Part shown: positions 1 to 64,000 of the stretch, piece after piece
Layout of the letters: each line of letters opens with the position of its first letter
How positions within the stretch are numbered: the stretch's first letter is position 1
Sequence record: PV357172.2
Source of the DNA: a phage
DNA: 64,000 nucleotides
Strand: one strand, 5' to 3'
Notes under the pieces: generated by a model
Seen by the model: only the letters and a program-made list of their open reading frames with translations
What the model was told of the DNA's origin: nothing
Databases searched by the model: none
Translations under genes and position numbers: made by a program

Positions 1-119
1 GTATGGCTGAACGTCAATCAGGTATCCAGAAAATCTTTGATCTGTTAAATCGTGCTAATCCTAAAATTGATAACAGTAAAGATACTGTTCTGCGTACCTT
101 ACTGGCAATGGGTCTGTAA
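1..119 (+). CDS. 3' end of an upstream gene (partial)
   Basis: Open frame entering the window and ending at TAA 117-119; function unknown. Confidence 0.3.
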   Translation, partial: MAERQSGIQKIFDLLNRANPKIDNSKDTVLRTLLAMGL

Positions 120-171
120 TAGACCAACTTTAAACAAATTCAAATCTTAAACTTCATATAAGGAAGAAACA

Positions 172-810
172 ATGACTACTCGTATTTCTAAAACTCGCGA
201 TCTGGCAACTATCAAATCTCTGGAAGCTAAAATCCGTAAAGCTACTGAACAACAGCTTCTGATCGCTGTTGGTGAAGGTAAGGATAAAAATAAGGTTGTA
301 GTTGGCGCTGCAATCGAAGTAGACGATCTGTCTGCTCGTATTAAGGCAGATTTCCAATCTCTCCTAGATATGATGTCCCAGCGTGATCGTATCAAAGCTG
401 CTCTGATTAAGAGCAATGCGGAAACAGTAGTTGAGATTGGTTCTCGTAAAATGACTGTTGCAGAAGCAATTGAAGCTAAGCGTTCTATGGAGCTTAAAGC
501 TCAGTTGCTGGCTAATATGCGTAAGCAGTTCCATGCCGCTACGGTTAAGTTTAATACGCAGAAAGCACAGTTTGATGCTAAATATGAGCGTTTGCAGGAT
601 AGCATGGCTACCCGCGATAAGAAAACTTCCGAAGATGAAGTTAAAATGCAGCTCAACCTGCTGGAACTCAAGAATACTCCATTCTTGATTGATCCGCTGG
701 AGCTGGAGAAGCTGATCAAGCAGCACGACGAAGAATATCAGGACTTTGCAACTAATGTTGACTTTGTTCTGTCTGAGTCTAATGCCTCTACTTTCATTGA
801 AGTAGAGTAA
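172..810 (+). CDS. hypothetical protein (212 aa, helical)
   Basis: Track ORF with GGAAG SD-like motif upstream; no recognisable domain. Confidence 0.55.
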   Translation: MTTRISKTRDLATIKSLEAKIRKATEQQLLIAVGEGKDKNKVVVGAAIEVDDLSARIKADFQSLLDMMSQRDRIKAALIKSNAETVVEIGSRKMTVAEAIEAKRSMELKAQLLANMRKQFHAATVKFNTQKAQFDAKYERLQDSMATRDKKTSEDEVKMQLNLLELKNTPFLIDPLELEKLIKQHDEEYQDFATNVDFVLSESNASTFIEVE

Positions 811-1193
811 TAATTTAAAAGCTAGTAAATCGGTAGACGAAAGCCCAAGCATCTTACCTCGCAGCAGCGGTTGAAATACGAGGTTAAATAAGACCGCTGA
901 CCATACTATAAAGTATAATCTATTGGAGATTATGTTTATTACATCAGACATTTAATCTGACACGTAAAAACAAAGAGTCGTTGATATTACCGACACAACT
1001 TCAAAGATCAACATTTAAGTATGAAAGCTGAAAAGTTTAAAGAACTCAAACTTCTAAACTTCTAAAGCTAAAAGATGCAAAGTATTCGTTGATGATTCAA
1101 ACCCTAGATCAAAGGTACATGGCTCATAAGATATGGCCTGTGGCGCCTCTAGGCTGTTTATCGGTTTACTAGTTTCACAATTTAAAAATGTAT

Positions 1194-1222
1194 TTGCTAA
1201 TCTACTAAATTATATGTATAAT
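1194..1222 (+). promoter_or_regulatory. sigma70-like early promoter (TTGCTA, 17-bp spacer, TATAAT)
   Basis: -35 TTGCTA 1194-1199 and -10 TATAAT 1217-1222, upstream A-tract; first member of a repeated promoter family. Confidence 0.6.
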
Positions 1223-1252
1223 ATATTTTTAAATTGATGAAACGAGGCTATT

Positions 1253-2074
1253 ATGGGTAAATTACAAAAACAAATACTACCACATATAGATTATATTCGA
1301 GAAATTATAGAGTATAATCCTTATACTGGTAAATTATTTTATAAGCCTAATAAATACAAGAATAAAACTTGGCACACCCTATATGCTGGGAGAGAAATAT
1401 GTAGTAAGAACTCTGATGGGTATATCAGAGTTAGTTTGCTCTTAGATAATAAACCCACAATTATTTATGGACACCGAATAGCGTGGTTGCTCCATTATGG
1501 TGAAGAGCCTCCTTATATGATCGACCATATAAATACCATACCGTGGGATAACAGAATTGTTAATCTAAGAGAGACAAATTTTAAGTTAAATAGGATTAAT
1601 ACTAATAAAACCGTAGGTGTAGAACTCCTCCCCGAGGGTTTTGTGTATAGCATTACATTAGGTGGAAAGTTTTTCGTATCTCCTGGCTTCACCACTTTCG
1701 AACAAGCTAAAGGGGAAAGAGAAAAACTAGTAAATGGTTTATGTAATGCAGAAATTGGGAAGCAGACCAATATTCTAATAGACGATGTTAGAGATCTACC
1801 TGAAATGTCCATTATTTGTCGTACAGTTATAGGTGCGCTGGAACTATCAGATATGTTTAGTTTTACTGGTTCCTACCTATTTATGGACTCAGATCTAGGA
1901 GACCCAGAAGTACAAGGAAAAGACTTATTAGATTATATACTCTTTTTAGGTCAAAGACCTTTGAAAGTAGTTCTAGTAACATCCAACCCTGTTGACGCAG
2001 AGTACATGAGAGGTACTCTTACGTCTTATGGTTATCGAGAAAATCCCAATAGGTTAGAATATGACCTATTTTAA
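1253..2074 (+). CDS. HNH homing endonuclease
   Basis: Motif GHRIAWLLHYGE...IDHIN...DNRIVNLRETN typical of the HNH family; sits beside the tRNA cluster. Confidence 0.8.
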   Translation: MGKLQKQILPHIDYIREIIEYNPYTGKLFYKPNKYKNKTWHTLYAGREICSKNSDGYIRVSLLLDNKPTIIYGHRIAWLLHYGEEPPYMIDHINTIPWDNRIVNLRETNFKLNRINTNKTVGVELLPEGFVYSITLGGKFFVSPGFTTFEQAKGEREKLVNGLCNAEIGKQTNILIDDVRDLPEMSIICRTVIGALELSDMFSFTGSYLFMDSDLGDPEVQGKDLLDYILFLGQRPLKVVLVTSNPVDAEYMRGTLTSYGYRENPNRLEYDLF

Positions 2075-2086
2075 GGAGTAAAAAGA

Positions 2087-2536
2087 ATGAAGGCAGCTTT
2101 GCTTTTAGTAGCTGCCCTTACCTTCAGCTTTAGTAGTCAGGCATCGCACGATGCAAAAGAAATAGATTGCATTGCTAAAAATATCTATTTTGAAAGTCGT
2201 GGTGAGGGCATAAATGGAATGATGGCGATTGCACATGTTACTAAAAACCGTGTAAACTCCGGTAAATTCCCAGATTCCTACTGTAAAGTAGTATATCAGT
2301 CTACCCAGTTCTCTTGGGTATCTAAGAGACCAAAAGTTGATAAAACGGATGAGGCTTGGCAAACCGCTAAGAATTTAGCTAGAGTGATATACTACGTTGA
2401 TTTACCACAAGATCCAACACATGGAGCACTATACTTCCATAGTGGTAAAGATAAACCTTACTGGACAAAGAAGTTTAAGAAAACAACGAAGATTCAAGGC
2501 CATACGTTCTACAAGCCTGCGGTCACTAAAACTTAA
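2087..2536 (+). CDS. SleB-like cell wall hydrolase with signal peptide
   Basis: N-terminal signal peptide; pattern NIYFESRGE...AIAHVTKNR...QFSW resembles the SleB / Hydrolase_2 family. Confidence 0.6.
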   Translation: MKAALLLVAALTFSFSSQASHDAKEIDCIAKNIYFESRGEGINGMMAIAHVTKNRVNSGKFPDSYCKVVYQSTQFSWVSKRPKVDKTDEAWQTAKNLARVIYYVDLPQDPTHGALYFHSGKDKPYWTKKFKKTTKIQGHTFYKPAVTKT

Positions 2537-2544
2537 AAATTTAT

Positions 2545-2573
2545 TTGCTTAAATACTTAAACTTCTGTATAAT
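2545..2573 (+). promoter_or_regulatory. sigma70-like early promoter
   Basis: TTGCTT 2545-2550, TATAAT 2568-2573, 17-bp spacer. Confidence 0.6.
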
Positions 2574-2604
2574 ACTTTCATAAATTAATGAGAGGAAGCG
2601 AAAT

Positions 2605-2775
2605 ATGAAGAACTTGATCGTCATTGGTGTTAACACTCGCGGTATTCGTACTACGAAAACTATTAAAACTTCTAACGTTGCTGAAATCACTACGAACCCT
2701 AAAAAGTTTGATTTCGCCAAAGTCTCAGCAGTTATGACGGAGCAATCTTTTAACCAAGCGTTAGGACTGAAATAA
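2605..2775 (+). CDS. small hypothetical protein (56 aa)
   Basis: ATG 2605 after promoter and GAGAGGAAG SD; stop overlaps next start (TAATG); below the track length cutoff. Confidence 0.4.
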   Translation: MKNLIVIGVNTRGIRTTKTIKTSNVAEITTNPKKFDFAKVSAVMTEQSFNQALGLK

Positions 2776-3218
2776 TGGAAGAGAATATTTTAGATGTTTT
2801 GCGTAGAGCTTTGCAGGATTCTAAGTTTAATGGTTCTGATAAAGAAGTCGCTAAAAGCTATCAGACCATAATCGGGGATCTTCAGCGTATTGATAAAGAT
2901 TTCATCACTTCTGAACAATTTGTGTCTTATCTCAAAGCTCAACTAAAAAGCATTAACCAGATGAAAGCTAAACTTCATGGTCAAGATCTTGATAGTTATA
3001 GCTTGCAGTCCGCTCAGTATGAATACATTCTAAATAAGTGGTTGCAGGAGTATCTGCCTCCTCAGTTATCTGATACTGAGATTCGTAAATACTTTGCAGA
3101 ATTAGTTAAGCTAAACCCTGGAATTACAAAAGGTATGCTGATGAAAGCGATTAAGGAAGAATTTCCTGGGCGTTATGATGGTGGTACTGCTGCTCAGATT
3201 GCTGGCGAATTTAATTAA
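2775..3218 (+). CDS. GatB/YqeY-domain protein
   Basis: C-terminal pattern EYLPPQLS...G...GMLMKAI......DGG matches YqeY/GatB-like domain proteins. Confidence 0.6.
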   Translation: MEENILDVLRRALQDSKFNGSDKEVAKSYQTIIGDLQRIDKDFITSEQFVSYLKAQLKSINQMKAKLHGQDLDSYSLQSAQYEYILNKWLQEYLPPQLSDTEIRKYFAELVKLNPGITKGMLMKAIKEEFPGRYDGGTAAQIAGEFN

Positions 3219-3226
3219 AAATTTAC

Positions 3227-3255
3227 TTGCTAAATGCTTATAAATTCTGTATAAT
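3227..3255 (+). promoter_or_regulatory. sigma70-like early promoter
   Basis: TTGCTA 3227-3232, TATAAT 3250-3255. Confidence 0.6.
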
Positions 3256-3262
3256 ATATTCA

Positions 3263-4050
3263 TAAATTAGGGAACAGCGAGCCGATTACGCTGAGTGCAG
3301 AATCCCAACCGGAGCGCATTGAATAGAGTCGGTGGGTTAGTTGTAAAACTAGTACACAGGGGGCGGCAATCCCGGTTAGTGGCTAGAACGTGTAAAATGA
3401 GGCGTCTGAAACCTCTCCCCTAAACTCTTCTCTAATTTATAAATAGTGGGGTGTGGAAATCACTTATGTAGTAACACTGCCGTCCTAGTATAATTGGTAT
3501 TATCAAGCCGTAACTGGTGGAAGATGTAGGTTCGAATCCTACGGTCGGTAAGAACTGGATAACTGATGCTTTTAACGTAAAAGCTTCCGAGGTTAGTTGC
3601 GCACTGCCTAAACCACGCGGTAGTTGGTTCCAGACTAACCAACCAGTCTGCTGAATAGTTTTATTACGATTTAACTATGCCCAGGCTAAAGAAGAACTTT
3701 AGAAGGTATTCTAGGATAGTGAAGTTCTTTCTCCATATCGGAGTAGTTTTTCAAGCTATCCACAAAGTGGGAAATGCTGACATGAGAGATGTCACTAATG
3801 GTGCACAATAGCACAGGTAATTCGCGATAACCCCTGTTGAGTAGCAGCAAAAGGCGGGAAGTCATGACCCCAAGCCTAACCGAGTCCTCAATATACCGCA
3901 GGACATAACCACTAAGTCCCCCTGACTTAAACTGGAAAATAATAGACGTTACTGTATTTTGTCTTGAAATACTTAATGAGTGAGACTTATGACTCTCCCG
4001 GTATCGTCTGTATTTTTAAGAGTTTTTACGAGAGTTCTTAAAAATACTTA
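3263..4050 (+). ncRNA. promoter-driven untranslated region upstream of tRNA-Arg; candidate structured RNA(s)
   Basis: About 790 nt between a consensus promoter and tRNA-Arg with no plausible ORF; contains one tRNA-like T-arm. Confidence 0.3.
3479..3550 (+). tRNA. tRNA-like element (T-arm and acceptor stem only)
   Basis: GTAGG-TTCGAAT-CCTAC T-arm with 6/7 acceptor pairing; D and anticodon arms weak. Confidence 0.25.
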
Positions 4051-4052
4051 AA

Positions 4053-4124
4053 CGGGGTGTAGTCTAAGGGAGAGGCAGGAGTCTTCTAAATTCCTTTATG
4101 CAGGTTCGAATCCTGTCACCTCGG
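4053..4124 (+). tRNA. tRNA-Arg (anticodon TCT)
   Basis: Acceptor CGGGGTG/CACCTCG, anticodon loop CTTCTAA, T-arm GCAGG-TTCGAAT-CCTGT, encoded CCA. Confidence 0.8.
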
Positions 4125-4161
4125 CCAATTTTATTAACTGTAGCTAAAACAAAGGAAATAT

Positions 4162-5109
4162 ATGTTTAATACTAAAAATATGAAAGAACTGACTTCTGAG
4201 CAGAAAGTAATTCGTACTATTAAACGTTGGGGTATTGGTGCTGTAGTTGGTTTAGCAGGTTTAATCCTAGCTTTTAATTCATATACTGTTGTTCAAGACG
4301 GTACTGTTAAAACCCAGACTTTCCTGGGTAAAGTTGACCCTAGCCCAGTATTACCCGGCTTTCATATTGTAAATCCTTTTGCTTCTTTCGATACTTTTAG
4401 TACTAAAGATATTGCCCTAAAATTAGATAAACTTCAGGTTCCTAGCCAGGATAAGTTTAAATCCACTGTTGACCTGACTGTTATGTTGCAGTTTGATGGT
4501 TCTAAGGCACCAATTAACCGTATTAACGCAGGTACTCAGGATCAGGCGTTAGACAAGTATGTAACTGAAAAATTACTGTCTACTATTCGTGAGTTTGGTA
4601 AGTCTGTACCTAAAGCACAAGATTTGTTTGATGCTAAAATTCAGGCTCAATTGCAAACTGCAATTCAACAGGAAGTTGAAGAGTATGCACGCCCATATGG
4701 TTACACAGTTAAGCAGGTATTCCTTCAGGATATTACTTTGCCACCGGTAATCATGGAACAGGTACAGAATACCAAAGTTCGTGAAGAGCAAGTTAATGCT
4801 GCGAAAGCTGAACTGGCCCGCGTTGAACAAGAAGCGCAGCAAAAGGTTAAACAAGCAGAAGCAGACCGTGAAGCTCGCAACAACCAAGCTATTGCTAATG
4901 AACGTGACGCAGATGCTAAACTGTACGCAGCTAAGAAAGAAGCTGAAGCTAACGCCGCATTGCAACGTACCATTACTCCTGAGATGATTCGCTGGAAGCA
5001 ACTGGAAGTTGAAATGCTTCGTGCTGAAAAATACCAAGGTGGTGTACCGCAAACAGTAGTGGGAACTGGTTACGATGGCCAGATGATCATGGATATGCGT
5101 AATAAGTAA
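4162..5109 (+). CDS. SPFH/band-7 (prohibitin-like) membrane protein
   Basis: N-terminal TM segment then long Ala/Glu/Gln-rich coiled coil; overall SPFH-like architecture. Confidence 0.55.
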   Translation: MFNTKNMKELTSEQKVIRTIKRWGIGAVVGLAGLILAFNSYTVVQDGTVKTQTFLGKVDPSPVLPGFHIVNPFASFDTFSTKDIALKLDKLQVPSQDKFKSTVDLTVMLQFDGSKAPINRINAGTQDQALDKYVTEKLLSTIREFGKSVPKAQDLFDAKIQAQLQTAIQQEVEEYARPYGYTVKQVFLQDITLPPVIMEQVQNTKVREEQVNAAKAELARVEQEAQQKVKQAEADREARNNQAIANERDADAKLYAAKKEAEANAALQRTITPEMIRWKQLEVEMLRAEKYQGGVPQTVVGTGYDGQMIMDMRNK

Positions 5110-5133
5110 TATCCGCATGTAATCTCTGAAGTA

Positions 5134-5168
5134 AGCCCTGTGTTCCCTGGAGAGCGCAGGGCTTTTCT
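5134..5168 (+). terminator. rho-independent terminator
   Basis: GCCCTG...CAGGGC hairpin followed by TTTT. Confidence 0.6.
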
Positions 5169-5314
5169 GTATTTAAGGCAAAAGAAAAAGCCCATAAGTT
5201 ATTCAACTAAGGTCTTTAGTATTTAATTCTTTAGAATCATATAATATTATTGCAGCAACAACGTGCTAACCTTAAGTGCCCTGCAATTTTCCTCTAAAAA
5301 GTTAAAAAATTCGA

Positions 5315-5343
5315 TTGCTTGAATGCTAAATTCTCTGTATAAT
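5315..5343 (+). promoter_or_regulatory. sigma70-like early promoter
   Basis: TTGCTT 5315-5320, TATAAT 5338-5343. Confidence 0.6.
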
Positions 5344-5373
5344 ATATTTATAAATTTGAGAGAGGAATCAAAT

Positions 5374-6429
5374 ATGATTAAGACTGGTCTAGTAATTGGT
5401 AAGTTCGCACCATTAACGCGTGGTCATATTAACCTAATAAACACAGCAGCAACTATGTGTGAACGAGTTATTGTTGTAGTTAGTCATGATAATCGTTGGC
5501 TGGATAAGCAGAACACACGTGATCAGGAAGTATTACAGTTAAAGAATCGACTTCGTTGGTTAGAACAAACTTACGCGGATATTGAGCACATTTCGGTAGA
5601 GTACATTATTGAAGATGATATTCCTGAATATCCGAATGGTTGGCCGGAATATGCTAGAATCCTTAATGAAAATTACGGACATTTGCCTGAGATCACCGTT
5701 TTCTCTAGCGAACTAGACTATGATGCAGAATATAAGAAATATCTGCCGAAGTTTGGTCATTATATTGTAGATTCTGATCGGACTCGTGTTCCAATCTCAG
5801 CTACAATGATTCGTAATGATCTTATGAAGTATTGGGAGTTTCTTCCTAGCTTAGTTCGTAAAGATTACGTGCGTAAGGTTGTAATCATTGGGACTGAAAG
5901 CTCGGGAAAGACTACTTTAACAAAATACCTTGCGAAGCTATACAACACTTCGTGGGTAGAAGAATATGGCCGAACGTATTGTGAAGTTGATCTAGTTGGT
6001 AACGAAAATCTACTTACCAGTGAAGATTACAGTAAAATTGCGTTCAGACACAAAGAGCTAGAGTTTGAAGCAGAACGTACTGCAAATAAGATCATGTTTG
6101 TGGATACAAATGCTTTTATTACTGAGTTCTACCACAGACTTTATGAACATAGTAAGAACCCTGTGGTTACAGCAATTGCAAAAGTAGAACATTACGATTT
6201 AGTAATTGTTCTAGCGCCTACTGTCAAGTGGGTAGATGATGATTTACGTATTAACTCCGATCGTTCAATTACTTCTGAACTGTTCGAGCAGATGAAGAAA
6301 GAATTTCCAAATCAGTTCCCTGAAGGGCGTACTGTTTACATCGACTCTCCGGACTACAAAGTTCGTATGGACGAAGCAGTAAACGCAGTAGACTGGCTGA
6401 TTCATCACTTTAACGTTGGAGAGTTTTAA
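5374..6429 (+). CDS. nadR: NadR-like NMN adenylyltransferase / ribosylnicotinamide kinase
   Basis: N-terminal nucleotidyltransferase motif (GKFAPLTRGHINLI) plus C-terminal Walker A (GTESSGKTT); ATG 5374 after SD AGAGGAA. Confidence 0.7.
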   Translation: MIKTGLVIGKFAPLTRGHINLINTAATMCERVIVVVSHDNRWLDKQNTRDQEVLQLKNRLRWLEQTYADIEHISVEYIIEDDIPEYPNGWPEYARILNENYGHLPEITVFSSELDYDAEYKKYLPKFGHYIVDSDRTRVPISATMIRNDLMKYWEFLPSLVRKDYVRKVVIIGTESSGKTTLTKYLAKLYNTSWVEEYGRTYCEVDLVGNENLLTSEDYSKIAFRHKELEFEAERTANKIMFVDTNAFITEFYHRLYEHSKNPVVTAIAKVEHYDLVIVLAPTVKWVDDDLRINSDRSITSELFEQMKKEFPNQFPEGRTVYIDSPDYKVRMDEAVNAVDWLIHHFNVGEF

Positions 6430-6430
6430 T

Positions 6431-7108
6431 ATGACTAACTATCTCGTAAATGACTTTAAAAACTGGAAACCTCTGGAATATCTGTGGCTGCTCATAGCGG
6501 TTGTCTTCATTAGTTTAGCAAACTATAATGGTACAGCTCTAGATTGGGCTACTGCAATAACCAATGTGGTTTGTGTTATTCTGGTTGCAAAAGGACGTGT
6601 TTCCAACTATATTTGGGGCTTAGTGGGTGTTCTTACATATGGTATTACAGCTTTAAACGCAGATCTTTATGGTAACGCTGCACTAAACCTGCTATACTAC
6701 GTTCCTATGCAGTTTTATGGAATGTACTTATGGCATAAAAATAAACCAAGTAATCTGCCAGACGTTCCAACTAAGGTTCTGACTAAAGCTCAGGCTTTAT
6801 TAACTCTTGGGATTCTAGCAGTAGCTACTCTAGGCTATGGCAGCTTCCTCGCTACCACAGCAGATCCGTTCCCAATGCTCGATGCATTTACTGCGGTTGG
6901 TAGTGTAATTGCTATGTGGCTTATGGTCAAGCAGTATGCTGAACAATGGCTAATCTGGATTGCCATTAATATTGGTACTGTATACATTTGGTTTGTAACT
7001 GCTCAGTCTACAGGTGCTTCTTATGCAATCCTAGCAATGTGGCTGGTATTCTTTGGTAACTCTGTACTTGGAGCCTATAAAGGGTACTTTGTACGCGTTA
7101 ACAAATAA
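6431..7108 (+). CDS. pnuC: PnuC-like nicotinamide riboside transporter
   Basis: About 225-aa polytopic membrane protein immediately after the NadR-like gene, Trp-rich helices as in PnuC. Confidence 0.6.
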   Translation: MTNYLVNDFKNWKPLEYLWLLIAVVFISLANYNGTALDWATAITNVVCVILVAKGRVSNYIWGLVGVLTYGITALNADLYGNAALNLLYYVPMQFYGMYLWHKNKPSNLPDVPTKVLTKAQALLTLGILAVATLGYGSFLATTADPFPMLDAFTAVGSVIAMWLMVKQYAEQWLIWIAINIGTVYIWFVTAQSTGASYAILAMWLVFFGNSVLGAYKGYFVRVNK

Positions 7109-7115
7109 AATAGTT

Positions 7116-7138
7116 ATAGCCCTCAAAGCGAGGGCTAT
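7116..7138 (+). terminator. terminator-like hairpin
   Basis: ATAGCCCTC-AAAGC-GAGGGCTAT hairpin after the PnuC-like gene. Confidence 0.45.
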
Positions 7139-7155
7139 TATCCAGAAAATTTCAC

Positions 7156-7184
7156 TTGCTAAATGCCGAGATTTTCTGTATAAT
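7156..7184 (+). promoter_or_regulatory. sigma70-like early promoter
   Basis: TTGCTA 7156-7161, TATAAT 7179-7184. Confidence 0.6.
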
Positions 7185-7198
7185 ATATTTATAAATTC

Positions 7199-7290
7199 GG
7201 AAGATTAACCCTAATTGGTAAGGGAGCATCTTGCTAAGTTGCCAGTAGCTGTGGAAACACGGTGTATCGGTTCAAGTCCGATATCTTCCT
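7199..7290 (+). tRNA. tRNA-Ser (GCT), long variable arm
   Basis: Perfect acceptor GGAAGAT/ATCTTCC, anticodon loop TTGCTAA, T-loop TTCAAGT, encoded CCA. Confidence 0.75.
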
Positions 7291-7298
7291 CCAAATTT

Positions 7299-7373
7299 GG
7301 TTCTCAAGCTCATTTGGTATGAGCCGTCGCCTCATAAGCGAAAGGTAGGTAGGTTCGAATCCTCCGGGAGCCA
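7299..7373 (+). tRNA. tRNA-Met/fMet/Ile2 (CAT)
   Basis: D-stem GCTC/GAGC, anticodon loop CTCATAA, T-loop TTCGAAT, encoded CCA. Confidence 0.7.
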
Positions 7374-7393
7374 CCAGATAACTAGGAGACTTT

Positions 7394-7582
7394 ATGTCAC
7401 GCTTTCACGAAATTAAGCAAGAACTGGAAGAACTCGCCTGTCCTGAATGCTTTGGGACAGGTGAATGGAATGATGCTGAACCCGGGGATACGCGGTTTAA
7501 CACTTACGTTTGCACTCACTGTGAAGGTACTGGTGTAAACCCTCTTTACACTATTTCTCTTTTTGTAGGGGTTGCTAAATAA
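7394..7582 (+). CDS. small zinc-ribbon protein (CPEC...CTHCEG)
   Basis: 62-aa ORF with two CxxC pairs and AGGAG SD. Confidence 0.5.
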   Translation: MSRFHEIKQELEELACPECFGTGEWNDAEPGDTRFNTYVCTHCEGTGVNPLYTISLFVGVAK

Positions 7583-7588
7583 TGCACT

Positions 7589-7936
7589 TTGAAGATGATG
7601 AAAAAAGAAGCGTTCTACACTGTCCCAGCAATTAATCTGCTCGGTACTGTACTATTTCAGATTAAGTTCTACCTGCGAGACGACTACACTGAAGTGGTAA
7701 ACGCTATTGTACCTGAGTTCTTCGTAAATAATTTCCAAAAGGACTTTAAGTTCTTTATTGATGATGTTTACGATGGTGTGGTTGATCCGGCAGTAGCTCC
7801 AGCTATATACAATGTATTTAATTCTCTGCCAGATCTAGATTTTGATCTAGGACTTATTGAGTCTGGTGAGATTATCTGGGCACTTAATGTTCCAGTGACT
7901 GGATTCCCTGGTTGGCTGCAAGGTTACGAACTCTAA
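7589..7936 (+). CDS. hypothetical protein (115 aa)
   Basis: Track ORF; alternative start codon; no domain recognised. Confidence 0.45.
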   Translation: MKMMKKEAFYTVPAINLLGTVLFQIKFYLRDDYTEVVNAIVPEFFVNNFQKDFKFFIDDVYDGVVDPAVAPAIYNVFNSLPDLDFDLGLIESGEIIWALNVPVTGFPGWLQGYEL

Positions 7937-7944
7937 CAAAATTT

Positions 7945-8027
7945 GGATCTGTGGTGGAATTGGCAATACACACCATGCTTAAAACGTGGCGCTTAAATGA
8001 TTGAGGGTTCGAGCCCCTCCAGATCCA
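7945..8027 (+). tRNA. tRNA-Leu (TAA), long variable arm
   Basis: Acceptor GGATCTG/CAGATCC, anticodon loop CTTAAAA, T-arm GAGGG-TTCGAGC-CCCTC, encoded CCA. Confidence 0.7.
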
Positions 8028-8182
8028 CCAAATTAAGGAAGTAAAAATGAAATCTATTAAGAAAGCACTGCGTAAATTTATGTATTGTCGTTTTCATAGC
8101 ATCAAGGCTTCAACTAATGGTACTACTTACGATCGCTATGATCCTAAGTTTGGCTTACATTCTAAATAACTGGAGAAAACAA

Positions 8183-8389
8183 ATGGCTAATCCTGAAATT
8201 ACGGCACAACGCTTTATGCTGAAAGGAATTATTGCTGAAGCAGGCATGACAGAAGAAGTTGCAGATTTTCAAAAGCAATTCCTCAATATTCTCACTCAAG
8301 CCAAAGAGCTAGGAGAGAAAGAACATGGCGCGGCTATTATGGCAATCACATTGGTTGGGCTTGATCTGGCTGAAGAATCAGGAGTTTAA
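8183..8389 (+). CDS. hypothetical protein
   Basis: ATG 8183 preceded by GGAG; in frame with track ORF 8117-8389. Confidence 0.45.
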   Translation: MANPEITAQRFMLKGIIAEAGMTEEVADFQKQFLNILTQAKELGEKEHGAAIMAITLVGLDLAEESGV

Positions 8390-8419
8390 CTCCTCCAAGC
8401 AGAAATTTTAAAAATGTAC

Positions 8420-8449
8420 TTGCTTTTTACTTAAGATTTCTGCTATAAT
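8420..8449 (+). promoter_or_regulatory. sigma70-like early promoter
   Basis: TTGCTT 8420-8425, TATAAT 8444-8449. Confidence 0.55.
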
Positions 8450-8478
8450 AGTTATATAAGTTGATGAGAGGAATCAGA

Positions 8479-8754
8479 ATGTTAAAACGTTTTGCAGCAA
8501 CTGGTATTGAAAGCTCAGTATGTAAATCCTGGGGTGGTTGGGAAGGTGAGATCGAGTGGCTTTATTTCTACAATGTAGAACTTCTTCCAGAGATCAAAGC
8601 TCAATGTATTGAGGCTGGTATGGCTCCTGATGCTACGGCTGATGTTGAAATCAGCATGAATAAGCTAGAGGGTCGAGTAGTCACTGTTACTGATGAAGGT
8701 GAAGAGGTATTCGAACTTCCATTCACTTTGAAAGTCACTCCTTCATTTGATTAA
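8479..8754 (+). CDS. hypothetical protein
   Basis: ATG 8479 after conserved GATGAGAGG leader; in frame with track ORF. Confidence 0.5.
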   Translation: MLKRFAATGIESSVCKSWGGWEGEIEWLYFYNVELLPEIKAQCIEAGMAPDATADVEISMNKLEGRVVTVTDEGEEVFELPFTLKVTPSFD

Positions 8755-8785
8755 CTGATACAGCACTGAGCAAGTTCTTTAAAAT

Positions 8786-8819
8786 TTGACTTGCTCAGTA
8801 CCTTAAAACTTGGTATAAT
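8786..8819 (+). promoter_or_regulatory. sigma70-like early promoter
   Basis: TTGACT/TTGCTC 8786-8796, TATAAT 8814-8819. Confidence 0.55.
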
Positions 8820-8889
8820 AGTTATCTAATTTGGAAACATATTTAAAAGTATTCAAATACTAGTTTAAACACTTTTAAATGTACATCGT

Positions 8890-8963
8890 TGGCAGAATGG
8901 CTATTGTAGCGGTCTGTAAATCCGTGCCCTTCGGGATTGGTGGTTCGAATCTTACACGGCCCG
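8890..8963 (+). tRNA. tRNA-like element with Tyr-type anticodon loop (CTGTAAA); possible pseudogene
   Basis: GGTTCGAATC T-loop and CCA end are present but acceptor and T-stems do not pair canonically. Confidence 0.2.
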
Positions 8964-9068
8964 CCAAATTCTGTGTAGAGTTAAGTAAACCGGTAGCCAA
9001 CCAGCTATCATTGCTGACATCGAATTCAGCCACAGATACCATTTTCATTAATAACTGAGGAAATAGAT

Positions 9069-9254
9069 ATGACAACTCGTGCAATTGCTCGACTAGAAGC
9101 TGATCGTGATAATCTGATTAATAATATTAAGGTTCGTGGTAATATTATTAAGGCTCTGAAAGCTGAACTTCTTGAAGAACTTCAAGGTCAAGTAGAGCGT
9201 CGTGAAGCTCTAAAAGAGGTTGAGGAAGCTATCGAAAAACTCAAAGCTGAGTAA
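9069..9254 (+). CDS. small coiled-coil protein (61 aa)
   Basis: Track ORF with GAGGAAATAG SD-like sequence. Confidence 0.45.
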   Translation: MTTRAIARLEADRDNLINNIKVRGNIIKALKAELLEELQGQVERREALKEVEEAIEKLKAE

Positions 9255-9257
9255 ATT

Positions 9258-9839
9258 ATGCACGGAATATCCTTACCAATTCCAGGGTTTGAGGAGTACT
9301 TAGTAAGTTTGGATGGGTTAGTATTTAGTATCAAATCAAACAAAATACTAACCCCAATAACCAGTAATTACGGATACTTATCTATACGTCTCCATAAAAA
9401 TGGTCAACAGAGAAATACCGGTGTACATAGGATTTTAGCATGTGCATTTAAGAAATTACCAAGTCTAGACTCTGAACTAGAAGTTGACCATATTAACACA
9501 GACATTACTTATTGGGGTCTTAATAACTTACAAGTGCTCACAAAAGAGCAGCATCTAGAAAAGACTTTAAAAGATAAAGGATTTAGTAAACTAAACCATG
9601 ATAATTGTTGTAAGGATTGTGGTAAAGCTATTTCTTTAAAAGCTGAAAAATGTCAGGAGTGCTCTTCACATAAACCAAAAGATATCTCTATAACTAAAGA
9701 AATAATCGAGGTTACAGTAAGAGAGCTAGGCTGGTCAGGTGCAGGGAGAAAGTTAAGTTATTCAGATAATGGGTTGCGTAAAAGATACACTTCTTTAGGA
9801 GGCAATCCTAAAGAACTTAAAAAGTTAAAGGTACTATAG
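9258..9839 (+). CDS. HNH homing endonuclease
   Basis: LEVDHINTD...NNLQVLTKEQH HNH motif plus C-terminal Cys-rich region; stop codon overlaps the start of tRNA-Asp. Confidence 0.8.
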   Translation: MHGISLPIPGFEEYLVSLDGLVFSIKSNKILTPITSNYGYLSIRLHKNGQQRNTGVHRILACAFKKLPSLDSELEVDHINTDITYWGLNNLQVLTKEQHLEKTLKDKGFSKLNHDNCCKDCGKAISLKAEKCQECSSHKPKDISITKEIIEVTVRELGWSGAGRKLSYSDNGLRKRYTSLGGNPKELKKLKVL

Positions 9840-9901
9840 TCTAACGGTTAGGATACTCCCCTGTCACGGGAGAGGTAGGGTTTCGATTACCCTTAGTACC
9901 G
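9830..9901 (+). tRNA. tRNA-Asp (GTC)
   Basis: Perfect acceptor GGTACTA/TAGTACC, anticodon stem CTCCC/GGGAG, loop CTGTCAC, T-arm AGGGT-TTCGATT-ACCCT, CCA. Confidence 0.85.
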
Positions 9902-9910
9902 CCAAATTAT

Positions 9911-9984
9911 ACATCCATAGCTCAATTGGTTAGAGCTACCGCCTCTTAAGCGGTAGGTTCTAGGTTCAAGTCCTAGTGGGTGTA
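9911..9984 (+). tRNA. tRNA-Lys (CTT)
   Basis: D-stem GCTC/GAGC, anticodon stem ACCGC/GCGGT, loop CTCTTAA, T-arm CTAGG-TTCAAGT-CCTAG, CCA. Confidence 0.85.
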
Positions 9985-10114
9985 CCAAACATCAGAGCAG
10001 CGTGATGTACTGCAAAGACCCAAAGTCCGGGGTGGACTTCTTGATTCAAAGGAGCAGGCACTAATTATCATTCTAGCGTGGTGGAGAGGGGACACCAGCT
10101 TGCCGAGGGTAGAA

Positions 10115-10191
10115 GCTCGTTCGATTCGAGTGAAAGAATGGTTCTCGTAAATCCGCACAAGTGATAGCAGGTTCAAGTCCTGCCTAGATTG
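10115..10191 (+). other. two tRNA-like T-arm elements without canonical acceptor stems
   Basis: GCTCG-TTCGATT-CGAGT and GCAGG-TTCAAGT-CCTGC; no complementary 5' acceptor found. Confidence 0.2.
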
Positions 10192-10200
10192 ACTTATTAT

Positions 10201-10271
10201 GCGTTCGTAGTTAAAAGGTATAATTTTTGGTTGCCAACCAGAAGTTGAGGGTTCGATTCCCTCCGACCGCA
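10201..10271 (+). tRNA. tRNA-Gly (GCC)
   Basis: Anticodon loop TTGCCAA, T-arm GAGGG-TTCGATT-CCCTC, acceptor 6/7 paired, CCA. Confidence 0.75.
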
Positions 10272-10527
10272 CCAAATTTAGGTTTCTGCTTCCTAGAGAA
10301 CGGACTCCTAGATAAACAAGGCGATGAGTTTCCGGCCGGTTCTAGTCGCTGAAAATCCTCCCGACCAGGTAGGTGTAAGTAAATGAAAGTTTACTTATTG
10401 AGTAGGTTCCGATAGACCGGCGGGTCTATTCTGGCATTTAAGAGAGGTCTCGCAAACTTCTTTGTCAGCCGTGGGGTTGGTAGCCTCCAGGTGGCCTACA
10501 CAATAAGTAAATTTATTAAAAATTCAT

Positions 10528-10556
10528 TTGCTATTCTGCTTAATTCTCTGTATAAT
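10528..10556 (+). promoter_or_regulatory. sigma70-like early promoter
   Basis: TTGCTA 10528-10533, TATAAT 10551-10556. Confidence 0.6.
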
Positions 10557-10587
10557 ATATTTTATAAAGTGAGTTAACAAAAATTAA

Positions 10588-10660
10588 CAGTGCGTAGCGC
10601 AGTTGGTAGCGTGGGAGCCTTGGGTGCTTCGGGTCGCAGGTTCGAGTCCTGCCGCACTGA
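10588..10660 (+). tRNA. tRNA-Pro (TGG)
   Basis: Perfect acceptor CAGTGCG/CGCACTG, anticodon loop CTTGGGT, T-arm GCAGG-TTCGAGT-CCTGC, CCA. Confidence 0.85.
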
Positions 10661-10669
10661 CCAAACAAT

Positions 10670-10744
10670 TGCGGGTTAGATCTCTGGTAGAGATCGCTAG
10701 TCTCATAAGCTAGAAAGAGGTAGGTTCGATTCCTGCACCCGCTT
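10670..10744 (+). tRNA. tRNA with CAT anticodon (Met/fMet/Ile2)
   Basis: Anticodon stem CTAGT/GCTAG, loop CTCATAA, T-loop TTCGATT, 1:72 U-U mismatch, CCA. Confidence 0.75.
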
Positions 10745-10921
10745 CCATTTTAATAGAGGATTTCGAAATGAAAGTATTTCGATTAGTAGTAAGTGACAAA
10801 CGGTTAGGTAAGAATACATCAAAATCCTTACTTGCTCATTATGGTAAAAATTGGGATGAAGTAATGGCAGAGTTTAATACTAATCACCCTTACTTGAAAG
10901 TTCACTCTATTAAGGAAGTTT

Positions 10922-11395
10922 ATGCTTATTAACAGGGTGCTTCAAGCTCTAGATCTTCCAGAGCTCTTTACTATTACCGACCCCTTAATACATCGGTATA
11001 TGGAAAAGTATAATGAAATCTCTGGTAAAAAAGGGAAACTAAAATCCTCAGAATTTAAGTTCTGTTATAGAATGGCAGCATTAAACCTCTTAAAGTACAA
11101 GAGGGAGCATAAAATCCCTATAACAGAAGGATTTGTCTATGTAATAGGTAGTCCAGCATGGCCTGGACTATATAAGATAGGTATGACAGTAGATGTGAAT
11201 GAAAGACTGTCTAGTTATCAAACATATTCGCCTTATCGTGATTACAAGTTATACCATTTCAGATTCTCCTCGGACAAGAGAAGAACTGAAAAAGCATTAC
11301 ATAACCTTCTGAAGGACTACAAAGTATCAGGAGAATGGTTTGAAGTACCTCTGTTAGACGCCTTCAAACTATTAGTAGAAAATTTGGATTGCTAA
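10922..11395 (+). CDS. GIY-YIG-like (T5orf172-domain) homing endonuclease
   Basis: GFVYVIGS...YKIGMT...ERLSSY...EWFEV matches the T5orf172 pattern; stop overlaps tRNA-Lys start. Confidence 0.65.
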   Translation: MLINRVLQALDLPELFTITDPLIHRYMEKYNEISGKKGKLKSSEFKFCYRMAALNLLKYKREHKIPITEGFVYVIGSPAWPGLYKIGMTVDVNERLSSYQTYSPYRDYKLYHFRFSSDKRRTEKALHNLLKDYKVSGEWFEVPLLDAFKLLVENLDC

Positions 11396-11460
11396 CTCAA
11401 CTGGATAAGAGTACCGGACCTTTAATCCGTCAGTTCTGGGTTCGAATCCCAGGCAATCCA
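11386..11460 (+). tRNA. tRNA-Lys (TTT)
   Basis: Perfect acceptor GGATTGC/GCAATCC, D-stem ACTC/GAGT, loop CCTTTAA (unusual C33), T-arm CTGGG-TTCGAAT-CCCAG, CCA. Confidence 0.75.
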
Positions 11461-11481
11461 CCAATTTCAAGAAAAACTCAG

Positions 11482-11511
11482 TTGCTTGATGCTTAATTTC
11501 TTGTTATAATA
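11482..11511 (+). promoter_or_regulatory. sigma70-like early promoter
   Basis: TTGCTT 11482-11487, TATAAT 11506-11511. Confidence 0.55.
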
Positions 11512-11748
11512 TTTATATAAATTGATGAGGAGAAATCCTCATCATAGTTCACTAAGGTATTAGCTCGACCTAGGACTGGCTGCCAAAAAGCACGATCCCT
11601 ACGATTTGGGAGAAGTTCTAGATTAGTCCACTAGATTCAGCGGCAACTGAATAGTGTATCGGTTTTGCGAGATGACGCGGTTCCTTCCGCTCGAAGCGAA
11701 GGTGCTGTAGTTACGCCGAGCTAATAGCCTTAGTAAACTAAGGAATTT

Positions 11749-11819
11749 GGGGATATAGTTTAATGGTAGAACATCTGCTTTGCACGCAGAAGACGAGGGT
11801 TCAACTCCCTCTTTCTCCA
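11749..11819 (+). tRNA. tRNA-Ala (TGC)
   Basis: Anticodon stem TCTGC/GCAGA, loop TTTGCAC, T-arm GAGGG-TTCAACT-CCCTC, CCA. Confidence 0.75.
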
Positions 11820-11827
11820 CCAAATTT

Positions 11828-11909
11828 GGGGCTATGCTGGAACTGGTAGACAATACGGCCTTAGATTCCGTAGCTTAAATGCGTGGGAGTTCGAGTCTCC
11901 CTAGCCCCA
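11828..11909 (+). tRNA. tRNA-Leu (TAG), long variable arm
   Basis: Perfect acceptor GGGGCTA/TAGCCCC, anticodon TAG in the loop, T-arm GGGAG-TTCGAGT-CTCCC, CCA. Confidence 0.65.
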
Positions 11910-11928
11910 CCAACTTATAGGGTAATGT

Positions 11929-12513
11929 ATGCAGTTTGTACCAATAAAAGATGCACCAGGGTATTTAGTAAATGAAACAGGGGATGTGTTATCTACATTT
12001 ACTAATAAAATCTTATCAAGATATATAGTTGATGGGTACCCTGCTGTAAAATTACAGATAAATGGTAAGCAAACTTCGGTACTTATACACCGAATTATTT
12101 CTCATGTATTTGGGGACTTATATAATCTATTTGACCCTGAATTAGAAGTAGATCACAAGGATAGAGATAGGCTGAATCTATCTAAAGATAATCTTCAAGT
12201 TTTATCAAAAATAGAACATCAGAAGAAAACTAATAAAGATAATGGATGGTCTGATAGTAGAGTACCTTGCCCCTTATGTGGAAATCTAATGCTTCAGAGA
12301 TCAGTAACATGTACAAATTGTAAGCCAAAACCTACAGGAAAGTTAATAAAACCAGAATTGTCCTTAGAAGACATAACTGAAAAGGTTTTATTAATGGGGT
12401 GGGTTAAGGCAGCTAAAGATCTAGAAGTATCAGAGTCCACTTTACGTAGACGATATACTAAACTAACCGGATTAAGCCCGAAAGTATTAACAGAACAACG
12501 GAAAAGCAAATAG
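11929..12513 (+). CDS. HNH homing endonuclease
   Basis: HRIISHVFG...LEVDHKDRDRLNLSKDNLQVL HNH motif plus CxxC pairs; 3' end overlaps tRNA-Ser. Confidence 0.8.
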   Translation: MQFVPIKDAPGYLVNETGDVLSTFTNKILSRYIVDGYPAVKLQINGKQTSVLIHRIISHVFGDLYNLFDPELEVDHKDRDRLNLSKDNLQVLSKIEHQKKTNKDNGWSDSRVPCPLCGNLMLQRSVTCTNCKPKPTGKLIKPELSLEDITEKVLLMGWVKAAKDLEVSESTLRRRYTKLTGLSPKVLTEQRKSK

Positions 12514-12590
12514 ACTGGTGACTAAACCCGATTGGAAATCGGTTGAGTGGTAGCAATACCGCCTTATGGGTTCAACTCCCATCTTTTCCG
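12500..12590 (+). tRNA. tRNA-Ser (GGA), long variable arm
   Basis: Perfect acceptor GGAAAAG/CTTTTCC, anticodon loop TTGGAAA, T-arm ATGGG-TTCAACT-CCCAT, CCA. Confidence 0.7.
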
Positions 12591-12605
12591 CCAAACAATT
12601 TATAT

Positions 12606-12697
12606 GGTAGGTCAATCCAATGGCTGGCGCTGGACTCCGACTTGAAATCGGTTGATCGTAGTGATACGGTGTAAGGGTTCGATCCCCTTACCTACCT
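12606..12697 (+). tRNA. tRNA-Ser (TGA), long variable arm
   Basis: Perfect acceptor GGTAGGT/ACCTACC, anticodon loop CTTGAAA, T-arm AAGGG-TTCGATC-CCCTT, CCA. Confidence 0.7.
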
Positions 12698-12712
12698 CCA
12701 AATCTTGAAGTA

Positions 12713-12837
12713 TGCCGGAATCGGTAGACGGGGCTGCCTAAAAGGTTTATAGGGAACATCCACTCCCTGCAACATACCTCATAAAGCGGCTGAGATAAAT
12801 GGTCTATCTCGTGAAGGTTCAAGTCCTTCTGCTTCTT
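12713..12837 (+). other. tRNA-like element (type-II D-arm and a T-arm, no canonical acceptor stem)
   Basis: GGAATCGGTAGACGG D-arm-like segment and GAAGG-TTCAAGT-CCTTC T-arm separated by about 80 nt. Confidence 0.2.
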
Positions 12838-13066
12838 GATACATCTATGGCTCAAAGTGTAACGGTGCTATTTGATGCTCTTGGTAAGACTTCCCCGACA
12901 TGCGTTCGGGAGTAAGCTGCTAAGACTAGAGTAGAAGAGTTTCTGAGAGCCGCCACAATTGAAAATTCGTACTCGTCTTGAGCTGCGTGCAATAGGAGAT
13001 AACTTGATTAGTATTCTAGAACATGCTAATTGAGGATGGTTTCGCTAACCCTGCGAGTTTTCAATT

Positions 13067-13140
13067 GTGGCTATATCATAATTGGTTAATGATCCTGATT
13101 GTGAATCAGGCCTATGTGGATTCGAATTCCACTAGCCACC
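13067..13140 (+). tRNA. tRNA-His (GTG)
   Basis: Perfect acceptor GTGGCTA/TAGCCAC, anticodon stem CCTGA/TCAGG, loop TTGTGAA, T-arm GTGGA-TTCGAAT-TCCAC, CCA. Confidence 0.8.
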
Positions 13141-13168
13141 CCAAATTAACTTAAATAGGAAATAAAAT

Positions 13169-13369
13169 ATGGCTGATTTCTGCAAGCAATGCTCCCTTGA
13201 TATGTGGGGCAGAGATACTGGTGACTTATCTGGTCTGATTACAGAAGCCGAAGTCAAAGAAGGTTATAGTGCAGTTGTGATTTGTGAAGGCTGCGGTGTT
13301 ATCCGTGTAGACCACACCGGTAAGCGTTTGGAAGAACCAGTTCCAATTGCGCAAGTTCCTGTAGAATAA
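13169..13369 (+). CDS. small zinc-ribbon protein (66 aa)
   Basis: CKQC ... CEGCG Cys pairs. Confidence 0.5.
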   Translation: MADFCKQCSLDMWGRDTGDLSGLITEAEVKEGYSAVVICEGCGVIRVDHTGKRLEEPVPIAQVPVE

Positions 13370-13377
13370 AAAATTAT

Positions 13378-13450
13378 TGGAGTGTAGCTCAACTGGCAGA
13401 GCGACGGTTTCTGACACCGTAGGTTTCTAGTTCGATCCTAGACATTCCAG
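13378..13450 (+). tRNA. tRNA-Gln (CTG)
   Basis: D-stem GCTC/GAGC, anticodon stem ACGGT/ACCGT, loop TTCTGAC, T-arm TCTAG-TTCGATC-CTAGA, CCA. Confidence 0.85.
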
Positions 13451-13459
13451 CCAAACAAT

Positions 13460-13534
13460 TGGGGATTAGCTTAGCTTGGCCTAAAGCTTCGGCCTTTGAA
13501 GTCGAGATCATTGGTTCAAATCCAATATCCCCTG
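13460..13534 (+). tRNA. tRNA-Gln (TTG)
   Basis: Anticodon stem TCGGC/GTCGA, loop CTTTGAA, T-arm ATTGG-TTCAAAT-CCAAT, 1:72 U-U, CCA. Confidence 0.75.
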
Positions 13535-13545
13535 CCAAACAATAA

Positions 13546-13618
13546 GCGATTAAGCACACGGGTTGTGCCGCAGGCCTTCCAAGCCCCGCTGAGTAGGGTT
13601 CGATTCCCTCTAGCCGCT
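13546..13618 (+). tRNA. tRNA, anticodon uncertain (possibly Trp CCA)
   Basis: Good T-arm (TTCGATT), acceptor with one mismatch and CCA end; anticodon stem pairs poorly. Confidence 0.5.
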
Positions 13619-13638
13619 CCAACTTTAAGGAAACATTT

Positions 13639-13860
13639 ATGCACGTTTTTGAGTTTCGTGATAAAAGTAACAATAAACGAGTTATTGTTATTGGAGAAAC
13701 ATACCTAGCATACGAACAAACTGATGGCTCTGTTATCTTGAATGATGAGAAAGCAAATTTTAGCTTTTATCCAGAAGAACCTTATGAAGAGTTTCGTACT
13801 AAGTTTCTTTTACCAGACTGGCTAGCAGTAGCCGAGCAACGAGAATCCGAAGATGGCTGA
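13639..13860 (+). CDS. hypothetical protein (73 aa)
   Basis: Track ORF with AAGGAAA SD-like sequence. Confidence 0.5.
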   Translation: MHVFEFRDKSNNKRVIVIGETYLAYEQTDGSVILNDEKANFSFYPEEPYEEFRTKFLLPDWLAVAEQRESEDG

Positions 13861-14025
13861 TAACCTAAAATTAAGGGTTGACAAACAAAAGAAATACGTT
13901 GAGGTTGAATTAGGCGAAGAACGCTTAAAGCTAACTTTCGAGTTTCTTCAGCAGTTGGCTATGACAGTCATGACTGATAAGTCTCCTGTTATTGAAAAAG
14001 AAATCCCGTTGAAATAGGAAGCAAC

Positions 14026-14418
14026 ATGGAGTTTACTTGTTTAAATTGCGGAATCACAAAACCTAAAAGTAGGGGTTCCGCAGGTAAGTATTGTGGTGCT
14101 GCTTGTCAGCAGGAGTACCAGACAAAGCAAAAAGTATTAAAGTGGCTGGCAGGTGAAGAACCTGGTTATACTGGTAAAGCTGCACAATTAAAACCTTTTG
14201 TTAGGAAGTGGCTGTGGGATACTCGTGGTACTGCTTGTGAAGTATGTGGTTGGGATGGGAAACATCCAATTGACGGAGCAGTTTTAACTGAGGTAGATCA
14301 TATAGATGGAGATGCAACTAACTGTTCTCCAGAAAATCTAAAGATTCTCTGCCCTAACTGTCACTCTATGACACCTACGCATAGGGCCAGAAATAGAGTT
14401 TCAACAAGACAACGATAG
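14026..14418 (+). CDS. HNH endonuclease (zinc-binding)
   Basis: VDHIDGD...NLKILCPNCH HNH motif plus N-terminal CxxC pairs; stop TAG supplies G1 of tRNA-Thr. Confidence 0.75.
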   Translation: MEFTCLNCGITKPKSRGSAGKYCGAACQQEYQTKQKVLKWLAGEEPGYTGKAAQLKPFVRKWLWDTRGTACEVCGWDGKHPIDGAVLTEVDHIDGDATNCSPENLKILCPNCHSMTPTHRARNRVSTRQR

Positions 14419-14489
14419 CTCTTAAAGCATTGCTGGCGATGCAACGGTCTTGTAAACCGTGGAACCGGGTTCGATTCCTGGTGGGAGCA
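14418..14489 (+). tRNA. tRNA-Thr (TGT)
   Basis: Acceptor GCTCTTA/TGGGAGC, anticodon stem ACGGT/ACCGT, loop CTTGTAA, T-arm CCGGG-TTCGATT-CCTGG, CCA. Confidence 0.8.
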
Positions 14490-14507
14490 CCAAAATTAAA
14501 AAATTCA

Positions 14508-14537
14508 TTTGCCTTCTCTCTTATTTCTTGTTATAAT
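14508..14537 (+). promoter_or_regulatory. sigma70-like early promoter
   Basis: TTTGCC -35-like 14508-14513, TATAAT 14532-14537. Confidence 0.5.
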
Positions 14538-14567
14538 ATTTATATAAATTAATGAGAGGGAAACCAA

Positions 14568-14861
14568 ATGAAACGTTATCTTTCTGTCGTGTTCCAAACT
14601 GGTGGTCAACGCTACACTTATGAATTTCCTGAGTCCTGGAAAATTAAAGAAGGTGATCAAGTTGTTGTATTAACACCTCGTGAAGGCTTCAAAGTAGTAA
14701 CGGTTAAACAAGTATTTCCAAAAGATCACGAACCATCTAAGGCTATTCAGTACAAGATGATTCATGGTCTGGTACGAAAAGTACCTAGAACAGAAGTCGA
14801 AGTAGATAAAACTGGGGAAGCTAAATACCAGTATACCTCTTACTTAGATGAAATGATGTAA
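14568..14861 (+). CDS. hypothetical protein (97 aa)
   Basis: Track ORF after promoter and GAGAGGGAAACC leader. Confidence 0.5.
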   Translation: MKRYLSVVFQTGGQRYTYEFPESWKIKEGDQVVVLTPREGFKVVTVKQVFPKDHEPSKAIQYKMIHGLVRKVPRTEVEVDKTGEAKYQYTSYLDEMM

Positions 14862-14862
14862 T

Positions 14863-14935
14863 GCTCTGATAGTTCAACAGGTTAGAACAGACGACCGATA
14901 ATCGTCAAATCTTGGTTCGATCCCAAGTCGGAGTA
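14863..14935 (+). tRNA. tRNA-Ile (GAT)
   Basis: Anticodon stem GACGA/TCGTC, loop CCGATAA, T-arm CTTGG-TTCGATC-CCAAG, CCA. Confidence 0.8.
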
Positions 14936-14944
14936 CCAAATTAT

Positions 14945-15017
14945 AGTTAGTTGGCAGAGTGGTTATGCACCTCCTTCATACGGAGCGACTACAGTGGTTC
15001 AAATCCACTACTAACTA
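14945..15017 (+). tRNA. tRNA with CAT anticodon (Met/fMet/Ile2)
   Basis: Perfect acceptor AGTTAGT/ACTAACT, loop TTCATAC, T-arm AGTGG-TTCAAAT-CCACT, CCA. Confidence 0.8.
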
Positions 15018-15023
15018 CCAAAC

Positions 15024-15062
15024 AGAGGATCTGGTCATTGTACCAGATCTCTGTGTTTATTA
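15024..15062 (+). terminator. rho-independent terminator closing the tRNA cluster
   Basis: AGAGGATCTGGT...ACCAGATCTCT hairpin followed by a T-rich run. Confidence 0.6.
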
Positions 15063-15203
15063 AACTGAATGGGACTATCAATCCACAAGCCGGACTACGA
15101 GCGATTATCGGGTATTCACTTAATAAACAGCCTGCCCCCCAGTTTTTATCTTGCTTCTGGGTTAACAAAAAGCTGAGCCAAATTCTAATATCAGGGAGAT
15201 CTA

Positions 15204-15572
15204 ATGAAAGCATATCAAAATCTTAAATCCGGCGTAATTAACCTTGTTCATGAAAATCAGATCATTCAGCTATACTCTAAAGACGGTGAACTTAAACAGA
15301 AAGTTCTAGTTGAAGATCTAGAAGGTATCACACCTCACTTTGACCCTGAAGCCTTTCGCATTGTAGATGTGGAAGTGGTTCCCCAAGTCGAGGGTGGTCA
15401 GCACCTAAATGTCAATGTGTTAAGCCGTGATCAGCTTTTAGATGCACAGAAACATCCTGAAAAATATCCTCAGTTGACCATCCGTGTCTCTGGCTATGCT
15501 GTTCGATTTAACGCATTGACGCGTGAACAACAGAACGACGTTATTAGTCGTACATTTACTCAGGCGATATAA
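15204..15572 (+). CDS. grcA: GrcA-like autonomous glycyl-radical cofactor
   Basis: C-terminal [12 protein letters not shown]...[20 protein letters not shown] matches the glycyl-radical motif of E. coli GrcA/YfiD and the pyruvate formate-lyase C-terminus. Confidence 0.8.
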
Positions 15573-15653
15573 TGGGGTTTGGATACGATTTCTCCCAGCT
15601 ACGCAAGGTAGTCGAGCAAACTCCGTTTATCTCCCAAGTTTTAGGAGAAATGT

Positions 15654-15968
15654 GTGGATCGAGCATTAAGACGCCATCACCGGCAACGTGTGAAGAACAA
15701 CCGCAAGAAGTATTGGACAGTCTTTCCACATGAAGAAAGCCCTAAGCGATTAGGTATTATCACTACTACTCCTTGCATCTGTTCTTGCTGGATGTGTGGG
15801 AACCCTCGCAAATATTATAAGAATAGTAAAGCAGGTATGAAAACCTCGGAGATCAGGAAAATGGGAGCAATGATTATGGGCATCTCAAATGATGAATTTG
15901 ATGGCTTTGTAGGATTCGGAGAAGGAACTAGCTCAGGCTGTTTCGAATATGAACTCCCCGATCTGTGA
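15654..15968 (+). CDS. hypothetical Cys-rich protein (104 aa)
   Basis: Track ORF with CICSCWMC cluster. Confidence 0.45.
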   Translation: MDRALRRHHRQRVKNNRKKYWTVFPHEESPKRLGIITTTPCICSCWMCGNPRKYYKNSKAGMKTSEIRKMGAMIMGISNDEFDGFVGFGEGTSSGCFEYELPDL

Positions 15969-15976
15969 TTAACAAC

Positions 15977-16014
15977 AAACCCCAGCTATGGAATAAGTAG
16001 TCTGGGGTTTTTCT
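15977..16014 (+). terminator. rho-independent terminator
   Basis: AACCCCAG...CTGGGGTT hairpin followed by TTTT. Confidence 0.6.
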
Positions 16015-16089
16015 ATATACAGGTAAATAATTTATGTATAATAAAATTCACCCACATTAGGTTAATTCAAAAGACTTAATGGAGGTAAT

Positions 16090-16437
16090 ATGAGCCGTAC
16101 TTATCGTAGACAAACTGGTGATCAGTGGTGGAAGTCTAAAGCTAATTACACCCAGGGGTATACTTTCCTCAAAGCAAGTGGCTACTGGATTCGTGTTATT
16201 TATGCTAAATCCTGGGATGATGTAGAACAGGAAATGAAGGAAGCAACTGTTCGTAATGAGAAAAAGGATGGTTATAACTGGAATTCTATTAGTAAGAATG
16301 TTAAGTGGCATTCTAATAAAATGGTTCGTCAAGGGAATCGTCAAGAACTCCACCGCGTGATGAAAGATCCAGAAAATTATGATTATAATCGCGATCATGA
16401 CATGCGTAAGCGTGGATTATGGTGGTGCTATGACTAA
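16090..16437 (+). CDS. hypothetical protein (115 aa)
   Basis: Track ORF with GGAGG SD. Confidence 0.5.
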   Translation: MSRTYRRQTGDQWWKSKANYTQGYTFLKASGYWIRVIYAKSWDDVEQEMKEATVRNEKKDGYNWNSISKNVKWHSNKMVRQGNRQELHRVMKDPENYDYNRDHDMRKRGLWWCYD

Positions 16438-16454
16438 ATTCTGAAATAATTCAT

Positions 16455-16483
16455 TTGCTAAACCTCTCTTTTCTTGCTATAAT
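16455..16483 (+). promoter_or_regulatory. sigma70-like early promoter
   Basis: TTGCTA 16455-16460, TATAAT 16478-16483. Confidence 0.6.
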
Positions 16484-16513
16484 ATATTTATAAATTGATG
16501 AGAGAGGTTTGAA

Positions 16514-16795
16514 ATGAAAACTCGTCTAGACTGTGCTGTTCATGTTCTTGAACATGATGTTGTGGGAACCTGTATGTCTTACCACGAAGCAGGTCGTTTA
16601 ATTAAAGAACGTGTGGCAGATGTGTGCGGATTGAAGATTACTGCTGAGGAAGCTGATGATCTTTTAGGTCAAGCACTAGAGAAAACCGAAATGTTTCTCT
16701 GCGATTCTTGTTCTTGGTGGTGTGAAGCTCACGAACGTTCTTTCAACGATTATGATGTATGTCGTGATTGTAGTGGGGAGGATGAAGATGAATAA
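16514..16795 (+). CDS. hypothetical Cys-rich protein (93 aa)
   Basis: Track ORF after conserved GATGAGAGAGG leader; several CxxC motifs. Confidence 0.5.
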   Translation: MKTRLDCAVHVLEHDVVGTCMSYHEAGRLIKERVADVCGLKITAEEADDLLGQALEKTEMFLCDSCSWWCEAHERSFNDYDVCRDCSGEDEDE

Positions 16796-17087
16796 GTTTA
16801 TTATTGCACTGATGATCTCCGCAGTTAGTTTCGGTTCTCTGGCATCTACCAAAGTTTCTATGAAAAATGGTAATGTTAAAGTCCAACAGAACGGCATTAT
16901 TACTGAGTATGGTAAAGTTCGTGATGTTAAGGAACGTAACGGCAGAGTAGAAATATATACTAATAAAAACTTCTCTACTCCGGCTGTTACTGTTAGCAAA
17001 CGTGGTGAGATAACTACTCAACGTACTAATAGCTCTAGTTCTTTTACTTGTCGTTATGATTGCGACTTTGAAGGTGAAGATGAATAA
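16788..17087 (+). CDS. small secreted protein (signal peptide)
   Basis: ATG 16788 overlaps the previous stop; N-terminal MNKFIIALMISAVSFGSLA signal-like sequence. Confidence 0.5.
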   Translation: MNKFIIALMISAVSFGSLASTKVSMKNGNVKVQQNGIITEYGKVRDVKERNGRVEIYTNKNFSTPAVTVSKRGEITTQRTNSSSSFTCRYDCDFEGEDE

Positions 17088-17475
17088 TTTAGATCCTAGA
17101 ATTAAATTTGCAATTACAGAAATCCAAGATCAAATTGATGAGGATTTCACTGTTTGGTCAAGGTCTGGTAATGGAGAATATTGCCAGCTTTATAGCATGA
17201 AAATGGGTATCTCAATTGAGCTTAATATCAACTCTGAAGGTAGAGTAGAAGCCCAACCCATGTTCAGTGTTCCAGGCTTCTCTGGGTTTGTTGCGGGTAT
17301 GAAATTATGCCTACCAAATAACCATCTTCATCGAGTTATTTGTCAGCTAGAGACTATTAAGCATTTCTTGCCAGAAGATAATATTAATGACTACTATCAT
17401 GAAGTTGTAGCAGCTCATATGATGAAAGAATGCAAACGTCGGAGAGAAGAGCGTGAAAAAGCTAAACATCAATAG
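17080..17475 (+). CDS. hypothetical protein
   Basis: ATG 17080 with AAGGTGAAG SD; overlaps the previous stop. Confidence 0.45.
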   Translation: MNNLDPRIKFAITEIQDQIDEDFTVWSRSGNGEYCQLYSMKMGISIELNINSEGRVEAQPMFSVPGFSGFVAGMKLCLPNNHLHRVICQLETIKHFLPEDNINDYYHEVVAAHMMKECKRRREEREKAKHQ

Positions 17476-17749
17476 CACAGTGCAGATTCCAGCAACTAAG
17501 GACATCTTAACATTCCTGCGTAGTGAGAATGCACAATTTTGGCATGATCATGTTACAAAGAATGGTAGCACTCCAGATGTAGTTGCCTTTGCTAAAAAAC
17601 GTATCGAGGAGTATAAAGATCCAGAGATTAAAGATGGCATGATTACTATGCAGTTGTGGGTAGCTATGCAAACTTTTGGCCCCACCATGTGTTTAGGAAA
17701 TACTCCATTATTTACAAATATTTTAATTAATGAAAAGGATCTGAAATGA
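17453..17749 (+). CDS. hypothetical protein (98 aa)
   Basis: Track ORF, translationally coupled to neighbours. Confidence 0.45.
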   Translation: MKKLNINSTVQIPATKDILTFLRSENAQFWHDHVTKNGSTPDVVAFAKKRIEEYKDPEIKDGMITMQLWVAMQTFGPTMCLGNTPLFTNILINEKDLK

Positions 17750-18030
17750 TTGTTTCTCCATTTGCTCTTTGGTTCGTCATTGGATCTGTGGTTGCTATTT
17801 ACAGTCTAATAGATGATTTATTCATCTCCAAGAATAAAGATGTAATATTATACGTTATACATAAAACTCGACCGTTAGATCTGCCACCTCTTGATGACAA
17901 AACATTACTCAGATGTGCTAGATCTGTGATATTTATTGTGGATATTCTTCTAGGCCCAACATCTGTGTTTTTCTTTTATAGAAAAACTCGTAATATGAAA
18001 AAATTTAAAGCTGAAATGCAGAATACTTAA
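17746..18030 (+). CDS. small membrane protein
   Basis: Two hydrophobic segments. Confidence 0.45.
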   Translation: MIVSPFALWFVIGSVVAIYSLIDDLFISKNKDVILYVIHKTRPLDLPPLDDKTLLRCARSVIFIVDILLGPTSVFFFYRKTRNMKKFKAEMQNT

Positions 18031-18140
18031 AGAACTCGCGTAGGACCGAGTTGCGTCACCTGCAACTGTTACGGATAAGGGAGTCGTGCCCCTTAGTGCG
18101 GTAAGTGGTGAGGTGGCTGCTAGCCCTAACTGGAGATAAT

Positions 18141-18485
18141 ATGACTATATTACTAATTCTTGTTACAACTTGGTTTTTAATCGGTGCTGGATATGCAATA
18201 GCTATTATTAGACATTTGGATGAACATTCTGCTGAATGGTTTGTTAAATATCTACGCATTGATGATCAAGAACAGAAGTTTAAAGATGAAAAGCAGAAAA
18301 AAGCAGTAAATAATATGACAGCCAAAGAATGCTTGTTCTACATGCGTATTGTAGGGTTCTTTGGACTATTAGTTGCTGGCCCAATTGGTTCTACCATTGC
18401 TCCATATAAAGAAACAGTTGCTGACATCAAGTTGTGGAGAAATGCAGGGGTACTACGCAAAGCTAGAGAAACTAATATTACATAA
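18141..18485 (+). CDS. small membrane protein
   Basis: ATG 18141 after GGAG; hydrophobic helices. Confidence 0.45.
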   Translation: MTILLILVTTWFLIGAGYAIAIIRHLDEHSAEWFVKYLRIDDQEQKFKDEKQKKAVNNMTAKECLFYMRIVGFFGLLVAGPIGSTIAPYKETVADIKLWRNAGVLRKARETNIT

Positions 18486-18579
18486 GATTGACACTAAGTC
18501 AGCTTACTAGCAAAAGCAAATAATGACAAAGCCCAGCCTGCACTTTTGCGACTGGGCTATTTTTATAATAAAATTTTAG

Positions 18580-18608
18580 TTGCTTAGATGCCCAAACTTT
18601 TGTATAAT
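18580..18608 (+). promoter_or_regulatory. sigma70-like early promoter
   Basis: TTGCTT 18580-18585, TATAAT 18603-18608, preceded by a terminator hairpin. Confidence 0.6.
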
Positions 18609-18639
18609 ATGTTTATAGATTGAGGCAAGAGGATTAAAT

Positions 18640-19338
18640 ATGAGGATTATTTCTAAGTTCGCCGATGTGTATGATTTGCAGAACAGTTTGTTCGACCCAG
18701 ATCGTGTGTGGGAACGTAAAACTGAGGAGTTGCTGGTTAAAGTAACCGATGATGCAGAAAAGAATATTGTGCATACTCGCCAGGTATTTCGTGATGGTTC
18801 GCTATCTTTCCGTGGTGATTTCGAATACTTCGTAAACCCCCTATTTGTTGCAGGTGAAGTTTACTGGTTACATGAGCTGTACTGCTGGCATCCAGCATTT
18901 AGCTTCAAAACGTTCGACCTCGACACTATGTTCGATAAAATGGAAGAGATGGGATTGCATGCTCGCTCTTACTTAATGGATAAGAGTCGTGGAGATGTTC
19001 GTGAAACAATGCGTGATCTGCTCGCTGAAGCAAAACCTAAAGCAGAACGTATCTTATCCGAACTGCGTGTACCGATTGCATATGTGAAAGGTATTAAAAA
19101 GAACGATAACGATGATGTTCGTAACTTCGTAATTCAGACTAACATTCGTTTCCATCAGTCCGGTATTCCGTGGCAGGAAATTGAAAGTAACTTATACCGT
19201 TTACACCAAGTTCTCGAACAGTATATCTTCGGTGTACTAGGAACTGGTGAGCCTGATATGATTAAAGTATCAGATAAAGACAGGTTAGCAGCGCATGGAT
19301 TTGATACAAAAACTTCTTTCAGGAATATGGCACGGTAA
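18640..19338 (+). CDS. hypothetical protein (232 aa)
   Basis: Track ORF with GAGG SD. Confidence 0.55.
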   Translation: MRIISKFADVYDLQNSLFDPDRVWERKTEELLVKVTDDAEKNIVHTRQVFRDGSLSFRGDFEYFVNPLFVAGEVYWLHELYCWHPAFSFKTFDLDTMFDKMEEMGLHARSYLMDKSRGDVRETMRDLLAEAKPKAERILSELRVPIAYVKGIKKNDNDDVRNFVIQTNIRFHQSGIPWQEIESNLYRLHQVLEQYIFGVLGTGEPDMIKVSDKDRLAAHGFDTKTSFRNMAR

Positions 19339-19744
19339 GTGGTATATCCTGGGAGCAGGTCTAGCGATAGGCATCGGGTTCGGTGCTTATCACTTAGTAG
19401 ATAAAGTGGAGACTTTAGCAGGAGATCTTGCGGTAGCTACTAAAAAGATTTCTTCTCTAGAGACTTCCCTCAATAAGGTGAAAGCTGAAAGCGAACTTCG
19501 TGAGACTAGAATGAATCAGTATTTCACAATGAATAATATTTTGCAAGCAGATCTAGACAAAAAGATTAAGCAGTTAGACAAAGCTCTTAGTCGCCAAGAT
19601 ATTATAGCTGCAAAGCCTGGATTGGTAACATTAATTGCTAAAAAGCAGAGTAAAGAGTTCGAGGAAAGATTAGCGTGTTTAACTGGAAACTTGGAATACT
19701 GCTCGCAGCCGCAATCACAATCACAGGCTGTGCAGAAGAAATAA
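19295..19744 (+). CDS. membrane-anchored coiled-coil protein; i-spanin candidate
   Basis: N-terminal TM helix (WYILGAGLAIGIGFGAY) followed by a long coiled coil. Confidence 0.4.
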   Translation: MDLIQKLLSGIWHGKWYILGAGLAIGIGFGAYHLVDKVETLAGDLAVATKKISSLETSLNKVKAESELRETRMNQYFTMNNILQADLDKKIKQLDKALSRQDIIAAKPGLVTLIAKKQSKEFEERLACLTGNLEYCSQPQSQSQAVQKK

Positions 19745-20028
19745 AACCAGAGCCATCTCATGAGTTAAAGCAAGCTCATGTAGACTGGCCTAAAGGACTT
19801 CAGCCTTGTAGCTTTGATTTCAAATTCGAAAAGAAATTAGCTACAAATGGCGAAGATGGCGTAGTAGTTGTTGTACCATATAAAGATTGGAATGCAAAAG
19901 CAAAATGTGAGGAAGCAGTTTACTCTTACATTTCACGACTGACTGGTATGGTCTGCTTCTATCGTCAAGATTTACAAGAAAAACGTTGCTTAGTTTACTA
20001 TCCACCCATTACAAATAGGAAAGATTAA
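19675..20028 (+). CDS. lipoprotein; o-spanin candidate
   Basis: Signal peptide with lipobox ITGC; gene overlaps the 3' end of the preceding gene in another frame. Confidence 0.4.
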   Translation: MFNWKLGILLAAAITITGCAEEIKPEPSHELKQAHVDWPKGLQPCSFDFKFEKKLATNGEDGVVVVVPYKDWNAKAKCEEAVYSYISRLTGMVCFYRQDLQEKRCLVYYPPITNRKD

Positions 20029-20699
20029 TGTCAGTATTAGTCGGTTTACATGGTGAAGCTGGTTCGGGAAAAGATACCGTTGCAAAATTAATTATCGATT
20101 GGTGTAATGACACGTATCCAACGTGTTTACCCCGTCGTTACAGTTTTGCTAAGCCCGTTTATGAACTTGCATCCGTAATCCTCGGTGTAACTCCAGAGTT
20201 TCTAGGAGAGCGCAGGGGAAAAGAGATTGATCAATGGTTTACGGTCACACAATCTCAATTGGAGCGAGCCAGAGATGTGTGGTTTAAGTACGGTATCGAT
20301 AAGTTTGAAGACTTCTCGTACGTTTGGCCTATTTTTGAGGAAAAATATCTTAATCCCCAACAACTTATCTCAGAGAGTAAAGAAGACGGACTTTATAGTT
20401 TATTTATTTCTCCGAGAAAAATGTTACAGCTCGTAGGAACAGAGCTAGGAAGGCAGCTGGTGCATGAACGCATTTGGCTCATAATTCTGGAGCAATCCAT
20501 CGCTAAAGACGACCCAGACGTCGCCGTAATAACAGATGTTAGATTCCCCAATGAAGGAAAGCTACTCAGAGAAACAAACCATTTAGATATGGATTCTTTG
20601 ATAGTAAATGTAGTACCGCTGAGCAGAAGTTTACTATTAAATCAGATCATCCATCTGAAAGTGGTATTCCTGCAAATATATTACTCACGAATTAGTTAA
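20028..20699 (+). CDS. P-loop kinase, dNMP kinase-like
   Basis: Walker A GLHGEAGSGKDT at the N-terminus. Confidence 0.5.
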   Translation: MSVLVGLHGEAGSGKDTVAKLIIDWCNDTYPTCLPRRYSFAKPVYELASVILGVTPEFLGERRGKEIDQWFTVTQSQLERARDVWFKYGIDKFEDFSYVWPIFEEKYLNPQQLISESKEDGLYSLFISPRKMLQLVGTELGRQLVHERIWLIILEQSIAKDDPDVAVITDVRFPNEGKLLRETNHLDMDSLIVNVVPLSRSLLLNQIIHLKVVFLQIYYSRIS

Positions 20700-20790
20700 T
20701 AAATTCGATGGTATCAATAACCTTAAACTAGAAGTTTATAACTTCTGTGACTTAGAGCTAGAACCACTAGTTGGATAATCAAGGATCGCT

Positions 20791-21390
20791 ATGACTAATA
20801 AAAAAGAAGAAAAGACTAACCTGTTTCACTCCATTCGCCAATCTAACGAGTATACCTTTTTCTTTGATGAAGAGTTAGGCCCGCCGGATGAATACCGTGA
20901 TTTATCAATGGTACTTATGCAGGCACATGAGGACGACGAAATTAATCTGATGATTAATGGCCCGGGTGGTTATGTTGATACTGCTGCACAGTTATCTAAC
21001 TTAATTGCTAATTGCCGTGGAACAGTTATAGGACACCTGATTGGTCCTAGTGCTTCTGCTTACTGCACAATTTTCCTATCCTGTCATGGATGGGTAGTAC
21101 ATCCACATGCTACGCTAATGGGACACACGTTCTCTGGCGGATTCTGTGAGAAGGGTCAAGAAATCAAGAAAGCCTATGAATCTTACAACAAGTTCGTAGA
21201 AGATATGATGCTAGATGTCTACTATCCGTTCTTCTCAATAGACGAAATCGACGAGATGGTAAAAGACAACAAAAATATCTATCTAGATAGCAAAGAAATC
21301 CATAAGCGTATTGAAATCTTGGCAAAATATCGATCTGAGCAATATAATAAAGCCCAGTTACCTCAATCAGAGGAGCATAACGAAGAGTAA
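20791..21390 (+). CDS. ClpP-like serine protease
   Basis: INGPGG...AAQ...GHLIGPSASAY resembles the ClpP active-site region. Confidence 0.5.
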   Translation: MTNKKEEKTNLFHSIRQSNEYTFFFDEELGPPDEYRDLSMVLMQAHEDDEINLMINGPGGYVDTAAQLSNLIANCRGTVIGHLIGPSASAYCTIFLSCHGWVVHPHATLMGHTFSGGFCEKGQEIKKAYESYNKFVEDMMLDVYYPFFSIDEIDEMVKDNKNIYLDSKEIHKRIEILAKYRSEQYNKAQLPQSEEHNEE

Positions 21391-21400
21391 GTAATTTTAA

Positions 21401-21431
21401 GCCAGGGTTTAACGACCCTGGCTTTTCTTTT
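21401..21431 (+). terminator. rho-independent terminator
   Basis: GCCAGGGTTTAACGACCCTGGC hairpin followed by a T-run. Confidence 0.65.
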
Positions 21432-21546
21432 ATCTAAAATTCTTCTTGACAACGACAAAATTTTATGCTCCAGAAGTGATCTTTAAAAACACATTGTAAT
21501 TTTCCTCCAAAATTAGTATAATGGTACTGGTTAGAGGAGGTTACAA

Positions 21547-22203
21547 TTGGAAAAGTTCTTACAATTATTAACGGTACTGCTCCAAGAAGCGAAAGATCCA
21601 GCATCGCTTCTTAAACGTCTGCTAACTATCTTAGTTGCTGTCATTATTTTCTTATTTGTTAGTAATACTAGCGAGGTGATGTCATTCTTAAAGACTTTCT
21701 CCACGTCTGCGGTTCTACAGGATGTTCAAACTCAAAGGATAGATAACTTTCCTAATGTAGCTAGAGAAAAGAGCATGGTACTTTTTTCTCAAACGGGTGC
21801 GGATGCTGTTTTTGTCGTCAAGTATAAACCAGATGCTATTAATGATTATTCTAACATTATTGCATGGGAAAGCAATGCGCAATTAGATAGGGCTGACTTG
21901 GCCGATAAAGCGGTAAATAAAACGTCTGAGCTATATAGACGTCACTTGGAGGGCTTTAACTACGCATCGGATTTAAGTGTAAAAGTAAATAAATACATGG
22001 GGTTAAATATACCTGCGTTTAAGAACGTTACTTTTAATTACATATACACTTGTCCGTATTTCAATCTAAACAATATCTATGCTGGATATATTGGTATTGC
22101 TTGGAAAGATAACCCTGTAGATGCAGCCGATTCTGAGAAATTTAAGGAATATTTAACAAAGCTCTGTTCACCACAACAGAGATCTTTAGGTAGATCAATA
22201 TGA
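21547..22203 (+). CDS. holin (218 aa)
   Basis: TTG start 7 nt after GGAGG; N-terminal TM helix; immediately upstream of and overlapping the endolysin gene. Confidence 0.55.
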   Translation: MEKFLQLLTVLLQEAKDPASLLKRLLTILVAVIIFLFVSNTSEVMSFLKTFSTSAVLQDVQTQRIDNFPNVAREKSMVLFSQTGADAVFVVKYKPDAINDYSNIIAWESNAQLDRADLADKAVNKTSELYRRHLEGFNYASDLSVKVNKYMGLNIPAFKNVTFNYIYTCPYFNLNNIYAGYIGIAWKDNPVDAADSEKFKEYLTKLCSPQQRSLGRSI

Positions 22204-22613
22204 GTTTTAAATTTGGTAAAAATAGCGAAAAACAATTAGCTACCGTTAAGCCAGAGCTACAAAAAGTAGCTCGTAGAGCTTTAGAATTATCTCCATATGA
22301 TTTCACGATCGTACAAGGTATTCGTACAGTAGCACAAAGTGCCCAGAATATTGCTAATGGTACTTCATTTTTAAAAGATCCTAGTAAAAGTAAGCATATT
22401 ACTGGGGATGCCCTTGATTTTGCTCCATACATTAATGGCAAAATTGATTGGAATGACTTAGAAGCATTTTGGGCAGTTAAAAAGGCTTTTGAACAGGCCG
22501 GTAAAGAACTAGGCGTTAAACTTCGTTTTGGTGCTGATTGGAATGCTTCGGGAGATTATCACGATGAAATAAAACGTGGTACCTATGATGGCGGTCATGT
22601 CGAACTAGTTTAA
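22200..22613 (+). CDS. lys: endolysin, L-alanyl-D-glutamate peptidase (M15-type)
   Basis: 137 aa; sequence (MSFKFGKNSEKQ...DGGHVELV) matches the T5 endolysin as I recall it. Confidence 0.85.
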   Translation: MSFKFGKNSEKQLATVKPELQKVARRALELSPYDFTIVQGIRTVAQSAQNIANGTSFLKDPSKSKHITGDALDFAPYINGKIDWNDLEAFWAVKKAFEQAGKELGVKLRFGADWNASGDYHDEIKRGTYDGGHVELV

Positions 22614-22624
22614 TTAATAACTGA

Positions 22625-22647
22625 GGCGGGAATACTCCCGCCTTTTT
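22625..22647 (+). terminator. rho-independent terminator
   Basis: GGCGGGAATACTCCCGCC hairpin followed by TTTTT. Confidence 0.65.
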
Positions 22648-22690
22648 AGGCAAAGGGGGCTTTAATAATTTTTAAAGATAGGAGAAAGCC

Positions 22691-23107
22691 ATGTTTGCAG
22701 AACTATTCACTATGATGCTGCTAGGTATCTGGAAAATAAGTCTAGTAGTATTCGTTTTAATGATAGTCTTTACTATCCTTGCATTAACTACCCGAAATAG
22801 CTTATTAATAAAGGTTATTCACGGACTAGAGTATATAATTATGGGTTCATTCGGCGTTTGTAAATGCAATTGCCATAGAGATACGAAATATTGTTGGTTA
22901 TGGATGGAACTAGAGAATCCTATATCCATAGCTTTGGCTGTTTCATTCGGTATGATTCTTATGGCCCTTACTCTAGCATTAATACCTTTGATGTTAGCTG
23001 GGGGAGTTACAGCGTATTTCACCCTTTTCTCCCCGATACTTATGTACTCAATTTACCCAATAACTATGTATCTAGTTAGGAAAAGATTTATACATGCAGT
23101 AGATTAA
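22691..23107 (+). CDS. polytopic membrane protein (138 aa)
   Basis: Four hydrophobic segments; downstream of the lysis genes. Confidence 0.5.
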   Translation: MFAELFTMMLLGIWKISLVVFVLMIVFTILALTTRNSLLIKVIHGLEYIIMGSFGVCKCNCHRDTKYCWLWMELENPISIALAVSFGMILMALTLALIPLMLAGGVTAYFTLFSPILMYSIYPITMYLVRKRFIHAVD

Positions 23108-23120
23108 GATAAAAAAGTAG

Positions 23121-23149
23121 TTGACTTTTAGCCCTAGTTATTATATAAT
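23121..23149 (+). promoter_or_regulatory. sigma70-like early promoter
   Basis: TTGACT 23121-23126, TATAAT 23144-23149, 17-bp spacer. Confidence 0.6.
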
Positions 23150-23182
23150 ATATACATAAATTAGTTAAGAGAGGTATATATT

Positions 23183-23614
23183 ATGTCTGATCGTTTCTAT
23201 ACTCAAATGGCGGAACATTTTCGTATACCACATTACGAGCTAAACATTGCACTCCGTGATCATGACTCTCCTGAGTACAAAAAGCTCGAAAAGAAAGCGG
23301 AAAAATCTATTGATACAAAGGTAGGTGCATCTATGTCTAAGGGCAAAAAGTTAACTCGTCTTGATCTTAATAAAATTTTAACTGAACTTTTGGGTACTGA
23401 TATTGAAGGTGCTAAATTACCGCTTCTTGTACTAGAGACTATGATTAAAAAGGTCAAAAATAAAGAGTATAAAAAGGTAGAAGTCCCAGAAGGCAGATTG
23501 AAAGCTCCTTATCAGGAGGCATTAACCGAGTGTTTGGGTGTAAATCTTGATCTAAGCACCGCAACCGTAAAAACTATGAGAAACTTCTTAGAGGCCATTA
23601 ATAACTATGAGTAA
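23183..23614 (+). CDS. hypothetical protein (143 aa)
   Basis: Track ORF with GAGAGG SD. Confidence 0.5.
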   Translation: MSDRFYTQMAEHFRIPHYELNIALRDHDSPEYKKLEKKAEKSIDTKVGASMSKGKKLTRLDLNKILTELLGTDIEGAKLPLLVLETMIKKVKNKEYKKVEVPEGRLKAPYQEALTECLGVNLDLSTATVKTMRNFLEAINNYE

Positions 23615-23897
23615 ATTAGTATATCTATTAAAAGGTTCCACCTGTAACCCGTGTAAACTTTTCGAGCCAGTATTTGATAAAGTAGTCAATGAATATAATT
23701 TGGAAGTCCATAAAGAGACTGATAATACAGAATTAATGCAGAAATTTGGCGTACGCCAAGTTCCTGTAGTAGTTCTGGCGGATCGCTTACCTAATGGTCG
23801 AGTAGAAGCTAATCATATTTTGATTGGACGTCAGCTTCGTAAAGAAACTATGCACGAAGCTATTAAAAATTTCCTGGATGATAATCCAGAGGATTAA
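23607..23897 (+). CDS. thioredoxin/glutaredoxin-like protein (CxxC)
   Basis: CNPC redox-type motif near the N-terminus; 96 aa. Confidence 0.5.
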   Translation: MSKLVYLLKGSTCNPCKLFEPVFDKVVNEYNLEVHKETDNTELMQKFGVRQVPVVVLADRLPNGRVEANHILIGRQLRKETMHEAIKNFLDDNPED

Positions 23898-23902
23898 TAA
23901 AC

Positions 23903-23936
23903 CAAGCCTGATCTTAGCGGATCAGGCTTTTATTTT
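23903..23936 (+). terminator. rho-independent terminator
   Basis: AAGCCTGATC...GATCAGGCTT hairpin followed by a T-run. Confidence 0.65.
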
Positions 23937-23938
23937 AC

Positions 23939-23967
23939 TTGCTTTCAGCTAAAAATTTTGGTATAAT
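23939..23967 (+). promoter_or_regulatory. sigma70-like early promoter
   Basis: TTGCTT 23939-23944, TATAAT 23962-23967. Confidence 0.55.
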
Positions 23968-23994
23968 ACTTATATAAATTGATAGGAGGATTAA

Positions 23995-24240
23995 ATGTTA
24001 GCGGAACAAGCAAAACGTTTAGCTAGGATAAATAGAGCCGCGTCCCTCAAGAGCCGAAAGAAAACGTATAGATGGGTTAAGCGGAGGATAGTATCTTCTG
24101 TCGAGATTGGAGGTTCTTTTGTACAGCTTAATCGTGACGAAATTAGTTATGAAGCTATAAAAGCCCTCAATAAAGAGGGTTATACTCTCAAACTATCAAA
24201 TAATTATGGTACAACTATTTTAAATGTTATTTGGGAATAA
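23995..24240 (+). CDS. hypothetical protein (81 aa)
   Basis: Track ORF with GGAGG SD. Confidence 0.45.
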   Translation: MLAEQAKRLARINRAASLKSRKKTYRWVKRRIVSSVEIGGSFVQLNRDEISYEAIKALNKEGYTLKLSNNYGTTILNVIWE

Positions 24241-24242
24241 TT

Positions 24243-25106
24243 ATGAAAAAAGAATTTAATGTGCATAAAACACTAGTAGTACCTGATGATGTTAACTTAT
24301 TCTTTGTTGGTGATATTCATGGATGCAACGATTTACTAGAAGATGCACTACAATTAGCTGGCTATAACGGCAAGAAAGATTGCGTTGTATGCGTGGGAGA
24401 TTTAATTGATCGAGGCACGCAGAACCTACAAGTTTTAGCCAAATTCCTGTATAATCCACGCTTTATCAGTGTACGTGGTAATCATGACCAATTTATGATT
24501 GTGGGAGATTGGGCTAACTGGATGTATAACGGTGGTATGTGGGCCATGAATGAACTAGATGCAGATACCATTAAAAATATTGCTGAAGACATGGCTGAAA
24601 AAATGCCAGTATTTCTGACTGTATTGCATCGTGGTAAAAAGTATGGTGTTGTTCATGGTGGTGTACCTTTTACGTACAAAGAATGCGGTAACGAAGTAGA
24701 AACCCCAGTATGGGATAGCCTTATTGCACAAGTAGAAGCAGCTAAGGAAGACCCACATGACCATCCTGGATACCATGTTGAGCCATACTTATGGGATCGA
24801 GATGTAATCCAAGAAATAGGTTTTCACTTAGCTAAAAATGGTGAAGAACACTCACATTTCCAGCGTTATGCAGGGTTTAAAGAGAAATACATGGTAGAAG
24901 TACCTCCGGTTAATGGAGTAGACTTTGTATTTCATGGGCATACCGGAGTACCTTACCCGATTTTATACCAGAACCGTGTTTACCTAGATACTGGCGGTGT
25001 TTTCAACGGGCAGTTGACGGTTGCGCAGGTTAACGATGAAACTGGCAAAATCACCACATTTACCACAGACAAAAATGATAGCTGCGGTGTACAGAGGATC
25101 CTTTAA
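24243..25106 (+). CDS. serine/threonine protein phosphatase (calcineurin-like)
   Basis: GDIHGC, GDLIDRG and GNHD metallophosphatase motifs in the canonical order. Confidence 0.7.
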   Translation: MKKEFNVHKTLVVPDDVNLFFVGDIHGCNDLLEDALQLAGYNGKKDCVVCVGDLIDRGTQNLQVLAKFLYNPRFISVRGNHDQFMIVGDWANWMYNGGMWAMNELDADTIKNIAEDMAEKMPVFLTVLHRGKKYGVVHGGVPFTYKECGNEVETPVWDSLIAQVEAAKEDPHDHPGYHVEPYLWDRDVIQEIGFHLAKNGEEHSHFQRYAGFKEKYMVEVPPVNGVDFVFHGHTGVPYPILYQNRVYLDTGGVFNGQLTVAQVNDETGKITTFTTDKNDSCGVQRIL

Positions 25107-25393
25107 TGAATGATAGAATGAAAGAAGTACAAGAAGAATTACGAGCAATGCGTATTGATGCCCTTCGTTGGAGGGCATTAGTTAATGCTTTCGTCAAAGG
25201 AGATACCGGAGTAATATATTCTGGAATAGCAGTCAATTTTTGTTTTAATTCTCCTGCTGAAATAGAGATAGAAACAAGGCTTACTACCTACCTTAATGAG
25301 GTAGACCTTAAGGAAGGAGAGACTCCCGAGGAGTTTAAAACTAGAGTATTAACTACCTGGGTTGATAATTTAATACAAAAAAGGAGTAAGTGA
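25106..25393 (+). CDS. hypothetical protein (95 aa)
   Basis: Track ORF, translationally coupled. Confidence 0.45.
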   Translation: MNDRMKEVQEELRAMRIDALRWRALVNAFVKGDTGVIYSGIAVNFCFNSPAEIEIETRLTTYLNEVDLKEGETPEEFKTRVLTTWVDNLIQKRSK

Positions 25394-25983
25394 TGAAGGT
25401 TAAATTCTGGTCAGACTTGCACTTAGACCACCCTGGAGCACTACGTTTCCGTCCGTGGTTTAAGAACATGAAAGAGCACGATGAGTATATTCTAGATACT
25501 TTGTCCAAGCATATTGGTAAACGAACAAAACTTATTTTGCTAGGAGATATTGCAGTAGGTCGTGAAGGTCTGGCCAAATTAAAGTCGGTTATCCACAATG
25601 TCCCTAATCAACTCATTATGGGTAATCATGATGCGGAGCGTCAAGGACTGAGTATTAGGGACTTAGCGGAAGTTTATGATGATATTCAGGCTCTAGGTAA
25701 ACAGACTGGAGGTGGCAAAAAGTTTTGGCTATCTCACTGCCCTTTGCATCCCAATGAACTTCGTGGCAAACTAAATATTCATGGACACGTACATACTACT
25801 TCTCTACGTGATCCACGTTATATCAATGTTTCATTTGAAATGAGTAAAACTCCAATTCCTCTAGAGGATATTGTGTCTGGTAAGTTTACTAGCTATGATA
25901 AAGTAGTTAATTGTACTACCGGCGAGGTATTACAAATAGGGGAAGACGTAGCTGCTGTATTACGTGGGGATATAAATGTCTGA
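25393..25983 (+). CDS. metallophosphoesterase
   Basis: GDIAVG, MGNHD and HGHVH motifs. Confidence 0.6.
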   Translation: MKVKFWSDLHLDHPGALRFRPWFKNMKEHDEYILDTLSKHIGKRTKLILLGDIAVGREGLAKLKSVIHNVPNQLIMGNHDAERQGLSIRDLAEVYDDIQALGKQTGGGKKFWLSHCPLHPNELRGKLNIHGHVHTTSLRDPRYINVSFEMSKTPIPLEDIVSGKFTSYDKVVNCTTGEVLQIGEDVAAVLRGDINV

Positions 25984-26091
25984 GTATATAGCTGAGGCTA
26001 TTATTAAACGAATCATACAAGCGATAGCAATACTTATAATCATTTGTATTGCTATTGGTACAGGATTAGGCATTTTAATTAAAAGTTTTAT

Positions 26092-26120
26092 TTGCTAAAA
26101 TGCTTAAGTTTCTGTATAAT
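26092..26120 (+). promoter_or_regulatory. sigma70-like early promoter
   Basis: TTGCTA 26092-26097, TATAAT 26115-26120. Confidence 0.6.
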
Positions 26121-26150
26121 TACTTTATAAATTGATGAGAAGGAATCAAA

Positions 26151-26582
26151 ATGAACAAAGTTGATAAAGCTCTAGTTTTCGCAGCAGCAGATAAGTTTGA
26201 ACAAGTTAAGGCAACTTTCCGAACCTTGTTCCAGTCTTACGTTCAGGATAAGTCTAATCCTATCTCTGAACGTTTGATGGTCTGGGAATGTCATGCTTGC
26301 AATGCCCTATTAATTGCGGATTATCGTAGCGATATAGATAAAGATCTGTGCGAAATTCTTATCGCTGAGGAGGCAGAACGTTATCAGTTAATCTCTTTCC
26401 AAGATTTGGCGGAGCATATCATTCCTGATGATCTTTGGGATAAATACTACGGTGATCCTGAGGACGAAGGATTGACTCCAGAAGCCTGTATTGAGCTAAT
26501 CTGCAAAGATCATCCTGAAATTGCAGAGAAATTTGAAAAAGTTTTTGCTTCTGAGTTCTCCGGCGTTGTTAACGATTGGTAA
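26151..26582 (+). CDS. hypothetical protein (143 aa)
   Basis: Track ORF after conserved GATGAGAAGG leader. Confidence 0.5.
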   Translation: MNKVDKALVFAAADKFEQVKATFRTLFQSYVQDKSNPISERLMVWECHACNALLIADYRSDIDKDLCEILIAEEAERYQLISFQDLAEHIIPDDLWDKYYGDPEDEGLTPEACIELICKDHPEIAEKFEKVFASEFSGVVNDW

Positions 26583-26599
26583 GTAATTAAAAAATTCAG

Positions 26600-26628
26600 T
26601 TGCTTTAAGCCTTAAAATTCTGTATAAT
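26600..26628 (+). promoter_or_regulatory. sigma70-like early promoter
   Basis: TTGCTT 26600-26605, TATAAT 26623-26628. Confidence 0.6.
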
Positions 26629-26660
26629 AAGTTCATAAATTAATGAGAGAGGAAATTCTA

Positions 26661-26939
26661 ATGGAAAACATGACTAAAGACTTCGACGCCTCTAACCTTA
26701 CCAAGACTGAAATGGCCAATGTATTAGCAATTCTCCTCGACATGCAAGGATTTGAGGGGCAACTGATGAAAATGTCTATTCCGGCGATGAAGAAGATGTA
26801 TGATTCTCTTAACAAGAACGCTATGGCCTTTAACTTAGCAAAACAAGAGGCACGCTTTGCTAAGGAGCATCAAGCAGTGGCAGAACGCCGAGCAGCTAGC
26901 TTTGAGCGTGAAGTCAAGCAATTAAAGAAAAAATGCTAA
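26661..26939 (+). CDS. hypothetical protein
   Basis: ATG 26661 after AATGAGAGAGG leader. Confidence 0.45.
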   Translation: MENMTKDFDASNLTKTEMANVLAILLDMQGFEGQLMKMSIPAMKKMYDSLNKNAMAFNLAKQEARFAKEHQAVAERRAASFEREVKQLKKKC

Positions 26940-27346
26940 CACAAGAAAGATTAAAAGAGTTATTTGAATACCGCCCGGAAACGGGCGAGTTTATAAGGAA
27001 AGTCAGTAGAGGACGAGGTAAAGCAGGTAGTATTGCTGGTAGTCCTGATAGGGATGGTTATATATTTATTGGGATAAATAGAAAAAGATATGCAGCCCAT
27101 AGGTTAGCCTTTTTGTACATGGAGGGGTATATTCCAAATCTAGTACACCACTTAAATAATATAAGAAAAGATAATAGATGGTGTAATTTAAAAGATTGTA
27201 CGTCCCAAGAAAATAATCGTAGCAAAATCGCTCAATCTAATTCGGGGTACTTAGGAGTTACCTGGAAAAAGATCGACAACAATGGAGAGTCCAGGCCAGA
27301 AGCGCCGAAAGCATTACAGTACACGGAGGCTATTTTAGGTATCTAG
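26933..27346 (+). CDS. HNH homing endonuclease
   Basis: YAAHRLAFLYMEG...HHLNNIRKDNRWCNL HNH motif. Confidence 0.75.
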   Translation: MLTQERLKELFEYRPETGEFIRKVSRGRGKAGSIAGSPDRDGYIFIGINRKRYAAHRLAFLYMEGYIPNLVHHLNNIRKDNRWCNLKDCTSQENNRSKIAQSNSGYLGVTWKKIDNNGESRPEAPKALQYTEAILGI

Positions 27347-27464
27347 ATTTAGAGTTGGCAGTTCAAAGAGCTAATGAACTACGTTTAGAACTACATGGGC
27401 CTAATGCTGTTATAGAAACTTTTGATCATACAAAACCCTTACCTACTTTAGAGGACTTAAATAA

Positions 27465-27746
27465 ATGATTACAGAAATTCTCATTGGATTGCTAGTTCTT
27501 ACTACACTAGTAGCGATTGGCGGAGTTATTGGGATTGTGAATGCACGAAAAAGCATGGAAAATATGCTTATTACTAATGATGGACTACACCACCGTTTGC
27601 TAGAGCAAGAGCAGGATATTGAATTAGCACAAAGACGCTCGGATATTCTTAAGGAAAAATTAAATAATATAGAAGCAATAGTTGGGAATAATAAATTACC
27701 TGCTAAAGTAATGCGTACCCAGATAATCACGGAGATTAAAAAATGA
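27465..27746 (+). CDS. membrane-anchored coiled-coil protein (93 aa)
   Basis: N-terminal TM helix. Confidence 0.45.
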   Translation: MITEILIGLLVLTTLVAIGGVIGIVNARKSMENMLITNDGLHHRLLEQEQDIELAQRRSDILKEKLNNIEAIVGNNKLPAKVMRTQIITEIKK

Positions 27747-27988
27747 TGATGTTTATTCTAGCACTTTACCTAATCGTGGTGGGAGTTCTAGTTACTAAGT
27801 ATCACACATGGACACCAAAGAATATAGCTAAGGTAGCATTATTTGTTATTCCAGTACCACTTATTATCTTTTCTATGTTACTGGTGATGTTAATTGGTAG
27901 AGTAACAAAGACCGATGTTAAGCGCATTGCTGACGAATTGCAACAGTCCTGTGATATGATTGAGGATATTATTAAAGATGAAACTTAA
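27743..27988 (+). CDS. small membrane protein (81 aa)
   Basis: Two TM helices; overlaps the neighbouring gene. Confidence 0.45.
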   Translation: MMMFILALYLIVVGVLVTKYHTWTPKNIAKVALFVIPVPLIIFSMLLVMLIGRVTKTDVKRIADELQQSCDMIEDIIKDET

Positions 27989-28304
27989 TTTCAATGAGTT
28001 AAATACTTTGCATGAGCTGTTACAGTTTGTAAATAATAATATTAGTATTCCAGATGATACACTAGAAGTTCTCATGTTAATCGAGAAAAAGGTAGGGGTT
28101 GAAATTGAGGATTCTTGGAAACCACTTTCTACATTAACACCTCTTAATATGAAAGTGATTGTTAAAAATATTCATACTGGTGAAGAGTATGAAATGACTC
28201 GTAAAGAATTAGCTAACAGCTATTCACCAGAGTCTGTAGTGATGCACCATAGTGATACCCCTACGGTTCTACAGACAGCTAATTACGTATGGCGTCTCCC
28301 ATGA
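27978..28304 (+). CDS. hypothetical protein
   Basis: Internal ATG of track ORF 27960-28304. Confidence 0.4.
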   Translation: MKLNFNELNTLHELLQFVNNNISIPDDTLEVLMLIEKKVGVEIEDSWKPLSTLTPLNMKVIVKNIHTGEEYEMTRKELANSYSPESVVMHHSDTPTVLQTANYVWRLP

Positions 28305-28403
28305 TTGATTTAGTACCAATTACTGCGGGGCTAATAGCACTATTAGTGCTCACAGTTTTCATTATTGTGGAGCAGGCCAAAGTAATAAGGAGACTTAAAA
28401 ACA

Positions 28404-28604
28404 ATGATAAAACGTCTTGTTTATCAGGCACCAAAGATTGTAACTGAGTATTTTGTATTACTGCCTCAGATTGTATTTCTAACAGCGTTATTTAACATAC
28501 TTTTTCGACATCTAGGAATAACGGAAAATATATTCTATACTTCTGGGTTACTTCCTTTTATGTATGAAGGCATTATCATGGCAATTAACGGGGTTCGTAA
28601 ATGA
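28404..28604 (+). CDS. small membrane protein (66 aa)
   Basis: Hydrophobic core; GGAG SD. Confidence 0.4.
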   Translation: MIKRLVYQAPKIVTEYFVLLPQIVFLTALFNILFRHLGITENIFYTSGLLPFMYEGIIMAINGVRK

Positions 28605-29062
28605 CAGCACTACAACAACTACAGAATTACTGGTTTGATAACCAATTTAACGATCTTTTCATCCAGTTGTTTGTCGAAACGAACGGACGCTTCAACTACC
28701 GATTCTTTAATAAGTTTCATGAAACAAAATTCTCACATACGGAAATTAACGCAGCGATCCAAGACCTAACTGGTTCTAAAGTAGTTCAATATCGCGAAGT
28801 AGACTTTACTCCAGATTGTTTTGGATTTGAATTGTTTAAGAAAGCATATAAATTTGGTAAGTTTGAAGATGCTCGTCAATGGGTTCACGATTTTTGGTAT
28901 AACACCGATATTGTTCCTAGTCGCGTGCTGATTCTTAACTGGATTGCTAAGCAACATCCACCTAAAACGCAATCATCCTTCTTACCGACTGACACAGGAA
29001 ACCTCTACCATGACAGAAAAGAAAAATCCATTATTGGAGCAGATGAAGGAGTGGGAGAGTAA
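28601..29062 (+). CDS. hypothetical protein (153 aa)
   Basis: Track ORF. Confidence 0.5.
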   Translation: MTALQQLQNYWFDNQFNDLFIQLFVETNGRFNYRFFNKFHETKFSHTEINAAIQDLTGSKVVQYREVDFTPDCFGFELFKKAYKFGKFEDARQWVHDFWYNTDIVPSRVLILNWIAKQHPPKTQSSFLPTDTGNLYHDRKEKSIIGADEGVGE

Positions 29063-29381
29063 TATTGAAACTGGTCTAATAGACGGTGAAGATATTGTCA
29101 ACTCCATGCTAGAAGTAACAGTAGATAATATTAATCCTATTTTGGCCGGAGAAACCTCAGATCTTATAGGACTCTCTAGCACATTTGATTCTTTGGCTAA
29201 ATTAGCTTTAGACGATGAAGAGATAACCAAAGAAGATCTCGCTACAGCTATGAATATGGCTATTAATGCTTACATCAGTAAACGTACTGATGAACTTGGT
29301 AAACAGATCAATAAGCGTGATGCTACGCTAGGTCTTATGGAAACGGCCACTATGTTAAGAAGTGGTAAACAACTTCATTAA
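29010..29381 (+). CDS. hypothetical acidic protein
   Basis: Internal ATG of track ORF 28944-29381; start uncertain. Confidence 0.4.
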   Translation: MTEKKNPLLEQMKEWESNIETGLIDGEDIVNSMLEVTVDNINPILAGETSDLIGLSSTFDSLAKLALDDEEITKEDLATAMNMAINAYISKRTDELGKQINKRDATLGLMETATMLRSGKQLH

Positions 29382-29437
29382 TTTTAGGAGGCCAGGACTT
29401 ATTTGTTCTGGCCTTTTATGTTTTCAAGGAACTTCAA

Positions 29438-29641
29438 ATGCAAGTATATGTCCTTACCAGAGATATAAATGAGTATAATCAGGATGGTGAGTATTTTGTA
29501 AAAGTATTCGCTGAAAAGCCAAGTAAACAACAGTTATTAGATGCTGGAGTACCGGAAGACCAAGCTAAGTGTTTACTACAAGATAAAGAGTTTACTGGAG
29601 ATGCTTACGAATGCTTCTACCTTAACTGTGAGACTATTTAA
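29438..29641 (+). CDS. hypothetical protein (67 aa)
   Basis: Track ORF after a terminator-like hairpin. Confidence 0.45.
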   Translation: MQVYVLTRDINEYNQDGEYFVKVFAEKPSKQQLLDAGVPEDQAKCLLQDKEFTGDAYECFYLNCETI

Positions 29642-29642
29642 T

Positions 29643-30089
29643 ATGAGAGAGAAAGTAAATGAATTATTAATCGAGGAAGCTAACAACTTTCCAATAAATA
29701 GGTTCATTAAATCGGATGGTTCTATTAATAGAACTAAGATTAAGCAGCTACATCCCGACTTTCAACAAGAAGCGCTAAACCTTATATTTATCAAGAAAGC
29801 TGTTGCAGCTCATGGGGCTTTCTTCGGGTATGAGCGTGTAAATTATAAGACAATGCAACAGCAAGTCGAGATCTATTGTCCAGACCATGATGGCTATTAC
29901 TGGCAAACTGCTAGATCTCATTTAGAAGGGCATGGTTGTCGACTGTGTGCACACAAGGTTGTGCAGCGTGTCACGGATTATGGAACTTATACCGTACCAG
30001 CATGTTACCATAAATTTGTAATTGACGATAATCACATAGTTTGGTATAATAAGTTTTCAAAGCTAAGAATGGAGATAAGTAGTGAGTAG
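29643..30089 (+). CDS. hypothetical protein with C-terminal Cys/His cluster
   Basis: ATG 29643 overlaps the previous stop; CPDHDG...HGCRLCAHK motif. Confidence 0.45.
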   Translation: MREKVNELLIEEANNFPINRFIKSDGSINRTKIKQLHPDFQQEALNLIFIKKAVAAHGAFFGYERVNYKTMQQQVEIYCPDHDGYYWQTARSHLEGHGCRLCAHKVVQRVTDYGTYTVPACYHKFVIDDNHIVWYNKFSKLRMEISSE

Positions 30090-30372
30090 CTATATTATAT
30101 GGTCAAATCCATTAGCAGCACTTAGTAACAAACTATTTAAAACAACGTGGGGGTATAATGAAATAGACTTAGGTAGTCGCCCAATACCAAACAAACACCC
30201 CTTAGTTCCAGAGCTGTATAGGGTAGTAATAAATGACACAGAGTATTTGGTTGATAAATTTGACAGAAAACGTTTACTAGAGGGTATCTACGATAATTCT
30301 ATATCGATAAATGAATTAGTAGAACATGCCCAAATATACGATAAGAGCTGGATGTTAATATGGAGATCATAG
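30082..30372 (+). CDS. hypothetical protein (96 aa)
   Basis: Track ORF. Confidence 0.45.
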   Translation: MSSYIIWSNPLAALSNKLFKTTWGYNEIDLGSRPIPNKHPLVPELYRVVINDTEYLVDKFDRKRLLEGIYDNSISINELVEHAQIYDKSWMLIWRS

Positions 30373-30593
30373 TAATTATTTTAGCAGTTATGTTATTTAT
30401 TGTAACATTAGTATCGTTTGCTATTATGCGCAGAGCTAAAGAACTAGCGGAAGATCTAACAAAATTACGCGGTGAGTTAGCTGCTCTTAAATTACAGCGT
30501 GAGGCTTTAAAGTTGTTTGTGGTTCAGGGTAGCGTAGAACATACAACGGAAGACTTCATCACGTATCTCAAACGTTACATGGGAATTAAATAA
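30360..30593 (+). CDS. membrane-anchored coiled-coil protein (77 aa)
   Basis: N-terminal TM helix. Confidence 0.45.
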   Translation: MEIIVIILAVMLFIVTLVSFAIMRRAKELAEDLTKLRGELAALKLQREALKLFVVQGSVEHTTEDFITYLKRYMGIK

Positions 30594-30778
30594 TGGAAAC
30601 TCTTTTTCTTTTAATGCTAGTAGGTTCCTTGCTAGTTATATTAGCACTTCTACTGATCTGCAATATTCTTAATAATAAGAATCTAGAGCTAAAGTGTGAA
30701 AACCAAATCCTTAATCGTGAACTTAAACAATATAACATAGCAGCGCACAAGCTACTAGACAAATTGGAGAATAAGTAA
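30593..30778 (+). CDS. membrane-anchored coiled-coil protein (61 aa)
   Basis: N-terminal TM helix; same architecture as the upstream ORF. Confidence 0.45.
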   Translation: METLFLLMLVGSLLVILALLLICNILNNKNLELKCENQILNRELKQYNIAAHKLLDKLENK

Positions 30779-31383
30779 TGACTTTATATGCACAACAACC
30801 TGTTCAAGTAGTACCAGACCATGAATTAAATACATGGGATTATGATTTTAAAGACTTAACTGCCACTGTACAGTTCAAATCTATGAAATTAACCTTTGCG
30901 CACACTGATATTAAAGCCTGTAAAGATCTTGAGCATAAATTAAAAGAAGCTCGTAAGATCTTTGGCAAGGCTCGGATTCCAGCTGATAACCTTATTAACG
31001 CATTAATAGATGCTGGTTATAAACTCGTAAAGACTGAGGTGAACCGCCCTAGTACTCCTGTGACTGTTGGAGGTTCCTGGACCAAAAGTGGTATCGCATT
31101 TAATCCTAAAATAACGTCGGATTTGCACAATGTTCCATGTGGTGGCGTTATAGAAAATAATTCCTCATATCGAGTTGGTGAAGATTACGGCCCTTCTGTA
31201 CAGTTGCAACATACTCAAGAAGCTTTTGAATCTGATATGCGAAGCGTAGCACCTGTGGATACTGAAGGTTTTAGAAGTCCCAGCTATGTTACTCACTTTA
31301 ATAATCTTAGGCCTGGGAGTATAAATGATACTATCCTTGAGGCGTTGGGAGCTGCTCTTAACGAAGATAAGAGAGGTAGTTAA
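30778..31383 (+). CDS. hypothetical protein (201 aa)
   Basis: Track ORF. Confidence 0.5.
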   Translation: MTLYAQQPVQVVPDHELNTWDYDFKDLTATVQFKSMKLTFAHTDIKACKDLEHKLKEARKIFGKARIPADNLINALIDAGYKLVKTEVNRPSTPVTVGGSWTKSGIAFNPKITSDLHNVPCGGVIENNSSYRVGEDYGPSVQLQHTQEAFESDMRSVAPVDTEGFRSPSYVTHFNNLRPGSINDTILEALGAALNEDKRGS

Positions 31384-31460
31384 TCCTCTAATACATGAGC
31401 CTCTACAGAGGCTCTAAAATAAAAAGAAGGTCGTCCAGACCTTAAAAACGGGAGATAATA

Positions 31461-32345
31461 ATGTATAACTTTAAAGATAAACTAAGACAAAATGCTGGTA
31501 AAACAAAACCTAAAGAGAACAATAATGTTCCTAATGCCAAAGTATTACCATTTCCAGAACTATCCCAAGAAGAAAAAGATAAGTTAGCATTTATGTTTGA
31601 TGCACTTATAGGGCTAAATGGACGTTTATATTCCTCTCTCAATATTAATGAGAAACGTTTAGTAGAGATGTTTTGTAAACGTTACCAAGTTACTTCAAAG
31701 GGCAATTCTTATAAAGAAGGTGAGAAAGCATTTACAGTCTTAAAGATTAGCGCATATGCACATCGTTTCTTAGTTTATGGGTTGCAAATGGAATACTTTA
31801 CTATCCCATCATTTAGCTCTTTCCATATCTTTGAAGATGAACGAATGAATATTGATGATCTCTACGGGGATACATACAAATACTCAGGAAGTCCATTCCA
31901 CGATGCATTAAGGAGTTACCCATCTAACTATTTACCCATTAGAGCATCTCAAGGTAAAGCTAGCATCTTTGCTGTATACTCAGGATCTAAAGCATCGGAT
32001 CTAGAAACTTATATATTTAAAGAGCGTAAATCTGTGCTTCCAGATGAAGCATTGTATAACAATCCATTGCTTCCAGAAAAAGAACCAGAAAAAATTGATG
32101 TAACCCCACCAATACCGTCTGACTCTCAGTATTTAATTTATGAGAAACAAGTTAAGTTATCCCTAGAAATTGGATTAGTTACACCGCTTGCTGCAGCATT
32201 CATAAATAGATATCTAGAAATTCCTGATGAGTTCCACACACGTTATAATACGAATATTCAGATAACGGATGAACTAATTGCGTTAGCAAAAGATACACCT
32301 ACAGATACTGAGGCGTATCAAAAAGCATACCAAGAGTTACTATAA
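31461..32345 (+). CDS. hypothetical protein (294 aa)
   Basis: Track ORF with GGGAG SD; followed by a hairpin at about 32355-32385. Confidence 0.55.
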   Translation: MYNFKDKLRQNAGKTKPKENNNVPNAKVLPFPELSQEEKDKLAFMFDALIGLNGRLYSSLNINEKRLVEMFCKRYQVTSKGNSYKEGEKAFTVLKISAYAHRFLVYGLQMEYFTIPSFSSFHIFEDERMNIDDLYGDTYKYSGSPFHDALRSYPSNYLPIRASQGKASIFAVYSGSKASDLETYIFKERKSVLPDEALYNNPLLPEKEPEKIDVTPPIPSDSQYLIYEKQVKLSLEIGLVTPLAAAFINRYLEIPDEFHTRYNTNIQITDELIALAKDTPTDTEAYQKAYQELL

Positions 32346-32792
32346 TACTCTGCATGTCTCGGTGCACAATACCTGTACCGAGACTCAAATACAAACTCTC
32401 GTTGACAGATAGCTAAATGTATGTTATCATAACTCTATGAGTTAATAGAATTAACCATTTAGAGTTGCCACACAGAAGGTGTGGTGGTTCAGTAATTTAA
32501 AATTACTAACTTGTAGCGGAGGATACGGAGCGACAGGACAAGTTAATAAGTAATTTAATATAAATTACTAGAAACATCACGAGACCTTCTGGCGGGGGGC
32601 AAAGCTCTATATGAGAACCCTGGGGGATCTTATATTTAAAATAAAAGTAAAACTTTTGACCACATAATTTACATTCAAGATGATACACCTGTTGCCGCTC
32701 ATCTGCTAGGATGGCACAACACTTTCTTCTAGACTCCTAAGTTTCTAGGAAATTGATAAGCACAAATTCTAGAGATCACACAAAAATATTCA

Positions 32793-33529
32793 TCGGATTT
32801 GCACATATTCTAGGGCAGTTTTCACTGTTCCTAGAAACTCCAGCAATAGGCGGTTAATACAGGGCGGTTATAGGGAGGGCGGTTATTTCTAGGAGACATT
32901 TTTTGAAAACACATTTCCAGAAATTACTGTCGGATTTGCACATTGTGTTTCTAGAAATTTATGGTCGGATTTGCACAAACGCCTAAGTTTTTAGGAACTC
33001 TTACTCTCCTGAAAATAGCAGCATTATTTCGGGCCGAAGGCCCATGATTGCCTGAGTTTTTAGAGCCACAAGAATTTTCACTTGTCAAGCTATTTTGCCC
33101 CATTTTGCTAATAAAATTTTACTTTTTCTGCACCTATCTCAAATTTCCCCAAATTATCTCAACTCTTCCCCAAAATCCCCGCAAATCAGGTGCTCCGCAC
33201 CAATCCTGCGCCTACTTCCTTCTAGTCCCAAAATTTCTCTCACTCTCTCATCCTCTCCTCAAACCTATACAATCACACACCCTCTCATCGAAGTCATAAA
33301 AATCTTGTCGGATTCGCACATCTCAACACATGTCGGATTTGCACATACTCTAGCTAATCCCACAGGATTCGAACGCAGTTCGTGATTGCTGGAGTTTTTG
33401 GGAAAATTCATTGTCGGATTTGCACACTATAAAAATTTTTCGGGTCGGATTTGCACACTACCAAAAATTGTCGGATTCGCACATACACGCCCACGCGTAA
33501 TCCATGGGGGCAAATGTCGGTTTTGCACA
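32793..33529. repeat. dispersed array of 10 copies of GTCGGATTTGCACA in non-coding DNA
   Basis: Copies near 32793, 32928, 32964, 33307, 33332, 33413, 33444, 33470, 33516 (two as GTCGGATTCGCACA, one GTCGGTTTTGCACA); irregular spacing. Confidence 0.8.
33100..33300 (+). repeat. about 200-nt pyrimidine-rich (C/T) tract with strand asymmetry
   Basis: Plus strand almost lacks G across this interval. Confidence 0.7.
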
Positions 33530-33559
33530 AAAGCGCAGGGCAATTGCCCTGCTCGCCTG

Positions 33560-33735
33560 AATGCGAATAAAAATAAGAATCATTCTCATTTAAAAAGTGG
33601 AATGCGAATGAGAATCATTATCATTTAGAAAACGGAATGAGAACTATTCAAGAAGTGAAATGATTCTCATTTAAAAAGTGGAGTGATTATCGATTAGCTA
33701 GTGAAATGCGAATGATAATGATTCGCATTTAAAAA
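33560..33735. repeat. tandem about 35-bp repeats with Fur-box-like palindromes
   Basis: Four to five units such as AATGCGAATGAGAATCATTATCATTTAGAAAACGG; GAGAATCATTATC matches 12 of 13 positions of the Fur consensus. Confidence 0.6.
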
Positions 33736-33762
33736 CGGAAGTGAGAAACACTGCTATTTAAG

Positions 33763-33872
33763 TTATCCACAGACTTATTAACAGCACGATTTGACTTGAC
33801 AGAATCCTAGCCATTTTGAGGCGTTATCCACAGACTTATCCCCAGGTTATTCTACTGTATAAATATACAGTA
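33763..33872. repeat. left arm of inverted repeat carrying DnaA boxes
   Basis: TTATCCACAGACTTAT twice (33763, 33824) followed by CTGTATAAATATACAG palindrome. Confidence 0.7.
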
Positions 33873-33987
33873 TTCCTATGCAGTGAATAATTCTAATATA
33901 GGCTTAAAACGTCCTGAGTGGTGGTACTAAAACAAAGGGGTATTTATCTGAAGGACTGAAAAACTGGGATCTGCTCCCCGCTTGTTA

Positions 33988-34182
33988 TCAGTCCGGTAAT
34001 TGATGCGTGATCTTCTCCTCCTCCCCGTAGGAATCCACCAAATGCTGATAATACCCATCGTTATCATAAATCACTTTATCATAATCGCCACGCTCGACCG
34101 CTTGCCGATTTTCCAGCGTATCAGGCACAAAGAAAGTATCAACGGTAACAGTAGTTTTAGTTACAACAATTTTATCACTCAT
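33988..34182 (-). CDS. hypothetical protein (64 aa)
   Basis: Minus-strand ORF in the IR-flanked cassette; Fur-like motif in its upstream region (34196-34216). Confidence 0.45.
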   Translation of the reverse strand: MSDKIVVTKTTVTVDTFFVPDTLENRQAVERGDYDKVIYDNDGYYQHLVDSYGEEEKITHQLPD

Positions 34183-34308
34183 AACGCCATCGCCCCTAGA
34201 ATGAGAATGATTATTATTACCATTACAAGCCCGTTACTAAATCGTAAACGCTGGGAATGTTTACCAGCGGTATTATTAGATTTATGGGATTGCGTTTTAC
34301 GCCACCAG

Positions 34309-34509
34309 CTATTCACGGTAGACACGCCAGCCGTCTAGCTTCCATTCTTCCCCCTTGCGAATATTGAAAAACCAATCATTAAAATTGTAACCATCTTCTG
34401 ACATGATCACGCCGTTTTCTTTCATGTACAAAAATTCATTGCTAGTAAAATATTGATTACTAACTTTAAAACCTTGTTTCATTTTTTCTAGTGCTTCATC
34501 TTTAGTCAT
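34309..34509 (-). CDS. small protein with DUF2829-like pattern (possible Tad2-like sponge)
   Basis: EALEKMKQGFKV...DW...EEW...GW pattern resembles DUF2829 proteins as I recall them; AGGTGG SD. Confidence 0.4.
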   Translation of the reverse strand: MTKDEALEKMKQGFKVSNQYFTSNEFLYMKENGVIMSEDGYNFNDWFFNIRKGEEWKLDGWRVYRE

Positions 34510-34850
34510 TGCGCCACCTTTCGAAACGCTGTTTCAATACTATCCGCAGTGGATTGAATATACGCGCCTTTCATTATCAGGCGCTCGGTACATACCTTGC
34601 GGAAAATATTAATAAAATCATCTTCGTTTTCTGCAATTAATGCTTCACCCATAACCTGAACGTCACAAGATGCAAAGGTCAAAAATTGAAACGCTAGTTC
34701 ACGGGCAACGACCGCATTAATTTTATAGTGCGCCTTGCCCTCATAAATATTAATAACGCCCTTATATTCAGGGGAAAGCTGATTTAAATAGTTTGCTAAT
34801 AATGCCGGACGGCAATTAGCAACAAAACGATTGCCCTCATAAATTACCAT
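34506..34850 (-). CDS. hypothetical protein (114 aa)
   Basis: ATG at 34850 with GGAG SD. Confidence 0.5.
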   Translation of the reverse strand: MVIYEGNRFVANCRPALLANYLNQLSPEYKGVINIYEGKAHYKINAVVARELAFQFLTFASCDVQVMGEALIAENEDDFINIFRKVCTERLIMKGAYIQSTADSIETAFRKVAQ

Positions 34851-34851
34851 T

Positions 34852-35064
34852 TTATAACACTCCACGAAAGGCCGCGTAAAAGGTGGCAAAATGTTTAACC
34901 GTCTCAGCGATCACGTTGCCCCGTTTATCGAATTTCTTTTCTGTAACACGAAAGGCGTTTTTGTTGCGTGCTACATATTCGATTTTACAATCTGGACGCT
35001 CGAACGTGTTAACGTCCACCAGCTTAAAGCCTTTCGAACGTGTAAGGGAAACGTTACGGATCAT
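34852..35064 (-). CDS. hypothetical basic protein (70 aa)
   Basis: AGGAG SD; translationally coupled. Confidence 0.5.
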   Translation of the reverse strand: MIRNVSLTRSKGFKLVDVNTFERPDCKIEYVARNKNAFRVTEKKFDKRGNVIAETVKHFATFYAAFRGVL

Positions 35065-35066
35065 TT

Positions 35067-35255
35067 TTATTCTCCTTTACTAGTCATGCAGCCCAGCAGA
35101 TAAGAAAAAACGGCGATACCCGCGCCAATAATAACCATTGGTTTTGTATTTACTAAACCACAATAGGAATCCTGAATACCATAAGCGGTGGCGAAAAGAG
35201 TCAGAATAGCGCCCAAGATACCTGCTAGAATAGCTCGAAAAATAACCATTTTCAT
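35067..35255 (-). CDS. small membrane protein (63 aa)
   Basis: ATG 35255 after TTTCTAGGAGAATGAAA; two hydrophobic helices. Confidence 0.45.
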   Translation of the reverse strand: MKMVIFRAILAGILGAILTLFATAYGIQDSYCGLVNTKPMVIIGAGIAVFSYLLGCMTSKGE

Positions 35256-35296
35256 TCTCCTAGAAATTAGAGGCGAAAGTAACGCCCAGTTATTGG

Positions 35297-35524
35297 TTAC
35301 ATTAAAACGATTTTGGCGGCTTGTTTTTTGGTGCAATGTTCCGCTTTCAATTCATCCAGCAAAAATCCAGCTGTTTGCTGATCAATCTTGTCATTATTGT
35401 AAAGCTCCTGAATGGTAACATAAGTTTTAGCAATCCCAAATTCAGAAACCATAACGCTTACAATAGCGGGAACGGATACCCATTCCATACCATTAAAAAT
35501 TGCAGAAGATGATGAATGTACCAT
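35297..35524 (-). CDS. hypothetical protein (75 aa)
   Basis: AGGAGG SD after TTTCTAGG motif; first gene of the minus-strand cassette. Confidence 0.5.
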   Translation of the reverse strand: MVHSSSSAIFNGMEWVSVPAIVSVMVSEFGIAKTYVTIQELYNNDKIDQQTAGFLLDELKAEHCTKKQAAKIVLM

Positions 35525-35646
35525 TTTAACGCCTCCTAGAAATCAGGGAAAATTTTCAATCCACCGTTTTGGTGTAAAGGCATTATAACAAAAAAGGCCA
35601 CCATAAAAGGCGACCTTTACAAAACTTTACATTAGGTTAATTATTA

Positions 35647-35760
35647 CTCGCTTTCGGTGCTAACGGTAAAAGTAGAAATATCAATACCTTTCACCATTTC
35701 CAGCATTGCCGCCACCTGGCCGCCGCGTTGGGTCTTTACTTTAATATTACCCCACAGCGT
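35647..35760 (-). pseudogene. 38-codon gene remnant (3' end only)
   Basis: Open frame between stops encoding ...TLWGNIKVKTQRGGQVAAMLEMVKGIDISTFTVSTESE with no start or RBS; a hairpin and T-run follow on the minus strand. Confidence 0.3.
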
Positions 35761-35825
35761 TTAGCTCGTTAGAAAGCGATTTAGGCCGCTTATTTTGGGC
35801 ATCATTATAGTATGCTTCCCATTTA

Positions 35826-35935
35826 CCCTGTATATTTATACAGTGGAATAACCTGTGGATAAGTCTGTGTAAAAGTGCTGTAAAGCCTTCCTATTGTGTC
35901 AATCAAATTTACAAAATGTATAAACCTGTGGATAA
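35826..35935. repeat. right arm of inverted repeat carrying DnaA boxes
   Basis: Reverse complement of the left arm: CTGTATATTTATACAG palindrome and TGTGGATAA twice (35854, 35927). Confidence 0.7.
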
Positions 35936-36126
35936 CTTAAATGATAGTGGTTCTCACTAACTAATTTATACAGTTATTATATAACAAAATATAGTTAGTT
36001 GGCTAATAGGATTTTAAAGTGATTATGAGTCTGCTAAGTAAACCTGAAAAACTCATTAGGTAGTCTGCTAATGATTTTGATATAATATAATAGAGATTAA
36101 ACTAATAACATAAGGAAACAATAACA

Positions 36127-36645
36127 ATGGGTCTATTTAAAGATATAGATTATTCGCTTGCTAATGATAACTTTTATTATGATGAAACATCCCCATCATT
36201 TCTAAGATGGAAAGTACAGAAAGGTAATAGTAAGGTGGGGGATATTGCAGGGCATTATAGTAACACAGGTTACTATCGAGTAAAGTTAGCAGGCGAACAA
36301 TACGCAGTGCATAGAATAATATGGGTATTATTTAATGGTGAGATTGATAGCAATCTAACAATCGATCATAATGATCGTAACCGTGCTAATAATAACATTA
36401 ATAATCTTCGCTTAGTAGATCATAAGCAGAATACGAATAACAAGAAAGATTATAAGCGTGCTAATAAGTTGCCTAAGCATATCTATTATAATGGTTCTAG
36501 AGTTGATAATAACGGAAGAAACTATTTGCGCGCTATAGTTAAAGATCCTACTAGTAACAAAAGTGTTAGTAAATCAGGTTATGATTTACAAGAGTTATTA
36601 TTATGGGTAGAAACTAAAAAAGCTGAATTTGGGATTGTCAATTAA
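36127..36645 (+). CDS. HNH homing endonuclease
   Basis: HRIIWVLFNGEIDSNLTIDHNDRN...NNLRLVDHKQN HNH motif. Confidence 0.8.
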   Translation: MGLFKDIDYSLANDNFYYDETSPSFLRWKVQKGNSKVGDIAGHYSNTGYYRVKLAGEQYAVHRIIWVLFNGEIDSNLTIDHNDRNRANNNINNLRLVDHKQNTNNKKDYKRANKLPKHIYYNGSRVDNNGRNYLRAIVKDPTSNKSVSKSGYDLQELLLWVETKKAEFGIVN

Positions 36646-37033
36646 TTTATTTTATAAATTAACGCAATGCCACTTGATTTTAAAAAGTCAATACCTTTTC
36701 CAACTATTTTTCAATTTTGCTTTTGTTAAATATTTGTTAAATCGAAAATGGGCCGCCTAAAACGCCCTAGAAAGCGGTAAAATTTTCAGGTATGCCATTG
36801 CATTGCCTACCCTCGTTTATCGCTACCACGAGCTTTCTAGATTTTGTCAATATCCCCAAAGCAAATATAAATGAAAAAATTACTTGCCTATCTGCTTGGT
36901 TTTATGGTATTCACGCGCCCGTTCCTTTTAATTTAGGTGAGCGCCGCACGCCGTCCGGTGAAACTGTATTAGCCATATTGCTAATAATTTTGGTATAATA
37001 TAATAACCAAATGAAACTAATAGGAGAATATTA

Positions 37034-37375
37034 ATGATTGAGCTAACAAAAGATATTGATTTAGAAACTGTGCTAGATAATCTTTACTATGATGAAACTA
37101 GTCCCAGTTGCCTACGGTGGAAAGTATCCCGCCCCGGTTGCGCCCTTCATGGGGTAGCAGGTACTAAAAGAAAGGATGGTTACTGGTCTGTACAGCTCAA
37201 TAAAGAGCGTTACCTAGCGCATCGTATCGTGTGGTTATTATTTAATTATAAAATAGATAGCAAACTAGTAATTGATCATATTGATCGTAACCCTAGTAAT
37301 AATTTTATTGATAACTTACGGTTAGTAACTCAAGCCGAAAACAACCAAAATAAGGGAGGCTATAGAAAGGCGTAA
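37034..37375 (+). CDS. HNH homing endonuclease (short paralog)
   Basis: HRIVWLLFNYKIDSKLVIDHIDRN...DNLRLVTQAEN; upstream leader similar to that of 36127. Confidence 0.75.
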   Translation: MIELTKDIDLETVLDNLYYDETSPSCLRWKVSRPGCALHGVAGTKRKDGYWSVQLNKERYLAHRIVWLLFNYKIDSKLVIDHIDRNPSNNFIDNLRLVTQAENNQNKGGYRKA

Positions 37376-37616
37376 AACTTACGTTTCTTTACAAAAATAA
37401 GGTTGCGCCCTTTTCGGGAATCTCCTATTATTTATCACGTAGGGCGGCAATGACGAACTACACGGCGGGAAGTTTACCGCCGCGCTCTTTAAAAATTGGG
37501 TACATCTTAAAGCCTATCGGCGGTAAACTTATTCATTATAAGGAATCGACGATATGAAACAAACTTTATTGATCACTGGCAAGCCTAGCAAGGCACTAGA
37601 TAGCAAAACAAAAAAT

Positions 37617-37650
37617 TTGTTGACAGTAGCGCAAAATTCTGTAAAATGGC
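37617..37650 (+). promoter_or_regulatory. near-consensus sigma70 promoter (TTGACA, about 17 bp, TAAAAT)
   Basis: Lies inside track ORF 37554-37757, which I regard as non-coding; a second TTGACA-type promoter sits at about 37745-37775. Confidence 0.5.
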
Positions 37651-37986
37651 GATTCAAGCAATATTTGCAAGGTCGCCAGCAAGGTTTAGAAATGATCTGG
37701 CGAAACATTATGATTGACCTGAAGGAAAATCATAAAAAATCTCAAAAAATTGTTTGACAGCCTAGCCGATAGGTTTTAAGATGTACCCAGTTCGAAAAGA
37801 GCGATAACTTGATAAAATTTGACGGTCGGCACTTACCATAATGTGCCCCGCCCCCTAACGGGATATAGCGGCCTACGTGGAGTTCTTTAAATTGATTATA
37901 TTGGCGAGCGGATTGTTACTTATTACCTGCTGTTACTTTCTAGCAGGTAATGCGGAACAATCCCCAAATAACTAGGAGTTTATATT

Positions 37987-38238
37987 ATGAAAAACGTTAT
38001 TACCGCGCCTAAAATTGGTCAATCCGTTTTCATCCCTTTCGTTACTAAAACGGATGAATTAACCGGAAAAGCCGAGCGCATCAAAGGCGCAGCGCTTATG
38101 CCATTTGATACAATCGACGCGGTATACGCTGAAACGGAACGAAGTAACAACGGAAAAACTATTTACAGCGTTCGGGTTAAATCCGGCGACGTTGTAAAGG
38201 TTGTTCAACGCAACGAAAAATGGGAAGCTGTATTGTAA
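37987..38238 (+). CDS. hypothetical pre-early-region protein (83 aa)
   Basis: AGGAG SD; followed by hairpin ATCCCCC...GGGGGAT. Confidence 0.5.
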   Translation: MKNVITAPKIGQSVFIPFVTKTDELTGKAERIKGAALMPFDTIDAVYAETERSNNGKTIYSVRVKSGDVVKVVQRNEKWEAVL

Positions 38239-38336
38239 TTTAGTGTTAACTTTATATCCCCCAGTAGTTCGGGGGATATAACGATTAACATTATGTTAAT
38301 CTAATCCCTTAAATTAAACTAATAGGAGTTTTTACC

Positions 38337-38744
38337 ATGACTAACGCAAAAACCGCAAAATTCGCATGGAATGAAGAAAACACTCAGAAAGCTGTTACCA
38401 TGTACCAGCAGTTAATCAACGAAAACGGTTTAGATTTTGCAAATAGCGACGGCCTGAAAGAGATTGCAAAAGCAGTAGGCGCGGCTTCTCCTGTGTCTGT
38501 TCGCTCAAAATTGACCAGTGCAAAAGCCTATCAAAAAAGCGATAAGCCGCGTAAAGTTGGCGGCGGTAGTTCAATCCGTAAAGCGCATTATGTGCGAGTA
38601 ATTGCAAAACACGCTATCGATTCCGGCATTATCAAAGACGCCGATGATCTGGCAAGCCTTGAAAGTGCTAAACTGGAAACGCTGGACGCAGTAGCGCAAC
38701 TGTTAGGCGTTGCCGATGAAGTAAAACAGGCCGCAGGTGAATAA
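38337..38744 (+). CDS. hypothetical pre-early-region protein (135 aa)
   Basis: AGGAG SD; followed by hairpin GCCCCCT...AGGGGGC. Confidence 0.5.
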   Translation: MTNAKTAKFAWNEENTQKAVTMYQQLINENGLDFANSDGLKEIAKAVGAASPVSVRSKLTSAKAYQKSDKPRKVGGGSSIRKAHYVRVIAKHAIDSGIIKDADDLASLESAKLETLDAVAQLLGVADEVKQAAGE

Positions 38745-38832
38745 TTATATACCTTGCCCCCTTTAGTGAGGGGGCAATAATATAACTGTTTAGCGATAGT
38801 TGTTATCTTCCCTTAAATCAGGAGTTTTAAAA

Positions 38833-39030
38833 ATGATTTTCTTTCCTACTGAGTCATTAATTTTAGGCTTGTTTATTATGGCGGCCTCGTTATTGTTCGC
38901 TTATTTTCAAAATGATTTAGATTCATATTATTTTAAACGTAAATCTAAATTAGCAAAACGTTTAGGTCTGCTTTGTTTTATCGCTGCCGTTGCTTGTGGT
39001 GTTAGTTCTAGCCTAGTGCCTTTAAATTAA
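38833..39030 (+). CDS. small membrane protein
   Basis: ATG 38833 after AGGAG; hydrophobic. Confidence 0.45.
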   Translation: MIFFPTESLILGLFIMAASLLFAYFQNDLDSYYFKRKSKLAKRLGLLCFIAAVACGVSSSLVPLN

Positions 39031-39120
39031 TGTTGCAAATTATAACGCCTATTGTTCGAGGCGTTATATTTGGCAATATTGCCGTTATTAACCTAATCCC
39101 TTTAATGGAGCTTTATTACT

Positions 39121-40791
39121 ATGATTATTTCCGCAGAAAAACAAACCGTTATCCTGAAAATGGCCGCTGACTTTAATTTCTATGGTAAACGTCTGCGCGC
39201 TACTAAACTGGAGGTCTGCGACGATATATCAAAAGCAGTCTACGATACAACGAAACATTCCACCGCCATTTGTGATTGGCTGGAAGCAAACAAACCAGCG
39301 AAACCAAAAGCGGCAAAAGTAGCAAAAGCCATTAAAAACGATGAGCGCCCCGAAGCGGCGGGGATTGTTTCTAGCACGGTTGAACAGTGGGAAGTAAAAC
39401 AGGGTAAACGCTTTATTATTACGTCGATTCAGAATAATACTTTCCCGCATAAAAACTTTTTAGCCTCGCTTGAACAATTTGCTAAATATATCGGCGCTGA
39501 TTTGCTTGTTTCTAAGTATATTTATAATAAAAACGGTTTTCAAAATGGCGAGGGCGCGGATGGAATAAAGTATGATTCCGCGTTCGATAAATATATTTGC
39601 AGCAAAAACGTGTTTTTACATAACCGCCGTTTTGCTTTCATGGCTGAAATTAATGTTTTGCCAACCGCAGATTATCCGCTTTCTGGATTCGCAGAAACTG
39701 CTACCGCGCTCAATATTGAAGGGCTGGCAATTGGTCACGCTAAAATTACCGCCGAAAGCGTGCCAGCTTTAAAAGGTGAAGTAGTGCGCCGTATGTATTC
39801 AACCGGAACGGCAACGCTCAAAAACTACATTCAGCAGAAAGCAGGACAAAAGGCCGAGGCGCTGCATAACTTCGGTGCGCTTATTGTTGAGTTCGATGAT
39901 GATGGGGAATTTTTTGTTCGCCAGCTTGAAACAATGGACGAAAGCGGGGTGTTTTATGATCTGAATGTTTGCGCTACTCCTGCCGGATGCTATGAAACAT
40001 CGGGGCATGTTTTAGGCTTGCAGTATGGCGATATTCACGCCGAAAAATTAGATGAGGAGTGCGCCGCCGCATCTTGGGGGCATGGTGATACCTATGGGCT
40101 AGTAGATATTCTTAAACCAAAATATCAGTTTGTGCATGACGTGCATGATTTTACATCGCGCAATCATCATAACCGCGCATCCGGTGTATTCCTAGCGAAA
40201 CAGTATGCCGCCGGACGTGATAAAGTTCTGGATGATCTTATCGATACCGGTCGCGTGCTGGAATCAATGGAACGTGATTTTAGTCAAACAATCATTGTTG
40301 AATCGAATCACGATTTGGCGCTATCCCGTTGGCTTGATGATCGTAATGCTAACATTAAGGACGATCCCGCCAACGCCGAACTATATCACCGCCTGAATGC
40401 TGCGATTTACGGAGCTATTGCAGAAAAAGACGACACCTTCAACGTGCTAGATTATGCGCTGCGCAAGGTTGCAGGTTGTGAATTTAACGCCATTTTCCTA
40501 ACGACTGACCAATCTTTCAAGATTGCAGGTATTGAATGCGGCGTACACGGTCACAATGGCATTAACGGGAGCCGTGGCAATCCGAAACAATTTAAGAAAT
40601 TGGGCAAATTAAACACCGGACACACTCATACCGCCAGCATTTACGGCGGCGTTTATACCGCTGGCGTGGCTGGTAGTCTGGATATGGGTTACAACGTTGG
40701 CGCGTCAAGCTGGACACAAACGCATTTAATTACCTATGCAAACGGTCAACGCACTTTGATTGACTTTAAAAACGGTAAATTCTTTGCGTAA
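39121..40791 (+). CDS. A1: A1-like pre-early protein, Mre11/SbcD-type metallophosphatase nuclease (556 aa)
   Basis: Metallophosphatase motifs GDIHA, ESNHD, GHNG and GHTHT; length equals T5 A1 as I recall it. Confidence 0.65.
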   Translation: MIISAEKQTVILKMAADFNFYGKRLRATKLEVCDDISKAVYDTTKHSTAICDWLEANKPAKPKAAKVAKAIKNDERPEAAGIVSSTVEQWEVKQGKRFIITSIQNNTFPHKNFLASLEQFAKYIGADLLVSKYIYNKNGFQNGEGADGIKYDSAFDKYICSKNVFLHNRRFAFMAEINVLPTADYPLSGFAETATALNIEGLAIGHAKITAESVPALKGEVVRRMYSTGTATLKNYIQQKAGQKAEALHNFGALIVEFDDDGEFFVRQLETMDESGVFYDLNVCATPAGCYETSGHVLGLQYGDIHAEKLDEECAAASWGHGDTYGLVDILKPKYQFVHDVHDFTSRNHHNRASGVFLAKQYAAGRDKVLDDLIDTGRVLESMERDFSQTIIVESNHDLALSRWLDDRNANIKDDPANAELYHRLNAAIYGAIAEKDDTFNVLDYALRKVAGCEFNAIFLTTDQSFKIAGIECGVHGHNGINGSRGNPKQFKKLGKLNTGHTHTASIYGGVYTAGVAGSLDMGYNVGASSWTQTHLITYANGQRTLIDFKNGKFFA

Positions 40792-40847
40792 TTAAATTAT
40801 TCCCCTAGCGGCTTGAAATATAGCCGCTATTATAGGAGCTAAATTAA

Positions 40848-41105
40848 ATGAAAGTTACATTACCCAAAACATTGGACGAAAAAGTATTTATTTCACCGGA
40901 TGAAATGGAATCTGATAAAGTTTACAGCTTCGGGCCTATCCTAGCCGCCAAAACTAATACGGATGGTATTATTTCCGTCGATTCCCGTGATAACGATATT
41001 GTTCCTTTTGATGATGATGGCGCTTTTTATGAGTGGCTAAGCGATAATAATTTACCCGTAAACGGTGAATTAACGCCATACCAGATGCAGATTATTATCA
41101 AATAA
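40848..41105 (+). CDS. hypothetical protein (85 aa)
   Basis: Track ORF with AGGAG SD. Confidence 0.5.
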   Translation: MKVTLPKTLDEKVFISPDEMESDKVYSFGPILAAKTNTDGIISVDSRDNDIVPFDDDGAFYEWLSDNNLPVNGELTPYQMQIIIK

Positions 41106-41143
41106 ATTAAATCCATTATTAAACTAATTGGAGTTTTATAAAT

Positions 41144-41536
41144 ATGAAAAAGCAAAATATTCCCTTCGATCGCGCTCAGTCCTCAATTGTTCTGGTTTAT
41201 TCCAACGGCGAACGTTACCACGTCGAGGCTGGACACGTTATTGATGACCTATTAGATTTCAATGACGCTTTGCAGGTTACTACCTTTGCATATACGCAGG
41301 GCAAACTAACCAGCCATATTAAAGCAAAAGGCGTTTATGTTGACACGGTGAAACAAGAAACGATTATCATCGACGCCGTAAAATCCGGCCTAGCCTTTGC
41401 AGTTGTCGCGCCTTGCCTCGCTTGCCTTGATGATCAATTGATTAGTGCAAAGGTCTACACATGTGCGGGGATTCGTTCTAGCGTATCCGGTGAGGATGTT
41501 AGTTTTATCGCTGATGCGTTGGCTTATGGTCTTTAA
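41144..41536 (+). CDS. A2 candidate (130 aa)
   Basis: Size and position next to the A1-like gene only. Confidence 0.35.
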   Translation: MKKQNIPFDRAQSSIVLVYSNGERYHVEAGHVIDDLLDFNDALQVTTFAYTQGKLTSHIKAKGVYVDTVKQETIIIDAVKSGLAFAVVAPCLACLDDQLISAKVYTCAGIRSSVSGEDVSFIADALAYGL

Positions 41537-41616
41537 TAGTTGATTTATTATTGCCCGCTTATAAATAGCGGGTAATGCTGAATTAATCTAATCCCTTAAA
41601 TGGAGAACGTAACAAA

Positions 41617-42351
41617 ATGAATCAAGTTAAAACGAATATTACCCGTAATTTCCCGCATATTTCCCGCGTCATGATTTGGGATCTTGATGGCACTATCGTT
41701 AATTCATTCCATCGTGTCGCGCCTTGCTTTGATAGCGACGGGAATTTAAATTTAAATAAGTATAAAAATGAGGCTTGCAAACATGATTTAATAATGCAAG
41801 ATACTTTATTGCCTTTGGTGGAATATATGCGCCAATGCATGAATGACGCAAATACTTTAAACATTATTTGCACCGCTCGACTGATGAGCAAATCAGACTA
41901 TTATTATTTGCGTAAACAAGGATTGCGCGGGCGTGGTGATAGTAATATCCGTGTATTTTCCCGCGATACACTGCATAAATATTTTGAGGCTGATAAGGTT
42001 AGCGAAATATACCACAGCAAAGACGCAGTTTATAAATCGTATTATTTTGAGCTATTCAAACAACTATATCCGAACGCTGATTTTACAATGATTGATGATC
42101 ATAAAGGTGTATTATCAGCGGCAGCGTCATACGGATTTAAAACGCTGGACGCGCAAGCCGTTAATGATATTCTATCAATCGGCGTGGCATTGATAGGCGG
42201 AACCTTTATTGATGAATCTCTCGATGATGATAATGATTATCAGTTCCTAGCGGACCGATTGAAATTATGTTGGGAAAGTATGACCGAGGAAGAACGCGCA
42301 GAATATAGTTGCAGCCCGCAACAATATATTGAGAAATTAAAAGTTGCGTAA
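41617..42351 (+). CDS. dmp: HAD-superfamily phosphatase, Dmp-like 5'-deoxyribonucleotidase (244 aa)
   Basis: HAD motif I DLDGT and motif IV IDDH; same length as T5 Dmp as I recall it. Confidence 0.6.
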   Translation: MNQVKTNITRNFPHISRVMIWDLDGTIVNSFHRVAPCFDSDGNLNLNKYKNEACKHDLIMQDTLLPLVEYMRQCMNDANTLNIICTARLMSKSDYYYLRKQGLRGRGDSNIRVFSRDTLHKYFEADKVSEIYHSKDAVYKSYYFELFKQLYPNADFTMIDDHKGVLSAAASYGFKTLDAQAVNDILSIGVALIGGTFIDESLDDDNDYQFLADRLKLCWESMTEEERAEYSCSPQQYIEKLKVA

Positions 42352-42513
42352 TAATTAAAGTTGAAATAGTCACGGTGTGTAATGATAACATGCCGTGACT
42401 ATTAGCTTGCTAAGTACCGGGCGGTAATGAGACTCATTCTCATCTGGGGGGCCACTGCACCCACCCACGCGTACGTAATCCAAAGAATTTGGCAAAAGTC
42501 ATTTTAGTGCTAA

Positions 42514-43053
42514 TTAACTGTTTAATTGGGCAACGTCTGGTATACTTCCTTTGAACATCTCCTGTATTGCAAAGTCACCATGAAATGTCCTTCTTAGTAA
42601 ATTTGCATAATTTACGGCATCTTCTAATCCGCTATAGGGAAAGTACTTAGTAGTACCCCTTATCAGCCCCTGTTTATCATGTAATCTTACCATCCACTTC
42701 TGAAGTTCTTTATGCCATGTAACATTTAGATAGCCTGATGATGCTCTTGAGATTCTGCCATTATGATTATTCTCTGTAATTGAAGCCTCTCTTAAATTTG
42801 ACCATCTATTATTTAGTTTATTCCTATCTATGTGGTCTACACATTCCTCTGGCCATCTATTCTCCATAATAACAAAAGCTACTTGATGTGCATAAGCTTT
42901 AAACCCTCGATACTTAAGCTGCCTATATCCCCTATTTAAAGTACCTGCTTCTTTACCCTTACGATTGCCTCTTTTCCAGGTAAAAACTCCGGTTTCGGGA
43001 TCATAAGCAAATACTTCTTGTATTTCCTGTATGTTTAAATTATTCTTCATCAC
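42514..43053 (-). CDS. HNH homing endonuclease
   Basis: HQVAFVIMENRWPEECVDHIDRNKLNNRWSNLRE HNH motif. Confidence 0.75.
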   Translation of the reverse strand: MMKNNLNIQEIQEVFAYDPETGVFTWKRGNRKGKEAGTLNRGYRQLKYRGFKAYAHQVAFVIMENRWPEECVDHIDRNKLNNRWSNLREASITENNHNGRISRASSGYLNVTWHKELQKWMVRLHDKQGLIRGTTKYFPYSGLEDAVNYANLLRRTFHGDFAIQEMFKGSIPDVAQLNS

Positions 43054-43285
43054 TCACCTTTGCCCGAAATCTCTTCCGCGACGCCCGAGATCCATCCGAC
43101 CACTCCCGCTCAAACTCCGCACGTTTCTCGTCAAACTTCCGCTCCCTTTCCGCAATCTTCCGCTCCCTTTCCGCAATCTCCCGCGATACTTCCGCAGTAT
43201 ACTTACGATGCTTGTTAATAGCCGCAGTCATTCCGAAAACTCCCGCAAGTACCCCGATAATAAAAGCAATTATAATACTAAACAT
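43040..43285 (-). CDS. small membrane protein with charged repeat tail (81 aa)
   Basis: N-terminal TM helix then IAERERK repeated, encoded by a 21-bp tandem DNA repeat (about 43140-43185). Confidence 0.5.
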   Translation of the reverse strand: MFSIIIAFIIGVLAGVFGMTAAINKHRKYTAEVSREIAERERKIAERERKFDEKRAEFEREWSDGSRASRKRFRAKVSDEE

Positions 43286-43472
43286 CTAATTCCCTCTCAA
43301 TTTGCAGAATACGGGTACTATCACAACGTTGGAGTTCTACTAATTTTTCTAGAGCAAATTGTTGTTGTTTTACCTGAGCTTCTAGAGTTTTTAGGCGAAC
43401 ATACGCGTTATAAGAAACAATGAAAGTTGCCCAGACTAGTATTACTATTAGTGTAGCTACTACTTCCATCAT
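43278..43472 (-). CDS. TM plus coiled-coil small protein (64 aa), paralog family
   Basis: ATGATG start overlaps the upstream stop. Confidence 0.5.
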   Translation of the reverse strand: MMEVVATLIVILVWATFIVSYNAYVRLKTLEAQVKQQQFALEKLVELQRCDSTRILQIERELDV

Positions 43473-43576
43473 TTACGTTTCTCCGTTAGTAAAGTTTCAA
43501 TTCTAGCTAAGTGATTATCTAAAATACATTGCCCAATAATCATAATTCCCAGTAATGAAATAATTACCCATTCCAT
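43469..43576 (-). CDS. TM plus coiled-coil mini-protein (35 aa), paralog
   Basis: MEWVII...ARIETLLTEKRK, same N- and C-terminal signatures as the 61-aa neighbour; below track cutoff. Confidence 0.4.
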   Translation of the reverse strand: MEWVIISLLGIMIIGQCILDNHLARIETLLTEKRK

Positions 43577-43761
43577 TATTTACGCTCCTCTAATAAAGTT
43601 TCAATTCTAGATAACCTATTACTCAACTGCATTAATTTAACCTCTACTTGGGTTACAGAGGTATCTATTACACGTAAGCCTACAAAGAGAAGTATCAGTA
43701 GGATGAATATGCCAATAATTACCCATTCCATTAAATCCACCCCGCCATAGCTGCTAACCAA
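43576..43761 (-). CDS. TM plus coiled-coil small protein (61 aa), paralog
   Basis: ...MEWVIIGIFILLILL...RIETLLEERK. Confidence 0.5.
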   Translation of the reverse strand: MVSSYGGVDLMEWVIIGIFILLILLFVGLRVIDTSVTQVEVKLMQLSNRLSRIETLLEERK

Positions 43762-43922
43762 AAACCTACGAAGATTAGGAATAATACAAAACCAAATCCG
43801 TAAATATTAATCCACGCTTCGTACACTTCTCCGCGTCTGTTCTTTCTTTTGTTTGACATATCTTTCCTGCTCCTATAAATATAGTATTTGGAATATTTTA
43901 TAATTTGCGCATAGCCAACCAT
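43731..43922 (-). CDS. small protein with C-terminal TM helix (63 aa)
   Basis: Basic N-terminus, hydrophobic C-terminus; first gene of the minus-strand array. Confidence 0.45.
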   Translation of the reverse strand: MVGYAQIIKYSKYYIYRSRKDMSNKRKNRRGEVYEAWINIYGFGFVLFLIFVGFWLAAMAGWI

Positions 43923-44035
43923 GCTCGTGATTTCCTAGAAGGGCTTTTCACTTTCTTGCATAGTGTTTTCTGCTAGTACACCATCCAAGAAATAAAAAAT
44001 TTAGTTTACTTGGATGTCTTTTTGCTTTATACTAA

Positions 44036-44302
44036 TTACAAGTAATTAGATTGCTCTAGTTTAAATTTACAATCACCATATTTAAGGTCAAACTGACTGA
44101 GATCCCACCATCCAAACTTAGTACGGAGCTGTACTACTGGAAAGCGATCTCCCTTAATACGAACTTTTTGAACCTTGAGACCGTAATGTTCTTCTCCCTC
44201 ACCACCAAAAGATTTTACAAATCCAGTACAAAATGGTTTGGGAGCAGGTGCACAACCAGATAACATAACTGCGGCAACTAGTGTAATCACAAACTTTTTC
44301 AT
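44036..44302 (-). CDS. llp: Llp-like lipoprotein (receptor-blocking candidate)
   Basis: Signal peptide with lipobox LSGC; divergent from the RBP gene as llp is from oad in T5. Confidence 0.6.
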   Translation of the reverse strand: MKKFVITLVAAVMLSGCAPAPKPFCTGFVKSFGGEGEEHYGLKVQKVRIKGDRFPVVQLRTKFGWWDLSQFDLKYGDCKFKLEQSNYL

Positions 44303-44387
44303 ATTTATCTCTCCATTTCTAATTTATGAATATATTATAGCAAAATAGAGAGATGAAAGCAAATACATTTTTATAATAGGAGATTAT

Positions 44388-46145
44388 ATGGGTTTTTTCG
44401 CTGGAAAATATAGCGATGGTAAGACCGTACTATCTTTAAATACTGAATCTGGTGGTGACATTAATCGTCACTATAGTCCAAATACCAATAGTATTTTTCA
44501 TAGTGATATGCCATTTGTCCTAGTTGATGGTACTTATGAGTCTGGGTTAGGTGATGCCGGTAATGGGTTTTTTGTATGTCAGATGCCCTCTGACATAATA
44601 AATATTAAATCCAATGACCCCGGTAGAGTTATATTAACTGCTATTGAGATTAATGGTACTCACAGAGCTTTTCTTAATGGTACTCAGAGTAAGGTGGGTC
44701 AAACTATAGTTGCCACTCAAGCAGATCCTTTTAGATCTTTTGCTAGTGTTTCCCAGACTAGTGGATTTGCATTTGGTAATAGCCTGGCATCTGGTACATA
44801 TAACTATAATCCATCTATAGGGCATGAAGAATCTATTTCTAGGAATGGTACAGGGGGTACTACCTTACATAGTACGTATCATGGTATAGTTAGGCCGGGT
44901 GCAGGAGCTCCAGTAGGTATTACTGTTGCAGAAGCTTTTGCACAGTTAGGATTCCCTACTAATAGTAGTACAGTACCTATAGATGGTAATAACCAATATT
45001 ACTGGGACCCAGGATGGATGTCTCCTTTAGGATCAGCACACAGAGGGCACGATTGGTTTTATGTTTGTAACTCTAACATACGTGGGTATGGTGGGGTAAG
45101 ACAAGGTCTTCCTGGTAATGTAAATACTATGTATCATGATGGAGGTAACAGATTTGTTTGTAGGGGGTCTACAACTAATTTAGCTAACCAATCTGGTAAC
45201 GCTACAATATTACAGGATTGGTATAACATAACCCCTACTAAAGTTATTTGGTATGTTCTGAATTTAAGATACTCAAATGGTGGTATGAGTATCTCTGGTA
45301 ATCCTTTTACTGGTTCAGATATTCTTATATCTCCTTCTAATTTCATAATTAAAGGGGTTAGTCTTCCCAATACTGGATACAAGTTTATTAACCAGAACGC
45401 TTTTGGTAACTTAGGTTATAGACCAGATATGGAGTATATAGGAAATAACGCAGCGTATACCGGGGTTTTTGGGGATACCACGGCAAGGTGTGAACTTGTA
45501 GGATCTAGTAATGGGGGTTTGTGGTCTCCTGTAGATTATGGAGGGGCTAAATCTCAAATTAGTATTTATAAATTCGGAGCTGGTAAGCAATGGTATGTAA
45601 ACTCTAGGGATAATACTATCGGTAATGAACACGGGGTTGTTTGGGGACCATCAGCAGTTCCATTACGACTTTTTGGTGGAAATGTAGGTAGCTCTTACAT
45701 GGGGGATGATATTACTCCCAGCTACCCGGGAACAGGGGATAGATACGTTGGTTTATCAACTATTGGGCTAGGTATACCGGGTGGCAATGCTACAGTAATT
45801 CTTACCACTGAAGTTATATCAGGTAACCTTAACTGTGCAGGTGTTCCTGCTAATACATGGAATAACGGTGTGTTTCAAGTGCAAGGAAGAAGAGCATATA
45901 GCTATAGTAATGGAGATGCAATATTCCACCAGATTTTAACATTACCAGTAGGGTATTTAGTACCTTTTCATACTACATCTGCTTTTAGATACACACCTAA
46001 CAATGCCCTAAGTAGAAATAGTTTTATATACACTGCTAAAAATCTGGGGAATGGAAATGTAGAGTTAGGGGTAGTTATGCACGTAAGTTTAGGTAGTGCA
46101 GTTTTCCTACCGAGATTAAGAGTAACAGTTCAACGCCTTACCTAA
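44388..46145 (+). CDS. receptor-binding protein, pb5-like (585 aa)
   Basis: N-terminus [17 protein letters not shown]...SGGDINRH...IFHSDM resembles T5 pb5 as I recall it; position upstream of terminase. Confidence 0.6.
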
Positions 46146-46155
46146 AGGAGGAAAT

Positions 46156-46638
46156 ATGGCAAATGATGTATTAGTACCAGATCTTATGTCCCCTGAAGGG
46201 ATGGATGTAATTGAAGCATATTTACAGTGTGGGAGTGATGTGCCTTCTGCCGCACGTAGTCTTGGAATGTCCGAAATTGCTTTTAGAGATATTATGAATC
46301 GTAGTGAAGTTAAGAACTACTTAAATGATATTTTTATGGAGAGTGGTTTCCGTAACAGAGATCGTTTATTTGGTGTTCTGGATGAAGTTATCAAGCGTAA
46401 ACTAGAGGAACTAGAAGAAACTGGCATGGGTTCTGACCAAGATATTATGGATATTCTCTGGAAAGCACATAAAATGAAAATGGAAGAAATGAAAATGATG
46501 GTAGAACTGGAGAAAGTTAAGGCAGCAGCCCGTACTCCAGCTAACCAGACCAACATCCAGAATAATATTATTGCTGGAGCTGGGGATCAAAACTACATGG
46601 ACTTAATTACTTCCCTAGCTACTGGAGGTAAGAAGTAA
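46156..46638 (+). CDS. terminase small subunit (160 aa)
   Basis: Directly upstream of and overlapping the large terminase gene. Confidence 0.55.
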
Positions 46639-47954
46639 TGGAAGTATCAAGACCTTACGTTAATACAGTAGATGTTATTGATTTCGGAATAGATAAACGT
46701 TTCTTTCGTCTACCTGTTTCGGGAATACTAGCACAAGAAGGTATTACACCTAATGGTCCTCAAATAGCGATTATTAATGCTCTAGAGGATCCTAGACATC
46801 GTTTTGTAACGGCGTGTGTATCACGCCGTGTAGGTAAATCCTTCATCGCATATACTCTTGGGTTCCTAAAATTGCTGGAACCTAATGTGAAGGTGTTAGT
46901 AGTTGCTCCTAACTATTCACTGGCCAACATCGGATGGTCTCAGATTCGTGGTCTTATTAAAAAATATGGCCTACAAACTGAACGTGAGAACGCTAAAGAT
47001 AAGGAAATTGAGTTAGCTAATGGTTCTCTGTTTAAACTAGCTTCCGCTGCTCAGGCTGACTCCGCAGTTGGACGTTCATATGATTTTATCATCTTTGACG
47101 AGGCGGCAATTTCCGATGTGGGTGGTGATGCCTTCAGGGTTCAGCTGCGTCCTACCCTAGATAAACCTAATTCTAAGGCTCTATTTATTTCCACCCCTCG
47201 TGGAGGTAACTGGTTTAAAGAGTTTTACGCCTACGGATTTGATGATACGTTGCCTAACTGGGTATCTATTCATGGTACATATCGTGATAACCCTCGTGCT
47301 GACCTGAATGATATAGAAGAAGCACGTCGTACGGTTAGTAAAAACTACTTCCGCCAGGAATATGAAGCTGACTTCTCTGTATTTGAAGGTCAGATTTTTG
47401 ATACTTTCAATGCTATTGACCATGTTAAAGACCTTAAGGGTATGCGTCATTTCTTTAAAGATGATGAAGCATTCGAAACGTTGCTTGGTATCGACGTTGG
47501 TTATCGTGATCCTACAGCAGTTCTTACTATTAAGTATCATTACGATACGGATACTTACTATGTATTAGAAGAGTACCAGCAGGCGGAGAAAACTACAGCT
47601 CAGCATGCTGCTTACATTCAGCACTGTATAGATCGTTATAAAGTTGATCGTATTTTTGTTGACTCCGCGGCAGCTCAGTTCCGTCAAGACTTAGCTTATG
47701 AGCATGAAATTGCATCAGCTCCAGCTAAAAAATCTGTCCTAGATGGCCTAGCATGCCTGCAAGCACTGTTCCAACAGGGTAAGATTATTGTAGATGCCTC
47801 ATGCTCCTCCTTAATTCATGCACTGCAGAACTATAAGTGGGATTTCCAAGAAGGTGAAGAAAAATTATCCCGTGAAAAACCACGTCATGATGCTAACTCT
47901 CACCTTTGTGATGCGCTGCGCTACGGAATTTACTCTATTTCCCGTGGTAAATAA
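46638..47954 (+). CDS. terminase large subunit (438 aa)
   Basis: Walker A-like VSRRVGKS and Walker B FIIFDEAA, with a C-terminal nuclease-type domain. Confidence 0.8.
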   Translation: MEVSRPYVNTVDVIDFGIDKRFFRLPVSGILAQEGITPNGPQIAIINALEDPRHRFVTACVSRRVGKSFIAYTLGFLKLLEPNVKVLVVAPNYSLANIGWSQIRGLIKKYGLQTERENAKDKEIELANGSLFKLASAAQADSAVGRSYDFIIFDEAAISDVGGDAFRVQLRPTLDKPNSKALFISTPRGGNWFKEFYAYGFDDTLPNWVSIHGTYRDNPRADLNDIEEARRTVSKNYFRQEYEADFSVFEGQIFDTFNAIDHVKDLKGMRHFFKDDEAFETLLGIDVGYRDPTAVLTIKYHYDTDTYYVLEEYQQAEKTTAQHAAYIQHCIDRYKVDRIFVDSAAAQFRQDLAYEHEIASAPAKKSVLDGLACLQALFQQGKIIVDASCSSLIHALQNYKWDFQEGEEKLSREKPRHDANSHLCDALRYGIYSISRGK

Positions 47955-48125
47955 ATAAGTATAGGATGGGATACTACTCAGTTGGTATCCCATTCCTGCA
48001 TTTTAAAATCCCCTTTACAAATTCGATATGATTATGTATACTATATTCATTGATCGGGAGAACTTCTCCCATAATAGAACGTAAACAAGAAAAATTAATG
48101 CTCTACATGAGGTGTAGGAGATTCT

Positions 48126-48764
48126 ATGGGTCGACAAAAGCTAACAATAAAAGATATAAATACTAGATTAGCTGATCGTGGAATCCAAATTGTCGGTGAA
48201 TATGTAAACCAGCGTACAAAAACAGTATTTAGATGCCAGAGAGCACACGTTTGGGAAGCAACACCACATTCTGTACTTCATATGAGGAGAGGTTGTCCAC
48301 ACTGCTCCAATAATACAATATCGTTAGATGAAGTTAGTAACAGAATATCTAATATAGGGTATACTCTGTTAAGCAGCTATACTAATGCTAAAACAAAACT
48401 ACATCTACGTTGCAATAATGGGCATGACTGTTTCATTACCCTAGATGGATTGACTCAAGGTAAAAGATGTCCTTATTGTTCTCTTAAATGGGAAAATGGC
48501 GGATTCCTCTATATCATGTCCTCCTGCAGAGGTACTAAAGTAGGCATAAGCTTATACCCTGAGAAGCGGCTGAACGAGGTTAAAAGAGAATCTGGATTTT
48601 CTGACATATACTTGTTCACCGTGTATTATCTGCCGGATAGAGAGACTGCTTTAGATTTAGAGAAGGAAGTTCACAGAAAATATTATAATAAAAACTGTGG
48701 GTTTTCTAATTTTACAGGAAGTACGGAATTTTTTAATGTTGCTCCTGAAGATGCTTTCAAATAG
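48126..48764 (+). CDS. T5orf172/GIY-YIG-like homing endonuclease with zinc-ribbon N-terminus
   Basis: CPHC and CPYC pairs then GGFLYIMSS...KVGIS...KRLNEV...TEFFNV. Confidence 0.6.
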   Translation: MGRQKLTIKDINTRLADRGIQIVGEYVNQRTKTVFRCQRAHVWEATPHSVLHMRRGCPHCSNNTISLDEVSNRISNIGYTLLSSYTNAKTKLHLRCNNGHDCFITLDGLTQGKRCPYCSLKWENGGFLYIMSSCRGTKVGISLYPEKRLNEVKRESGFSDIYLFTVYYLPDRETALDLEKEVHRKYYNKNCGFSNFTGSTEFFNVAPEDAFK

Positions 48765-48990
48765 GGAAGCATTCTACAAGAAATATGAGCATGAGTTAGT
48801 TAGGGACGTGGTAACATTGTGCCAGCACCATCACCAATTATTACATAAGGTTTACACAAAAGAACCTCCTTTATTTTCTGCTAATAAGCAAAAAGTGTGG
48901 GTTCAAAAGCAGAAAGACAAATTACAGAATCCTCAAGAAAAGACACAAGTCAAGACTGAAACAAAATCAGGATTCGCAAGGTTCTTATAA
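48697..48990 (+). CDS. hypothetical small ORF; possible frame-shifted C-terminal remnant of the endonuclease
   Basis: Overlaps the endonuclease 3' end in another frame; contains LCQHHHQLLH. Confidence 0.3.
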   Translation: MGFLILQEVRNFLMLLLKMLSNREAFYKKYEHELVRDVVTLCQHHHQLLHKVYTKEPPLFSANKQKVWVQKQKDKLQNPQEKTQVKTETKSGFARFL

Positions 48991-50090
48991 TGGGTTTTAA
49001 AAGCTGGATTACTGAAAAGCTAAATCCGGGTCAACGTATTATAAGAGACATGGAACCAGTTAGTCATCGCACTAACCGTAAGCCTTTTACCACTGGACAA
49101 GCCTACAGTAAAATTGAGATTCTCAATAGAACTGCTAATATGGTTATAGATAGTGCGGCGGAGTGTTCTTATACTACTCTCTTAAATGTACGACCTAATC
49201 CATTCATGGATATAAGCACATTCCGTAGACTTGTAGTCACTGACCTACTTTTTGAAGGTTGTGCATACATCTATTGGGATGGCACATCGCTTTACCATGT
49301 CCCTGCTGCACTGATGCAAGTAGAGGCAGATGCCAATAAGTTTATCAAAAAATTTATATTTAATAACCAGATAGACTATCGCGTAGATGAGATTATCTTT
49401 ATAAAAGATAACAGTTACGTGTGTGGCACAAATTCTCAAATTTCTGGACAATCTCGCGTTGCTACTGTTATTGACTCTCTTGAGAAGCGTTCTAAGATGC
49501 TTAACTTTAAAGAGAAATTCCTCGATAACGGAACTGTGATTGGTCTTATTCTTGAGACGGATGAAATCCTGAACAAGAAATTGCGTGAGCGTAAACAAGA
49601 AGAATTACAACTAGATTATAATCCTAGTACTGGTCAGTCCTCTGTCCTGATAGACTTTAAGGAAGACATCGAAGGATTTAATAAATCCATCTGTCTAGCC
49701 TTTGGTGTTCCGCAAGTGCTACTTGATGGCGGTAATAATGCGAACATTCGACCAAACATCGAATTGTTCTACTATATGACTATCATTCCTATGCTGAACA
49801 AGCTGACTAGTTCTCTTACTTTCTTTTTTGGTTATAAGATTACTCCTAATACTAAGGAAGTAGCTGCATTAACACCAGATAAAGAAGCTGAGGCTAAACA
49901 TTTAACCTCATTGGTTAATAATGGTATTATGACTGGTAACGAGGCTCGTTTAGAGCTGAACCTTGAACCTTTAGATGATGAGCAGATGAATAAGATTCGT
50001 ATTCCTGCTAACGTTGCTGGTTCTGCAACAGGTGTATCTGGTCAAGAAGGTGGTAGACCTCAAGGTTCCACCGAGGGAGATAAAGAATGA
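48990..50090 (+). CDS. portal protein (366 aa)
   Basis: Position between terminase and prohead protease. Confidence 0.65.
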   Translation: MGFKSWITEKLNPGQRIIRDMEPVSHRTNRKPFTTGQAYSKIEILNRTANMVIDSAAECSYTTLLNVRPNPFMDISTFRRLVVTDLLFEGCAYIYWDGTSLYHVPAALMQVEADANKFIKKFIFNNQIDYRVDEIIFIKDNSYVCGTNSQISGQSRVATVIDSLEKRSKMLNFKEKFLDNGTVIGLILETDEILNKKLRERKQEELQLDYNPSTGQSSVLIDFKEDIEGFNKSICLAFGVPQVLLDGGNNANIRPNIELFYYMTIIPMLNKLTSSLTFFFGYKITPNTKEVAALTPDKEAEAKHLTSLVNNGIMTGNEARLELNLEPLDDEQMNKIRIPANVAGSATGVSGQEGGRPQGSTEGDKE

Positions 50091-50581
50091 TTGATTATAA
50101 TGGTCTAAAGACCATTTTTGGTGAAAAACTGCCAGAATCTCATATCTTCTTTGCTACGGTTGCTGCGCATAAATATGTTCCTAGCTATGCTTTTCTGCGT
50201 AGAGAACTAGGGCTTTCATCTGCGCATACTAACCGTAAAGTATGGAAGAAATTTGTAGAGGCTTATGGTGAAGCAGTTCCTCCGGCCCCACCGGCCCCAC
50301 CATTAACTCTTTCTAAAGATTTAACTGCTAGCATGTCAGTTGAAGAGGGAGCAGCATTAACACTTTCTGTTACTGCAACTGGTGGTACTGGTCCATATAC
50401 TTATGCATGGACTAAAGATGGTTCTCCTATTCCGGATGCTTCAGGAGCTACCTATACTAAACCTACAGCAGCAGCTGAGGATGCCGGCTCTTATAAAGTA
50501 ACTGTAACAGATAGTAAGCAAGTAAGTAAGGATTCTACTGCATGTGCTGTGACAGTTAATCCTACTGTTCCTGGAGGCTAA
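50087..50581 (+). CDS. capsid decoration protein with C-terminal Ig-like domain (164 aa)
   Basis: PPAPPAPP linker then Ig-like beta-rich domain; same length as T5 pb10 as I recall it. Confidence 0.55.
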   Translation: MIDYNGLKTIFGEKLPESHIFFATVAAHKYVPSYAFLRRELGLSSAHTNRKVWKKFVEAYGEAVPPAPPAPPLTLSKDLTASMSVEEGAALTLSVTATGGTGPYTYAWTKDGSPIPDASGATYTKPTAAAEDAGSYKVTVTDSKQVSKDSTACAVTVNPTVPGG

Positions 50582-50584
50582 TAA

Positions 50585-51217
50585 ATGACACAAGCTGCTA
50601 TTGACTATAACAAGTTAAAATCAGCACCCGTTCATTTAGATGCTTATATTAAATCTATTGATAGCGAATCCAAAGAGGGCGTTGTAAAAATCCGTGGATT
50701 CGCTAATACAATTAGTAAAGATCGCGCTGGTGATGTAATTCCTGCTTCTGCGTGGAAAACATCTAATGCACTTGCTAACTATATGAAAAACCCGATTATT
50801 CTTTTCGGACACGATCATCGTCGTCCAATCGGCAAGTGTATTGATCTTAACCCTACTGAAATGGGTCTCGAAATCGAATGCGAGATCTATGAAAGTTCTG
50901 ACCCGGCTATCTTTTCTCTAATTAAAAACGGTGTACTGAAAACTTTTAGTATCGGATTCCGCTGCCTAGATGCAGAGTGGGATGAAGCTACTGATATATT
51001 TATTATTAAAGATTTAGAACTATACGAAGTTTCGGTAGTTTCTGTACCTTGTAATCAGGACTCAACGTTCAATCTCGCTAAGAGTATGAATGGTCATGAT
51101 TATACTGAATGGCGTAAATCTTTTACTGCAATAAGTTCTAAAGCTGTCCCAGCTCAAGAACGTAATCTTTCTGAACTAGAAAAACTTGCGATAGCTTTAG
51201 GCTACGTTAAAGAATAA
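50585..51217 (+). CDS. prohead protease (210 aa)
   Basis: Immediately upstream of the capsid gene; length matches T5 pb11 as I recall it. Confidence 0.6.
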   Translation: MTQAAIDYNKLKSAPVHLDAYIKSIDSESKEGVVKIRGFANTISKDRAGDVIPASAWKTSNALANYMKNPIILFGHDHRRPIGKCIDLNPTEMGLEIECEIYESSDPAIFSLIKNGVLKTFSIGFRCLDAEWDEATDIFIIKDLELYEVSVVSVPCNQDSTFNLAKSMNGHDYTEWRKSFTAISSKAVPAQERNLSELEKLAIALGYVKE

Positions 51218-51234
51218 CGGAGAATTATTTAAAA

Positions 51235-52468
51235 ATGACTATTGATATTAATAAGCTGAAAGAAGAACTTGGTCTGGGTGATCTGGCTAAATCTCTGGAA
51301 GGTCTGACCGCTGCTCAGAAAGCTCAGGAAGCTGAACGTATGCGTAAAGAGCAGGAAGAAAAAGAACTGGCTCGTATGAATGACTTGGTTTCTAAAGCAG
51401 TTGGCGAAGATCGTCAGAAACTGGAACAAGCTCTGGAACTGGTTAAGTCCCTGGATGAAAAATCTAAGAAGAGCGCAGAACTGTTTGCACAGACTGTAGA
51501 AAAGCAGCAGGAAACTATTGTTGGTCTCCAGGACGAAATCAAATCTCTGCTGGCAGCTCGTGAAGGGCGTTCCTTCGTCGGTGATAGTGTGGCTAAAGCA
51601 CTGTACGGTACTCAAGAAAACTTTGAAGACGAAGTGGAGAAACTGGTTCTTCTGTCCTACGTGATGGAAAAAGGTGTATTTGATACCGAACATGGTCAGA
51701 GACACTTGAAAGCTGTAAACCAGTCTTCTTCTGTAGAAGTTTCTAGTGAAAGCTATGAAACTATTTTCTCCCAGCGTATCATCCGTGACTGAGGTTAAAG
51801 GTGCTCTGACTGAAATCCACTTCAGTACTTACAAACTGGCTGCTAAGTCCTTCATTACTGATGAAACTGAAGAAGATGCAATCTTCTCCCTGCTGCCGCT
51901 GCTGCGTAAACGTCTGATTGAAGCACACGCTGTTTCTATCGAAGAAGCGTTTATGACTGGTGATGGTACTGGTAAACCTAAAGGTCTATTGACTCTTGCT
52001 AGCGAAGATGGTGCTAAAGTTACTACTGAAGCTAAAGCTGATGGTTCTGTTCTGGTAACTGCTAAGACTATCTCTAAACTGCGTCGTAAACTGGGCCGTC
52101 ATGGTTTGAAACTGTCCAAACTGGTACTGATTGTATCTATGGATGCTTACTACGATCTGCTGGAAGATGAAGAATGGCAGGATGTTGCTCAAGTTGGTAA
52201 TGATGCTGTTAAACTGCAGGGTCAGGTTGGTCGTATTTATGGTCTGCCGGTTGTAGTTTCTGAATACTTCCCAGCTAAAGCGGTTGATAAAGAGTTCGCA
52301 GTTATTGTTTATAAAGATAACTTCGTAATGCCACGTCAGCGTGCTGTTACTGTTGAACGTGAGCGTCAAGCTGGTAAACAGCGTGATGCATACTACGTTA
52401 CTCAGCGTGTTAACCTGCAACGTTACTTTAGTAATGGCGTTGTATCTGGTGCTTACGCTGCATCTTAA
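51235..52468 (+). CDS. major capsid protein precursor, reading frame interrupted by an apparent +1 frameshift
   Basis: Frame 1 (51235-51792) encodes a coiled-coil scaffold-like domain; frame 2 (from 51737) encodes the HK97-fold body with GDGTGKPKGLL; the frames overlap only at 51737-51789. Confidence 0.7.
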
Positions 52469-52489
52469 TACAGGCTTTTCAGCCGATAA

Positions 52490-52512
52490 GGAGAGCTTCG
52501 GCTCTCCTTTTT
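52490..52512 (+). terminator. rho-independent terminator
   Basis: GGAGAGCTTCGGCTCTCC hairpin followed by TTTTTT. Confidence 0.7.
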
Positions 52513-52527
52513 TATTGGGAAAAATAA

Positions 52528-53040
52528 ATGCAAATAATCACAGCTGAAGACTATAGATTATATGGCGGGTTAAAACGACCTGAACTAGAATCTGGAGTAG
52601 AGATGATGATTACTGCTGCCAATGCGCTGATTACTAGCCTTTTAGGTATGGATGATGCTGATGCGGTAGACCAGTTAATCAATACAAAACCTACTCGTAA
52701 AAAATACTTTTTAAGTTCTCCCTCGGCTACTTCAGTAACCAAAATGACTATTAACGACAAGGAGATAGATCCTGAACAGTATAAGTTGTATTCTGATGGG
52801 GTTATACTTCTTAAATTTAACCCTCCAGAAGGTTATATGGACGTAGAATATACACAAGGTGGATTTAATCCAATTCCTGAAGATCTCAAACTTGCAGCAT
52901 GTATGTTAGTAGATCATTGGCACAAACAGGATTATCGCCAAGCTAAAACAATTGGCGGAGAAACAGTTACTTTTAATAATACTAAGTCTGGTATTCCAGA
53001 GCATATTCGTACTATTATTGAAGTTTACAGGAGAGTATAA
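52528..53040 (+). CDS. head completion / head-tail adaptor candidate (170 aa)
   Basis: Position after the capsid gene. Confidence 0.45.
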   Translation: MQIITAEDYRLYGGLKRPELESGVEMMITAANALITSLLGMDDADAVDQLINTKPTRKKYFLSSPSATSVTKMTINDKEIDPEQYKLYSDGVILLKFNPPEGYMDVEYTQGGFNPIPEDLKLAACMLVDHWHKQDYRQAKTIGGETVTFNNTKSGIPEHIRTIIEVYRRV

Positions 53041-53807
53041 TGTCTCTTTCTGATTTAGCTACACAAATTATTAAGGAGCAGCTAGATAATGTTGGGCGTT
53101 CCGAGAACAATAAGAATACTGTTGTATATTCTGTTGAAACAGGACTGAAAGATCCTACTAGAGATGGTACTGTTGCTCAGGTATCTTTTAAATTCTCAAA
53201 ACCTGTATCCCAAGACCTCCTTAATGTTAGGACCGCTTCTATTCTAAAAGCAGTTTCTTCTAGCTTAGATCTAACAGGAGACTTAGGTGCTTTAGAAAGT
53301 CTTATTCAAGCAACCGCCGGTAAAAAATCCTCTGTAGGTAAAAAACGTTCTACTGGTAGAGTTCAAGTAAACTTTGGGGATCCTAGAGATGTAGAAGATG
53401 GATATTCTGGTGCAGTAACAGGTGCTTCTGGTCGTTTTGTATCTAATAGCAATATGAAGGTTATTCTGGAGTTGGTTGCTAAAGAATACTTAATAAAGGA
53501 TATGAAAAAAGCAGGAGCTCCACTTAAATTTAGAACAGGTCGTTTTGCAAATTCTCTGAAAATTAAGGATGTTATGCTTAGAGATGCAGAGACTAGTAAA
53601 GGTGCTCCTGAACTAAACGTGACATATAAGTATATGGTACGTCCATATTCTGTATTTAATCCAGCAGTATCTACATATCGAAGATTATCTCTACGACCTT
53701 ACCCAGGCGCTAGAAACCCCCAAAAACTTATTGGTGAGGCTATAGCAAAAGCTGCAAGAGACCTGATTCACTCTAGATATAAAATCAAGGTTAATCAAGG
53801 AACCTAA
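53040..53807 (+). CDS. head-tail connector / structural protein candidate (255 aa)
   Basis: Position; translationally coupled. Confidence 0.45.
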   Translation: MSLSDLATQIIKEQLDNVGRSENNKNTVVYSVETGLKDPTRDGTVAQVSFKFSKPVSQDLLNVRTASILKAVSSSLDLTGDLGALESLIQATAGKKSSVGKKRSTGRVQVNFGDPRDVEDGYSGAVTGASGRFVSNSNMKVILELVAKEYLIKDMKKAGAPLKFRTGRFANSLKIKDVMLRDAETSKGAPELNVTYKYMVRPYSVFNPAVSTYRRLSLRPYPGARNPQKLIGEAIAKAARDLIHSRYKIKVNQGT

Positions 53808-53810
53808 TAA

Positions 53811-54296
53811 ATGGATCATAGAACAAGTATTGCACAAGCTCTGGTTGACCGTATATCTAAACAGTTGGACGGTTCTCAACCCGACGAATATTTTAATAAC
53901 CTATATGGAAACGTTTCTCGTCAAACTTATAAATTTGAGGAAATACGAGAGTTTCCTTATGTGGCAGTTCATATCGGAACTGAAACTGGGCAGTATCTTC
54001 CTTCGGGCCAACAGTGGATGTTTTTAGAACTTCCAATCCTGGTGTACGATAAAGAGAAAACAGACATTCAAGAGCAACTTGAAAAACTCGTAGCGGATAT
54101 AAAAACCGTTATTGACACAGGTGGAAATTTAGAATATACTGTTAGTAAACCTAATGGATCGACCTTCCCATGTGAGGCAACTGATATGATCATTACATCA
54201 GTTAGTACAGATGAGGGTCTACTGGCCCCATATGGTTTAGCAGAAATAAATGTAACAGTGAGGTATCAGCCTCCACGTAGGTCACTTCGCAGATAA
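53811..54296 (+). CDS. tail completion / tail terminator candidate (161 aa)
   Basis: Immediately upstream of the tail tube gene. Confidence 0.45.
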   Translation: MDHRTSIAQALVDRISKQLDGSQPDEYFNNLYGNVSRQTYKFEEIREFPYVAVHIGTETGQYLPSGQQWMFLELPILVYDKEKTDIQEQLEKLVADIKTVIDTGGNLEYTVSKPNGSTFPCEATDMIITSVSTDEGLLAPYGLAEINVTVRYQPPRRSLRR

Positions 54297-54322
54297 GTTA
54301 CAGATTAGGAGAAAATAATTAA

Positions 54323-55720
54323 ATGTCTTTACAACTATTACGTAATACTCGAATCTTCGTGTCTACGGTTAAGACTGGTCATAATAAGACCAACACGCAA
54401 GAGATTCTAGTTCAGGATGATATTTCTTGGGGTCAGGACAGTAACTCAACAGATATTACTGTTAATGAAGCTGGTCCGCGTCCAACTCGTGGTTCTAAAC
54501 GTTTTAACGACTCTTTAAACGCGGCTGAGTGGAGTTTCTCTACTTATATCCTGCCATATAAAGATAAAACTACTAACAAACAGATTGTCCCTGACTATAT
54601 GTTATGGCATGCTCTTTCTAGTGGTAAAGCTCTTAACCTAGAAGGTGCTACAGGAGCACATAATAACGAAACCAATTTTATGGTTAACTTTAAAGATAAC
54701 GCGTACCACGAACTGGCAATGCTGCATATCTACATCCTGACTGACAAAGCATGGAGTTACATCGACTCTTGCCAGATCAACCAGGCAGAAGTTAACGTTG
54801 ATATTGAGGATATTGGTCGTGTAACTTGGTCAGGTAATGGTAACCAGCTTATTCCTTTGGATGAGCAACCATTTGACCCTGATACTGTAGGTATTGATGA
54901 TGAAACTTATATGACTATTCAGAGTTCTTATATCAAGAACAAGTTGACTATCCTGAAAATTAAGGATATGGATTCTGATAAGGCATATGATATCCCTATT
55001 ACTGGGGGTACTTTCACCATTAATAACAATATTACGTACCTAACCCCGAATATTATGTCTCGTGTTAATATTCCAATTGGTTCTTTTACTGGTGCTTTTG
55101 AATTAACGGGTTCATTAACTGCTTATCTGAATGATAAATCTCTTGGTTCTATGGAGCTGTACAAAGATCTTATCAAGACTCTGAAGGTAGTTAACCGCTT
55201 CGAAATTGCTCTAGTACTTGGTGGTGAATACGATGAAGAACGTCCTGCTGCTATTCTGGTAGCTAAACAAGCACACGTTAATATTCCTACTATTGAAACT
55301 GATGATGTACTTGGTACTTCAGTAGAGTTTAAAGCTATTCCATCTGATCTGGATGCTGGTGATGAAGGTTACTTAGGCTTCTCTAGTAAATATACCAAAA
55401 CAACTATTAATAACTTGATTGTTAATGGTGATGGTGCTACTAATGCTGTAACCGCAATTACTGTTAAATCTGCTGGTGATGCTACTACAGTAAACAACTC
55501 GGCTACTCTTCAAATGAGTGTTGAAGTTACTCCTCCTTCCGCAAAGAATAAGGAAGTTACTTGGGCTATCACCGCCGGTGATGCAGCCACAATTGATCCA
55601 GAATCTGGCCTATTAACTGCGGACACCACTAAAACTGGTGAAGTAACTGTAGAAGCTACTGCTAAAGATGGTTCTGGAGTTAAAGGTACTAAACAGATTA
55701 CTGTAGCAGCAGGTGGCTAA
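54323..55720 (+). CDS. tail tube protein pb6-like with C-terminal Ig-like (Big_2-type) domain (465 aa)
   Basis: Length close to T5 pb6 as I recall it; C-terminal 110 aa show an Ig-like pattern (TVKSAGDATTV...TWAITAGDAATID). Confidence 0.7.
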   Translation: MSLQLLRNTRIFVSTVKTGHNKTNTQEILVQDDISWGQDSNSTDITVNEAGPRPTRGSKRFNDSLNAAEWSFSTYILPYKDKTTNKQIVPDYMLWHALSSGKALNLEGATGAHNNETNFMVNFKDNAYHELAMLHIYILTDKAWSYIDSCQINQAEVNVDIEDIGRVTWSGNGNQLIPLDEQPFDPDTVGIDDETYMTIQSSYIKNKLTILKIKDMDSDKAYDIPITGGTFTINNNITYLTPNIMSRVNIPIGSFTGAFELTGSLTAYLNDKSLGSMELYKDLIKTLKVVNRFEIALVLGGEYDEERPAAILVAKQAHVNIPTIETDDVLGTSVEFKAIPSDLDAGDEGYLGFSSKYTKTTINNLIVNGDGATNAVTAITVKSAGDATTVNNSATLQMSVEVTPPSAKNKEVTWAITAGDAATIDPESGLLTADTTKTGEVTVEATAKDGSGVKGTKQITVAAGG

Positions 55721-55724
55721 TTAA

Positions 55725-56624
55725 ATGTACTACTCTCTAATGAGAGAGTCAAAAGTTATAGTTGAGTATGATGGTAGGGCATTTCATTTTGATGCCCTAT
55801 CAAACTATGATATACAGACTTCCTACGAGGAATTCAAGACTCTTCGTAGGACTGTTCATCGTAGAACTAACTATGCAGACTCTATTATAAATGCTCAAAC
55901 CCCCTCTTCTATCTCTCTAGCAGTAAATTTCAGTAATACTCTTACTGAGGCTAACTTCTTTGAATGGTTAGGTTTTGATAGAAAAGGTAATACTTTCTTA
56001 CTCCCGCTATATAGTAGTAATATTGAACCTATTATGTTCAATATCTATATAGTAAATAAAGATAATAACTGTGTATATTTTGAAAACTGTTATGTATCTA
56101 CAGTAGATTTTTCTTTAGATAAGAACATACCAATTCTTAATGTTGGTATTGAGTCTGGGAAATTCTCAGAAGTATCTACGTATAGAGAAGCAGCTTCTAT
56201 TATACAGGGTGAAGTAATGTCTTACAGCCCAGTAATAGCTTCTACTAATGGCAGCATCTTACCCGGTCTTATTTCTGCCTCTTTATCTTTCCAGCAGCAG
56301 TGCTCCTGGAGAGAGGATAAGAGTGTTTTTGATATAAATAAAATTTATAATAATAAAAGAGCCTATGTAACTGAAATGAATGCTTCGGCAACCATTTCTC
56401 TGTACTACTTAAAACGTTTTGCAGGAGATATGGTTTATAATATAGAACCGGAGACAGATGTACCTTTAATGATAAGAAATAATAATATTTCTATAGATTT
56501 TCCTTCAGCACGTATTACAAAACGCCTAGAGTTCTCAGATGTGTATAGAGTTGAGTGGGATATTATACCTATTGCTTCTTCAGACCCAGTGAGAATAGAT
56601 TTCTTTGGAGAAATTAAAAAATGA
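55725..56624 (+). CDS. tail structural protein (collar p140-like candidate, 299 aa)
   Basis: Position between the tube gene and the chaperones. Confidence 0.4.
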   Translation: MYYSLMRESKVIVEYDGRAFHFDALSNYDIQTSYEEFKTLRRTVHRRTNYADSIINAQTPSSISLAVNFSNTLTEANFFEWLGFDRKGNTFLLPLYSSNIEPIMFNIYIVNKDNNCVYFENCYVSTVDFSLDKNIPILNVGIESGKFSEVSTYREAASIIQGEVMSYSPVIASTNGSILPGLISASLSFQQQCSWREDKSVFDINKIYNNKRAYVTEMNASATISLYYLKRFAGDMVYNIEPETDVPLMIRNNNISIDFPSARITKRLEFSDVYRVEWDIIPIASSDPVRIDFFGEIKK

Positions 56625-57025
56625 TTAATTTAAAAGATATTACTCTTGATACTCGTACTATTACTCTTTCCTACCCAGGTATGCCGAACTTTAAACTAGA
56701 ACTTAACTATATGTCTCGTGCTACCTCTAAACGTGTTATTTCTTCTGCTAAACGCGATGAATGGGTTAATGGTACTTTGGTTCAGGTACAGGATGATGAT
56801 AAGTTCATTGAAGCCTTTGTTGACGCAGCTATTAAAGGTTGGACTGGTTTGACTGTAGGTGACGTTGAAAAACTGATGCTGATTGAAACAGACGCTGATC
56901 CTGCTACTGAAGTTCCATTTAGTCGTGATAATGCTGTAATGCTTATGCAGAACTCTGCTGCGTTTGATTCTTGGATCAACCAGACAGTGTTCCATTTAGA
57001 CACTTTTCGTAGCTCAAAAGCGTAA
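56621..57025 (+). CDS. tail assembly chaperone candidate (134 aa)
   Basis: Position upstream of the tape measure gene. Confidence 0.5.
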   Translation: MINLKDITLDTRTITLSYPGMPNFKLELNYMSRATSKRVISSAKRDEWVNGTLVQVQDDDKFIEAFVDAAIKGWTGLTVGDVEKLMLIETDADPATEVPFSRDNAVMLMQNSAAFDSWINQTVFHLDTFRSSKA

Positions 57026-57035
57026 AGAATTACTA

Positions 57036-57455
57036 GATGCTGTTGCTGACTTTGCTGATAAATGTATTAAAAGCTCAGCATCTAAAATGACTAAACAACA
57101 ATATTTAATACTTTGTGAATCAATGGGTATAGAACCTGATCCTAAGGCTATGCCTGTTGAACTTGAAGACTTTCCACCTATTGTAGCTATTAGTATGAAT
57201 ATTTATAATAGTCTAGTTGACTGTTTCATACCTGGCGACTTTCCTATATTTATAGGTAAAGACAAGGCTGCTTTAGGTGTTTTATTCGATATTTATGGGA
57301 TTACTGATCCCATAGAAAAAGAATTTGTTCTACACATTATCAATATATTTGATTCTAAAGCTGTAGACGCTGCACGTAAACGTGCTGAGAAGCATAAGCC
57401 GCAAAACGGTAGAATACCTAACGTTAAGCCACATGCTAAATCTCGAGCACGGTAA
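57036..57455 (+). CDS. second tail assembly chaperone candidate
   Basis: Frame is open from ATG 57036 (track start 57087); directly upstream of the tape measure gene. Confidence 0.45.
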   Translation, partial: DAVADFADKCIKSSASKMTKQQYLILCESMGIEPDPKAMPVELEDFPPIVAISMNIYNSLVDCFIPGDFPIFIGKDKAALGVLFDIYGITDPIEKEFVLHIINIFDSKAVDAARKRAEKHKPQNGRIPNVKPHAKSRAR

Positions 57456-57490
57456 AAGTTTCCTCCAATGGGCGTTCCACGATGAGGCTT

Positions 57491-57521
57491 GGCTCTGGGT
57501 GATTTGCCCAGAGCCTTTTTT
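57491..57521 (+). terminator. rho-independent terminator
   Basis: GGCTCTGGG...CCCAGAGCC hairpin followed by TTTTTT. Confidence 0.7.
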
Positions 57522-57538
57522 ATTGGGAAAAATAAAAT

Positions 57539-60500
57539 ATGACTGATAAGCTAATACGAGAATTACTAATAGACGTTAAACAGAAGGGGGCAACCCGTAC
57601 TGCAAAGTCTATTGAAAACGTATCTGATGCATTAGAGAACGCTGCTGCTGCTTCTGAACTAACAAATGAACAGTTAGGTAAAATGCCCAAAACTCTATAC
57701 TCCATTGAGAGGGCAGCAGATAGAGCAGCGAAAAGTCTTACTAAAATGCAAGCTAGCAGAGGTATGCTTAGTATTACTAAATCTATTAATGATATAGGAG
57801 CTAAGTTAGATGATCTCGCTATTACAATGATTGAAGTAGCAGATAAATTAGAAATCGGATTTGATGGAGTTTCTAGATCTGTTAAAACAATGGGCAATGA
57901 TGTTGCAGCTGCAACAGAGAAAGTTCAAGATAGGCTGTATGATACTAATAGAGCCTTAGGTGGTACAGCTAGAGGTTTTAATGATACTACTGGTGCCGCT
58001 GGTAGAGCTTCTAGAGCTATCGGTAATACCTCTGGCTCAGCACGCGGTGCAACTCGTGATTTCGCGGCAATGGCTAAGATAGGGGGTGGTTTACCTATCC
58101 TGTATGCTGCAATTGCATCTAATATATTTGTTCTTCAGTCCGCTTTTGAGGGCCTAAAAGTAGGTGATCAATTAAACAGACTGGAACATTTTGGCACTAT
58201 CGTTGGGACTATAACGGGTACACCAGTACAGACGTTAGCTCTGGCACTACAAAACGCTACTAACGGTGCTGTATCCTTTGAAGAAGCTATGAGACAAGCG
58301 TCTTCTGCTTCAGCTTATGGATTTGATAGTAAACAATTAGAACAGTTCGGACTAGTAGCCCGTCGTGCTGCTGCTGTTCTTGGTGTTGACATGACCGACG
58401 CACTTAACCGTGTAATTAAAGGCGTATCTAAGCAAGAAATAGAACTTCTAGACGAACTTGGTGTTACTATTCGCCTTAACGATGCGTATGCAAATTATGT
58501 TAAACAGCTAAATGCTACCAGTACAGGCATTAAATATACTGTAGATAGCCTGACTACCTACCAGAGACAACAAGCATATGCAAATGAAGTTATAGCAGAA
58601 TCTACTAGACGTTTCGGATACCTAGATGATGCTCTTAAGTCAACTTCTTGGGAGCTATTTGCTGCTAATGCTAACTCTGCCCTAAGAAGCCTACAACAAA
58701 GCGCAGCAACATACTTAACCCCTGTTGTAGACACCATCAATGCTTTCTTATATCAAACTAAATCTTCTCAGATGAGGATTTCCGCAATGGCACGCAGTGC
58801 CTCTGCTAAAACCACTCCTACTGAAAATGTTACGGCTCTCATAGAAAACGCTGTAGGTGCACAAGAAGATCTAGATACTTACCTTAAAGAAAGTGATGCT
58901 CGTGTTAAGAAAGCTCAAGAGATTAAACAGCAGTTAGATGATCTCAAGGCAAAACAAGCTGTTACTGCTCCAGTAGCTAACGCACTTACTGCTGTGGGCA
59001 TTGGAGGCGATGAAAGTAATAAATTAGTAGTACAACTTACTAATGAACTGGCTCGTCAAAACCAAGAAATAGCAGAACGCGCTAAAACCGAAAAAGTTCT
59101 CAAACAAGCAGTGGAAGATACTGGGCAAGCCTTACTGCGTAATAGTAATCTAGCTAAGCAATTAGGAGCCAATATGCAGTATGCTGCCACTGCTATTCCT
59201 GGAGAGACCGGGGTATTTAAGATTGATCCTAATAATCTTAAAGCGGCTGCAGAGGTACAGAAGAACTATGACCAGCTAAAGAAAAGCTCTAGTGATACTG
59301 CAAATAATATAAAAATGGCAGCTACTAACATTACCACTGCCAAAAAAGCATCAGGTGACTTAGTTAGCATTATAAAAGCAGTAGGAGATACTGCTAAGGT
59401 AACAGGGCAAAATACAGATACTCTAGTTAAAAATCTGAATCTAGGCTTTGAAAATCTAGATCAAATGAAGGCTGCGCAGAAAGGTCTATCAGAATATGTA
59501 ACTGCTATGGATAAGAATGAGCAGAATGCACTGGAAGTAGCTAAACGTAAAGACGAGGTTTATAACCAGACTAAAGACAAAGCTAAAGCGGAGGCAGCAG
59601 CTAGAGAGGTGCTACTACGTCAGCAACAGGAACAGCTCACAGCAGCAAAAGCACTACTGGCTGTTAATCCAAACGATCCAGAGGCTCTAAAGCAGGTAGC
59701 TAAGATAGAAACAGAGATTCTTAATACTAAAGCTCAGGGATTTGAGAACGCTAAGAAAACTAAAGATCTGACAGATAAAATTCTTGGTGTAGATCGTGAG
59801 ATAGCTCTCCTGAATGACCGCACTATGACGAGTACTCAGTATCGTCTAGCACAATTAAGGCTAGAGCTACAATTAGAGCAGGAAAAAACGGAATTATATT
59901 CTAAACAAGCGGATGGCCAAGCTAAAGCAGAACAGTCTAGACGTGCCCAAGCACAAATAAGTAGAGAACTGTGGGAAGCAGAGAAACAAGCTACTGCCTC
60001 GCATGTGTCAGCTCTCATGGATGCCTTAGAAGTTAACCAAACTCAGAGAAATGTCACTGGTCAATCCCAGATTCTTACTGAAAGGTTATCCATTCTGCAA
60101 CAACAGCTGGAGTTGTCTAAAGGTAATACTGAAGAAGAAATTAAATATCGTAATGAGATTTATAAAACTTCAGCAGCCTTAGAACAGCTTAAAAAGCAAA
60201 GAGAGAGTCAGATGCAGCAACAGGTAGGATCTTCATTAGGTGCTGTGTACACTCCTACAACTGGTCTATCTGGGGCAGATAAAGATTTTGCTGATATGCA
60301 GAATAAGATGGCTTCTTATGACCAGGCTATTTCTAAGCTGTCTGAGTTAAATTCCGAAGCAACAGCTGTAGGTCAAAGCCTTGGTAATTTAACTAATGCT
60401 ATGATTCATTTCTCACGGGGATCTCTAGATACTACGTCTATGATTGCGGCAGGTATGCAAGCTGTATCTTCCGTAATTCAGTATAGTACTAGCCAGCAGG

Positions 60501-61198
60501 TAAGTGCTATTGATGCAGCTATTGCAGCAGAGCAAAAACGTGATGGTAAATCCGAGGAGTCTAAAGCTAAACTCAAGAAACTGGAAGCGGAAAAGGTTAA
60601 GATCCAGCAGGATGCAGCTAAGAAGCAAATCATTATTCAGACGGCAGTAGCAGTAATGCAAGCGGCAACAGCTGTACCATACCCGTTCTCTATTCCTTTG
60701 ATGGTGGCGGCAGGTTTGGCAGGTGCGTTGTCTCTTGCTCAAGCATCTTCTGCATCGAGTATGTCAAGTATTGCTGATTCTGGAGCGGATACAACAAGTT
60801 ATTTAACCTTAGGAGAGCGTCAAAAGAATATAGATGTGTCCATGTCTGCTAATGCAGGTGAACTATCTTATATCCGAGGCGATAAAGGAATAGGCGGTGC
60901 TAACTCTTTCGTTCCTCGTGCTGAGGGTGGTAATATGTACCCAGGGGTTAGTTACCAAATGGGTGAACATGGTACAGAAGTAGTTACCCCTATGGTTCCT
61001 ATGAAAGCTACACCTAATGATGAGCTAAAAACCTCATCTAACTCAACTTCAGGAAGACCTATCATCTTGAATATTAGTGCTATGGATGCTGCAAGTTTCA
61101 GAGAGTTTGCTTCTAGTAATAGTAGTGCTCTAAGAGACGCAGTAGAATTAGCTCTGAATGAGAACGGTGCTAGTCTGAAAACATTAGGAAATTCTTAA
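57539..61198 (+). CDS. tail tape measure protein pb2-like (1219 aa)
   Basis: Very long helical ORF with a hydrophobic segment and C-terminal metallopeptidase-like region; length equals T5 pb2 as I recall it. Confidence 0.8.
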   Translation: MTDKLIRELLIDVKQKGATRTAKSIENVSDALENAAAASELTNEQLGKMPKTLYSIERAADRAAKSLTKMQASRGMLSITKSINDIGAKLDDLAITMIEVADKLEIGFDGVSRSVKTMGNDVAAATEKVQDRLYDTNRALGGTARGFNDTTGAAGRASRAIGNTSGSARGATRDFAAMAKIGGGLPILYAAIASNIFVLQSAFEGLKVGDQLNRLEHFGTIVGTITGTPVQTLALALQNATNGAVSFEEAMRQASSASAYGFDSKQLEQFGLVARRAAAVLGVDMTDALNRVIKGVSKQEIELLDELGVTIRLNDAYANYVKQLNATSTGIKYTVDSLTTYQRQQAYANEVIAESTRRFGYLDDALKSTSWELFAANANSALRSLQQSAATYLTPVVDTINAFLYQTKSSQMRISAMARSASAKTTPTENVTALIENAVGAQEDLDTYLKESDARVKKAQEIKQQLDDLKAKQAVTAPVANALTAVGIGGDESNKLVVQLTNELARQNQEIAERAKTEKVLKQAVEDTGQALLRNSNLAKQLGANMQYAATAIPGETGVFKIDPNNLKAAAEVQKNYDQLKKSSSDTANNIKMAATNITTAKKASGDLVSIIKAVGDTAKVTGQNTDTLVKNLNLGFENLDQMKAAQKGLSEYVTAMDKNEQNALEVAKRKDEVYNQTKDKAKAEAAAREVLLRQQQEQLTAAKALLAVNPNDPEALKQVAKIETEILNTKAQGFENAKKTKDLTDKILGVDREIALLNDRTMTSTQYRLAQLRLELQLEQEKTELYSKQADGQAKAEQSRRAQAQISRELWEAEKQATASHVSALMDALEVNQTQRNVTGQSQILTERLSILQQQLELSKGNTEEEIKYRNEIYKTSAALEQLKKQRESQMQQQVGSSLGAVYTPTTGLSGADKDFADMQNKMASYDQAISKLSELNSEATAVGQSLGNLTNAMIHFSRGSLDTTSMIAAGMQAVSSVIQYSTSQQVSAIDAAIAAEQKRDGKSEESKAKLKKLEAEKVKIQQDAAKKQIIIQTAVAVMQAATAVPYPFSIPLMVAAGLAGALSLAQASSASSMSSIADSGADTTSYLTLGERQKNIDVSMSANAGELSYIRGDKGIGGANSFVPRAEGGNMYPGVSYQMGEHGTEVVTPMVPMKATPNDELKTSSNSTSGRPIILNISAMDAASFREFASSNSSALRDAVELALNENGASLKTLGNS

Positions 61199-61205
61199 AA
61201 CTGGA

Positions 61206-61232
61206 GGAGGACTTTGAGTCCTCCTTTTCTTT
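61206..61232 (+). terminator. rho-independent terminator
   Basis: GGAGGAC-TTTGA-GTCCTCC hairpin followed by a T-run. Confidence 0.7.
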
Positions 61233-61307
61233 ATGGAAAAATAAAAATTTCTTGATAAAATTTTCTAATACTATTATAATATTGTTATTAAAGAGGAGAA
61301 ATTAACT

Positions 61308-61922
61308 ATGAGATTACCAGACCCATACACGAATCCAGAACTTTCAGGCTTAGGATTCGAAAGTGTTAACCTGATTGATAATGACCCAGTAATTCGTGAT
61401 GAGTTACCAAATGGTAAAGTTAACGAAGTTAAGGTATCTGCTCAATACTGGGGTATAAATATTTCTTATCCAGAATTATTTCCAGATGAATATAGTGTTC
61501 TAGATGCTTTTATTCTAGAATACAAAAGGACTGGTGGTTATATAGATGTTATATTACCCCAATACGAAGCTTTTAGAGTTAGAGGTAATACTAGTCTAGT
61601 AAATATACCTGCTGGACAGAAGGGTTCTAATATAACTATGGATACAAAAGGGCTTCTTACAGGTACTCCAAAACCGGGGGATCTATTTAAGCTGTCTAGC
61701 CACCCAAAAGTATATAAAATAACATCATTTAACAAATCAGGTAATACATGGTCTATAAACTTATACCCTGATTTATTTATAACTACTACTGGAGCGGAGA
61801 AGCCAGTATTCAATGGAATACTATTTAGAACAAAACTCATGAATGGTGATGCTTTTGGATCTACACTAAATAATAACGGAACATACTCCAACATCTCATT
61901 AAATTTACGGGAAAGTCTATGA
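61308..61922 (+). CDS. distal tail protein pb9-like (204 aa)
   Basis: Position after the tape measure gene; same length as T5 pb9 as I recall it. Confidence 0.65.
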   Translation: MRLPDPYTNPELSGLGFESVNLIDNDPVIRDELPNGKVNEVKVSAQYWGINISYPELFPDEYSVLDAFILEYKRTGGYIDVILPQYEAFRVRGNTSLVNIPAGQKGSNITMDTKGLLTGTPKPGDLFKLSSHPKVYKITSFNKSGNTWSINLYPDLFITTTGAEKPVFNGILFRTKLMNGDAFGSTLNNNGTYSNISLNLRESL

Positions 61923-64000
61923 AAAAAATATTAGATAGTGCTAGAAACTACTTAAAAAATAATAGCAGAATAAAAACTGCTAGTCTAATTTCTCTAGAAT
62001 TACCCGGCTCTACTGGTACTAGTACTGCTTTTATTTACTTAACTGACTATTTTAGAGATGTACTATATAATGGTATTTTGTACCAGGCCGGTAAAGTTAA
62101 GTCTATTAGCACACATAAACAAAATAGAGATTTATCTATTGGCAGCCTATCTTTTACTATTACAGGTACAGCGCAGGATGAAGTACTGAAATTAGTGCAG
62201 AATGGTGTGTCTTTTTTAGATAGATTAGTATCAATTCACCAAGCAATTATTACAGAAGATGGTTCTATTTTACCTGTAGACCCAGACACAAATGGGCCTT
62301 TATTATACTTTAGAGGTAGAATTACTGGTGGAGGTATTAAGGATAATATTAGCACTTCGGGAGTTGGAACCTCCACAATTACTTGGAATTGTTCTAACCA
62401 ATTCTATGATTTTGATAGGGTTAATGGTAGATTTACTGATGATGCTTCTCATAGAGGGCTTGAAGTTGTAGCAGGGCAATTAGTTCCATCTAACGGGGCT
62501 AAAAGACTTGAGTATCAAGAAGATTATGGGTTCTTTCATGCCAATAAAAGTATCTCTATTCTAGCAAAATATCAGGTACAGGAAGAAAGATACAAGCTAA
62601 AGTCTAAGAAAAAGCTATTTGGCCTATCTAGAAGTTATAGTCTTAAAAAGTATTATGAGACTGTTACTAAAGAAGTAGATATAGATTTTAACCTTGCTGC
62701 TAAGTATCTACCAGTAGTTTATGGTGTACAGAAAATACCGGGAATACCTATTTTTGCGGATACGGAATTACACAATCCTAATATAGTTTACGTAGTATAT
62801 GCTTTTGCTGAAGGAGAGATAGACGGTTTTCTTGACTTTTCCTTTGGGGATAACCCTATGATTTGTATGGACTCTAATGATAGCTCTGCTAGAACCTGTT
62901 TCGGTGTTAAAAAAGTAGCCGGAGACACCATGCAAAGAATAGCATCAGGAACACCTTCTAGTAGTCCTTCCGTGCATGGGCAGGAGTATAAGTATAATGA
63001 TGGGAATGGTGACATAAGAATTTGGACGTATCATGGAAAACCTGACCAAACGGCTTCTGAAGTACTAGTAGATATAGCTAAAGAACGTGGGTTCTACCTT
63101 CAGAATATGAATGGCAATGGACCGGAGTACTGGGATGCTAGGTATAAACTACTAGATACTGCATACGCAGTGGTGCGCTTCACTATTAATGAAAATAGGA
63201 CTGAGATTCCTGAAGTTAGTGCTGAAATTCAAGGTAAAAAAGTAAAAGTCTATCATTCTGATGGTAGAGTAACTGCTAATAGTACTAGTTTAAATGGTAT
63301 TTGGCAAACACTTGATTACTTAACCTCTGATAGATATGGCGCTAATATTACCATTGATCAGTTCCCCCTTCAGCAATTAATACAGGAAGCAGATATTTTA
63401 GATATTATAGATGAATCCTATCAGGTATCTTGGCAGCCATATTGGAGATACGTTGGGTGGACTGATCCACTAGCAGAAAATAGACAAATAGTACAAATGA
63501 ATACTATTCTGGATACATCTGAATCAGTATTTAAAAATGTGCAAGGTTTGTTAGAGTCCTATGGTGGGGCTATTAACAATTTATCTGGCCAGTATAGGGT
63601 TACTGTAGAAAAATACTCTAATACTCCATTAGAGATTAATTTTCTAGACACTTACGGTGATTTGGAGCTATCTGATACTACCGGTAGAAATAAATTCAAC
63701 TCAGTTCAAGCATCTATTGTGGATCCCGCCCTTAGCTGGAAAACTAATTCCATTACCTTCTATAATTCCAAGTATAAGGAACAGGACAAAAACCTGGATA
63801 AAAAACTACAATTATCTTTTGCAAATATAACTAACTACTATACTGCTAGAAGTTTTGCAGACAGAGAACTTAAGAAATCTAGGTATTCTAGAACCCTCTC
63901 ATTCTCTTTACCATATCAATTCATTGGTATTGAGCCTAACGATGCTATTGCATTTACATACGACCGTTACGGATGGGATAAGAAGTACTTTTTAGTAGAT
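61919..64000 (+). CDS. baseplate hub protein pb3-like (5' part, runs off the window)
   Basis: ATG 61919 overlaps the upstream stop; frame appears open to the window end on manual reading. Confidence 0.6.
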   Translation, partial: MKKILDSARNYLKNNSRIKTASLISLELPGSTGTSTAFIYLTDYFRDVLYNGILYQAGKVKSISTHKQNRDLSIGSLSFTITGTAQDEVLKLVQNGVSFLDRLVSIHQAIITEDGSILPVDPDTNGPLLYFRGRITGGGIKDNISTSGVGTSTITWNCSNQFYDFDRVNGRFTDDASHRGLEVVAGQLVPSNGAKRLEYQEDYGFFHANKSISILAKYQVQEERYKLKSKKKLFGLSRSYSLKKYYETVTKEVDIDFNLAAKYLPVVYGVQKIPGIPIFADTELHNPNIVYVVYAFAEGEIDGFLDFSFGDNPMICMDSNDSSARTCFGVKKVAGDTMQRIASGTPSSSPSVHGQEYKYNDGNGDIRIWTYHGKPDQTASEVLVDIAKERGFYLQNMNGNGPEYWDARYKLLDTAYAVVRFTINENRTEIPEVSAEIQGKKVKVYHSDGRVTANSTSLNGIWQTLDYLTSDRYGANITIDQFPLQQLIQEADILDIIDESYQVSWQPYWRYVGWTDPLAENRQIVQMNTILDTSESVFKNVQGLLESYGGAINNLSGQYRVTVEKYSNTPLEINFLDTYGDLELSDTTGRNKFNSVQASIVDPALSWKTNSITFYNSKYKEQDKNLDKKLQLSFANITNYYTARSFADRELKKSRYSRTLSFSLPYQFIGIEPNDAIAFTYDRYGWDKKYFLVD

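Follow-up and report, generated by a model that had tools for sequence, protein, structure and literature searches.

The locus at 44036..46145 of the window (the whole 64,000-nt stretch of phage DNA analysed here) is composed of two divergently oriented genes, a short AT-rich region between them and, immediately downstream, the terminase genes. The features are as follows:

44036..44302, minus strand: llp, an 88-aa ORF (ORF scan), by sequence a BF23-type receptor-blocking outer-membrane lipoprotein (superinfection exclusion or lytic conversion)
44303..44387, no strand: divergent control region of 85 bp, AT-rich with 21% GC (sequence and motif search)
44388..46145, plus strand: gene of a receptor-binding tail-tip protein (RBP) of the pb5/Oad/Hrs family, 585 aa (ORF scan), DaisyDussoix/SP01 subtype of the BtuB clade
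46156..46638, plus strand: terminase small subunit, terS, context gene (phrog_3802, 6.5e-91)
46638..47954, plus strand: terminase large subunit, terL, context gene (Pfam Terminase_6N, 9.4e-15, and Terminase_6C, 2.9e-11)

The initial annotation had described an 88-aa lipoprotein gene divergent from a gene encoding a 585-aa protein, and this was borne out by the ORF scan and by the presence of an LPAM_1 lipobox. Both ORFs are real genes and not chance ORFs, since RBP homologues occur in 541 phage records and lipoprotein homologues in 402. The RBP gene is located directly upstream of terS, which marks its conserved position, and the same order and layout are found in BF23, DT571/2 and T5. Divergence of llp and the RBP gene is kept in all homologues inspected (BF23, DaisyDussoix, DT571/2, Cit2 and T5), where the pair either precedes the terminase genes or lies at the record's end. 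The sign of the GC skew flips at the intergenic region, which fits divergent transcription, and the RBP gene is co-oriented with the late structural genes. The window is DNA of a T5-like phage (Tequintavirus-like, Demerecviridae). Together, llp, the divergent RBP gene and the downstream terS and terL support the assignment of 44036..46145 as a host-recognition and lytic-conversion module of the T5/BF23 type, a module already characterised and very common among deposited T5-like phages. The lytic-conversion arrangement proposed initially is thus supported, both by this layout and by the identity of the lipoprotein to that of BF23 at 86 of 88 positions.

Several features surrounding the module were also recorded. 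A 179-aa HNH homing endonuclease ORF (42514..43053, minus strand; Pfam HNH_3, 7.5e-12) is located between dmp (41617..42351) and small membrane-protein ORFs, at a site which is the terminal-repeat boundary in BF23 and DT571/2. BF23, DaisyDussoix and DT571/2 lack this ORF (2-19% identity in the corresponding bins); SHSML-45, HildyBeyeler and others carry it at 94-96% identity, annotated there as a homing endonuclease. At 43040..43922, the llp strand carries several small ORFs (43731..43922, phrog_8596; 43576..43761, phrog_6369; 43278..43472; 43040..43285) that correspond in position to the single-transmembrane proteins T5.159-162. Around 43588..43787, identity to BF23 and DT571/2 falls to 32-34% while DaisyDussoix stays at 96%. 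A second mobile endonuclease is probably encoded just downstream of terL by a 212-aa ORF (48126..48764, plus strand), in which T5orf172/MUG113 (GIY-YIG-like) and treble-clef zinc-finger/CapR domains were detected; different nuclease genes are found in this region of T5 and BF23. At a greater distance, within 1..42400, come a 19-gene tRNA cluster (4053..15020) and early genes, then the first-step-transfer genes, with A1 probably at 39121..40791, and finally dmp. These lead directly into the late region (llp, RBP, terminase), so that the terminal repeat appears once, as in a collapsed, circularly permuted T5-like assembly. Over 36000..60000, the window is mosaic, and even the nearest deposited genomes reach only about 90-93% identity.

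The control region between the two genes carries signals for both orientations. A default promoter/terminator consensus scan found no promoter in this region, because the -35 hexamer matches the consensus at only 3 of 6 positions. When the criteria were relaxed, a conserved extended -10 element emerged on the minus strand (TTGCTT at 44362..44357, a 17-nt spacer and TGC-TATAAT with the -10 hexamer at 44339..44334), a candidate llp promoter as judged by its match to the consensus. Shine-Dalgarno sequences are present for llp (GGAGAG, 44314..44309) and for the RBP gene (AGGAG, 44378..44382, 6 nt before the ATG). The region is nearly identical in BF23, DaisyDussoix, DT571/2 and Cit2, and divergent promoters are annotated at the corresponding place in the T5 and BF23 records.

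The 585-aa product matches over its full length (residues 1-585) the PHROG profile phrog_4815, 'receptor binding tail protein' (2.8e-274). A PDB sequence search returned T5 pb5 only (chains 8b14_B and 8a8c_B, 640 and 646 aa; E=2e-50), and the match was split into two stretches, residues 1-141 and 270-531. In a global alignment with the 640-aa pb5 of NC_005859, 201 identities were obtained over 661 alignment columns (30.4%), the window protein being 55 aa shorter. It had been suggested initially that the N-terminus resembles pb5 in a protein that is different from, and shorter than, the approximately 640-aa T5 protein, and these figures agree with each part of that description; the sequence search proposed as a check shows that the RBP is not near-identical to pb5.

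To place the RBP among its relatives, 50,697 phage records were surveyed by tblastn. Among the 541 records with a homologue, identity was at least 99% in 4, 95-99% in 98 and 90-95% in 3, giving 105 deposited phage genomes with an RBP at least 90% identical (best 99.1%). The closest proteins are those of IME178 and PK7/PK8 (99.1%), SP01 and SSP1 (98.8%), ECOP18 (98.6%), T5_ev212 (98.3%) and DaisyDussoix, also named Bas31 (573 of 585 residues, 97.9%). A next tier includes DT571/2 (73.7%), Epseptimavirus-type phages (about 67-72%, EPS7 at 69.4%) and BF23 (66.9%), followed by Yersinia phage phiR2-01 (55.5%), the T5 and Klebsiella types (about 28-31%) and the FepA-type S124 (28%). By sequence, the RBP clusters with those of BtuB-dependent phages and not with the FhuA or FepA types; it appears as a common subtype of the BtuB clade and not as a new variant. 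Nor is the pair unusual, with a near-identical RBP encoded in more than 100 deposited genomes. Hosts written in the records with this RBP type are Escherichia, Salmonella, Shigella and Citrobacter.

Assignment of the RBP to the BtuB clade was made because it is 97.9% identical to the RBP of a phage reported as BtuB-dependent. The terminal receptor of Bas31 (Escherichia phage DaisyDussoix) is listed as BtuB in the BASEL S5 Table, and according to that study the receptors of all its phages were found experimentally on single-gene mutants. The BASEL paper further describes three clusters of Markadamsvirinae RBPs (BtuB, FepA and FhuA), in which the cluster predicts the receptor. BF23, DT57C/DT571/2, EPS7 and phiR2-01 are also BtuB phages (PMC4728585; PMC10644984), and the RBP of DT571/2 is identical to that of DT57C. 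As judged by these relationships, the receptor of the window phage is almost certainly BtuB. The initial annotation expected a receptor other than FhuA, for which the BtuB-clade position and the 30% identity to pb5 give support; of the two receptors named as examples, BtuB was retained and FepA was not, the S124 RBP being only 28% identical.

We then considered the lipoprotein. The Llp precursor starts with MKKFVITLVAAVMLSG followed by C, a signal peptide ending in the lipobox LSGC with Cys17 (Pfam LPAM_1 at E=6e-5, a score exceeding the curated cut-off). Position +2 is occupied by Ala and not Asp, which is compatible with outer-membrane sorting, the destination predicted for Llp by the established +2 rule. 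Two further cysteines are present, Cys25 and Cys78 in precursor numbering (9 and 62 in the mature protein), and they parallel the Cys11-Cys58 disulphide of T5 Llp (PMC9586334), making a disulphide putative in the window protein. Llp shares 86 of 88 residues (97.7%) with BF23 Llp and differs from it by A7T (signal peptide) and A35E (mature part), and the same count and the same two differences are found with DaisyDussoix Llp. Identity is 85/88 (96.6%) with DT571/2 and 98.9% with ECOP18, and Cit2 Llp is identical to BF23 Llp at 88/88 positions. Among the 402 phage records with an Llp homologue, 176 are at 95-99% and 213 at 60-80%, the latter including Epseptimavirus GreteKellenberger. The llp genes of DT57C and DT571/2 are reported to be identical, and with the cloned DT57C gene the plating of DT57C-type phages and of BF23 reportedly fell more than 100-fold, T5 being unaffected (PMC4728585). 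BF23 Llp blocks BtuB (Mondigler 2006, as cited in PMC4728585). The similarity to these proteins supports the assignment of the 88-aa gene as a BF23-type Llp which would block BtuB.

The relationship between this lipoprotein and T5 Llp is more distant. Pairwise, only 20 identities are found over 90 alignment columns, and the mature parts match by BLASTP with E=0.009; T5 Llp is too diverged for phmmer to retrieve it from the window sequence. A Pfam scan up to E=10 returned only the lipid-attachment site, and a PDB sequence search with Llp gave no meaningful match (best hits ovomucoid and cellulase, E around 0.5). At the profile level, full-length Llp matches phrog_1119, 'Cor superinfection exclusion protein' (2.2e-26), as do its 72-aa mature part alone (2.6e-16, profile positions 17-78) and mature T5 Llp alone (1.4e-11), in a profile which may itself include window-type and T5 Llp sequences. 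BF23-type and T5-type Llp are called 'non-homologous' in the literature; this holds pairwise, whereas at the profile level both belong to one Llp/Cor family. In addition, the mature part of BF23-type Llp shares with that of the T5 llp product (locus L004, 10430..10663) two extra cysteine positions and a KGD-F-V...W stretch. The common phrog_1119 match and these two shared features suggest a distant common ancestry rather than independent invention.

Comparison at the DNA level revealed that llp and the RBP gene have different histories of divergence. In 200-nt bins, identity to BF23 is 96-98% across llp, drops to 53-80% inside the RBP gene and rises to 88-96% in terS/terL, and the same pattern, a diverged RBP gene beside a conserved llp, is observed with DT571/2. 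With DaisyDussoix, identity is 91-98% over most of the module and reads 82% in the final bin, at the end of its record. Because identity breaks at the edges of the RBP gene, these profiles indicate that this gene has been exchanged as a cassette by recombination next to a conserved llp, as already described for DT57C by Golomidova et al. 2016 (PMC4728585). The same Llp adjoins at least three diverged RBP subtypes. Since Llp is 95-99% identical (176 records) across RBP subtypes that are only 67-74% identical to each other, it tracks the receptor and not a particular RBP. A 'co-evolved lipoprotein' had been proposed: the match to the receptor stands, but not one to the RBP, Llp being near-invariant across the RBP subtypes.

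Within the RBP, divergence is unevenly distributed. The N-terminal 90 residues are 76-86% identical to BF23 Hrs, and the lowest identities in 30-residue bins occur at 91-120 (53%), 151-180 and 181-210 (33-36%), 241-270 (46%) and 481-510 (53%). In the FhuA-pb5 structure, pb5 inserts the loops L1 (tip Gln115), L2 (tip Phe170) and L4 (570-590) into the receptor (PMC9586334). L1 and L2 align to window residues 99-129 and 155-182, within variable stretches, and L4 to residues 530-542, which are shortened relative to T5. Most of the 55-residue difference in length is explained in the alignment by the T5-specific insertions 170-177, 258-272, 282-291, 562-573 and 581-587. This distribution fits the idea that the receptor-contact loops would be the variable parts of the RBP.

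The following mechanism is proposed. The 585-aa protein would act as a monomeric RBP at the tip of the straight central tail fibre and would bind irreversibly to the TonB-dependent vitamin B12 transporter BtuB, leading to DNA ejection. After infection, and presumably early, llp would be expressed from the sigma-70-type promoter; its product would be exported, lipidated at Cys17 and, as predicted, sorted to the outer membrane. There, Llp would bind BtuB and leave it unable to bind the RBP, with the effect that superinfecting BtuB-dependent phages would be excluded and the progeny spared inactivation on debris of lysed cells. By analogy with the T5 FhuA-Llp complex (PMC9586334), the block is probably allosteric: Llp would sit at the periplasmic face, jam the plug, bind a non-native plug conformation and fold the extracellular loops inward. 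A literature search found no BtuB-Llp or BtuB-RBP structure, and the periplasmic mechanism is extrapolated from FhuA. For T5, the AF2 model of Llp was inaccurate and the receptor loops of pb5 were predicted with low confidence (PMC9586334). We consider this explanation as a whole, a BtuB-binding RBP with a BtuB-blocking Llp, to be very likely; gene identities and arrangement were computed here, and BtuB dependence and exclusion are drawn from the literature on relatives. In a further, rather unlikely extension, this RBP subtype would contact BtuB differently from BF23 Hrs, or would tolerate BtuB orthologues of several genera or a second transporter, with the same Llp blocking all subtypes. If so, the change induced in BtuB by Llp would be a general block, independent of the mode of RBP binding.

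Three other readings of the locus were weighed against BtuB recognition coupled to a BtuB-blocking lipoprotein. In the first, this RBP subtype would have drifted towards a different TonB-dependent transporter (FepA or some other) or would need a second receptor besides BtuB, Llp then being only partly protective. The poorly matching bins (33-53% identity to BF23 Hrs), the alignment of the T5 contact loops L1 and L2 within them and the range of host genera in the records would be in line with such a drift. Nevertheless, the near-identical DaisyDussoix needs BtuB on E. coli K-12, and DT57C, whose RBP is similarly diverged from that of BF23, uses BtuB and is excluded by the same Llp (PMC4728585), while the low identity of the S124 RBP argues specifically against FepA. 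Moreover, an almost invariant BtuB-type Llp is kept beside the RBP in the records inspected (SP01, ECOP18, DaisyDussoix and Cit2), and this retention argues for a functional match between the two proteins. We therefore regard the drift as highly unlikely. It is hardly credible that the 88-aa ORF encodes a generic lipoprotein, or a moron, that has nothing to do with the receptor. In favour of this reading, Pfam recognises only the lipid-attachment site and no PDB chain matches by sequence. Against it stand the identities to BF23 Llp (97.7%) and DT571/2 Llp (96.6%), the blocking reported for the BF23 and DT57C proteins, the phrog_1119 match that its mature part shares with T5 Llp, and its location next to the RBP gene, which does not vary among the related phages inspected.

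Finally, the RBP could bind FhuA as T5 pb5 does, the adjoining BtuB-type Llp being 'decoupled', as was proposed for Cit2. This reading bears directly on the window, since the Cit2 RBP is identical to the window RBP at 569 of 585 positions (97.3%). In PMC12980165, FhuA was deduced as the receptor of Cit2, whose RBP was said to share 96.9% identity with that of T5 and to cluster with T5. The stated value was not reproduced: alignment of the Cit2 RBP with pb5 (NC_005859) gave 203 identities over 664 alignment columns (about 31%). For the window RBP, the 30.4% identity to pb5, the 97.9% identity to the RBP of DaisyDussoix, listed as BtuB-dependent, and the shortened segments on which the pb5 loops L2 and L4 fall in the alignment all speak against FhuA, and its recognition by this protein is most improbable.

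As to Cit2 itself, the FhuA assignment in PMC12980165 was rejected on the basis of the direct comparison with pb5 of NC_005859. For its locus (L005, Citrobacter phage, OP745948.1, 249..2358), the FhuA inference looks like a mix-up of references, and the published figure probably came from a phage merely named 'T5_...', for example T5_ev212.

Taken together, these results point to a phage which is very likely a BtuB-dependent T5-like phage, and the locus has little importance beyond annotation. BtuB dependence would imply cross-exclusion by, and cross-resistance with, BF23-type phages and E colicins, which is useful for cocktail design. The locus is also a further example of the exchange of an RBP cassette beside a conserved receptor-blocking gene, a pattern known from DT57C.

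Among the systems compared, the closest are Escherichia phage DaisyDussoix, Salmonella phage SP01, Shigella phage SSP1 and Escherichia phages ECOP18 and IME178. DNA identity to these over the full 2110-bp module is 96-97.7%, gene order is unchanged, and the RBPs, all of 585 aa, are 97.9-99.1% identical. Relative to DaisyDussoix, the module carries point substitutions only, 12 in the RBP and 2 in Llp, whereas the rest of the window is mosaic with respect to these five phages (about 90-93% DNA identity). The classical BtuB module of BF23 (Mondigler et al. 2006, as cited in PMC4728585 and PMC10644984) has the same arrangement and receptor family, with llp and the flanking terminase genes at 88-98% DNA identity, but its Hrs is of 595 aa instead of 585 and only 66.9% identical. 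DT57C/DT571/2 (PMC4728585) likewise carries a BtuB-type RBP beside a BF23-type Llp, and exclusion by DT57C Llp was shown experimentally; its RBP, 73.7% identical, represents a third subtype. The T5 module (8B14, 8A8C; PMC9586334) shares a homologous RBP fold family (E=2e-50), the gene arrangement, the divergent promoter region and an Llp that is also a small lipoprotein with the lipobox cysteine, two further cysteines and a phrog_1119 match. It differs in its receptor, FhuA and not BtuB, and in having solved pb5 and Llp structures, and the pb5 residues missing from the window RBP in the alignment include parts of the FhuA-inserting loops L2 and L4.

What the first reader, a model, noticed from the sequence alone, without database searches (positions are those of the whole stretch)
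48126..48990. Homing endonuclease inserted between terminase and portal genes, with an out-of-frame HNH-like tail
A T5orf172/GIY-YIG-like endonuclease with zinc-ribbon pairs occupies the junction between two essential packaging genes, a typical homing site. The downstream 97-aa ORF in another frame contains LCQHHHQLLH and may be a frame-shifted C-terminal fragment, suggesting a decaying or composite endonuclease.
Basis: partly seen in the sequence, partly recalled or inferred. Interest (0 to 1): 0.45.

Follow-up and report, generated by a model that had tools for sequence, protein, structure and literature searches.

The report
T5 homing endonuclease beside truncated nickase
This is the known, optional selfish-endonuclease gene that some T5-like phages carry after their terminase gene, and the "HNH-like tail" is the leftover end of the neighbouring T5 nicking-endonuclease gene, cut by a deletion that is probably a sequence defect.

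Summary
The window is a T5-like phage (Demerecviridae), 92-97% identical in DNA to T5, EH1 and mar004NP2.

- **ORF 48126-48764 (212 aa)** is the ortholog of T5 gene T5.154. It has two treble-clef zinc ribbons and a T5orf172 (GIY-YIG-type) nuclease domain.
- **It behaves like a free-standing homing endonuclease gene.** About 73-82 of roughly 420-440 close relatives carry it, and its left boundary is sharp (48050/48051). A diverged allele of the next gene travels with it. Paralogs sit at other loci.
- **The "out-of-frame HNH tail" is not part of it.** Bases 48754-48990 are codons 68-145 of the separate, conserved T5 nicking endonuclease (Swiss-Prot ENDON_BPT5, PDB 9QGV).
- **A 237-nt deletion at 48752/48754** removed the nickase start, its first zinc-ligand pair (C29/C32) and its catalytic His42. 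It also removed the last 15 codons of the homing endonuclease gene.
- **Three further deletions lie within 3 kb.** Two are in the portal gene and one frameshifts the major capsid gene, so the sequence as written cannot be a viable phage.
- **The same junction occurs in one low-quality metagenome-assembled record,** RP5 (MZ956765.1).

Verdict: a known kind of element plus a truncation that is probably technical. Interest is low.

The parts
47964..47995 (+). Terminator-like hairpin just downstream of the TerL stop codon; conserved in phages with and without the homing endonuclease gene.
   Evidence: 9-nt perfect arms 47966-47974 / 47985-47993; conserved columns.
48014..48042 (+). Promoter-like site (TTTACA, 17 nt, TATACT). 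It is conserved in all relatives and ends 8 nt before the insertion point.
   Evidence: 10 of 12 matches; alignment. The BF23 record annotates a promoter in this interval.
48051..48752 (+). Homing endonuclease cassette: its own leader and ribosome-binding site plus codons 1-209. The left boundary at 48050/48051 is sharp against relatives that lack the gene.
   Evidence: sequence identical up to ...TATATTCAT, then relatives without the gene continue straight into the nickase ribosome-binding site and ATG.
48056..48070 (+). Perfect 7-nt inverted repeat (GGGAGAA n TTCTCCC) at the start of the inserted segment. Function unknown; possibly an operator or hairpin.
   Evidence: present in all copies carrying the gene.
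48126..48764 (+). T5orf172-family (GIY-YIG-type) endonuclease ORF, 212 aa, ortholog of T5.154. It has two zinc-ribbon DNA-binding modules (about residues 20-62 and 79-120) and a nuclease domain (126-210). The native last 15 residues are replaced by the three residues A-F-K.
48750..48756 (+). Deletion junction. 48752 aligns to T5 locus 2552 and 48754 to 2791, a net loss of 237 nt. The odd base G at 48753 creates an in-frame ATG (48751-48753) in front of nickase codon 68.
   Evidence: The junction string is absent from phage records and three contig collections but present in MAG RP5.
48754..48990 (+). 3' remnant (codons 68-145 and stop) of the T5 nicking endonuclease gene (ENDON_BPT5 / PF26848). 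It keeps N70, C90, H92-94 and H98. It lacks the start codon, ribosome-binding site, C29/C32 and H41/H42.
48697..48990 (+). 48697-48753 is an out-of-frame reading of the endonuclease 3' end and the junction.
48990..50090 (+). Portal gene, 366 aa instead of 403-405 aa. It carries in-frame deletions of 60 nt (49175/49176) and 57 nt (49650/49651), found in no relative that spans them; RP5 has the first one as 59 nt.
51235..52468 (+). Major capsid gene broken by a deletion of about 143 nt at 51789/51791 (stop codon TGA at 51790-51792). It reads as 185-aa and 240-aa ORFs instead of one 458-aa protein.

Best explanation
**Shown**
- 48126-48764 is the ortholog of T5 gene T5.154. It is a free-standing endonuclease gene of the T5orf172 family (GIY-YIG clan) with two N-terminal treble-clef zinc-ribbon DNA-binding modules.
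- It is an optional cassette of about 0.7 kb. It sits between the conserved promoter downstream of TerL and the ribosome-binding site of the T5 nicking-endonuclease gene.

**Inferred mechanism**
- In a mixed infection the enzyme cuts genomes that lack the gene, in or near the 5' ~270-290 nt of their nickase gene.
- Recombinational repair then copies the gene together with a diverged, cleavage-resistant nickase 5' allele.

**Shown**
- The 'HNH-like tail' is codons 68-145 of that separate nickase gene.
- A 237-nt deletion removed the last 15 codons of the homing endonuclease gene. It also removed the nickase ribosome-binding site, start codon, first zinc-ligand pair (C29/C32) and catalytic His42.
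- As written, the nickase is null and the homing endonuclease gene has an altered C-terminus.

**Inferred, about 60%**
- This deletion is a technical defect of a metagenome-type assembly or consensus, not a property of a viable phage.
- It is one of four deletions within 3 kb. The others shorten the portal gene twice and frameshift the major capsid gene.
For: **Identity of the homing endonuclease gene**
- Pfam and PHROG matches.
- 93-94% amino-acid identity to T5 and EH1 orthologs.
- Glutamate E201 is invariant.

**Mobility**
- 73 records cover the gene; most close relatives cover 68% of the query, spanning 1777 nt, and lack it.
- 6 of 8 contigs with an identical TerL lack it.
- The left boundary is sharp.
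- The first ~270-290 nt of the nickase gene is 65-80% identical between phages with and without the gene, and 98-100% within each group. Flanks are 95-100% identical.
- Synonymous divergence of the gene (0.13-0.15) is below that of the adjacent TerL (0.29-0.44) against T5, EH1 and L009. pN/pS is 0.14-0.21.
- A 52% homolog sits at the same locus and a 38% homolog at another locus in other T5-like phages. There are many paralogs across phage groups.
- PMC10448857 describes T5orf172 homing endonuclease genes with this zinc-finger architecture, 35% of them near terminase. PMC10194208 notes that this gene is absent between TerL and the nickase in phage Key.

**Identity of the nickase**
- The remnant is 100% identical to EH1 residues 68-145.
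- T5.153 equals PDB 9QGV/9QGX 'Nicking endonuclease', deposited as H42Q and H42A variants, and Swiss-Prot ENDON_BPT5.

**Deletion cluster**
-.
- Tail genes 52.5-62 kb are intact.
- The junction is absent from all phage records, IMG/VR, genome and metagenome contigs.
- MAG RP5 shares junction 1 exactly and junction 2 within 1 nt. It has 35 Ns in 11 kb, and its contig ends at window-equivalent 49459.
Against: - No cleavage or homing experiment exists for T5.154 that I could find, so mobility is comparative inference.
- pN/pS of 0.14-0.21 is also compatible with a domesticated function.
- The technical-artefact reading is not proven. The same junction occurs in two records that are only 93.4% identical overall, which a one-off assembly error cannot explain.
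- Three of the four deletions in the window are multiples of 3.
- Viable T5 mutants without nicks are reported (PMC3517423), so loss of the nickase alone could be tolerated.
- I could not find the window's source record or its reads.
Confidence: 0.75

Rival explanations
1. The 237-nt deletion is real and marks a circulating T5-like lineage that has lost its nicking endonuclease. It might be a by-product of imprecise repair next to the homing endonuclease gene. Virions would carry un-nicked DNA. The portal and capsid deletions would then be separate artefacts or tolerated variants.
For: - An identical junction string occurs in an independent GenBank record (RP5, MZ956765.1) that differs from the window by 6.6% overall and by 3 residues in the endonuclease.
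- Viable T5 mutants lacking nicks are reported (PMC3517423).
- The junction base G creates an in-frame ATG before codon 68 (sequence).
- AGCGCAGG nick-consensus sites are kept on the + strand.
Against: - None of the more than 400 isolate genomes has the junction, nor do IMG/VR, JGI metagenome or GTDB contigs.
- The same sequence carries a frameshifted major capsid gene and a portal lacking 39 residues, which no propagating phage could carry.
- RP5 is a low-quality MAG with Ns and a contig end inside this region.
- The block 47.9-49.3 kb is 98-100% conserved among all phages carrying the gene. Local similarity between the window and RP5 therefore says little about shared descent.
Confidence: 0.2
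2. The T5orf172 gene is not a selfish homing gene. It is a domesticated accessory factor of the packaging module, for example a regulator or a nuclease acting with terminase and nickase, and it has been lost in most lineages.
For: - Purifying selection, with pN/pS 0.14-0.21.
- A constant position next to the terminase and nickase genes in divergent T5-like phages.
- T5orf172/CapR domains have been co-opted as regulators and anti-satellite nucleases in ICP1 and PLE (PMC10448857).
Against: - The distribution is patchy among near-identical backbones. TerL protein is identical in contigs with and without the gene.
- The boundary is sharp and the flanking allele is linked to presence of the gene.
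- Synonymous divergence is lower than in the flank.
- Paralogs sit at unrelated loci.
- A relative (mar004NP2) annotates the gene as two split ORFs.
- Multiple independent losses at exactly the same boundaries are less parsimonious than gain by homing.
Confidence: 0.1
3. One reading: one composite endonuclease whose HNH-type C-terminal part has been thrown out of frame by a frameshift.
For: The two ORFs overlap and both have nuclease-like motifs.
Against: - In all relatives the two are separate genes with their own ribosome-binding sites and start codons, in different frames, overlapping by 11 nt.
- The nickase occurs alone in most phages.
- The discontinuity is a 237-nt deletion, not a frameshift.
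Confidence: 0.02

Closest known systems
Phage T5 gene T5.154 (YP_006982.1, 'endonuclease') and its 224-aa orthologs in EH1, IrisVonRoten, AKFV33 and others, annotated as GIY-YIG / T5orf172 / putative homing endonuclease
   Same: Same locus, same orientation, and 93-94% amino-acid identity over residues 1-209. Same two zinc ribbons and T5orf172 domain.
   Different: The window copy lacks the last 15 residues (IVIFL.SFGLE.YGH) and ends in A-F-K because of the deletion. Only MAG RP5 shares this end.
T5orf172-family homing endonuclease genes with CapR/DUF723/DUF4379 zinc-finger repeats (Barth et al. 2023, PMC10448857)
   Same: Same domain architecture, position next to terminase and other essential genes, variable presence between related phages, and location at a boundary of sequence exchange.
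   Different: Homing and the cleavage site have not been shown for this T5 member. The target is only inferred here from the dimorphic nickase 5' region.
T5 nicking endonuclease (T5.153, Swiss-Prot ENDON_BPT5, Pfam PF26848, PDB 9QGV/9QGX)
   Same: Window 48754-48990 encodes residues 68-145, 97-100% identical to T5 and EH1, including N70 and C90-x2-H93...H98.
   Different: Residues 1-67 are missing, along with the ribosome-binding site and start codon. That removes the C29-x2-C32 pair and H41/H42; H42 is the residue mutated in the PDB entries. The window copy cannot be a nuclease.
Terminase-associated HNH proteins such as HK97 gp74 (Kala et al. 2014, as summarised in PMC13595911)
   Same: A small HNH-type protein encoded next to the terminase genes, as the T5 nickase is in relatives.
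   Different: A sequence or fold relationship to gp74 was not tested here. The T5 protein is named for introducing site-specific nicks, and nick-less T5 mutants are reported viable, whereas gp74 is required for cos cleavage.
Free-standing GIY-YIG homing endonucleases of T4 (Seg proteins) and I-TevI
   Different: The DNA-binding part is N-terminal tandem zinc ribbons rather than a C-terminal helix-turn-helix or NUMOD module. Sequence similarity is only at family-clan level.

Membership tests
T5orf172 / GIY-YIG nuclease superfamily | Profile match above the curated threshold | tested here: met
   PF10544 scores 29.7 bits (cut-off 20) and PF13455 scores 36.4 bits (cut-off 22.3) over residues 126-211.
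T5orf172 / GIY-YIG nuclease superfamily | GIY-YIG alpha/beta fold | tested here: met
T5orf172 / GIY-YIG nuclease superfamily | Conserved catalytic glutamate | tested here: met
   E201 (in T-E-F-F) is invariant in the 8-sequence alignment. Its catalytic role is inferred from the family description in PMC10448857.
T5orf172 / GIY-YIG nuclease superfamily | Nuclease activity | not testable with these tools
   This needs purified protein. The loss of the last 15 residues may also affect activity.
Free-standing homing endonuclease gene | Sporadic presence among closely related genomes at a fixed site with sharp boundaries | tested here: met
Free-standing homing endonuclease gene | Linked diverged flank (co-conversion or self-immunity tract) | tested here: met
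   The nickase 5' ~270-290 nt is 65-80% identical between the two groups and 98-100% within each group.
Free-standing homing endonuclease gene | Site-specific cleavage of the allele lacking the gene, and biased inheritance in co-infection | not testable with these tools
   I found no experimental report.
T5 nicking endonuclease (ENDON_BPT5 / PF26848) | Sequence homology | tested here: met
   Residues 68-145 are 100% identical to EH1 and 97% to T5. T5.153 matches PDB 9QGV at 7e-96.
T5 nicking endonuclease (ENDON_BPT5 / PF26848) | Complete 145-aa protein with catalytic H42, the first Cys pair, and its own start codon | tested here: not met
   Codons 1-67 and the ribosome-binding site are deleted. 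The window holds a remnant, not a member gene.
HNH / His-Me finger nuclease | Beta-beta-alpha-metal motif with the general-base His on the hairpin | tested here: not met
   Only the helix half (C90, H93/H94, H98) and N70 remain. No HNH Pfam model matches even the full-length T5 protein, so HNH membership of the intact protein rests on motif reading and on record annotations.
HK97 gp74-type terminase-associated HNH packaging factor | Homology to gp74, or a requirement for terminase cleavage | not tested
   Only the gene position next to terminase is shared.

The most novel reading that the evidence does not exclude
The deletion shared by this window and MAG RP5 is real. It would define a natural T5-like lineage in which a break next to the homing endonuclease gene was repaired imprecisely. 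That repair would have destroyed the conserved nicking endonuclease, giving un-nicked virion DNA, and created a new ATG that could express only the C-terminal 78 residues of the nickase.
Probability: 0.12. Interest if true: 0.4.

Novelty: already known. Interest (0 to 1): 0.15.

Why it matters
It matters little beyond annotation hygiene.

- **The gene is already annotated.** It appears in T5 and dozens of relatives, and its family has been described as homing endonuclease genes clustered near terminase genes.
- **A cautionary point.** An apparent "decaying composite nuclease" here comes from a deletion that also breaks the portal and capsid genes and recurs only in a low-quality MAG. Gene-decay stories read from metagenome-derived phage sequences need read-level support.
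- **One useful by-product.** The nickase gene has two sharply distinct 5' alleles, linked to presence or absence of the homing endonuclease gene. This predicts where the T5.154 enzyme cuts and makes a T5 x BF23 homing experiment straightforward.

Tried and rejected
- **Looking for the source genome.** Exact look-ups of the window's endonuclease, portal, receptor-binding protein, decoration protein, 84-aa remnant and capsid fragment all returned nothing. A window-specific 34-mer found only other relatives in IMG/VR, all undeleted. The origin of the window stays unknown.
- **Junction strings.**
  - Junction 1 is absent from the phage records, IMG/VR, GTDB genomes and JGI metagenomes.
  - Junctions 2 and 3 are absent from IMG/VR.
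- **Repeat-mediated deletion or translocation.**
  - The deleted segments are not elsewhere in the window.
  - The junctions have at most 1-3 nt of microhomology.
  - I noticed TCTAGA and CTGCAG sites at some deletion ends, but simple loss of restriction fragments does not reproduce the junctions, so I dropped the idea.
- **Protein search with the 78-aa remnant.** It returned only a 46-aa fragment, although the full-length nickase clusters are in the collection. I did not run a structure prediction of the full nickase for that reason.
- **Pfam and NCBIfam scans of the full T5 nickase** gave no family in the local libraries. Identification came from the PDB and cluster names instead.
- **Literature.**
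  - I did not find the paper behind PDB 9QGV/9QGX or behind MZ956765.
  - MZ956765 is not in the annotated collections.
- **Paralogs of the endonuclease gene in the window:** none.
- **In-silico mutated sequence.** Rejected. TerL differs from relatives only at synonymous sites: 88 synonymous and 0 non-synonymous changes against T5.

Full report
**What the window is.** The region is the packaging and head module of a T5-like phage (Demerecviridae).
- A 1.6-kb query around the finding matches 443 phage records. T5, EH1, SPLA5b and mar004NP2 match at 96.5-97.6% identity. A 20-kb query matches the same group at 92-93%.
- The gene order is small terminase (46156-46638), large terminase TerL (46638-47954), the finding, portal (48990-50090), decoration protein, protease and major capsid protein.
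- TerL differs from relatives only at synonymous sites: 88 synonymous and 0 non-synonymous changes against T5. This is naturally evolved sequence, not scrambled sequence.

**Check of the observation.**
- Both ORFs exist as described.
- The 212-aa ORF passes the Pfam thresholds for T5orf172, MUG113, CapR and the DUF4379 treble-clef zinc finger. It matches PHROG 681 'endonuclease' at 2.4e-54.
- Two ligand sets, C37/H41...C57/C60 and C96/H100...C115/C118, are invariant in homologs, as is E201 in the T-E-F-F motif.
- An AlphaFold model (mean pLDDT 80.8) shows two repeated helix-plus-three-strand modules followed by an alpha/beta domain.

**What the 'tail' really is.**
- Every isolate and contig I compared has about 237 more bases here. 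In T5 coordinates (locus L001), window 48752 aligns to 2552 and 48754 to 2791. The same holds for EH1, mar004NP2, eight contigs with identical TerL, and three IMG/VR contigs. Only the MAG record RP5, described below, shares the gap.
- In relatives the interval holds two separate genes in different frames that overlap by 11 nt: the 224-aa endonuclease and a 145-aa protein.
- Window 48754-48990 encodes residues 68-145 of that second protein, 100% identical to EH1.
- The second protein is the T5 nicking endonuclease:
  - T5.153 matches PDB 9QGV and 9QGX, both named 'Nicking endonuclease', at E about 1e-95. Those entries carry H42Q and H42A substitutions.
  - It is Swiss-Prot ENDON_BPT5.
  - It carries Pfam PF26848 in precomputed annotation.
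- The motif read by the first stage (LCQHHHQLLH) is the C90-x2-H93...H98 half of its metal site.
- The deleted part held the ribosome-binding site, the start codon, C29-x2-C32 and H41/H42. The remnant cannot be a nuclease.
- The first 19 codons of the '97-aa ORF' are an out-of-frame reading of the endonuclease 3' end and the junction.
- The endonuclease itself lost its last 15 residues and ends in A-F-K.
- The 'frame-shifted C-terminal fragment of a composite endonuclease' reading is rejected.

**Is the T5orf172 gene a homing-type element?** The comparative evidence says yes.
- **Patchy presence.**
  - Only 73 records cover at least 80% of a 2.2-kb query.
  - Most close relatives cover 68% of it. 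They span 1777 nt, which is what TerL, 114 nt, nickase and portal without the gene would give.
  - A protein-level search finds 82 records with an ortholog at 80% identity or more.
  - Among eight contigs whose TerL protein is identical to the window's, two carry the gene and six do not.
- **Sharp left boundary.** Sequences with and without the gene are identical through a terminator-like hairpin (47964-47995) and a promoter-like TTTACA-17-TATACT (48014-48042), up to 48050. Genomes lacking the gene then run straight into the nickase ribosome-binding site and ATG.
- **Linked diverged flank.** The first ~270-290 nt of the nickase gene exists in two forms, 65-80% identical between the two groups and 98-100% identical within each. 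TerL 3', the intergenic region, the nickase 3' end and the portal gene are 95-100% identical across groups. This is the pattern expected for a co-conversion or self-immunity tract. It suggests the cleavage site lies in the nickase 5' region of genomes lacking the gene.
- **Younger than the backbone.** Synonymous divergence of the gene between the window and T5, EH1 or L009 (0.13-0.15) is half or less that of the adjacent TerL (0.29-0.44). pN/pS is 0.14-0.21, so it is a maintained ORF rather than an old pseudogene.
- **Family members elsewhere.** A 52% homolog occupies the same slot in a more distant T5-like phage. A 38% homolog lies next to an endolysin gene elsewhere in other T5-like genomes. 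More distant paralogs occur in many phage groups.
- **Literature.**
  - Barth et al. describe T5orf172 homing endonuclease genes with tandem CapR/DUF723/DUF4379 zinc fingers, variable presence, and enrichment near terminase at 35% of neighbourhoods (PMC10448857).
- Cleavage and biased inheritance have not been shown for this gene as far as I could find.

**Is the deletion biological?** It is one of four deletions in a 3-kb stretch:

| Position in window | Net loss | Gene affected | Effect |
|---|---|---|---|
| 48752/48754 | 237 nt | homing endonuclease 3' end and nickase 5' end | nickase null; endonuclease loses its last 15 residues |
| 49175/49176 | 60 nt | portal | in-frame; residues about 63-82 lost |
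| 49650/49651 | 57 nt | portal | in-frame; residues about 241-259 lost |
| 51789/51791 | about 143 nt | major capsid | frameshift with a stop at 51790-51792 |

- The capsid gene reads as 185-aa and 240-aa ORFs instead of one 458-aa protein.
- All relatives that span these positions have a 403-405-aa portal and a 458-aa capsid protein. The tail genes downstream in the window are intact.
- The deleted DNA is not elsewhere in the window, and the junctions show at most 1-3 nt of microhomology.
- A phage with this capsid gene cannot propagate, so the sequence as written is either a defective molecule or a technical product.
- Junction 1 is absent from all 88 matching phage records and from IMG/VR, GTDB genomes and JGI metagenomes.
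- It is present, base for base, in one GenBank record: 'MAG: Enterobacteria phage RP5' (MZ956765.1, 65,917 bp). I found it because its endonuclease is also 212 aa and ends in PEDAFK.
  - RP5 also has the junction-2 deletion, but of 59 rather than 60 nt.
  - It carries 35 Ns in the 11 kb examined.
  - Its contig ends at window-equivalent 49459, inside this troubled region.
  - It is only 93.4% identical to the window overall.
- Two divergent genomes sharing lethal-looking deletions is hard to explain by descent. A shared pipeline effect explains it more easily, for example a consensus that drops uncovered or filtered stretches. I put about 60% on a technical origin and about 20-25% on a real deletion at junction 1. 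The rest is undecided.
- Loss of the nickase alone could be tolerated, since viable nick-less T5 mutants are reported (PMC3517423).

**How it most likely works.**
- **Shown:** gene identities, domain content, insertion boundaries, allele dimorphism and the deletion.
- **Inferred:** the promoter at 48014-48042 drives the homing endonuclease gene, then the nickase and portal genes. In mixed infections the zinc-ribbon modules position the GIY-YIG-type domain on the nickase 5' region of genomes lacking the gene. The break is repaired from the genome carrying the gene, copying the cassette and its resistant flank.
- **In this window:** the nickase is null. The odd G at 48753 happens to create an in-frame ATG before codon 68, but there is no Shine-Dalgarno sequence upstream of it, so I expect little or no product.

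**Novelty and score.** The gene, its family behaviour and its position are already annotated and described. The truncated nickase is most likely not biology. The one mildly useful result is the dimorphic nickase 5' allele as a predicted target and immunity tract. Interest is 0.15.

Noticed in passing
window 48990-50090: The portal ORF is 366 aa instead of 403-405 aa. It has two in-frame deletions, 60 nt at 49175/49176 and 57 nt at 49650/49651, absent from every relative that spans them. RP5 has the first one as 59 nt.
   Followed up: yes
window 51235-52468: The major capsid gene is split into a 185-aa ORF and a 240-aa ORF in another frame. The cause is a deletion of about 143 nt at 51789/51791 with a stop (TGA) at 51790-51792. 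Relatives have a 458-aa protein.
   Followed up: yes
window 48751-48753: The unaligned junction base G (relatives would give ATC) creates an in-frame ATG directly before nickase codon L68. No Shine-Dalgarno sequence is evident upstream. The same base is present in MAG RP5.
   Followed up: partly
L001 2580-2880 (T5) against L005/L006 and others; window 48754 to about 48845: The nicking-endonuclease gene has two allelic 5' forms. They are 65-80% identical between phages with and without the homing endonuclease gene and 98-100% identical within each group, with near-identical flanks. This is a candidate target and immunity tract.
   Followed up: partly
window 5153, 20209, 33532, 62170 (+ strand): There are four exact AGCGCAGG sites on the + strand, matching the T5 major-nick consensus R/GCGCRGG quoted in PMC3517423. 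The degenerate motif occurs 6 times on both strands against 2.05 expected. The nickase substrates appear retained although the nickase gene is truncated.
   Followed up: no
window 48056-48070: A perfect inverted repeat GGGAGAA-n-TTCTCCC lies 6 nt inside the left end of the inserted cassette and is conserved in all copies carrying the gene. It may be an operator or RNA hairpin.
   Followed up: no
L003 9420-10093 (mar004NP2, NC_048205.1): The ortholog is annotated as two ORFs (66 aa and 172 aa) in mar004NP2, while the close relative SPLA5b has the intact 224-aa gene. This is either a decaying copy or a sequencing error.
   Followed up: no
window 19329-19336 and 23983-23990: Relative to mar004NP2 the window lacks a 537-nt segment holding the HNH endonuclease F-TflVI and a 418-nt segment holding a small hypothetical gene. 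These are ordinary presence/absence differences of other mobile or accessory genes.
   Followed up: no
L021 (MZ956765.1, MAG Enterobacteria phage RP5): This public MAG shares the window's deletion junctions, has scattered Ns, and ends inside the portal gene. The window's own proteins are in none of the searchable collections.
   Followed up: partly
protein search: A search with the 78-aa nickase remnant returned only one 46-aa fragment, although clusters of full-length nickases (48 and 133 members) are in the same collection. The word-index search seems not to reach this family.
   Followed up: no

What the first reader, a model, noticed from the sequence alone, without database searches (positions are those of the whole stretch)
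51734..51792. Major capsid gene split by a +1 frame change between scaffold-like domain and HK97-fold body
The scaffold-like N-terminal part (frame 1) ends at TGA 51790-51792, while the capsid body is in frame 2, which is open only from 51737; the GDGTG motif is in frame 2. The two frames overlap for just 18 codons, so a single-nucleotide indel in this interval, possibly in the CTATTTTCTCCC run, is the simplest explanation. Alternatives are a sequencing or assembly error, a genuine inactivating mutation, or a programmed frameshift.
Basis: seen in the sequence. Interest (0 to 1): 0.6.

Follow-up and report, generated by a model that had tools for sequence, protein, structure and literature searches.

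The report
Capsid gene broken by 143-base gap
The major capsid gene of this T5-like phage is split because 143 bases are missing from the sequence record, and this is most likely an assembly defect rather than a single-base error, a programmed frameshift or real biology.

Summary
Frame 1 runs 51235-51792 and ends at TGA 51790-51792. Frame 2 opens after TAG 51734-51736 and carries GDGTG. The cause is not a one-base indel. Window 51737-51789 aligns without gaps to every relative. At 51789/51790 the window lacks 143 bases that about 430 T5-like genomes have. These are gene nt 556-698, codon 186 to the second base of codon 233 of a 458-codon gene. The loss removes the end of the N-arm, a P-domain strand and most of the E-loop.

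Three more clean deletions lie within 3 kb:
- about 238 nt in the nicking-endonuclease gene
- 60 nt in the portal gene
- 57 nt in the portal gene

All other late genes are intact. The same four sites carry smaller, nested deletions in only three database records: Salmonella phages Stp1, SP1a and SP3. All three come from one Indian laboratory. SP3 is a viable phage whose draft was assembled with IVA and SEQuel.

Among the four damaged genomes dN/dS is 0-0.2 even downstream of the frameshifts, so these genes were functional throughout their divergence. The best reading is a recurrent assembly artefact (about 0.8). Its technical mechanism is unresolved and the window's provenance is unknown. Interest is low.

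The parts
51235..51789 (+). Major capsid protein gene, codons 1-185: the cleaved N-terminal scaffold (delta) domain 1-159 plus the first 26 residues of the mature protein. Frame 1.
   Evidence: Aligns without gaps to the first 555 nt of the 1377-nt gene of relatives. Against L009 there are 17 synonymous and 1 non-synonymous codon differences.
51789..51790 (+). Deletion junction. 143 nt are missing between these two bases (gene nt 556-698, codon 186 to the second base of codon 233). Base 51790 (T) is the surviving third base of codon 233.
   Evidence: Relatives span 1377 nt where the window has 1234.
51790..51792 (+). TGA stop that ends the frame-1 ORF. It is created by the junction: T of codon 233 plus GA of codon 234.
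51791..52468 (+). Major capsid protein gene, codons 234-458 plus stop, in frame 2. Covers the end of the E-loop, the spine helix, the A domain and the GDGTG motif.
   Evidence: Pfam PF05065 Phage_capsid, E = 5.5e-19, profile positions 65-274 of 280. No stop in 225 codons. 27 synonymous and 6 non-synonymous differences to L005.
51737..51789 (+). Frame-2 read-through of frame-1 coding sequence (KFLVKAMKLFSPSVSSVT). It is open by chance and not homologous to any capsid sequence. The listed GTG 51746 start is a mechanical ORF call.
48752..48754 (+). Second lesion. About 238 nt are missing, covering the 3' end of the T5orf172-type gene, the start codon and the first 67 codons of the T5 nicking-endonuclease gene (PF26848 in relatives).
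   Evidence: Relatives have a 145-aa protein.
49175..49176 (+). Third lesion. 60 nt are missing from the portal gene, in frame, removing residues 63-82 of the wing domain, including Lys77.
   Evidence: Portal domains from PMC11313276.
49650..49652 (+). Fourth lesion. 57 nt are missing from the portal gene, in frame, removing residues about 242-260 of the clip domain.
48990..50090 (+). Portal gene as it stands: 366 aa instead of 403-405.
50585..51217 (+). Prohead protease (S78 family), intact at 210 aa, immediately upstream of the capsid gene.
   Evidence: The identical protein is found in 534 blocks of the public collection.

Best explanation
The window is a T5-like (Tequintavirus) genome. Its major capsid gene is the usual single gene of 458 codons. 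In this sequence record 143 bases are missing from it. The loss joins codon 185 to the last base of codon 233, shifts the frame and creates a TGA at the junction.

The gap is one of four clean gaps within 3 kb: one in the nicking-endonuclease gene, two in the portal gene and one in the capsid gene. I infer that these gaps are defects of the assembled sequence and not of the phage. On this reading, a recurrent, site-specific artefact of one assembly workflow dropped short internal stretches, and the real phage encodes intact genes.

Shown: the size and position of the deletion; its uniqueness among relatives; the recurrence of the same four sites in three draft records from one laboratory; and purifying selection across the broken genes.

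Inferred: that the cause is technical. The exact technical mechanism is not identified.
For: 1. Size and position. The window has 1234 nt where the 30 best-matching records listed span 1377, and 435 of the 449 matching records cover at least 80% of the query. The alignment shows one 143-nt gap at 51789/51790 and none in 51737-51789.
2. Relatives are intact. 20 of 20 contigs from NCBI, ENA and Logan have a capsid protein of 457-464 aa, a portal of 403-405 aa and a nicking endonuclease of 131-145 aa or no such gene.
3. Clustering. Four lesions lie at 48753, 49175, 49651 and 51789. Across 43.7-64 kb there is no other uncompensated lesion, and all other late genes have full length.
4. Recurrence. 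Only three other records carry lesions at the same four sites: Stp1 KY775453, SP1a MF774689 and SP3 MG387042 (also NC_048001). All are from India and chicken gut. Their deletions are nested inside the window's at all four sites: 37-38 nt against 238, 58-59 against 60, 56 against 57, and 70-93 against 143. End points differ by 1-2 nt at the portal sites.
5. Viability. SP3 forms plaques, has normal heads in electron micrographs, and is a 'draft' assembled with IVA and SEQuel (PMC6812015). A phage with a truncated capsid protein and portal could not do this.
6. Selection. Pairwise dN/dS among the four lesion-bearing genomes is 0-0.2, with dS 0.03-0.44, in the portal and capsid segments, including parts downstream of the frameshifts. 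The genes were therefore under selection throughout the divergence of these genomes. The lesions are not inherited. They are either four sets of very recent independent events at identical sites or not real.
7. Backbones differ. The window is only 90-98% identical to the three records.
8. The deleted segments occur nowhere else in the window.
Against: - No reads are available, so the artefact is inferred and not observed.
- The window's provenance is unknown. I could not show that it came from the same laboratory or assembler.
- I found no property of the four sites that explains a technical failure. The tests covered hairpins, sequence variability, similarity to Illumina adapters, a shared motif and homology to E. 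coli genomes, and none gave a lead.
- Two of the four deletions in the window (the portal ones) are in frame, which a real and tolerated deletion would also be.
- The junctions are not clear mosaic break points, except weakly at the capsid junction (94th percentile). Simple end-to-end joining of contigs from a mixed sample is therefore not demonstrated.
Confidence: 0.8

Rival explanations
1. The deletions are real. The sequenced DNA came from a defective T5-like genome, or from a dominant defective sub-population carried by intact helper genomes. The four sites would be hot spots of illegitimate recombination that are hit repeatedly in this group of phages.
For: - The junctions are clean and free of N.
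- The two portal deletions in the window are in frame.
- The same sites recur on four different backbones, as a site-specific biological process would produce.
- One of the hit genes is the phage's own nicking endonuclease.
Against: - The capsid deletion shifts the frame in all four genomes (143, 70, 71 and about 93 nt), and the portal deletions shift the frame in the other three.
- The capsid protein and portal are indispensable for a virulent phage, yet SP3 is viable.
- The deletions total about 500 nt of roughly 110 kb, so they give no replication advantage.
- Microhomology at the junctions is 0-3 nt, and the obvious 5-nt CTAGA repeat at the second portal site was not used.
- No such junction exists in IMG/VR apart from the SP3 record itself, or in JGI metagenome contigs or GTDB genome contigs.
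- dN/dS is at most 0.2 in the broken genes.
Confidence: 0.12
2. The gaps arose when separate contigs or scaffold pieces from a mixed T5-like sample were ordered against a reference and joined without spacers, losing short pieces between them. This is a specific sub-type of the artefact reading.
For: - One unaligned base sits at two junctions (48753 and 51790).
- The nearest relatives change across the capsid junction. To the left they are PNJ1902, S.Ent 1-35-3 and BB1 at about 97.5%. To the right they are NBEco001, EH1 and FFH_1 at about 96%.
- The change-of-relatives statistic at 51789 is at the 94th percentile.
Against: - The other three junctions are unremarkable on that statistic (23rd-52nd percentile).
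- T5-like phages are naturally mosaic, and stronger switches occur where there is no gap.
- This reading does not explain by itself why four different genomes break at the same sites, because the missing segments are not unusually variable.
Confidence: 0.05
3. A single-nucleotide insertion or deletion (sequencing error or point mutation) within 51737-51792, for example in the CTATTTTCTCCC run, splits an otherwise complete gene.
For: The two frames overlap by only 18 codons.
Against: - The interval aligns base for base with 13 relatives.
- The gene is 143 nt short.
- Residues 186-233 are absent in every frame.
Confidence: 0.01
4. A programmed +1 ribosomal frameshift, or a genuine two-gene arrangement of scaffold protein and capsid protein.
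For: None beyond the frame overlap.
Against: - Every homologue is a single ORF.
- A shift cannot supply the 48 missing residues.
- The break is 26 residues inside the mature protein, not at the cleavage site.
- By inspection there is no Shine-Dalgarno-like sequence ahead of GTG 51746 or ATG 51755.
- The frame-2 peptide upstream of the junction has no homologue.
Confidence: 0.01

Closest known systems
Bacteriophage T5 major capsid protein pb8 (HK97 fold with a cleaved N-terminal scaffold domain; PDB 5TJT, 6OKB, 8ZVI)
   Same: Residues 1-185 and 234-458 of the window's gene are collinear with pb8. The same protease gene lies upstream, and the same gene order runs from terminase to tail tube.
   Different: Residues 186-233 are absent and the two halves are in different frames in this record. 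These residues are the end of the N-arm, P-domain strand 192-205 and E-loop 206-233.
Draft GenBank records of Salmonella phages Stp1 (KY775453), SP1a (MF774689) and SP3 (MG387042 / RefSeq NC_048001)
   Same: Lesions at the same four sites in the nicking-endonuclease, portal (two sites) and capsid genes, and nowhere else in the terminase-to-tail-tube stretch held for these three records (about 7-10 kb).
   Different: Their deletions are smaller and nested within the window's. Their portal deletions shift the frame. Their backbones differ from the window by 2-10%. Their origin is documented: one laboratory, and for SP3 the assemblers IVA and SEQuel. The window's origin is not.
Programmed frameshifts in phage structural genes (for example T7 capsid 10A/10B and lambda tail chaperone G/GT; from general knowledge)
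   Same: Two overlapping frames within a structural gene.
   Different: In those cases the two-frame layout and a slippery site are conserved in relatives and no sequence is missing. Here relatives have a single frame and 143 nt are absent.

Membership tests
T5 pb8-type major capsid protein (PF05065, HK97 fold with N-terminal delta domain) | Sequence homology to the capsid family profile | tested here: met
   The C-terminal part hits PF05065 at E = 5.5e-19, but only profile positions 65-274 of 280. A full-length relative matches the T5 capsid chains 8ZVI and 5TJT.
T5 pb8-type major capsid protein (PF05065, HK97 fold with N-terminal delta domain) | One continuous ORF of about 458 codons | tested here: not met
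   185 codons in frame 1 and 225 codons in frame 2, with 143 nt missing.
T5 pb8-type major capsid protein (PF05065, HK97 fold with N-terminal delta domain) | Complete N-arm, first P-domain strand and E-loop (residues 164-244) | tested here: not met
   Residues 186-233 are absent in all frames. Domain limits are from PMC11313276.
T5 pb8-type major capsid protein (PF05065, HK97 fold with N-terminal delta domain) | S78 prohead protease gene immediately upstream | tested here: met
   50585-51217, 210 aa, identical to the protein in many T5-like contigs (PF04586).
Programmed ribosomal frameshift | Two-frame architecture conserved in homologues | tested here: not met
   Single ORF in 20 of 20 contigs and in annotated relatives.
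Programmed ribosomal frameshift | The shifted product is collinear with the full-length homologue | tested here: not met
   48 residues would still be missing.
Assembly or consensus artefact | The lesion is unique to this record and to records of one workflow, and absent from independent assemblies | tested here: inconclusive
   This holds for the three known carriers, which come from one laboratory. The lesions are absent from about 430 other records and 20 contigs. The workflow behind the window itself is unknown.
Assembly or consensus artefact | The broken gene shows no decay and carries the signature of selection | tested here: met
   dN/dS is 0-0.2 among the lesion-bearing genomes, and there are no extra stops.
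Assembly or consensus artefact | Reads contradict the assembled junction | not testable with these tools
   No reads are available. The window's proteins are not on record in the public assembly index.

The most novel reading that the evidence does not exclude
The four gaps are genuine, recurrent, site-specific deletions. They would arise independently in different T5-like phages at fixed hot spots in the nicking-endonuclease, portal and capsid genes. This would mark a previously unknown site-specific breakage and rejoining process, or a class of defective 'cheater' genomes carried along with intact phages in lysates.
Probability: 0.05. Interest if true: 0.6.

Novelty: not a real feature. Interest (0 to 1): 0.1.

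Why it matters
The biological value is small: this is an ordinary T5-type capsid gene.

The practical value is data quality. The same four gaps sit in a RefSeq species exemplar (NC_048001, Tequintavirus SP3) and two other GenBank records. There they yield truncated 'major capsid protein' and 'portal protein' entries that can spread into protein databases and phylogenies. SP3's published tree is built on its capsid gene.

A site-specific, reproducible assembly failure would also be worth reporting to users of that workflow. If the gaps were real against expectation, recurrent deletions at fixed sites in essential genes would be a notable finding.

Tried and rejected
- **Single-base indel in the T/C run:** rejected, because the alignment there has no gaps.
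- **Deleted segments moved elsewhere in the window:** no matches longer than 15 nt.
- **Hairpins or inverted repeats causing polymerase jumps:** DNA folds of three of the four sites (the two portal sites and the capsid site) have z-scores of -0.45 to +0.48.
- **Missing segments dropped from a mixed-strain consensus because they are hypervariable:** the portal segments are among the most conserved (8th and 57th percentile), and the capsid segment is at the 82nd percentile.
- **Junctions as recombination or contig break points:** only the capsid junction is mildly unusual.
- **Reads lost through host filtering:** no similarity of the 3.8-kb region to 5,426 E. coli genomes. Salmonella and chicken genomes were not tested.
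- **A motif shared by the four deleted cores, such as a nick site:** no shared 6-mer in all four. The T5 record AY587007 annotates no nick sites in this region. A literature search for a T5 nick consensus gave nothing usable.
- **Finding the window's own source or an independent assembly of it:** the exact junction is absent from IMG/VR, JGI metagenome contigs and GTDB genome contigs. The window-specific proteins are not on record.

Full report
**What the window is.** The region is the head-gene block of a T5-like siphovirus (Tequintavirus). The order is small and large terminase (46156-47954), a T5orf172-type gene, the nicking-endonuclease gene, portal (48990-50090), decoration protein (50087-50581), S78 prohead protease (50585-51217), major capsid gene, head completion and tail genes. 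This order matches annotated relatives such as PNJ1902 and mar004NP2. Nucleotide identity to the nearest database genomes is 91-94% over 24-25 kb.

**Check of the observation.** The frames are as described:
- ORF 51235-51792 (185 aa) ends at TGA 51790-51792.
- Frame 2 has TAG at 51734-51736 and is open from 51737 to the stop at 52466-52468.
- Frame 2 contains MTGDGTGKPKG.

Two details are inexact. In T5 the cleaved scaffold domain ends at residue 159 or 160 (solved mature chains begin at 160; PMC11313276). The break after residue 185 is therefore inside the mature protein and not at the domain boundary. In addition, nothing is wrong within the 18-codon overlap itself.

**What actually happened to the gene.** The window's capsid region is 1234 nt long. 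The 30 best-matching records listed span 1377 nt, each in two aligned pieces. Of the 449 matching records, 435 cover at least 80% of the query.

Alignments to 13 relatives show that 51235-51789 matches gene nt 1-555 without a gap. Then 143 nt are absent, and the alignment resumes at 51790.

Codon bookkeeping gives the following. The deletion runs from the first base of codon 186 to the second base of codon 233. Base 51790 (T) is the third base of codon 233 (GAT or AAT in PNJ1902 and SP1a). With the GA of codon 234 it forms the TGA that ends the frame-1 ORF. Codons 234-458 follow in frame 2 (51791-52465).

The missing residues 186-233 are LQKELVVGALFEELPMSSKILTMLVEPDAGKATWV...TTTG(D/E/N). According to the T5 cryo-EM model they form the end of the N-arm (164-191), P-domain strand 192-205 and most of the E-loop (206-244). 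Pfam sees the capsid family only from profile position 65 onward.

A single-base indel is therefore refuted. A ribosomal frameshift could not restore the protein.

**The lesion is not alone.** Comparison of 43.7-64 kb with mar004NP2 shows three further clean gaps close by and none elsewhere:
- About 238 nt are missing at 48753. This removes the end of the T5orf172-type gene and the first 67 codons of the nicking endonuclease (PF26848 in relatives, 145 aa).
- 60 nt are missing at 49175/49176 (portal residues 63-82, wing domain, including the DNA-contacting Lys77).
- 57 nt are missing at about 49651 (portal residues about 242-260, clip domain).

The portal ORF stays open but is 366 aa long instead of 403-405. 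Every other late gene has the length seen in relatives. In 20 of 20 contigs from NCBI, ENA and Logan that share an identical neighbouring protein, the capsid protein is 457-464 aa, the portal is 403-405 aa, and the nicking endonuclease is 145 aa (131 aa in one contig, absent in another).

**The same four sites in three other records.** Degenerate searches for the two portal junctions in IMG/VR hit a single contig, which is Salmonella phage SP3 (MG387042 = NC_048001). Phage Stp1 (KY775453) matches SP3 across the whole block in one piece. SP1a (MF774689) had already appeared with a split portal and a split capsid gene.

All three records are from India and chicken intestinal contents. Two are titled 'contig.00003' and the third 'partial genome'. 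Their gap sizes, set against the window's, are as follows:

| Site | Stp1, SP1a, SP3 | Window |
|---|---|---|
| Nicking endonuclease | 37-38 nt | about 238 nt |
| Portal, first site | 58-59 nt | 60 nt |
| Portal, second site | 56 nt | 57 nt |
| Capsid | 70, 71 and about 93 nt | 143 nt |

At each site their deletion lies inside the window's. End points differ by 1-2 nt at the portal sites. The right end of the capsid gap is shared by the three records but not by the window. The four genomes have different backbones: the window is 90-98% identical to the three, depending on the segment, and Stp1 has a divergent type of capsid N-terminus. Four gaps falling by chance on the same four short targets is not credible, so the cause is shared.

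**Real or artefact.** Three lines point to an artefact.
1. The SP3 paper describes a plaque-forming phage with normal icosahedral heads that was used in biocontrol tests. Its 'draft' genome came from Illumina reads assembled with IVA and corrected with SEQuel (PMC6812015). A virulent phage cannot form heads with a frameshifted capsid gene lacking its E-loop and a frameshifted portal gene. From memory, 'contig.0000N' is IVA's naming style, which would tie Stp1 and SP1a to the same workflow.
2. Pairwise Nei-Gojobori estimates among the four lesion-bearing genomes give dN/dS of 0-0.08 in the portal segments, 0.04-0.16 in the capsid N-part and 0.13-0.20 in the capsid C-part, with dS up to 0.44. 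These figures include stretches that would be out of frame or untranslated if the lesions were real. There are no extra stops in the 225 codons downstream of the junction. The genes were therefore functional throughout the time these genomes diverged. The lesions cannot descend from a common ancestor. They would have to be sixteen very recent independent events at four fixed sites.
3. The lesions are found nowhere else: not in about 430 GenBank relatives, not in 20 inspected contigs, and not as exact junctions in JGI metagenome contigs or GTDB genome contigs.

I therefore read the split capsid gene as a defect of the sequence record (confidence about 0.8). What remains uncertain is whether the window shares the provenance of the three records, which I could not establish, and how the artefact arises.

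**Attempts to find the technical mechanism.** All of these were negative:
- The deleted segments at the three sites folded (two portal, one capsid) form no unusual hairpins.
- They are not more variable than their surroundings; the portal ones are highly conserved.
- They are not duplicated elsewhere.
- They have no similarity to E. coli genomes that could have caused read filtering.
- They contain no adapter-like words beyond background.
- They share no motif.
- Junction microhomology is 0-3 nt, and an available 5-nt CTAGA repeat at the second portal site was not used.
- Nearest relatives do change across the capsid junction. The change-of-relatives statistic is at the 94th percentile there but unremarkable at the other three junctions. 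Joining of contigs from a mixed sample is therefore possible but not shown.

**Rivals.** Genuine recurrent deletions (defective genomes carried by helpers, or hot spots of breakage) keep about 0.12. They would explain the site specificity and the two in-frame portal deletions. They conflict with the viability of SP3, with the frameshifts in all four capsid genes, with the lack of any selective gain from losing about 500 nt, and with the selection signature. The single-base indel and the programmed frameshift are each refuted by the alignments (about 0.01 each).

**Comparison with known things, and verdict.** The gene is an ordinary member of the T5 pb8 capsid family in every respect except the missing 143 nt. 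The nearest precedent for the anomaly is the set of three draft records with the same gaps. It is not a new biological feature. Interest is low (0.1). The useful outcome is a warning that a RefSeq exemplar and two GenBank records, and presumably the source of this window, carry truncated capsid, portal and nicking-endonuclease genes at identical places.

Noticed in passing
window 49175/49176 and about 49651 (portal gene 48990-50090): Two clean in-frame gaps of 60 and 57 nt shorten the portal to 366 aa. They remove residues 63-82 (wing domain, including the DNA-contacting Lys77) and about 242-260 (clip domain). These are the same sites as in Stp1, SP1a and SP3, where the gaps shift the frame.
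   Followed up: yes
window 48126-48990, junction at 48753: About 238 nt are missing. This fuses the truncated T5orf172-type gene (212 aa instead of 224) to the last 78 codons of the T5 nicking-endonuclease gene. The endonuclease's start and N-terminal Cys/His motif region are gone. A 97-aa GTG ORF listed here is an artefact of the fusion.
   Followed up: yes
L017 (SP3, MG387042 / NC_048001), L016 (Stp1, KY775453), L002 (SP1a, MF774689): One RefSeq species exemplar and two GenBank drafts carry truncated or split capsid, portal and nicking-endonuclease genes at the same four sites. Their deposited protein entries for these genes are fragments.
   Followed up: yes
L017 6862-7515 (SP3): SP3 has an extra stretch of about 650 nt with a 190-aa ORF between the capsid gene and the head-completion gene. 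This stretch is absent from the window and from the other relatives examined. It is probably a mobile gene insertion.
   Followed up: no
window 51789/51790 flanks: Nearest relatives switch across the capsid junction. To the left they are PNJ1902, BB1 and S.Ent 1-35-3 (about 97.5%). To the right they are NBEco001, EH1 and FFH_1 (about 96%). This could be natural mosaicism or a join of different templates.
   Followed up: partly
window 58688-59771 (inside the 1219-aa tape-measure gene 57539-61198): About 1.1 kb has no BLASTN match to mar004NP2, although both flanks are 91-93% identical. This is a divergent central segment of the tape-measure or pore-forming tail protein.
   Followed up: no
window 19329-19336, 23983-23990 and other breaks in 1-43 kb: Whole-gene presence/absence differences from mar004NP2. 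For example, the window lacks the HNH endonuclease F-TflVI gene and a 126-aa ORF. The tRNA region is heavily mosaic. This looks like ordinary T5-group variation, unlike the four intragenic gaps.
   Followed up: partly
window about 34000-44300: The pre-early genes (A2 38337-38744, A1 39121-40791, dmp 41617-42351) lie between early genes and llp/pb5. The long terminal repeat is therefore present once and the assembly runs through it, as a collapsed repeat or circularly permuted contig. The mar004NP2 record has the same layout.
   Followed up: no
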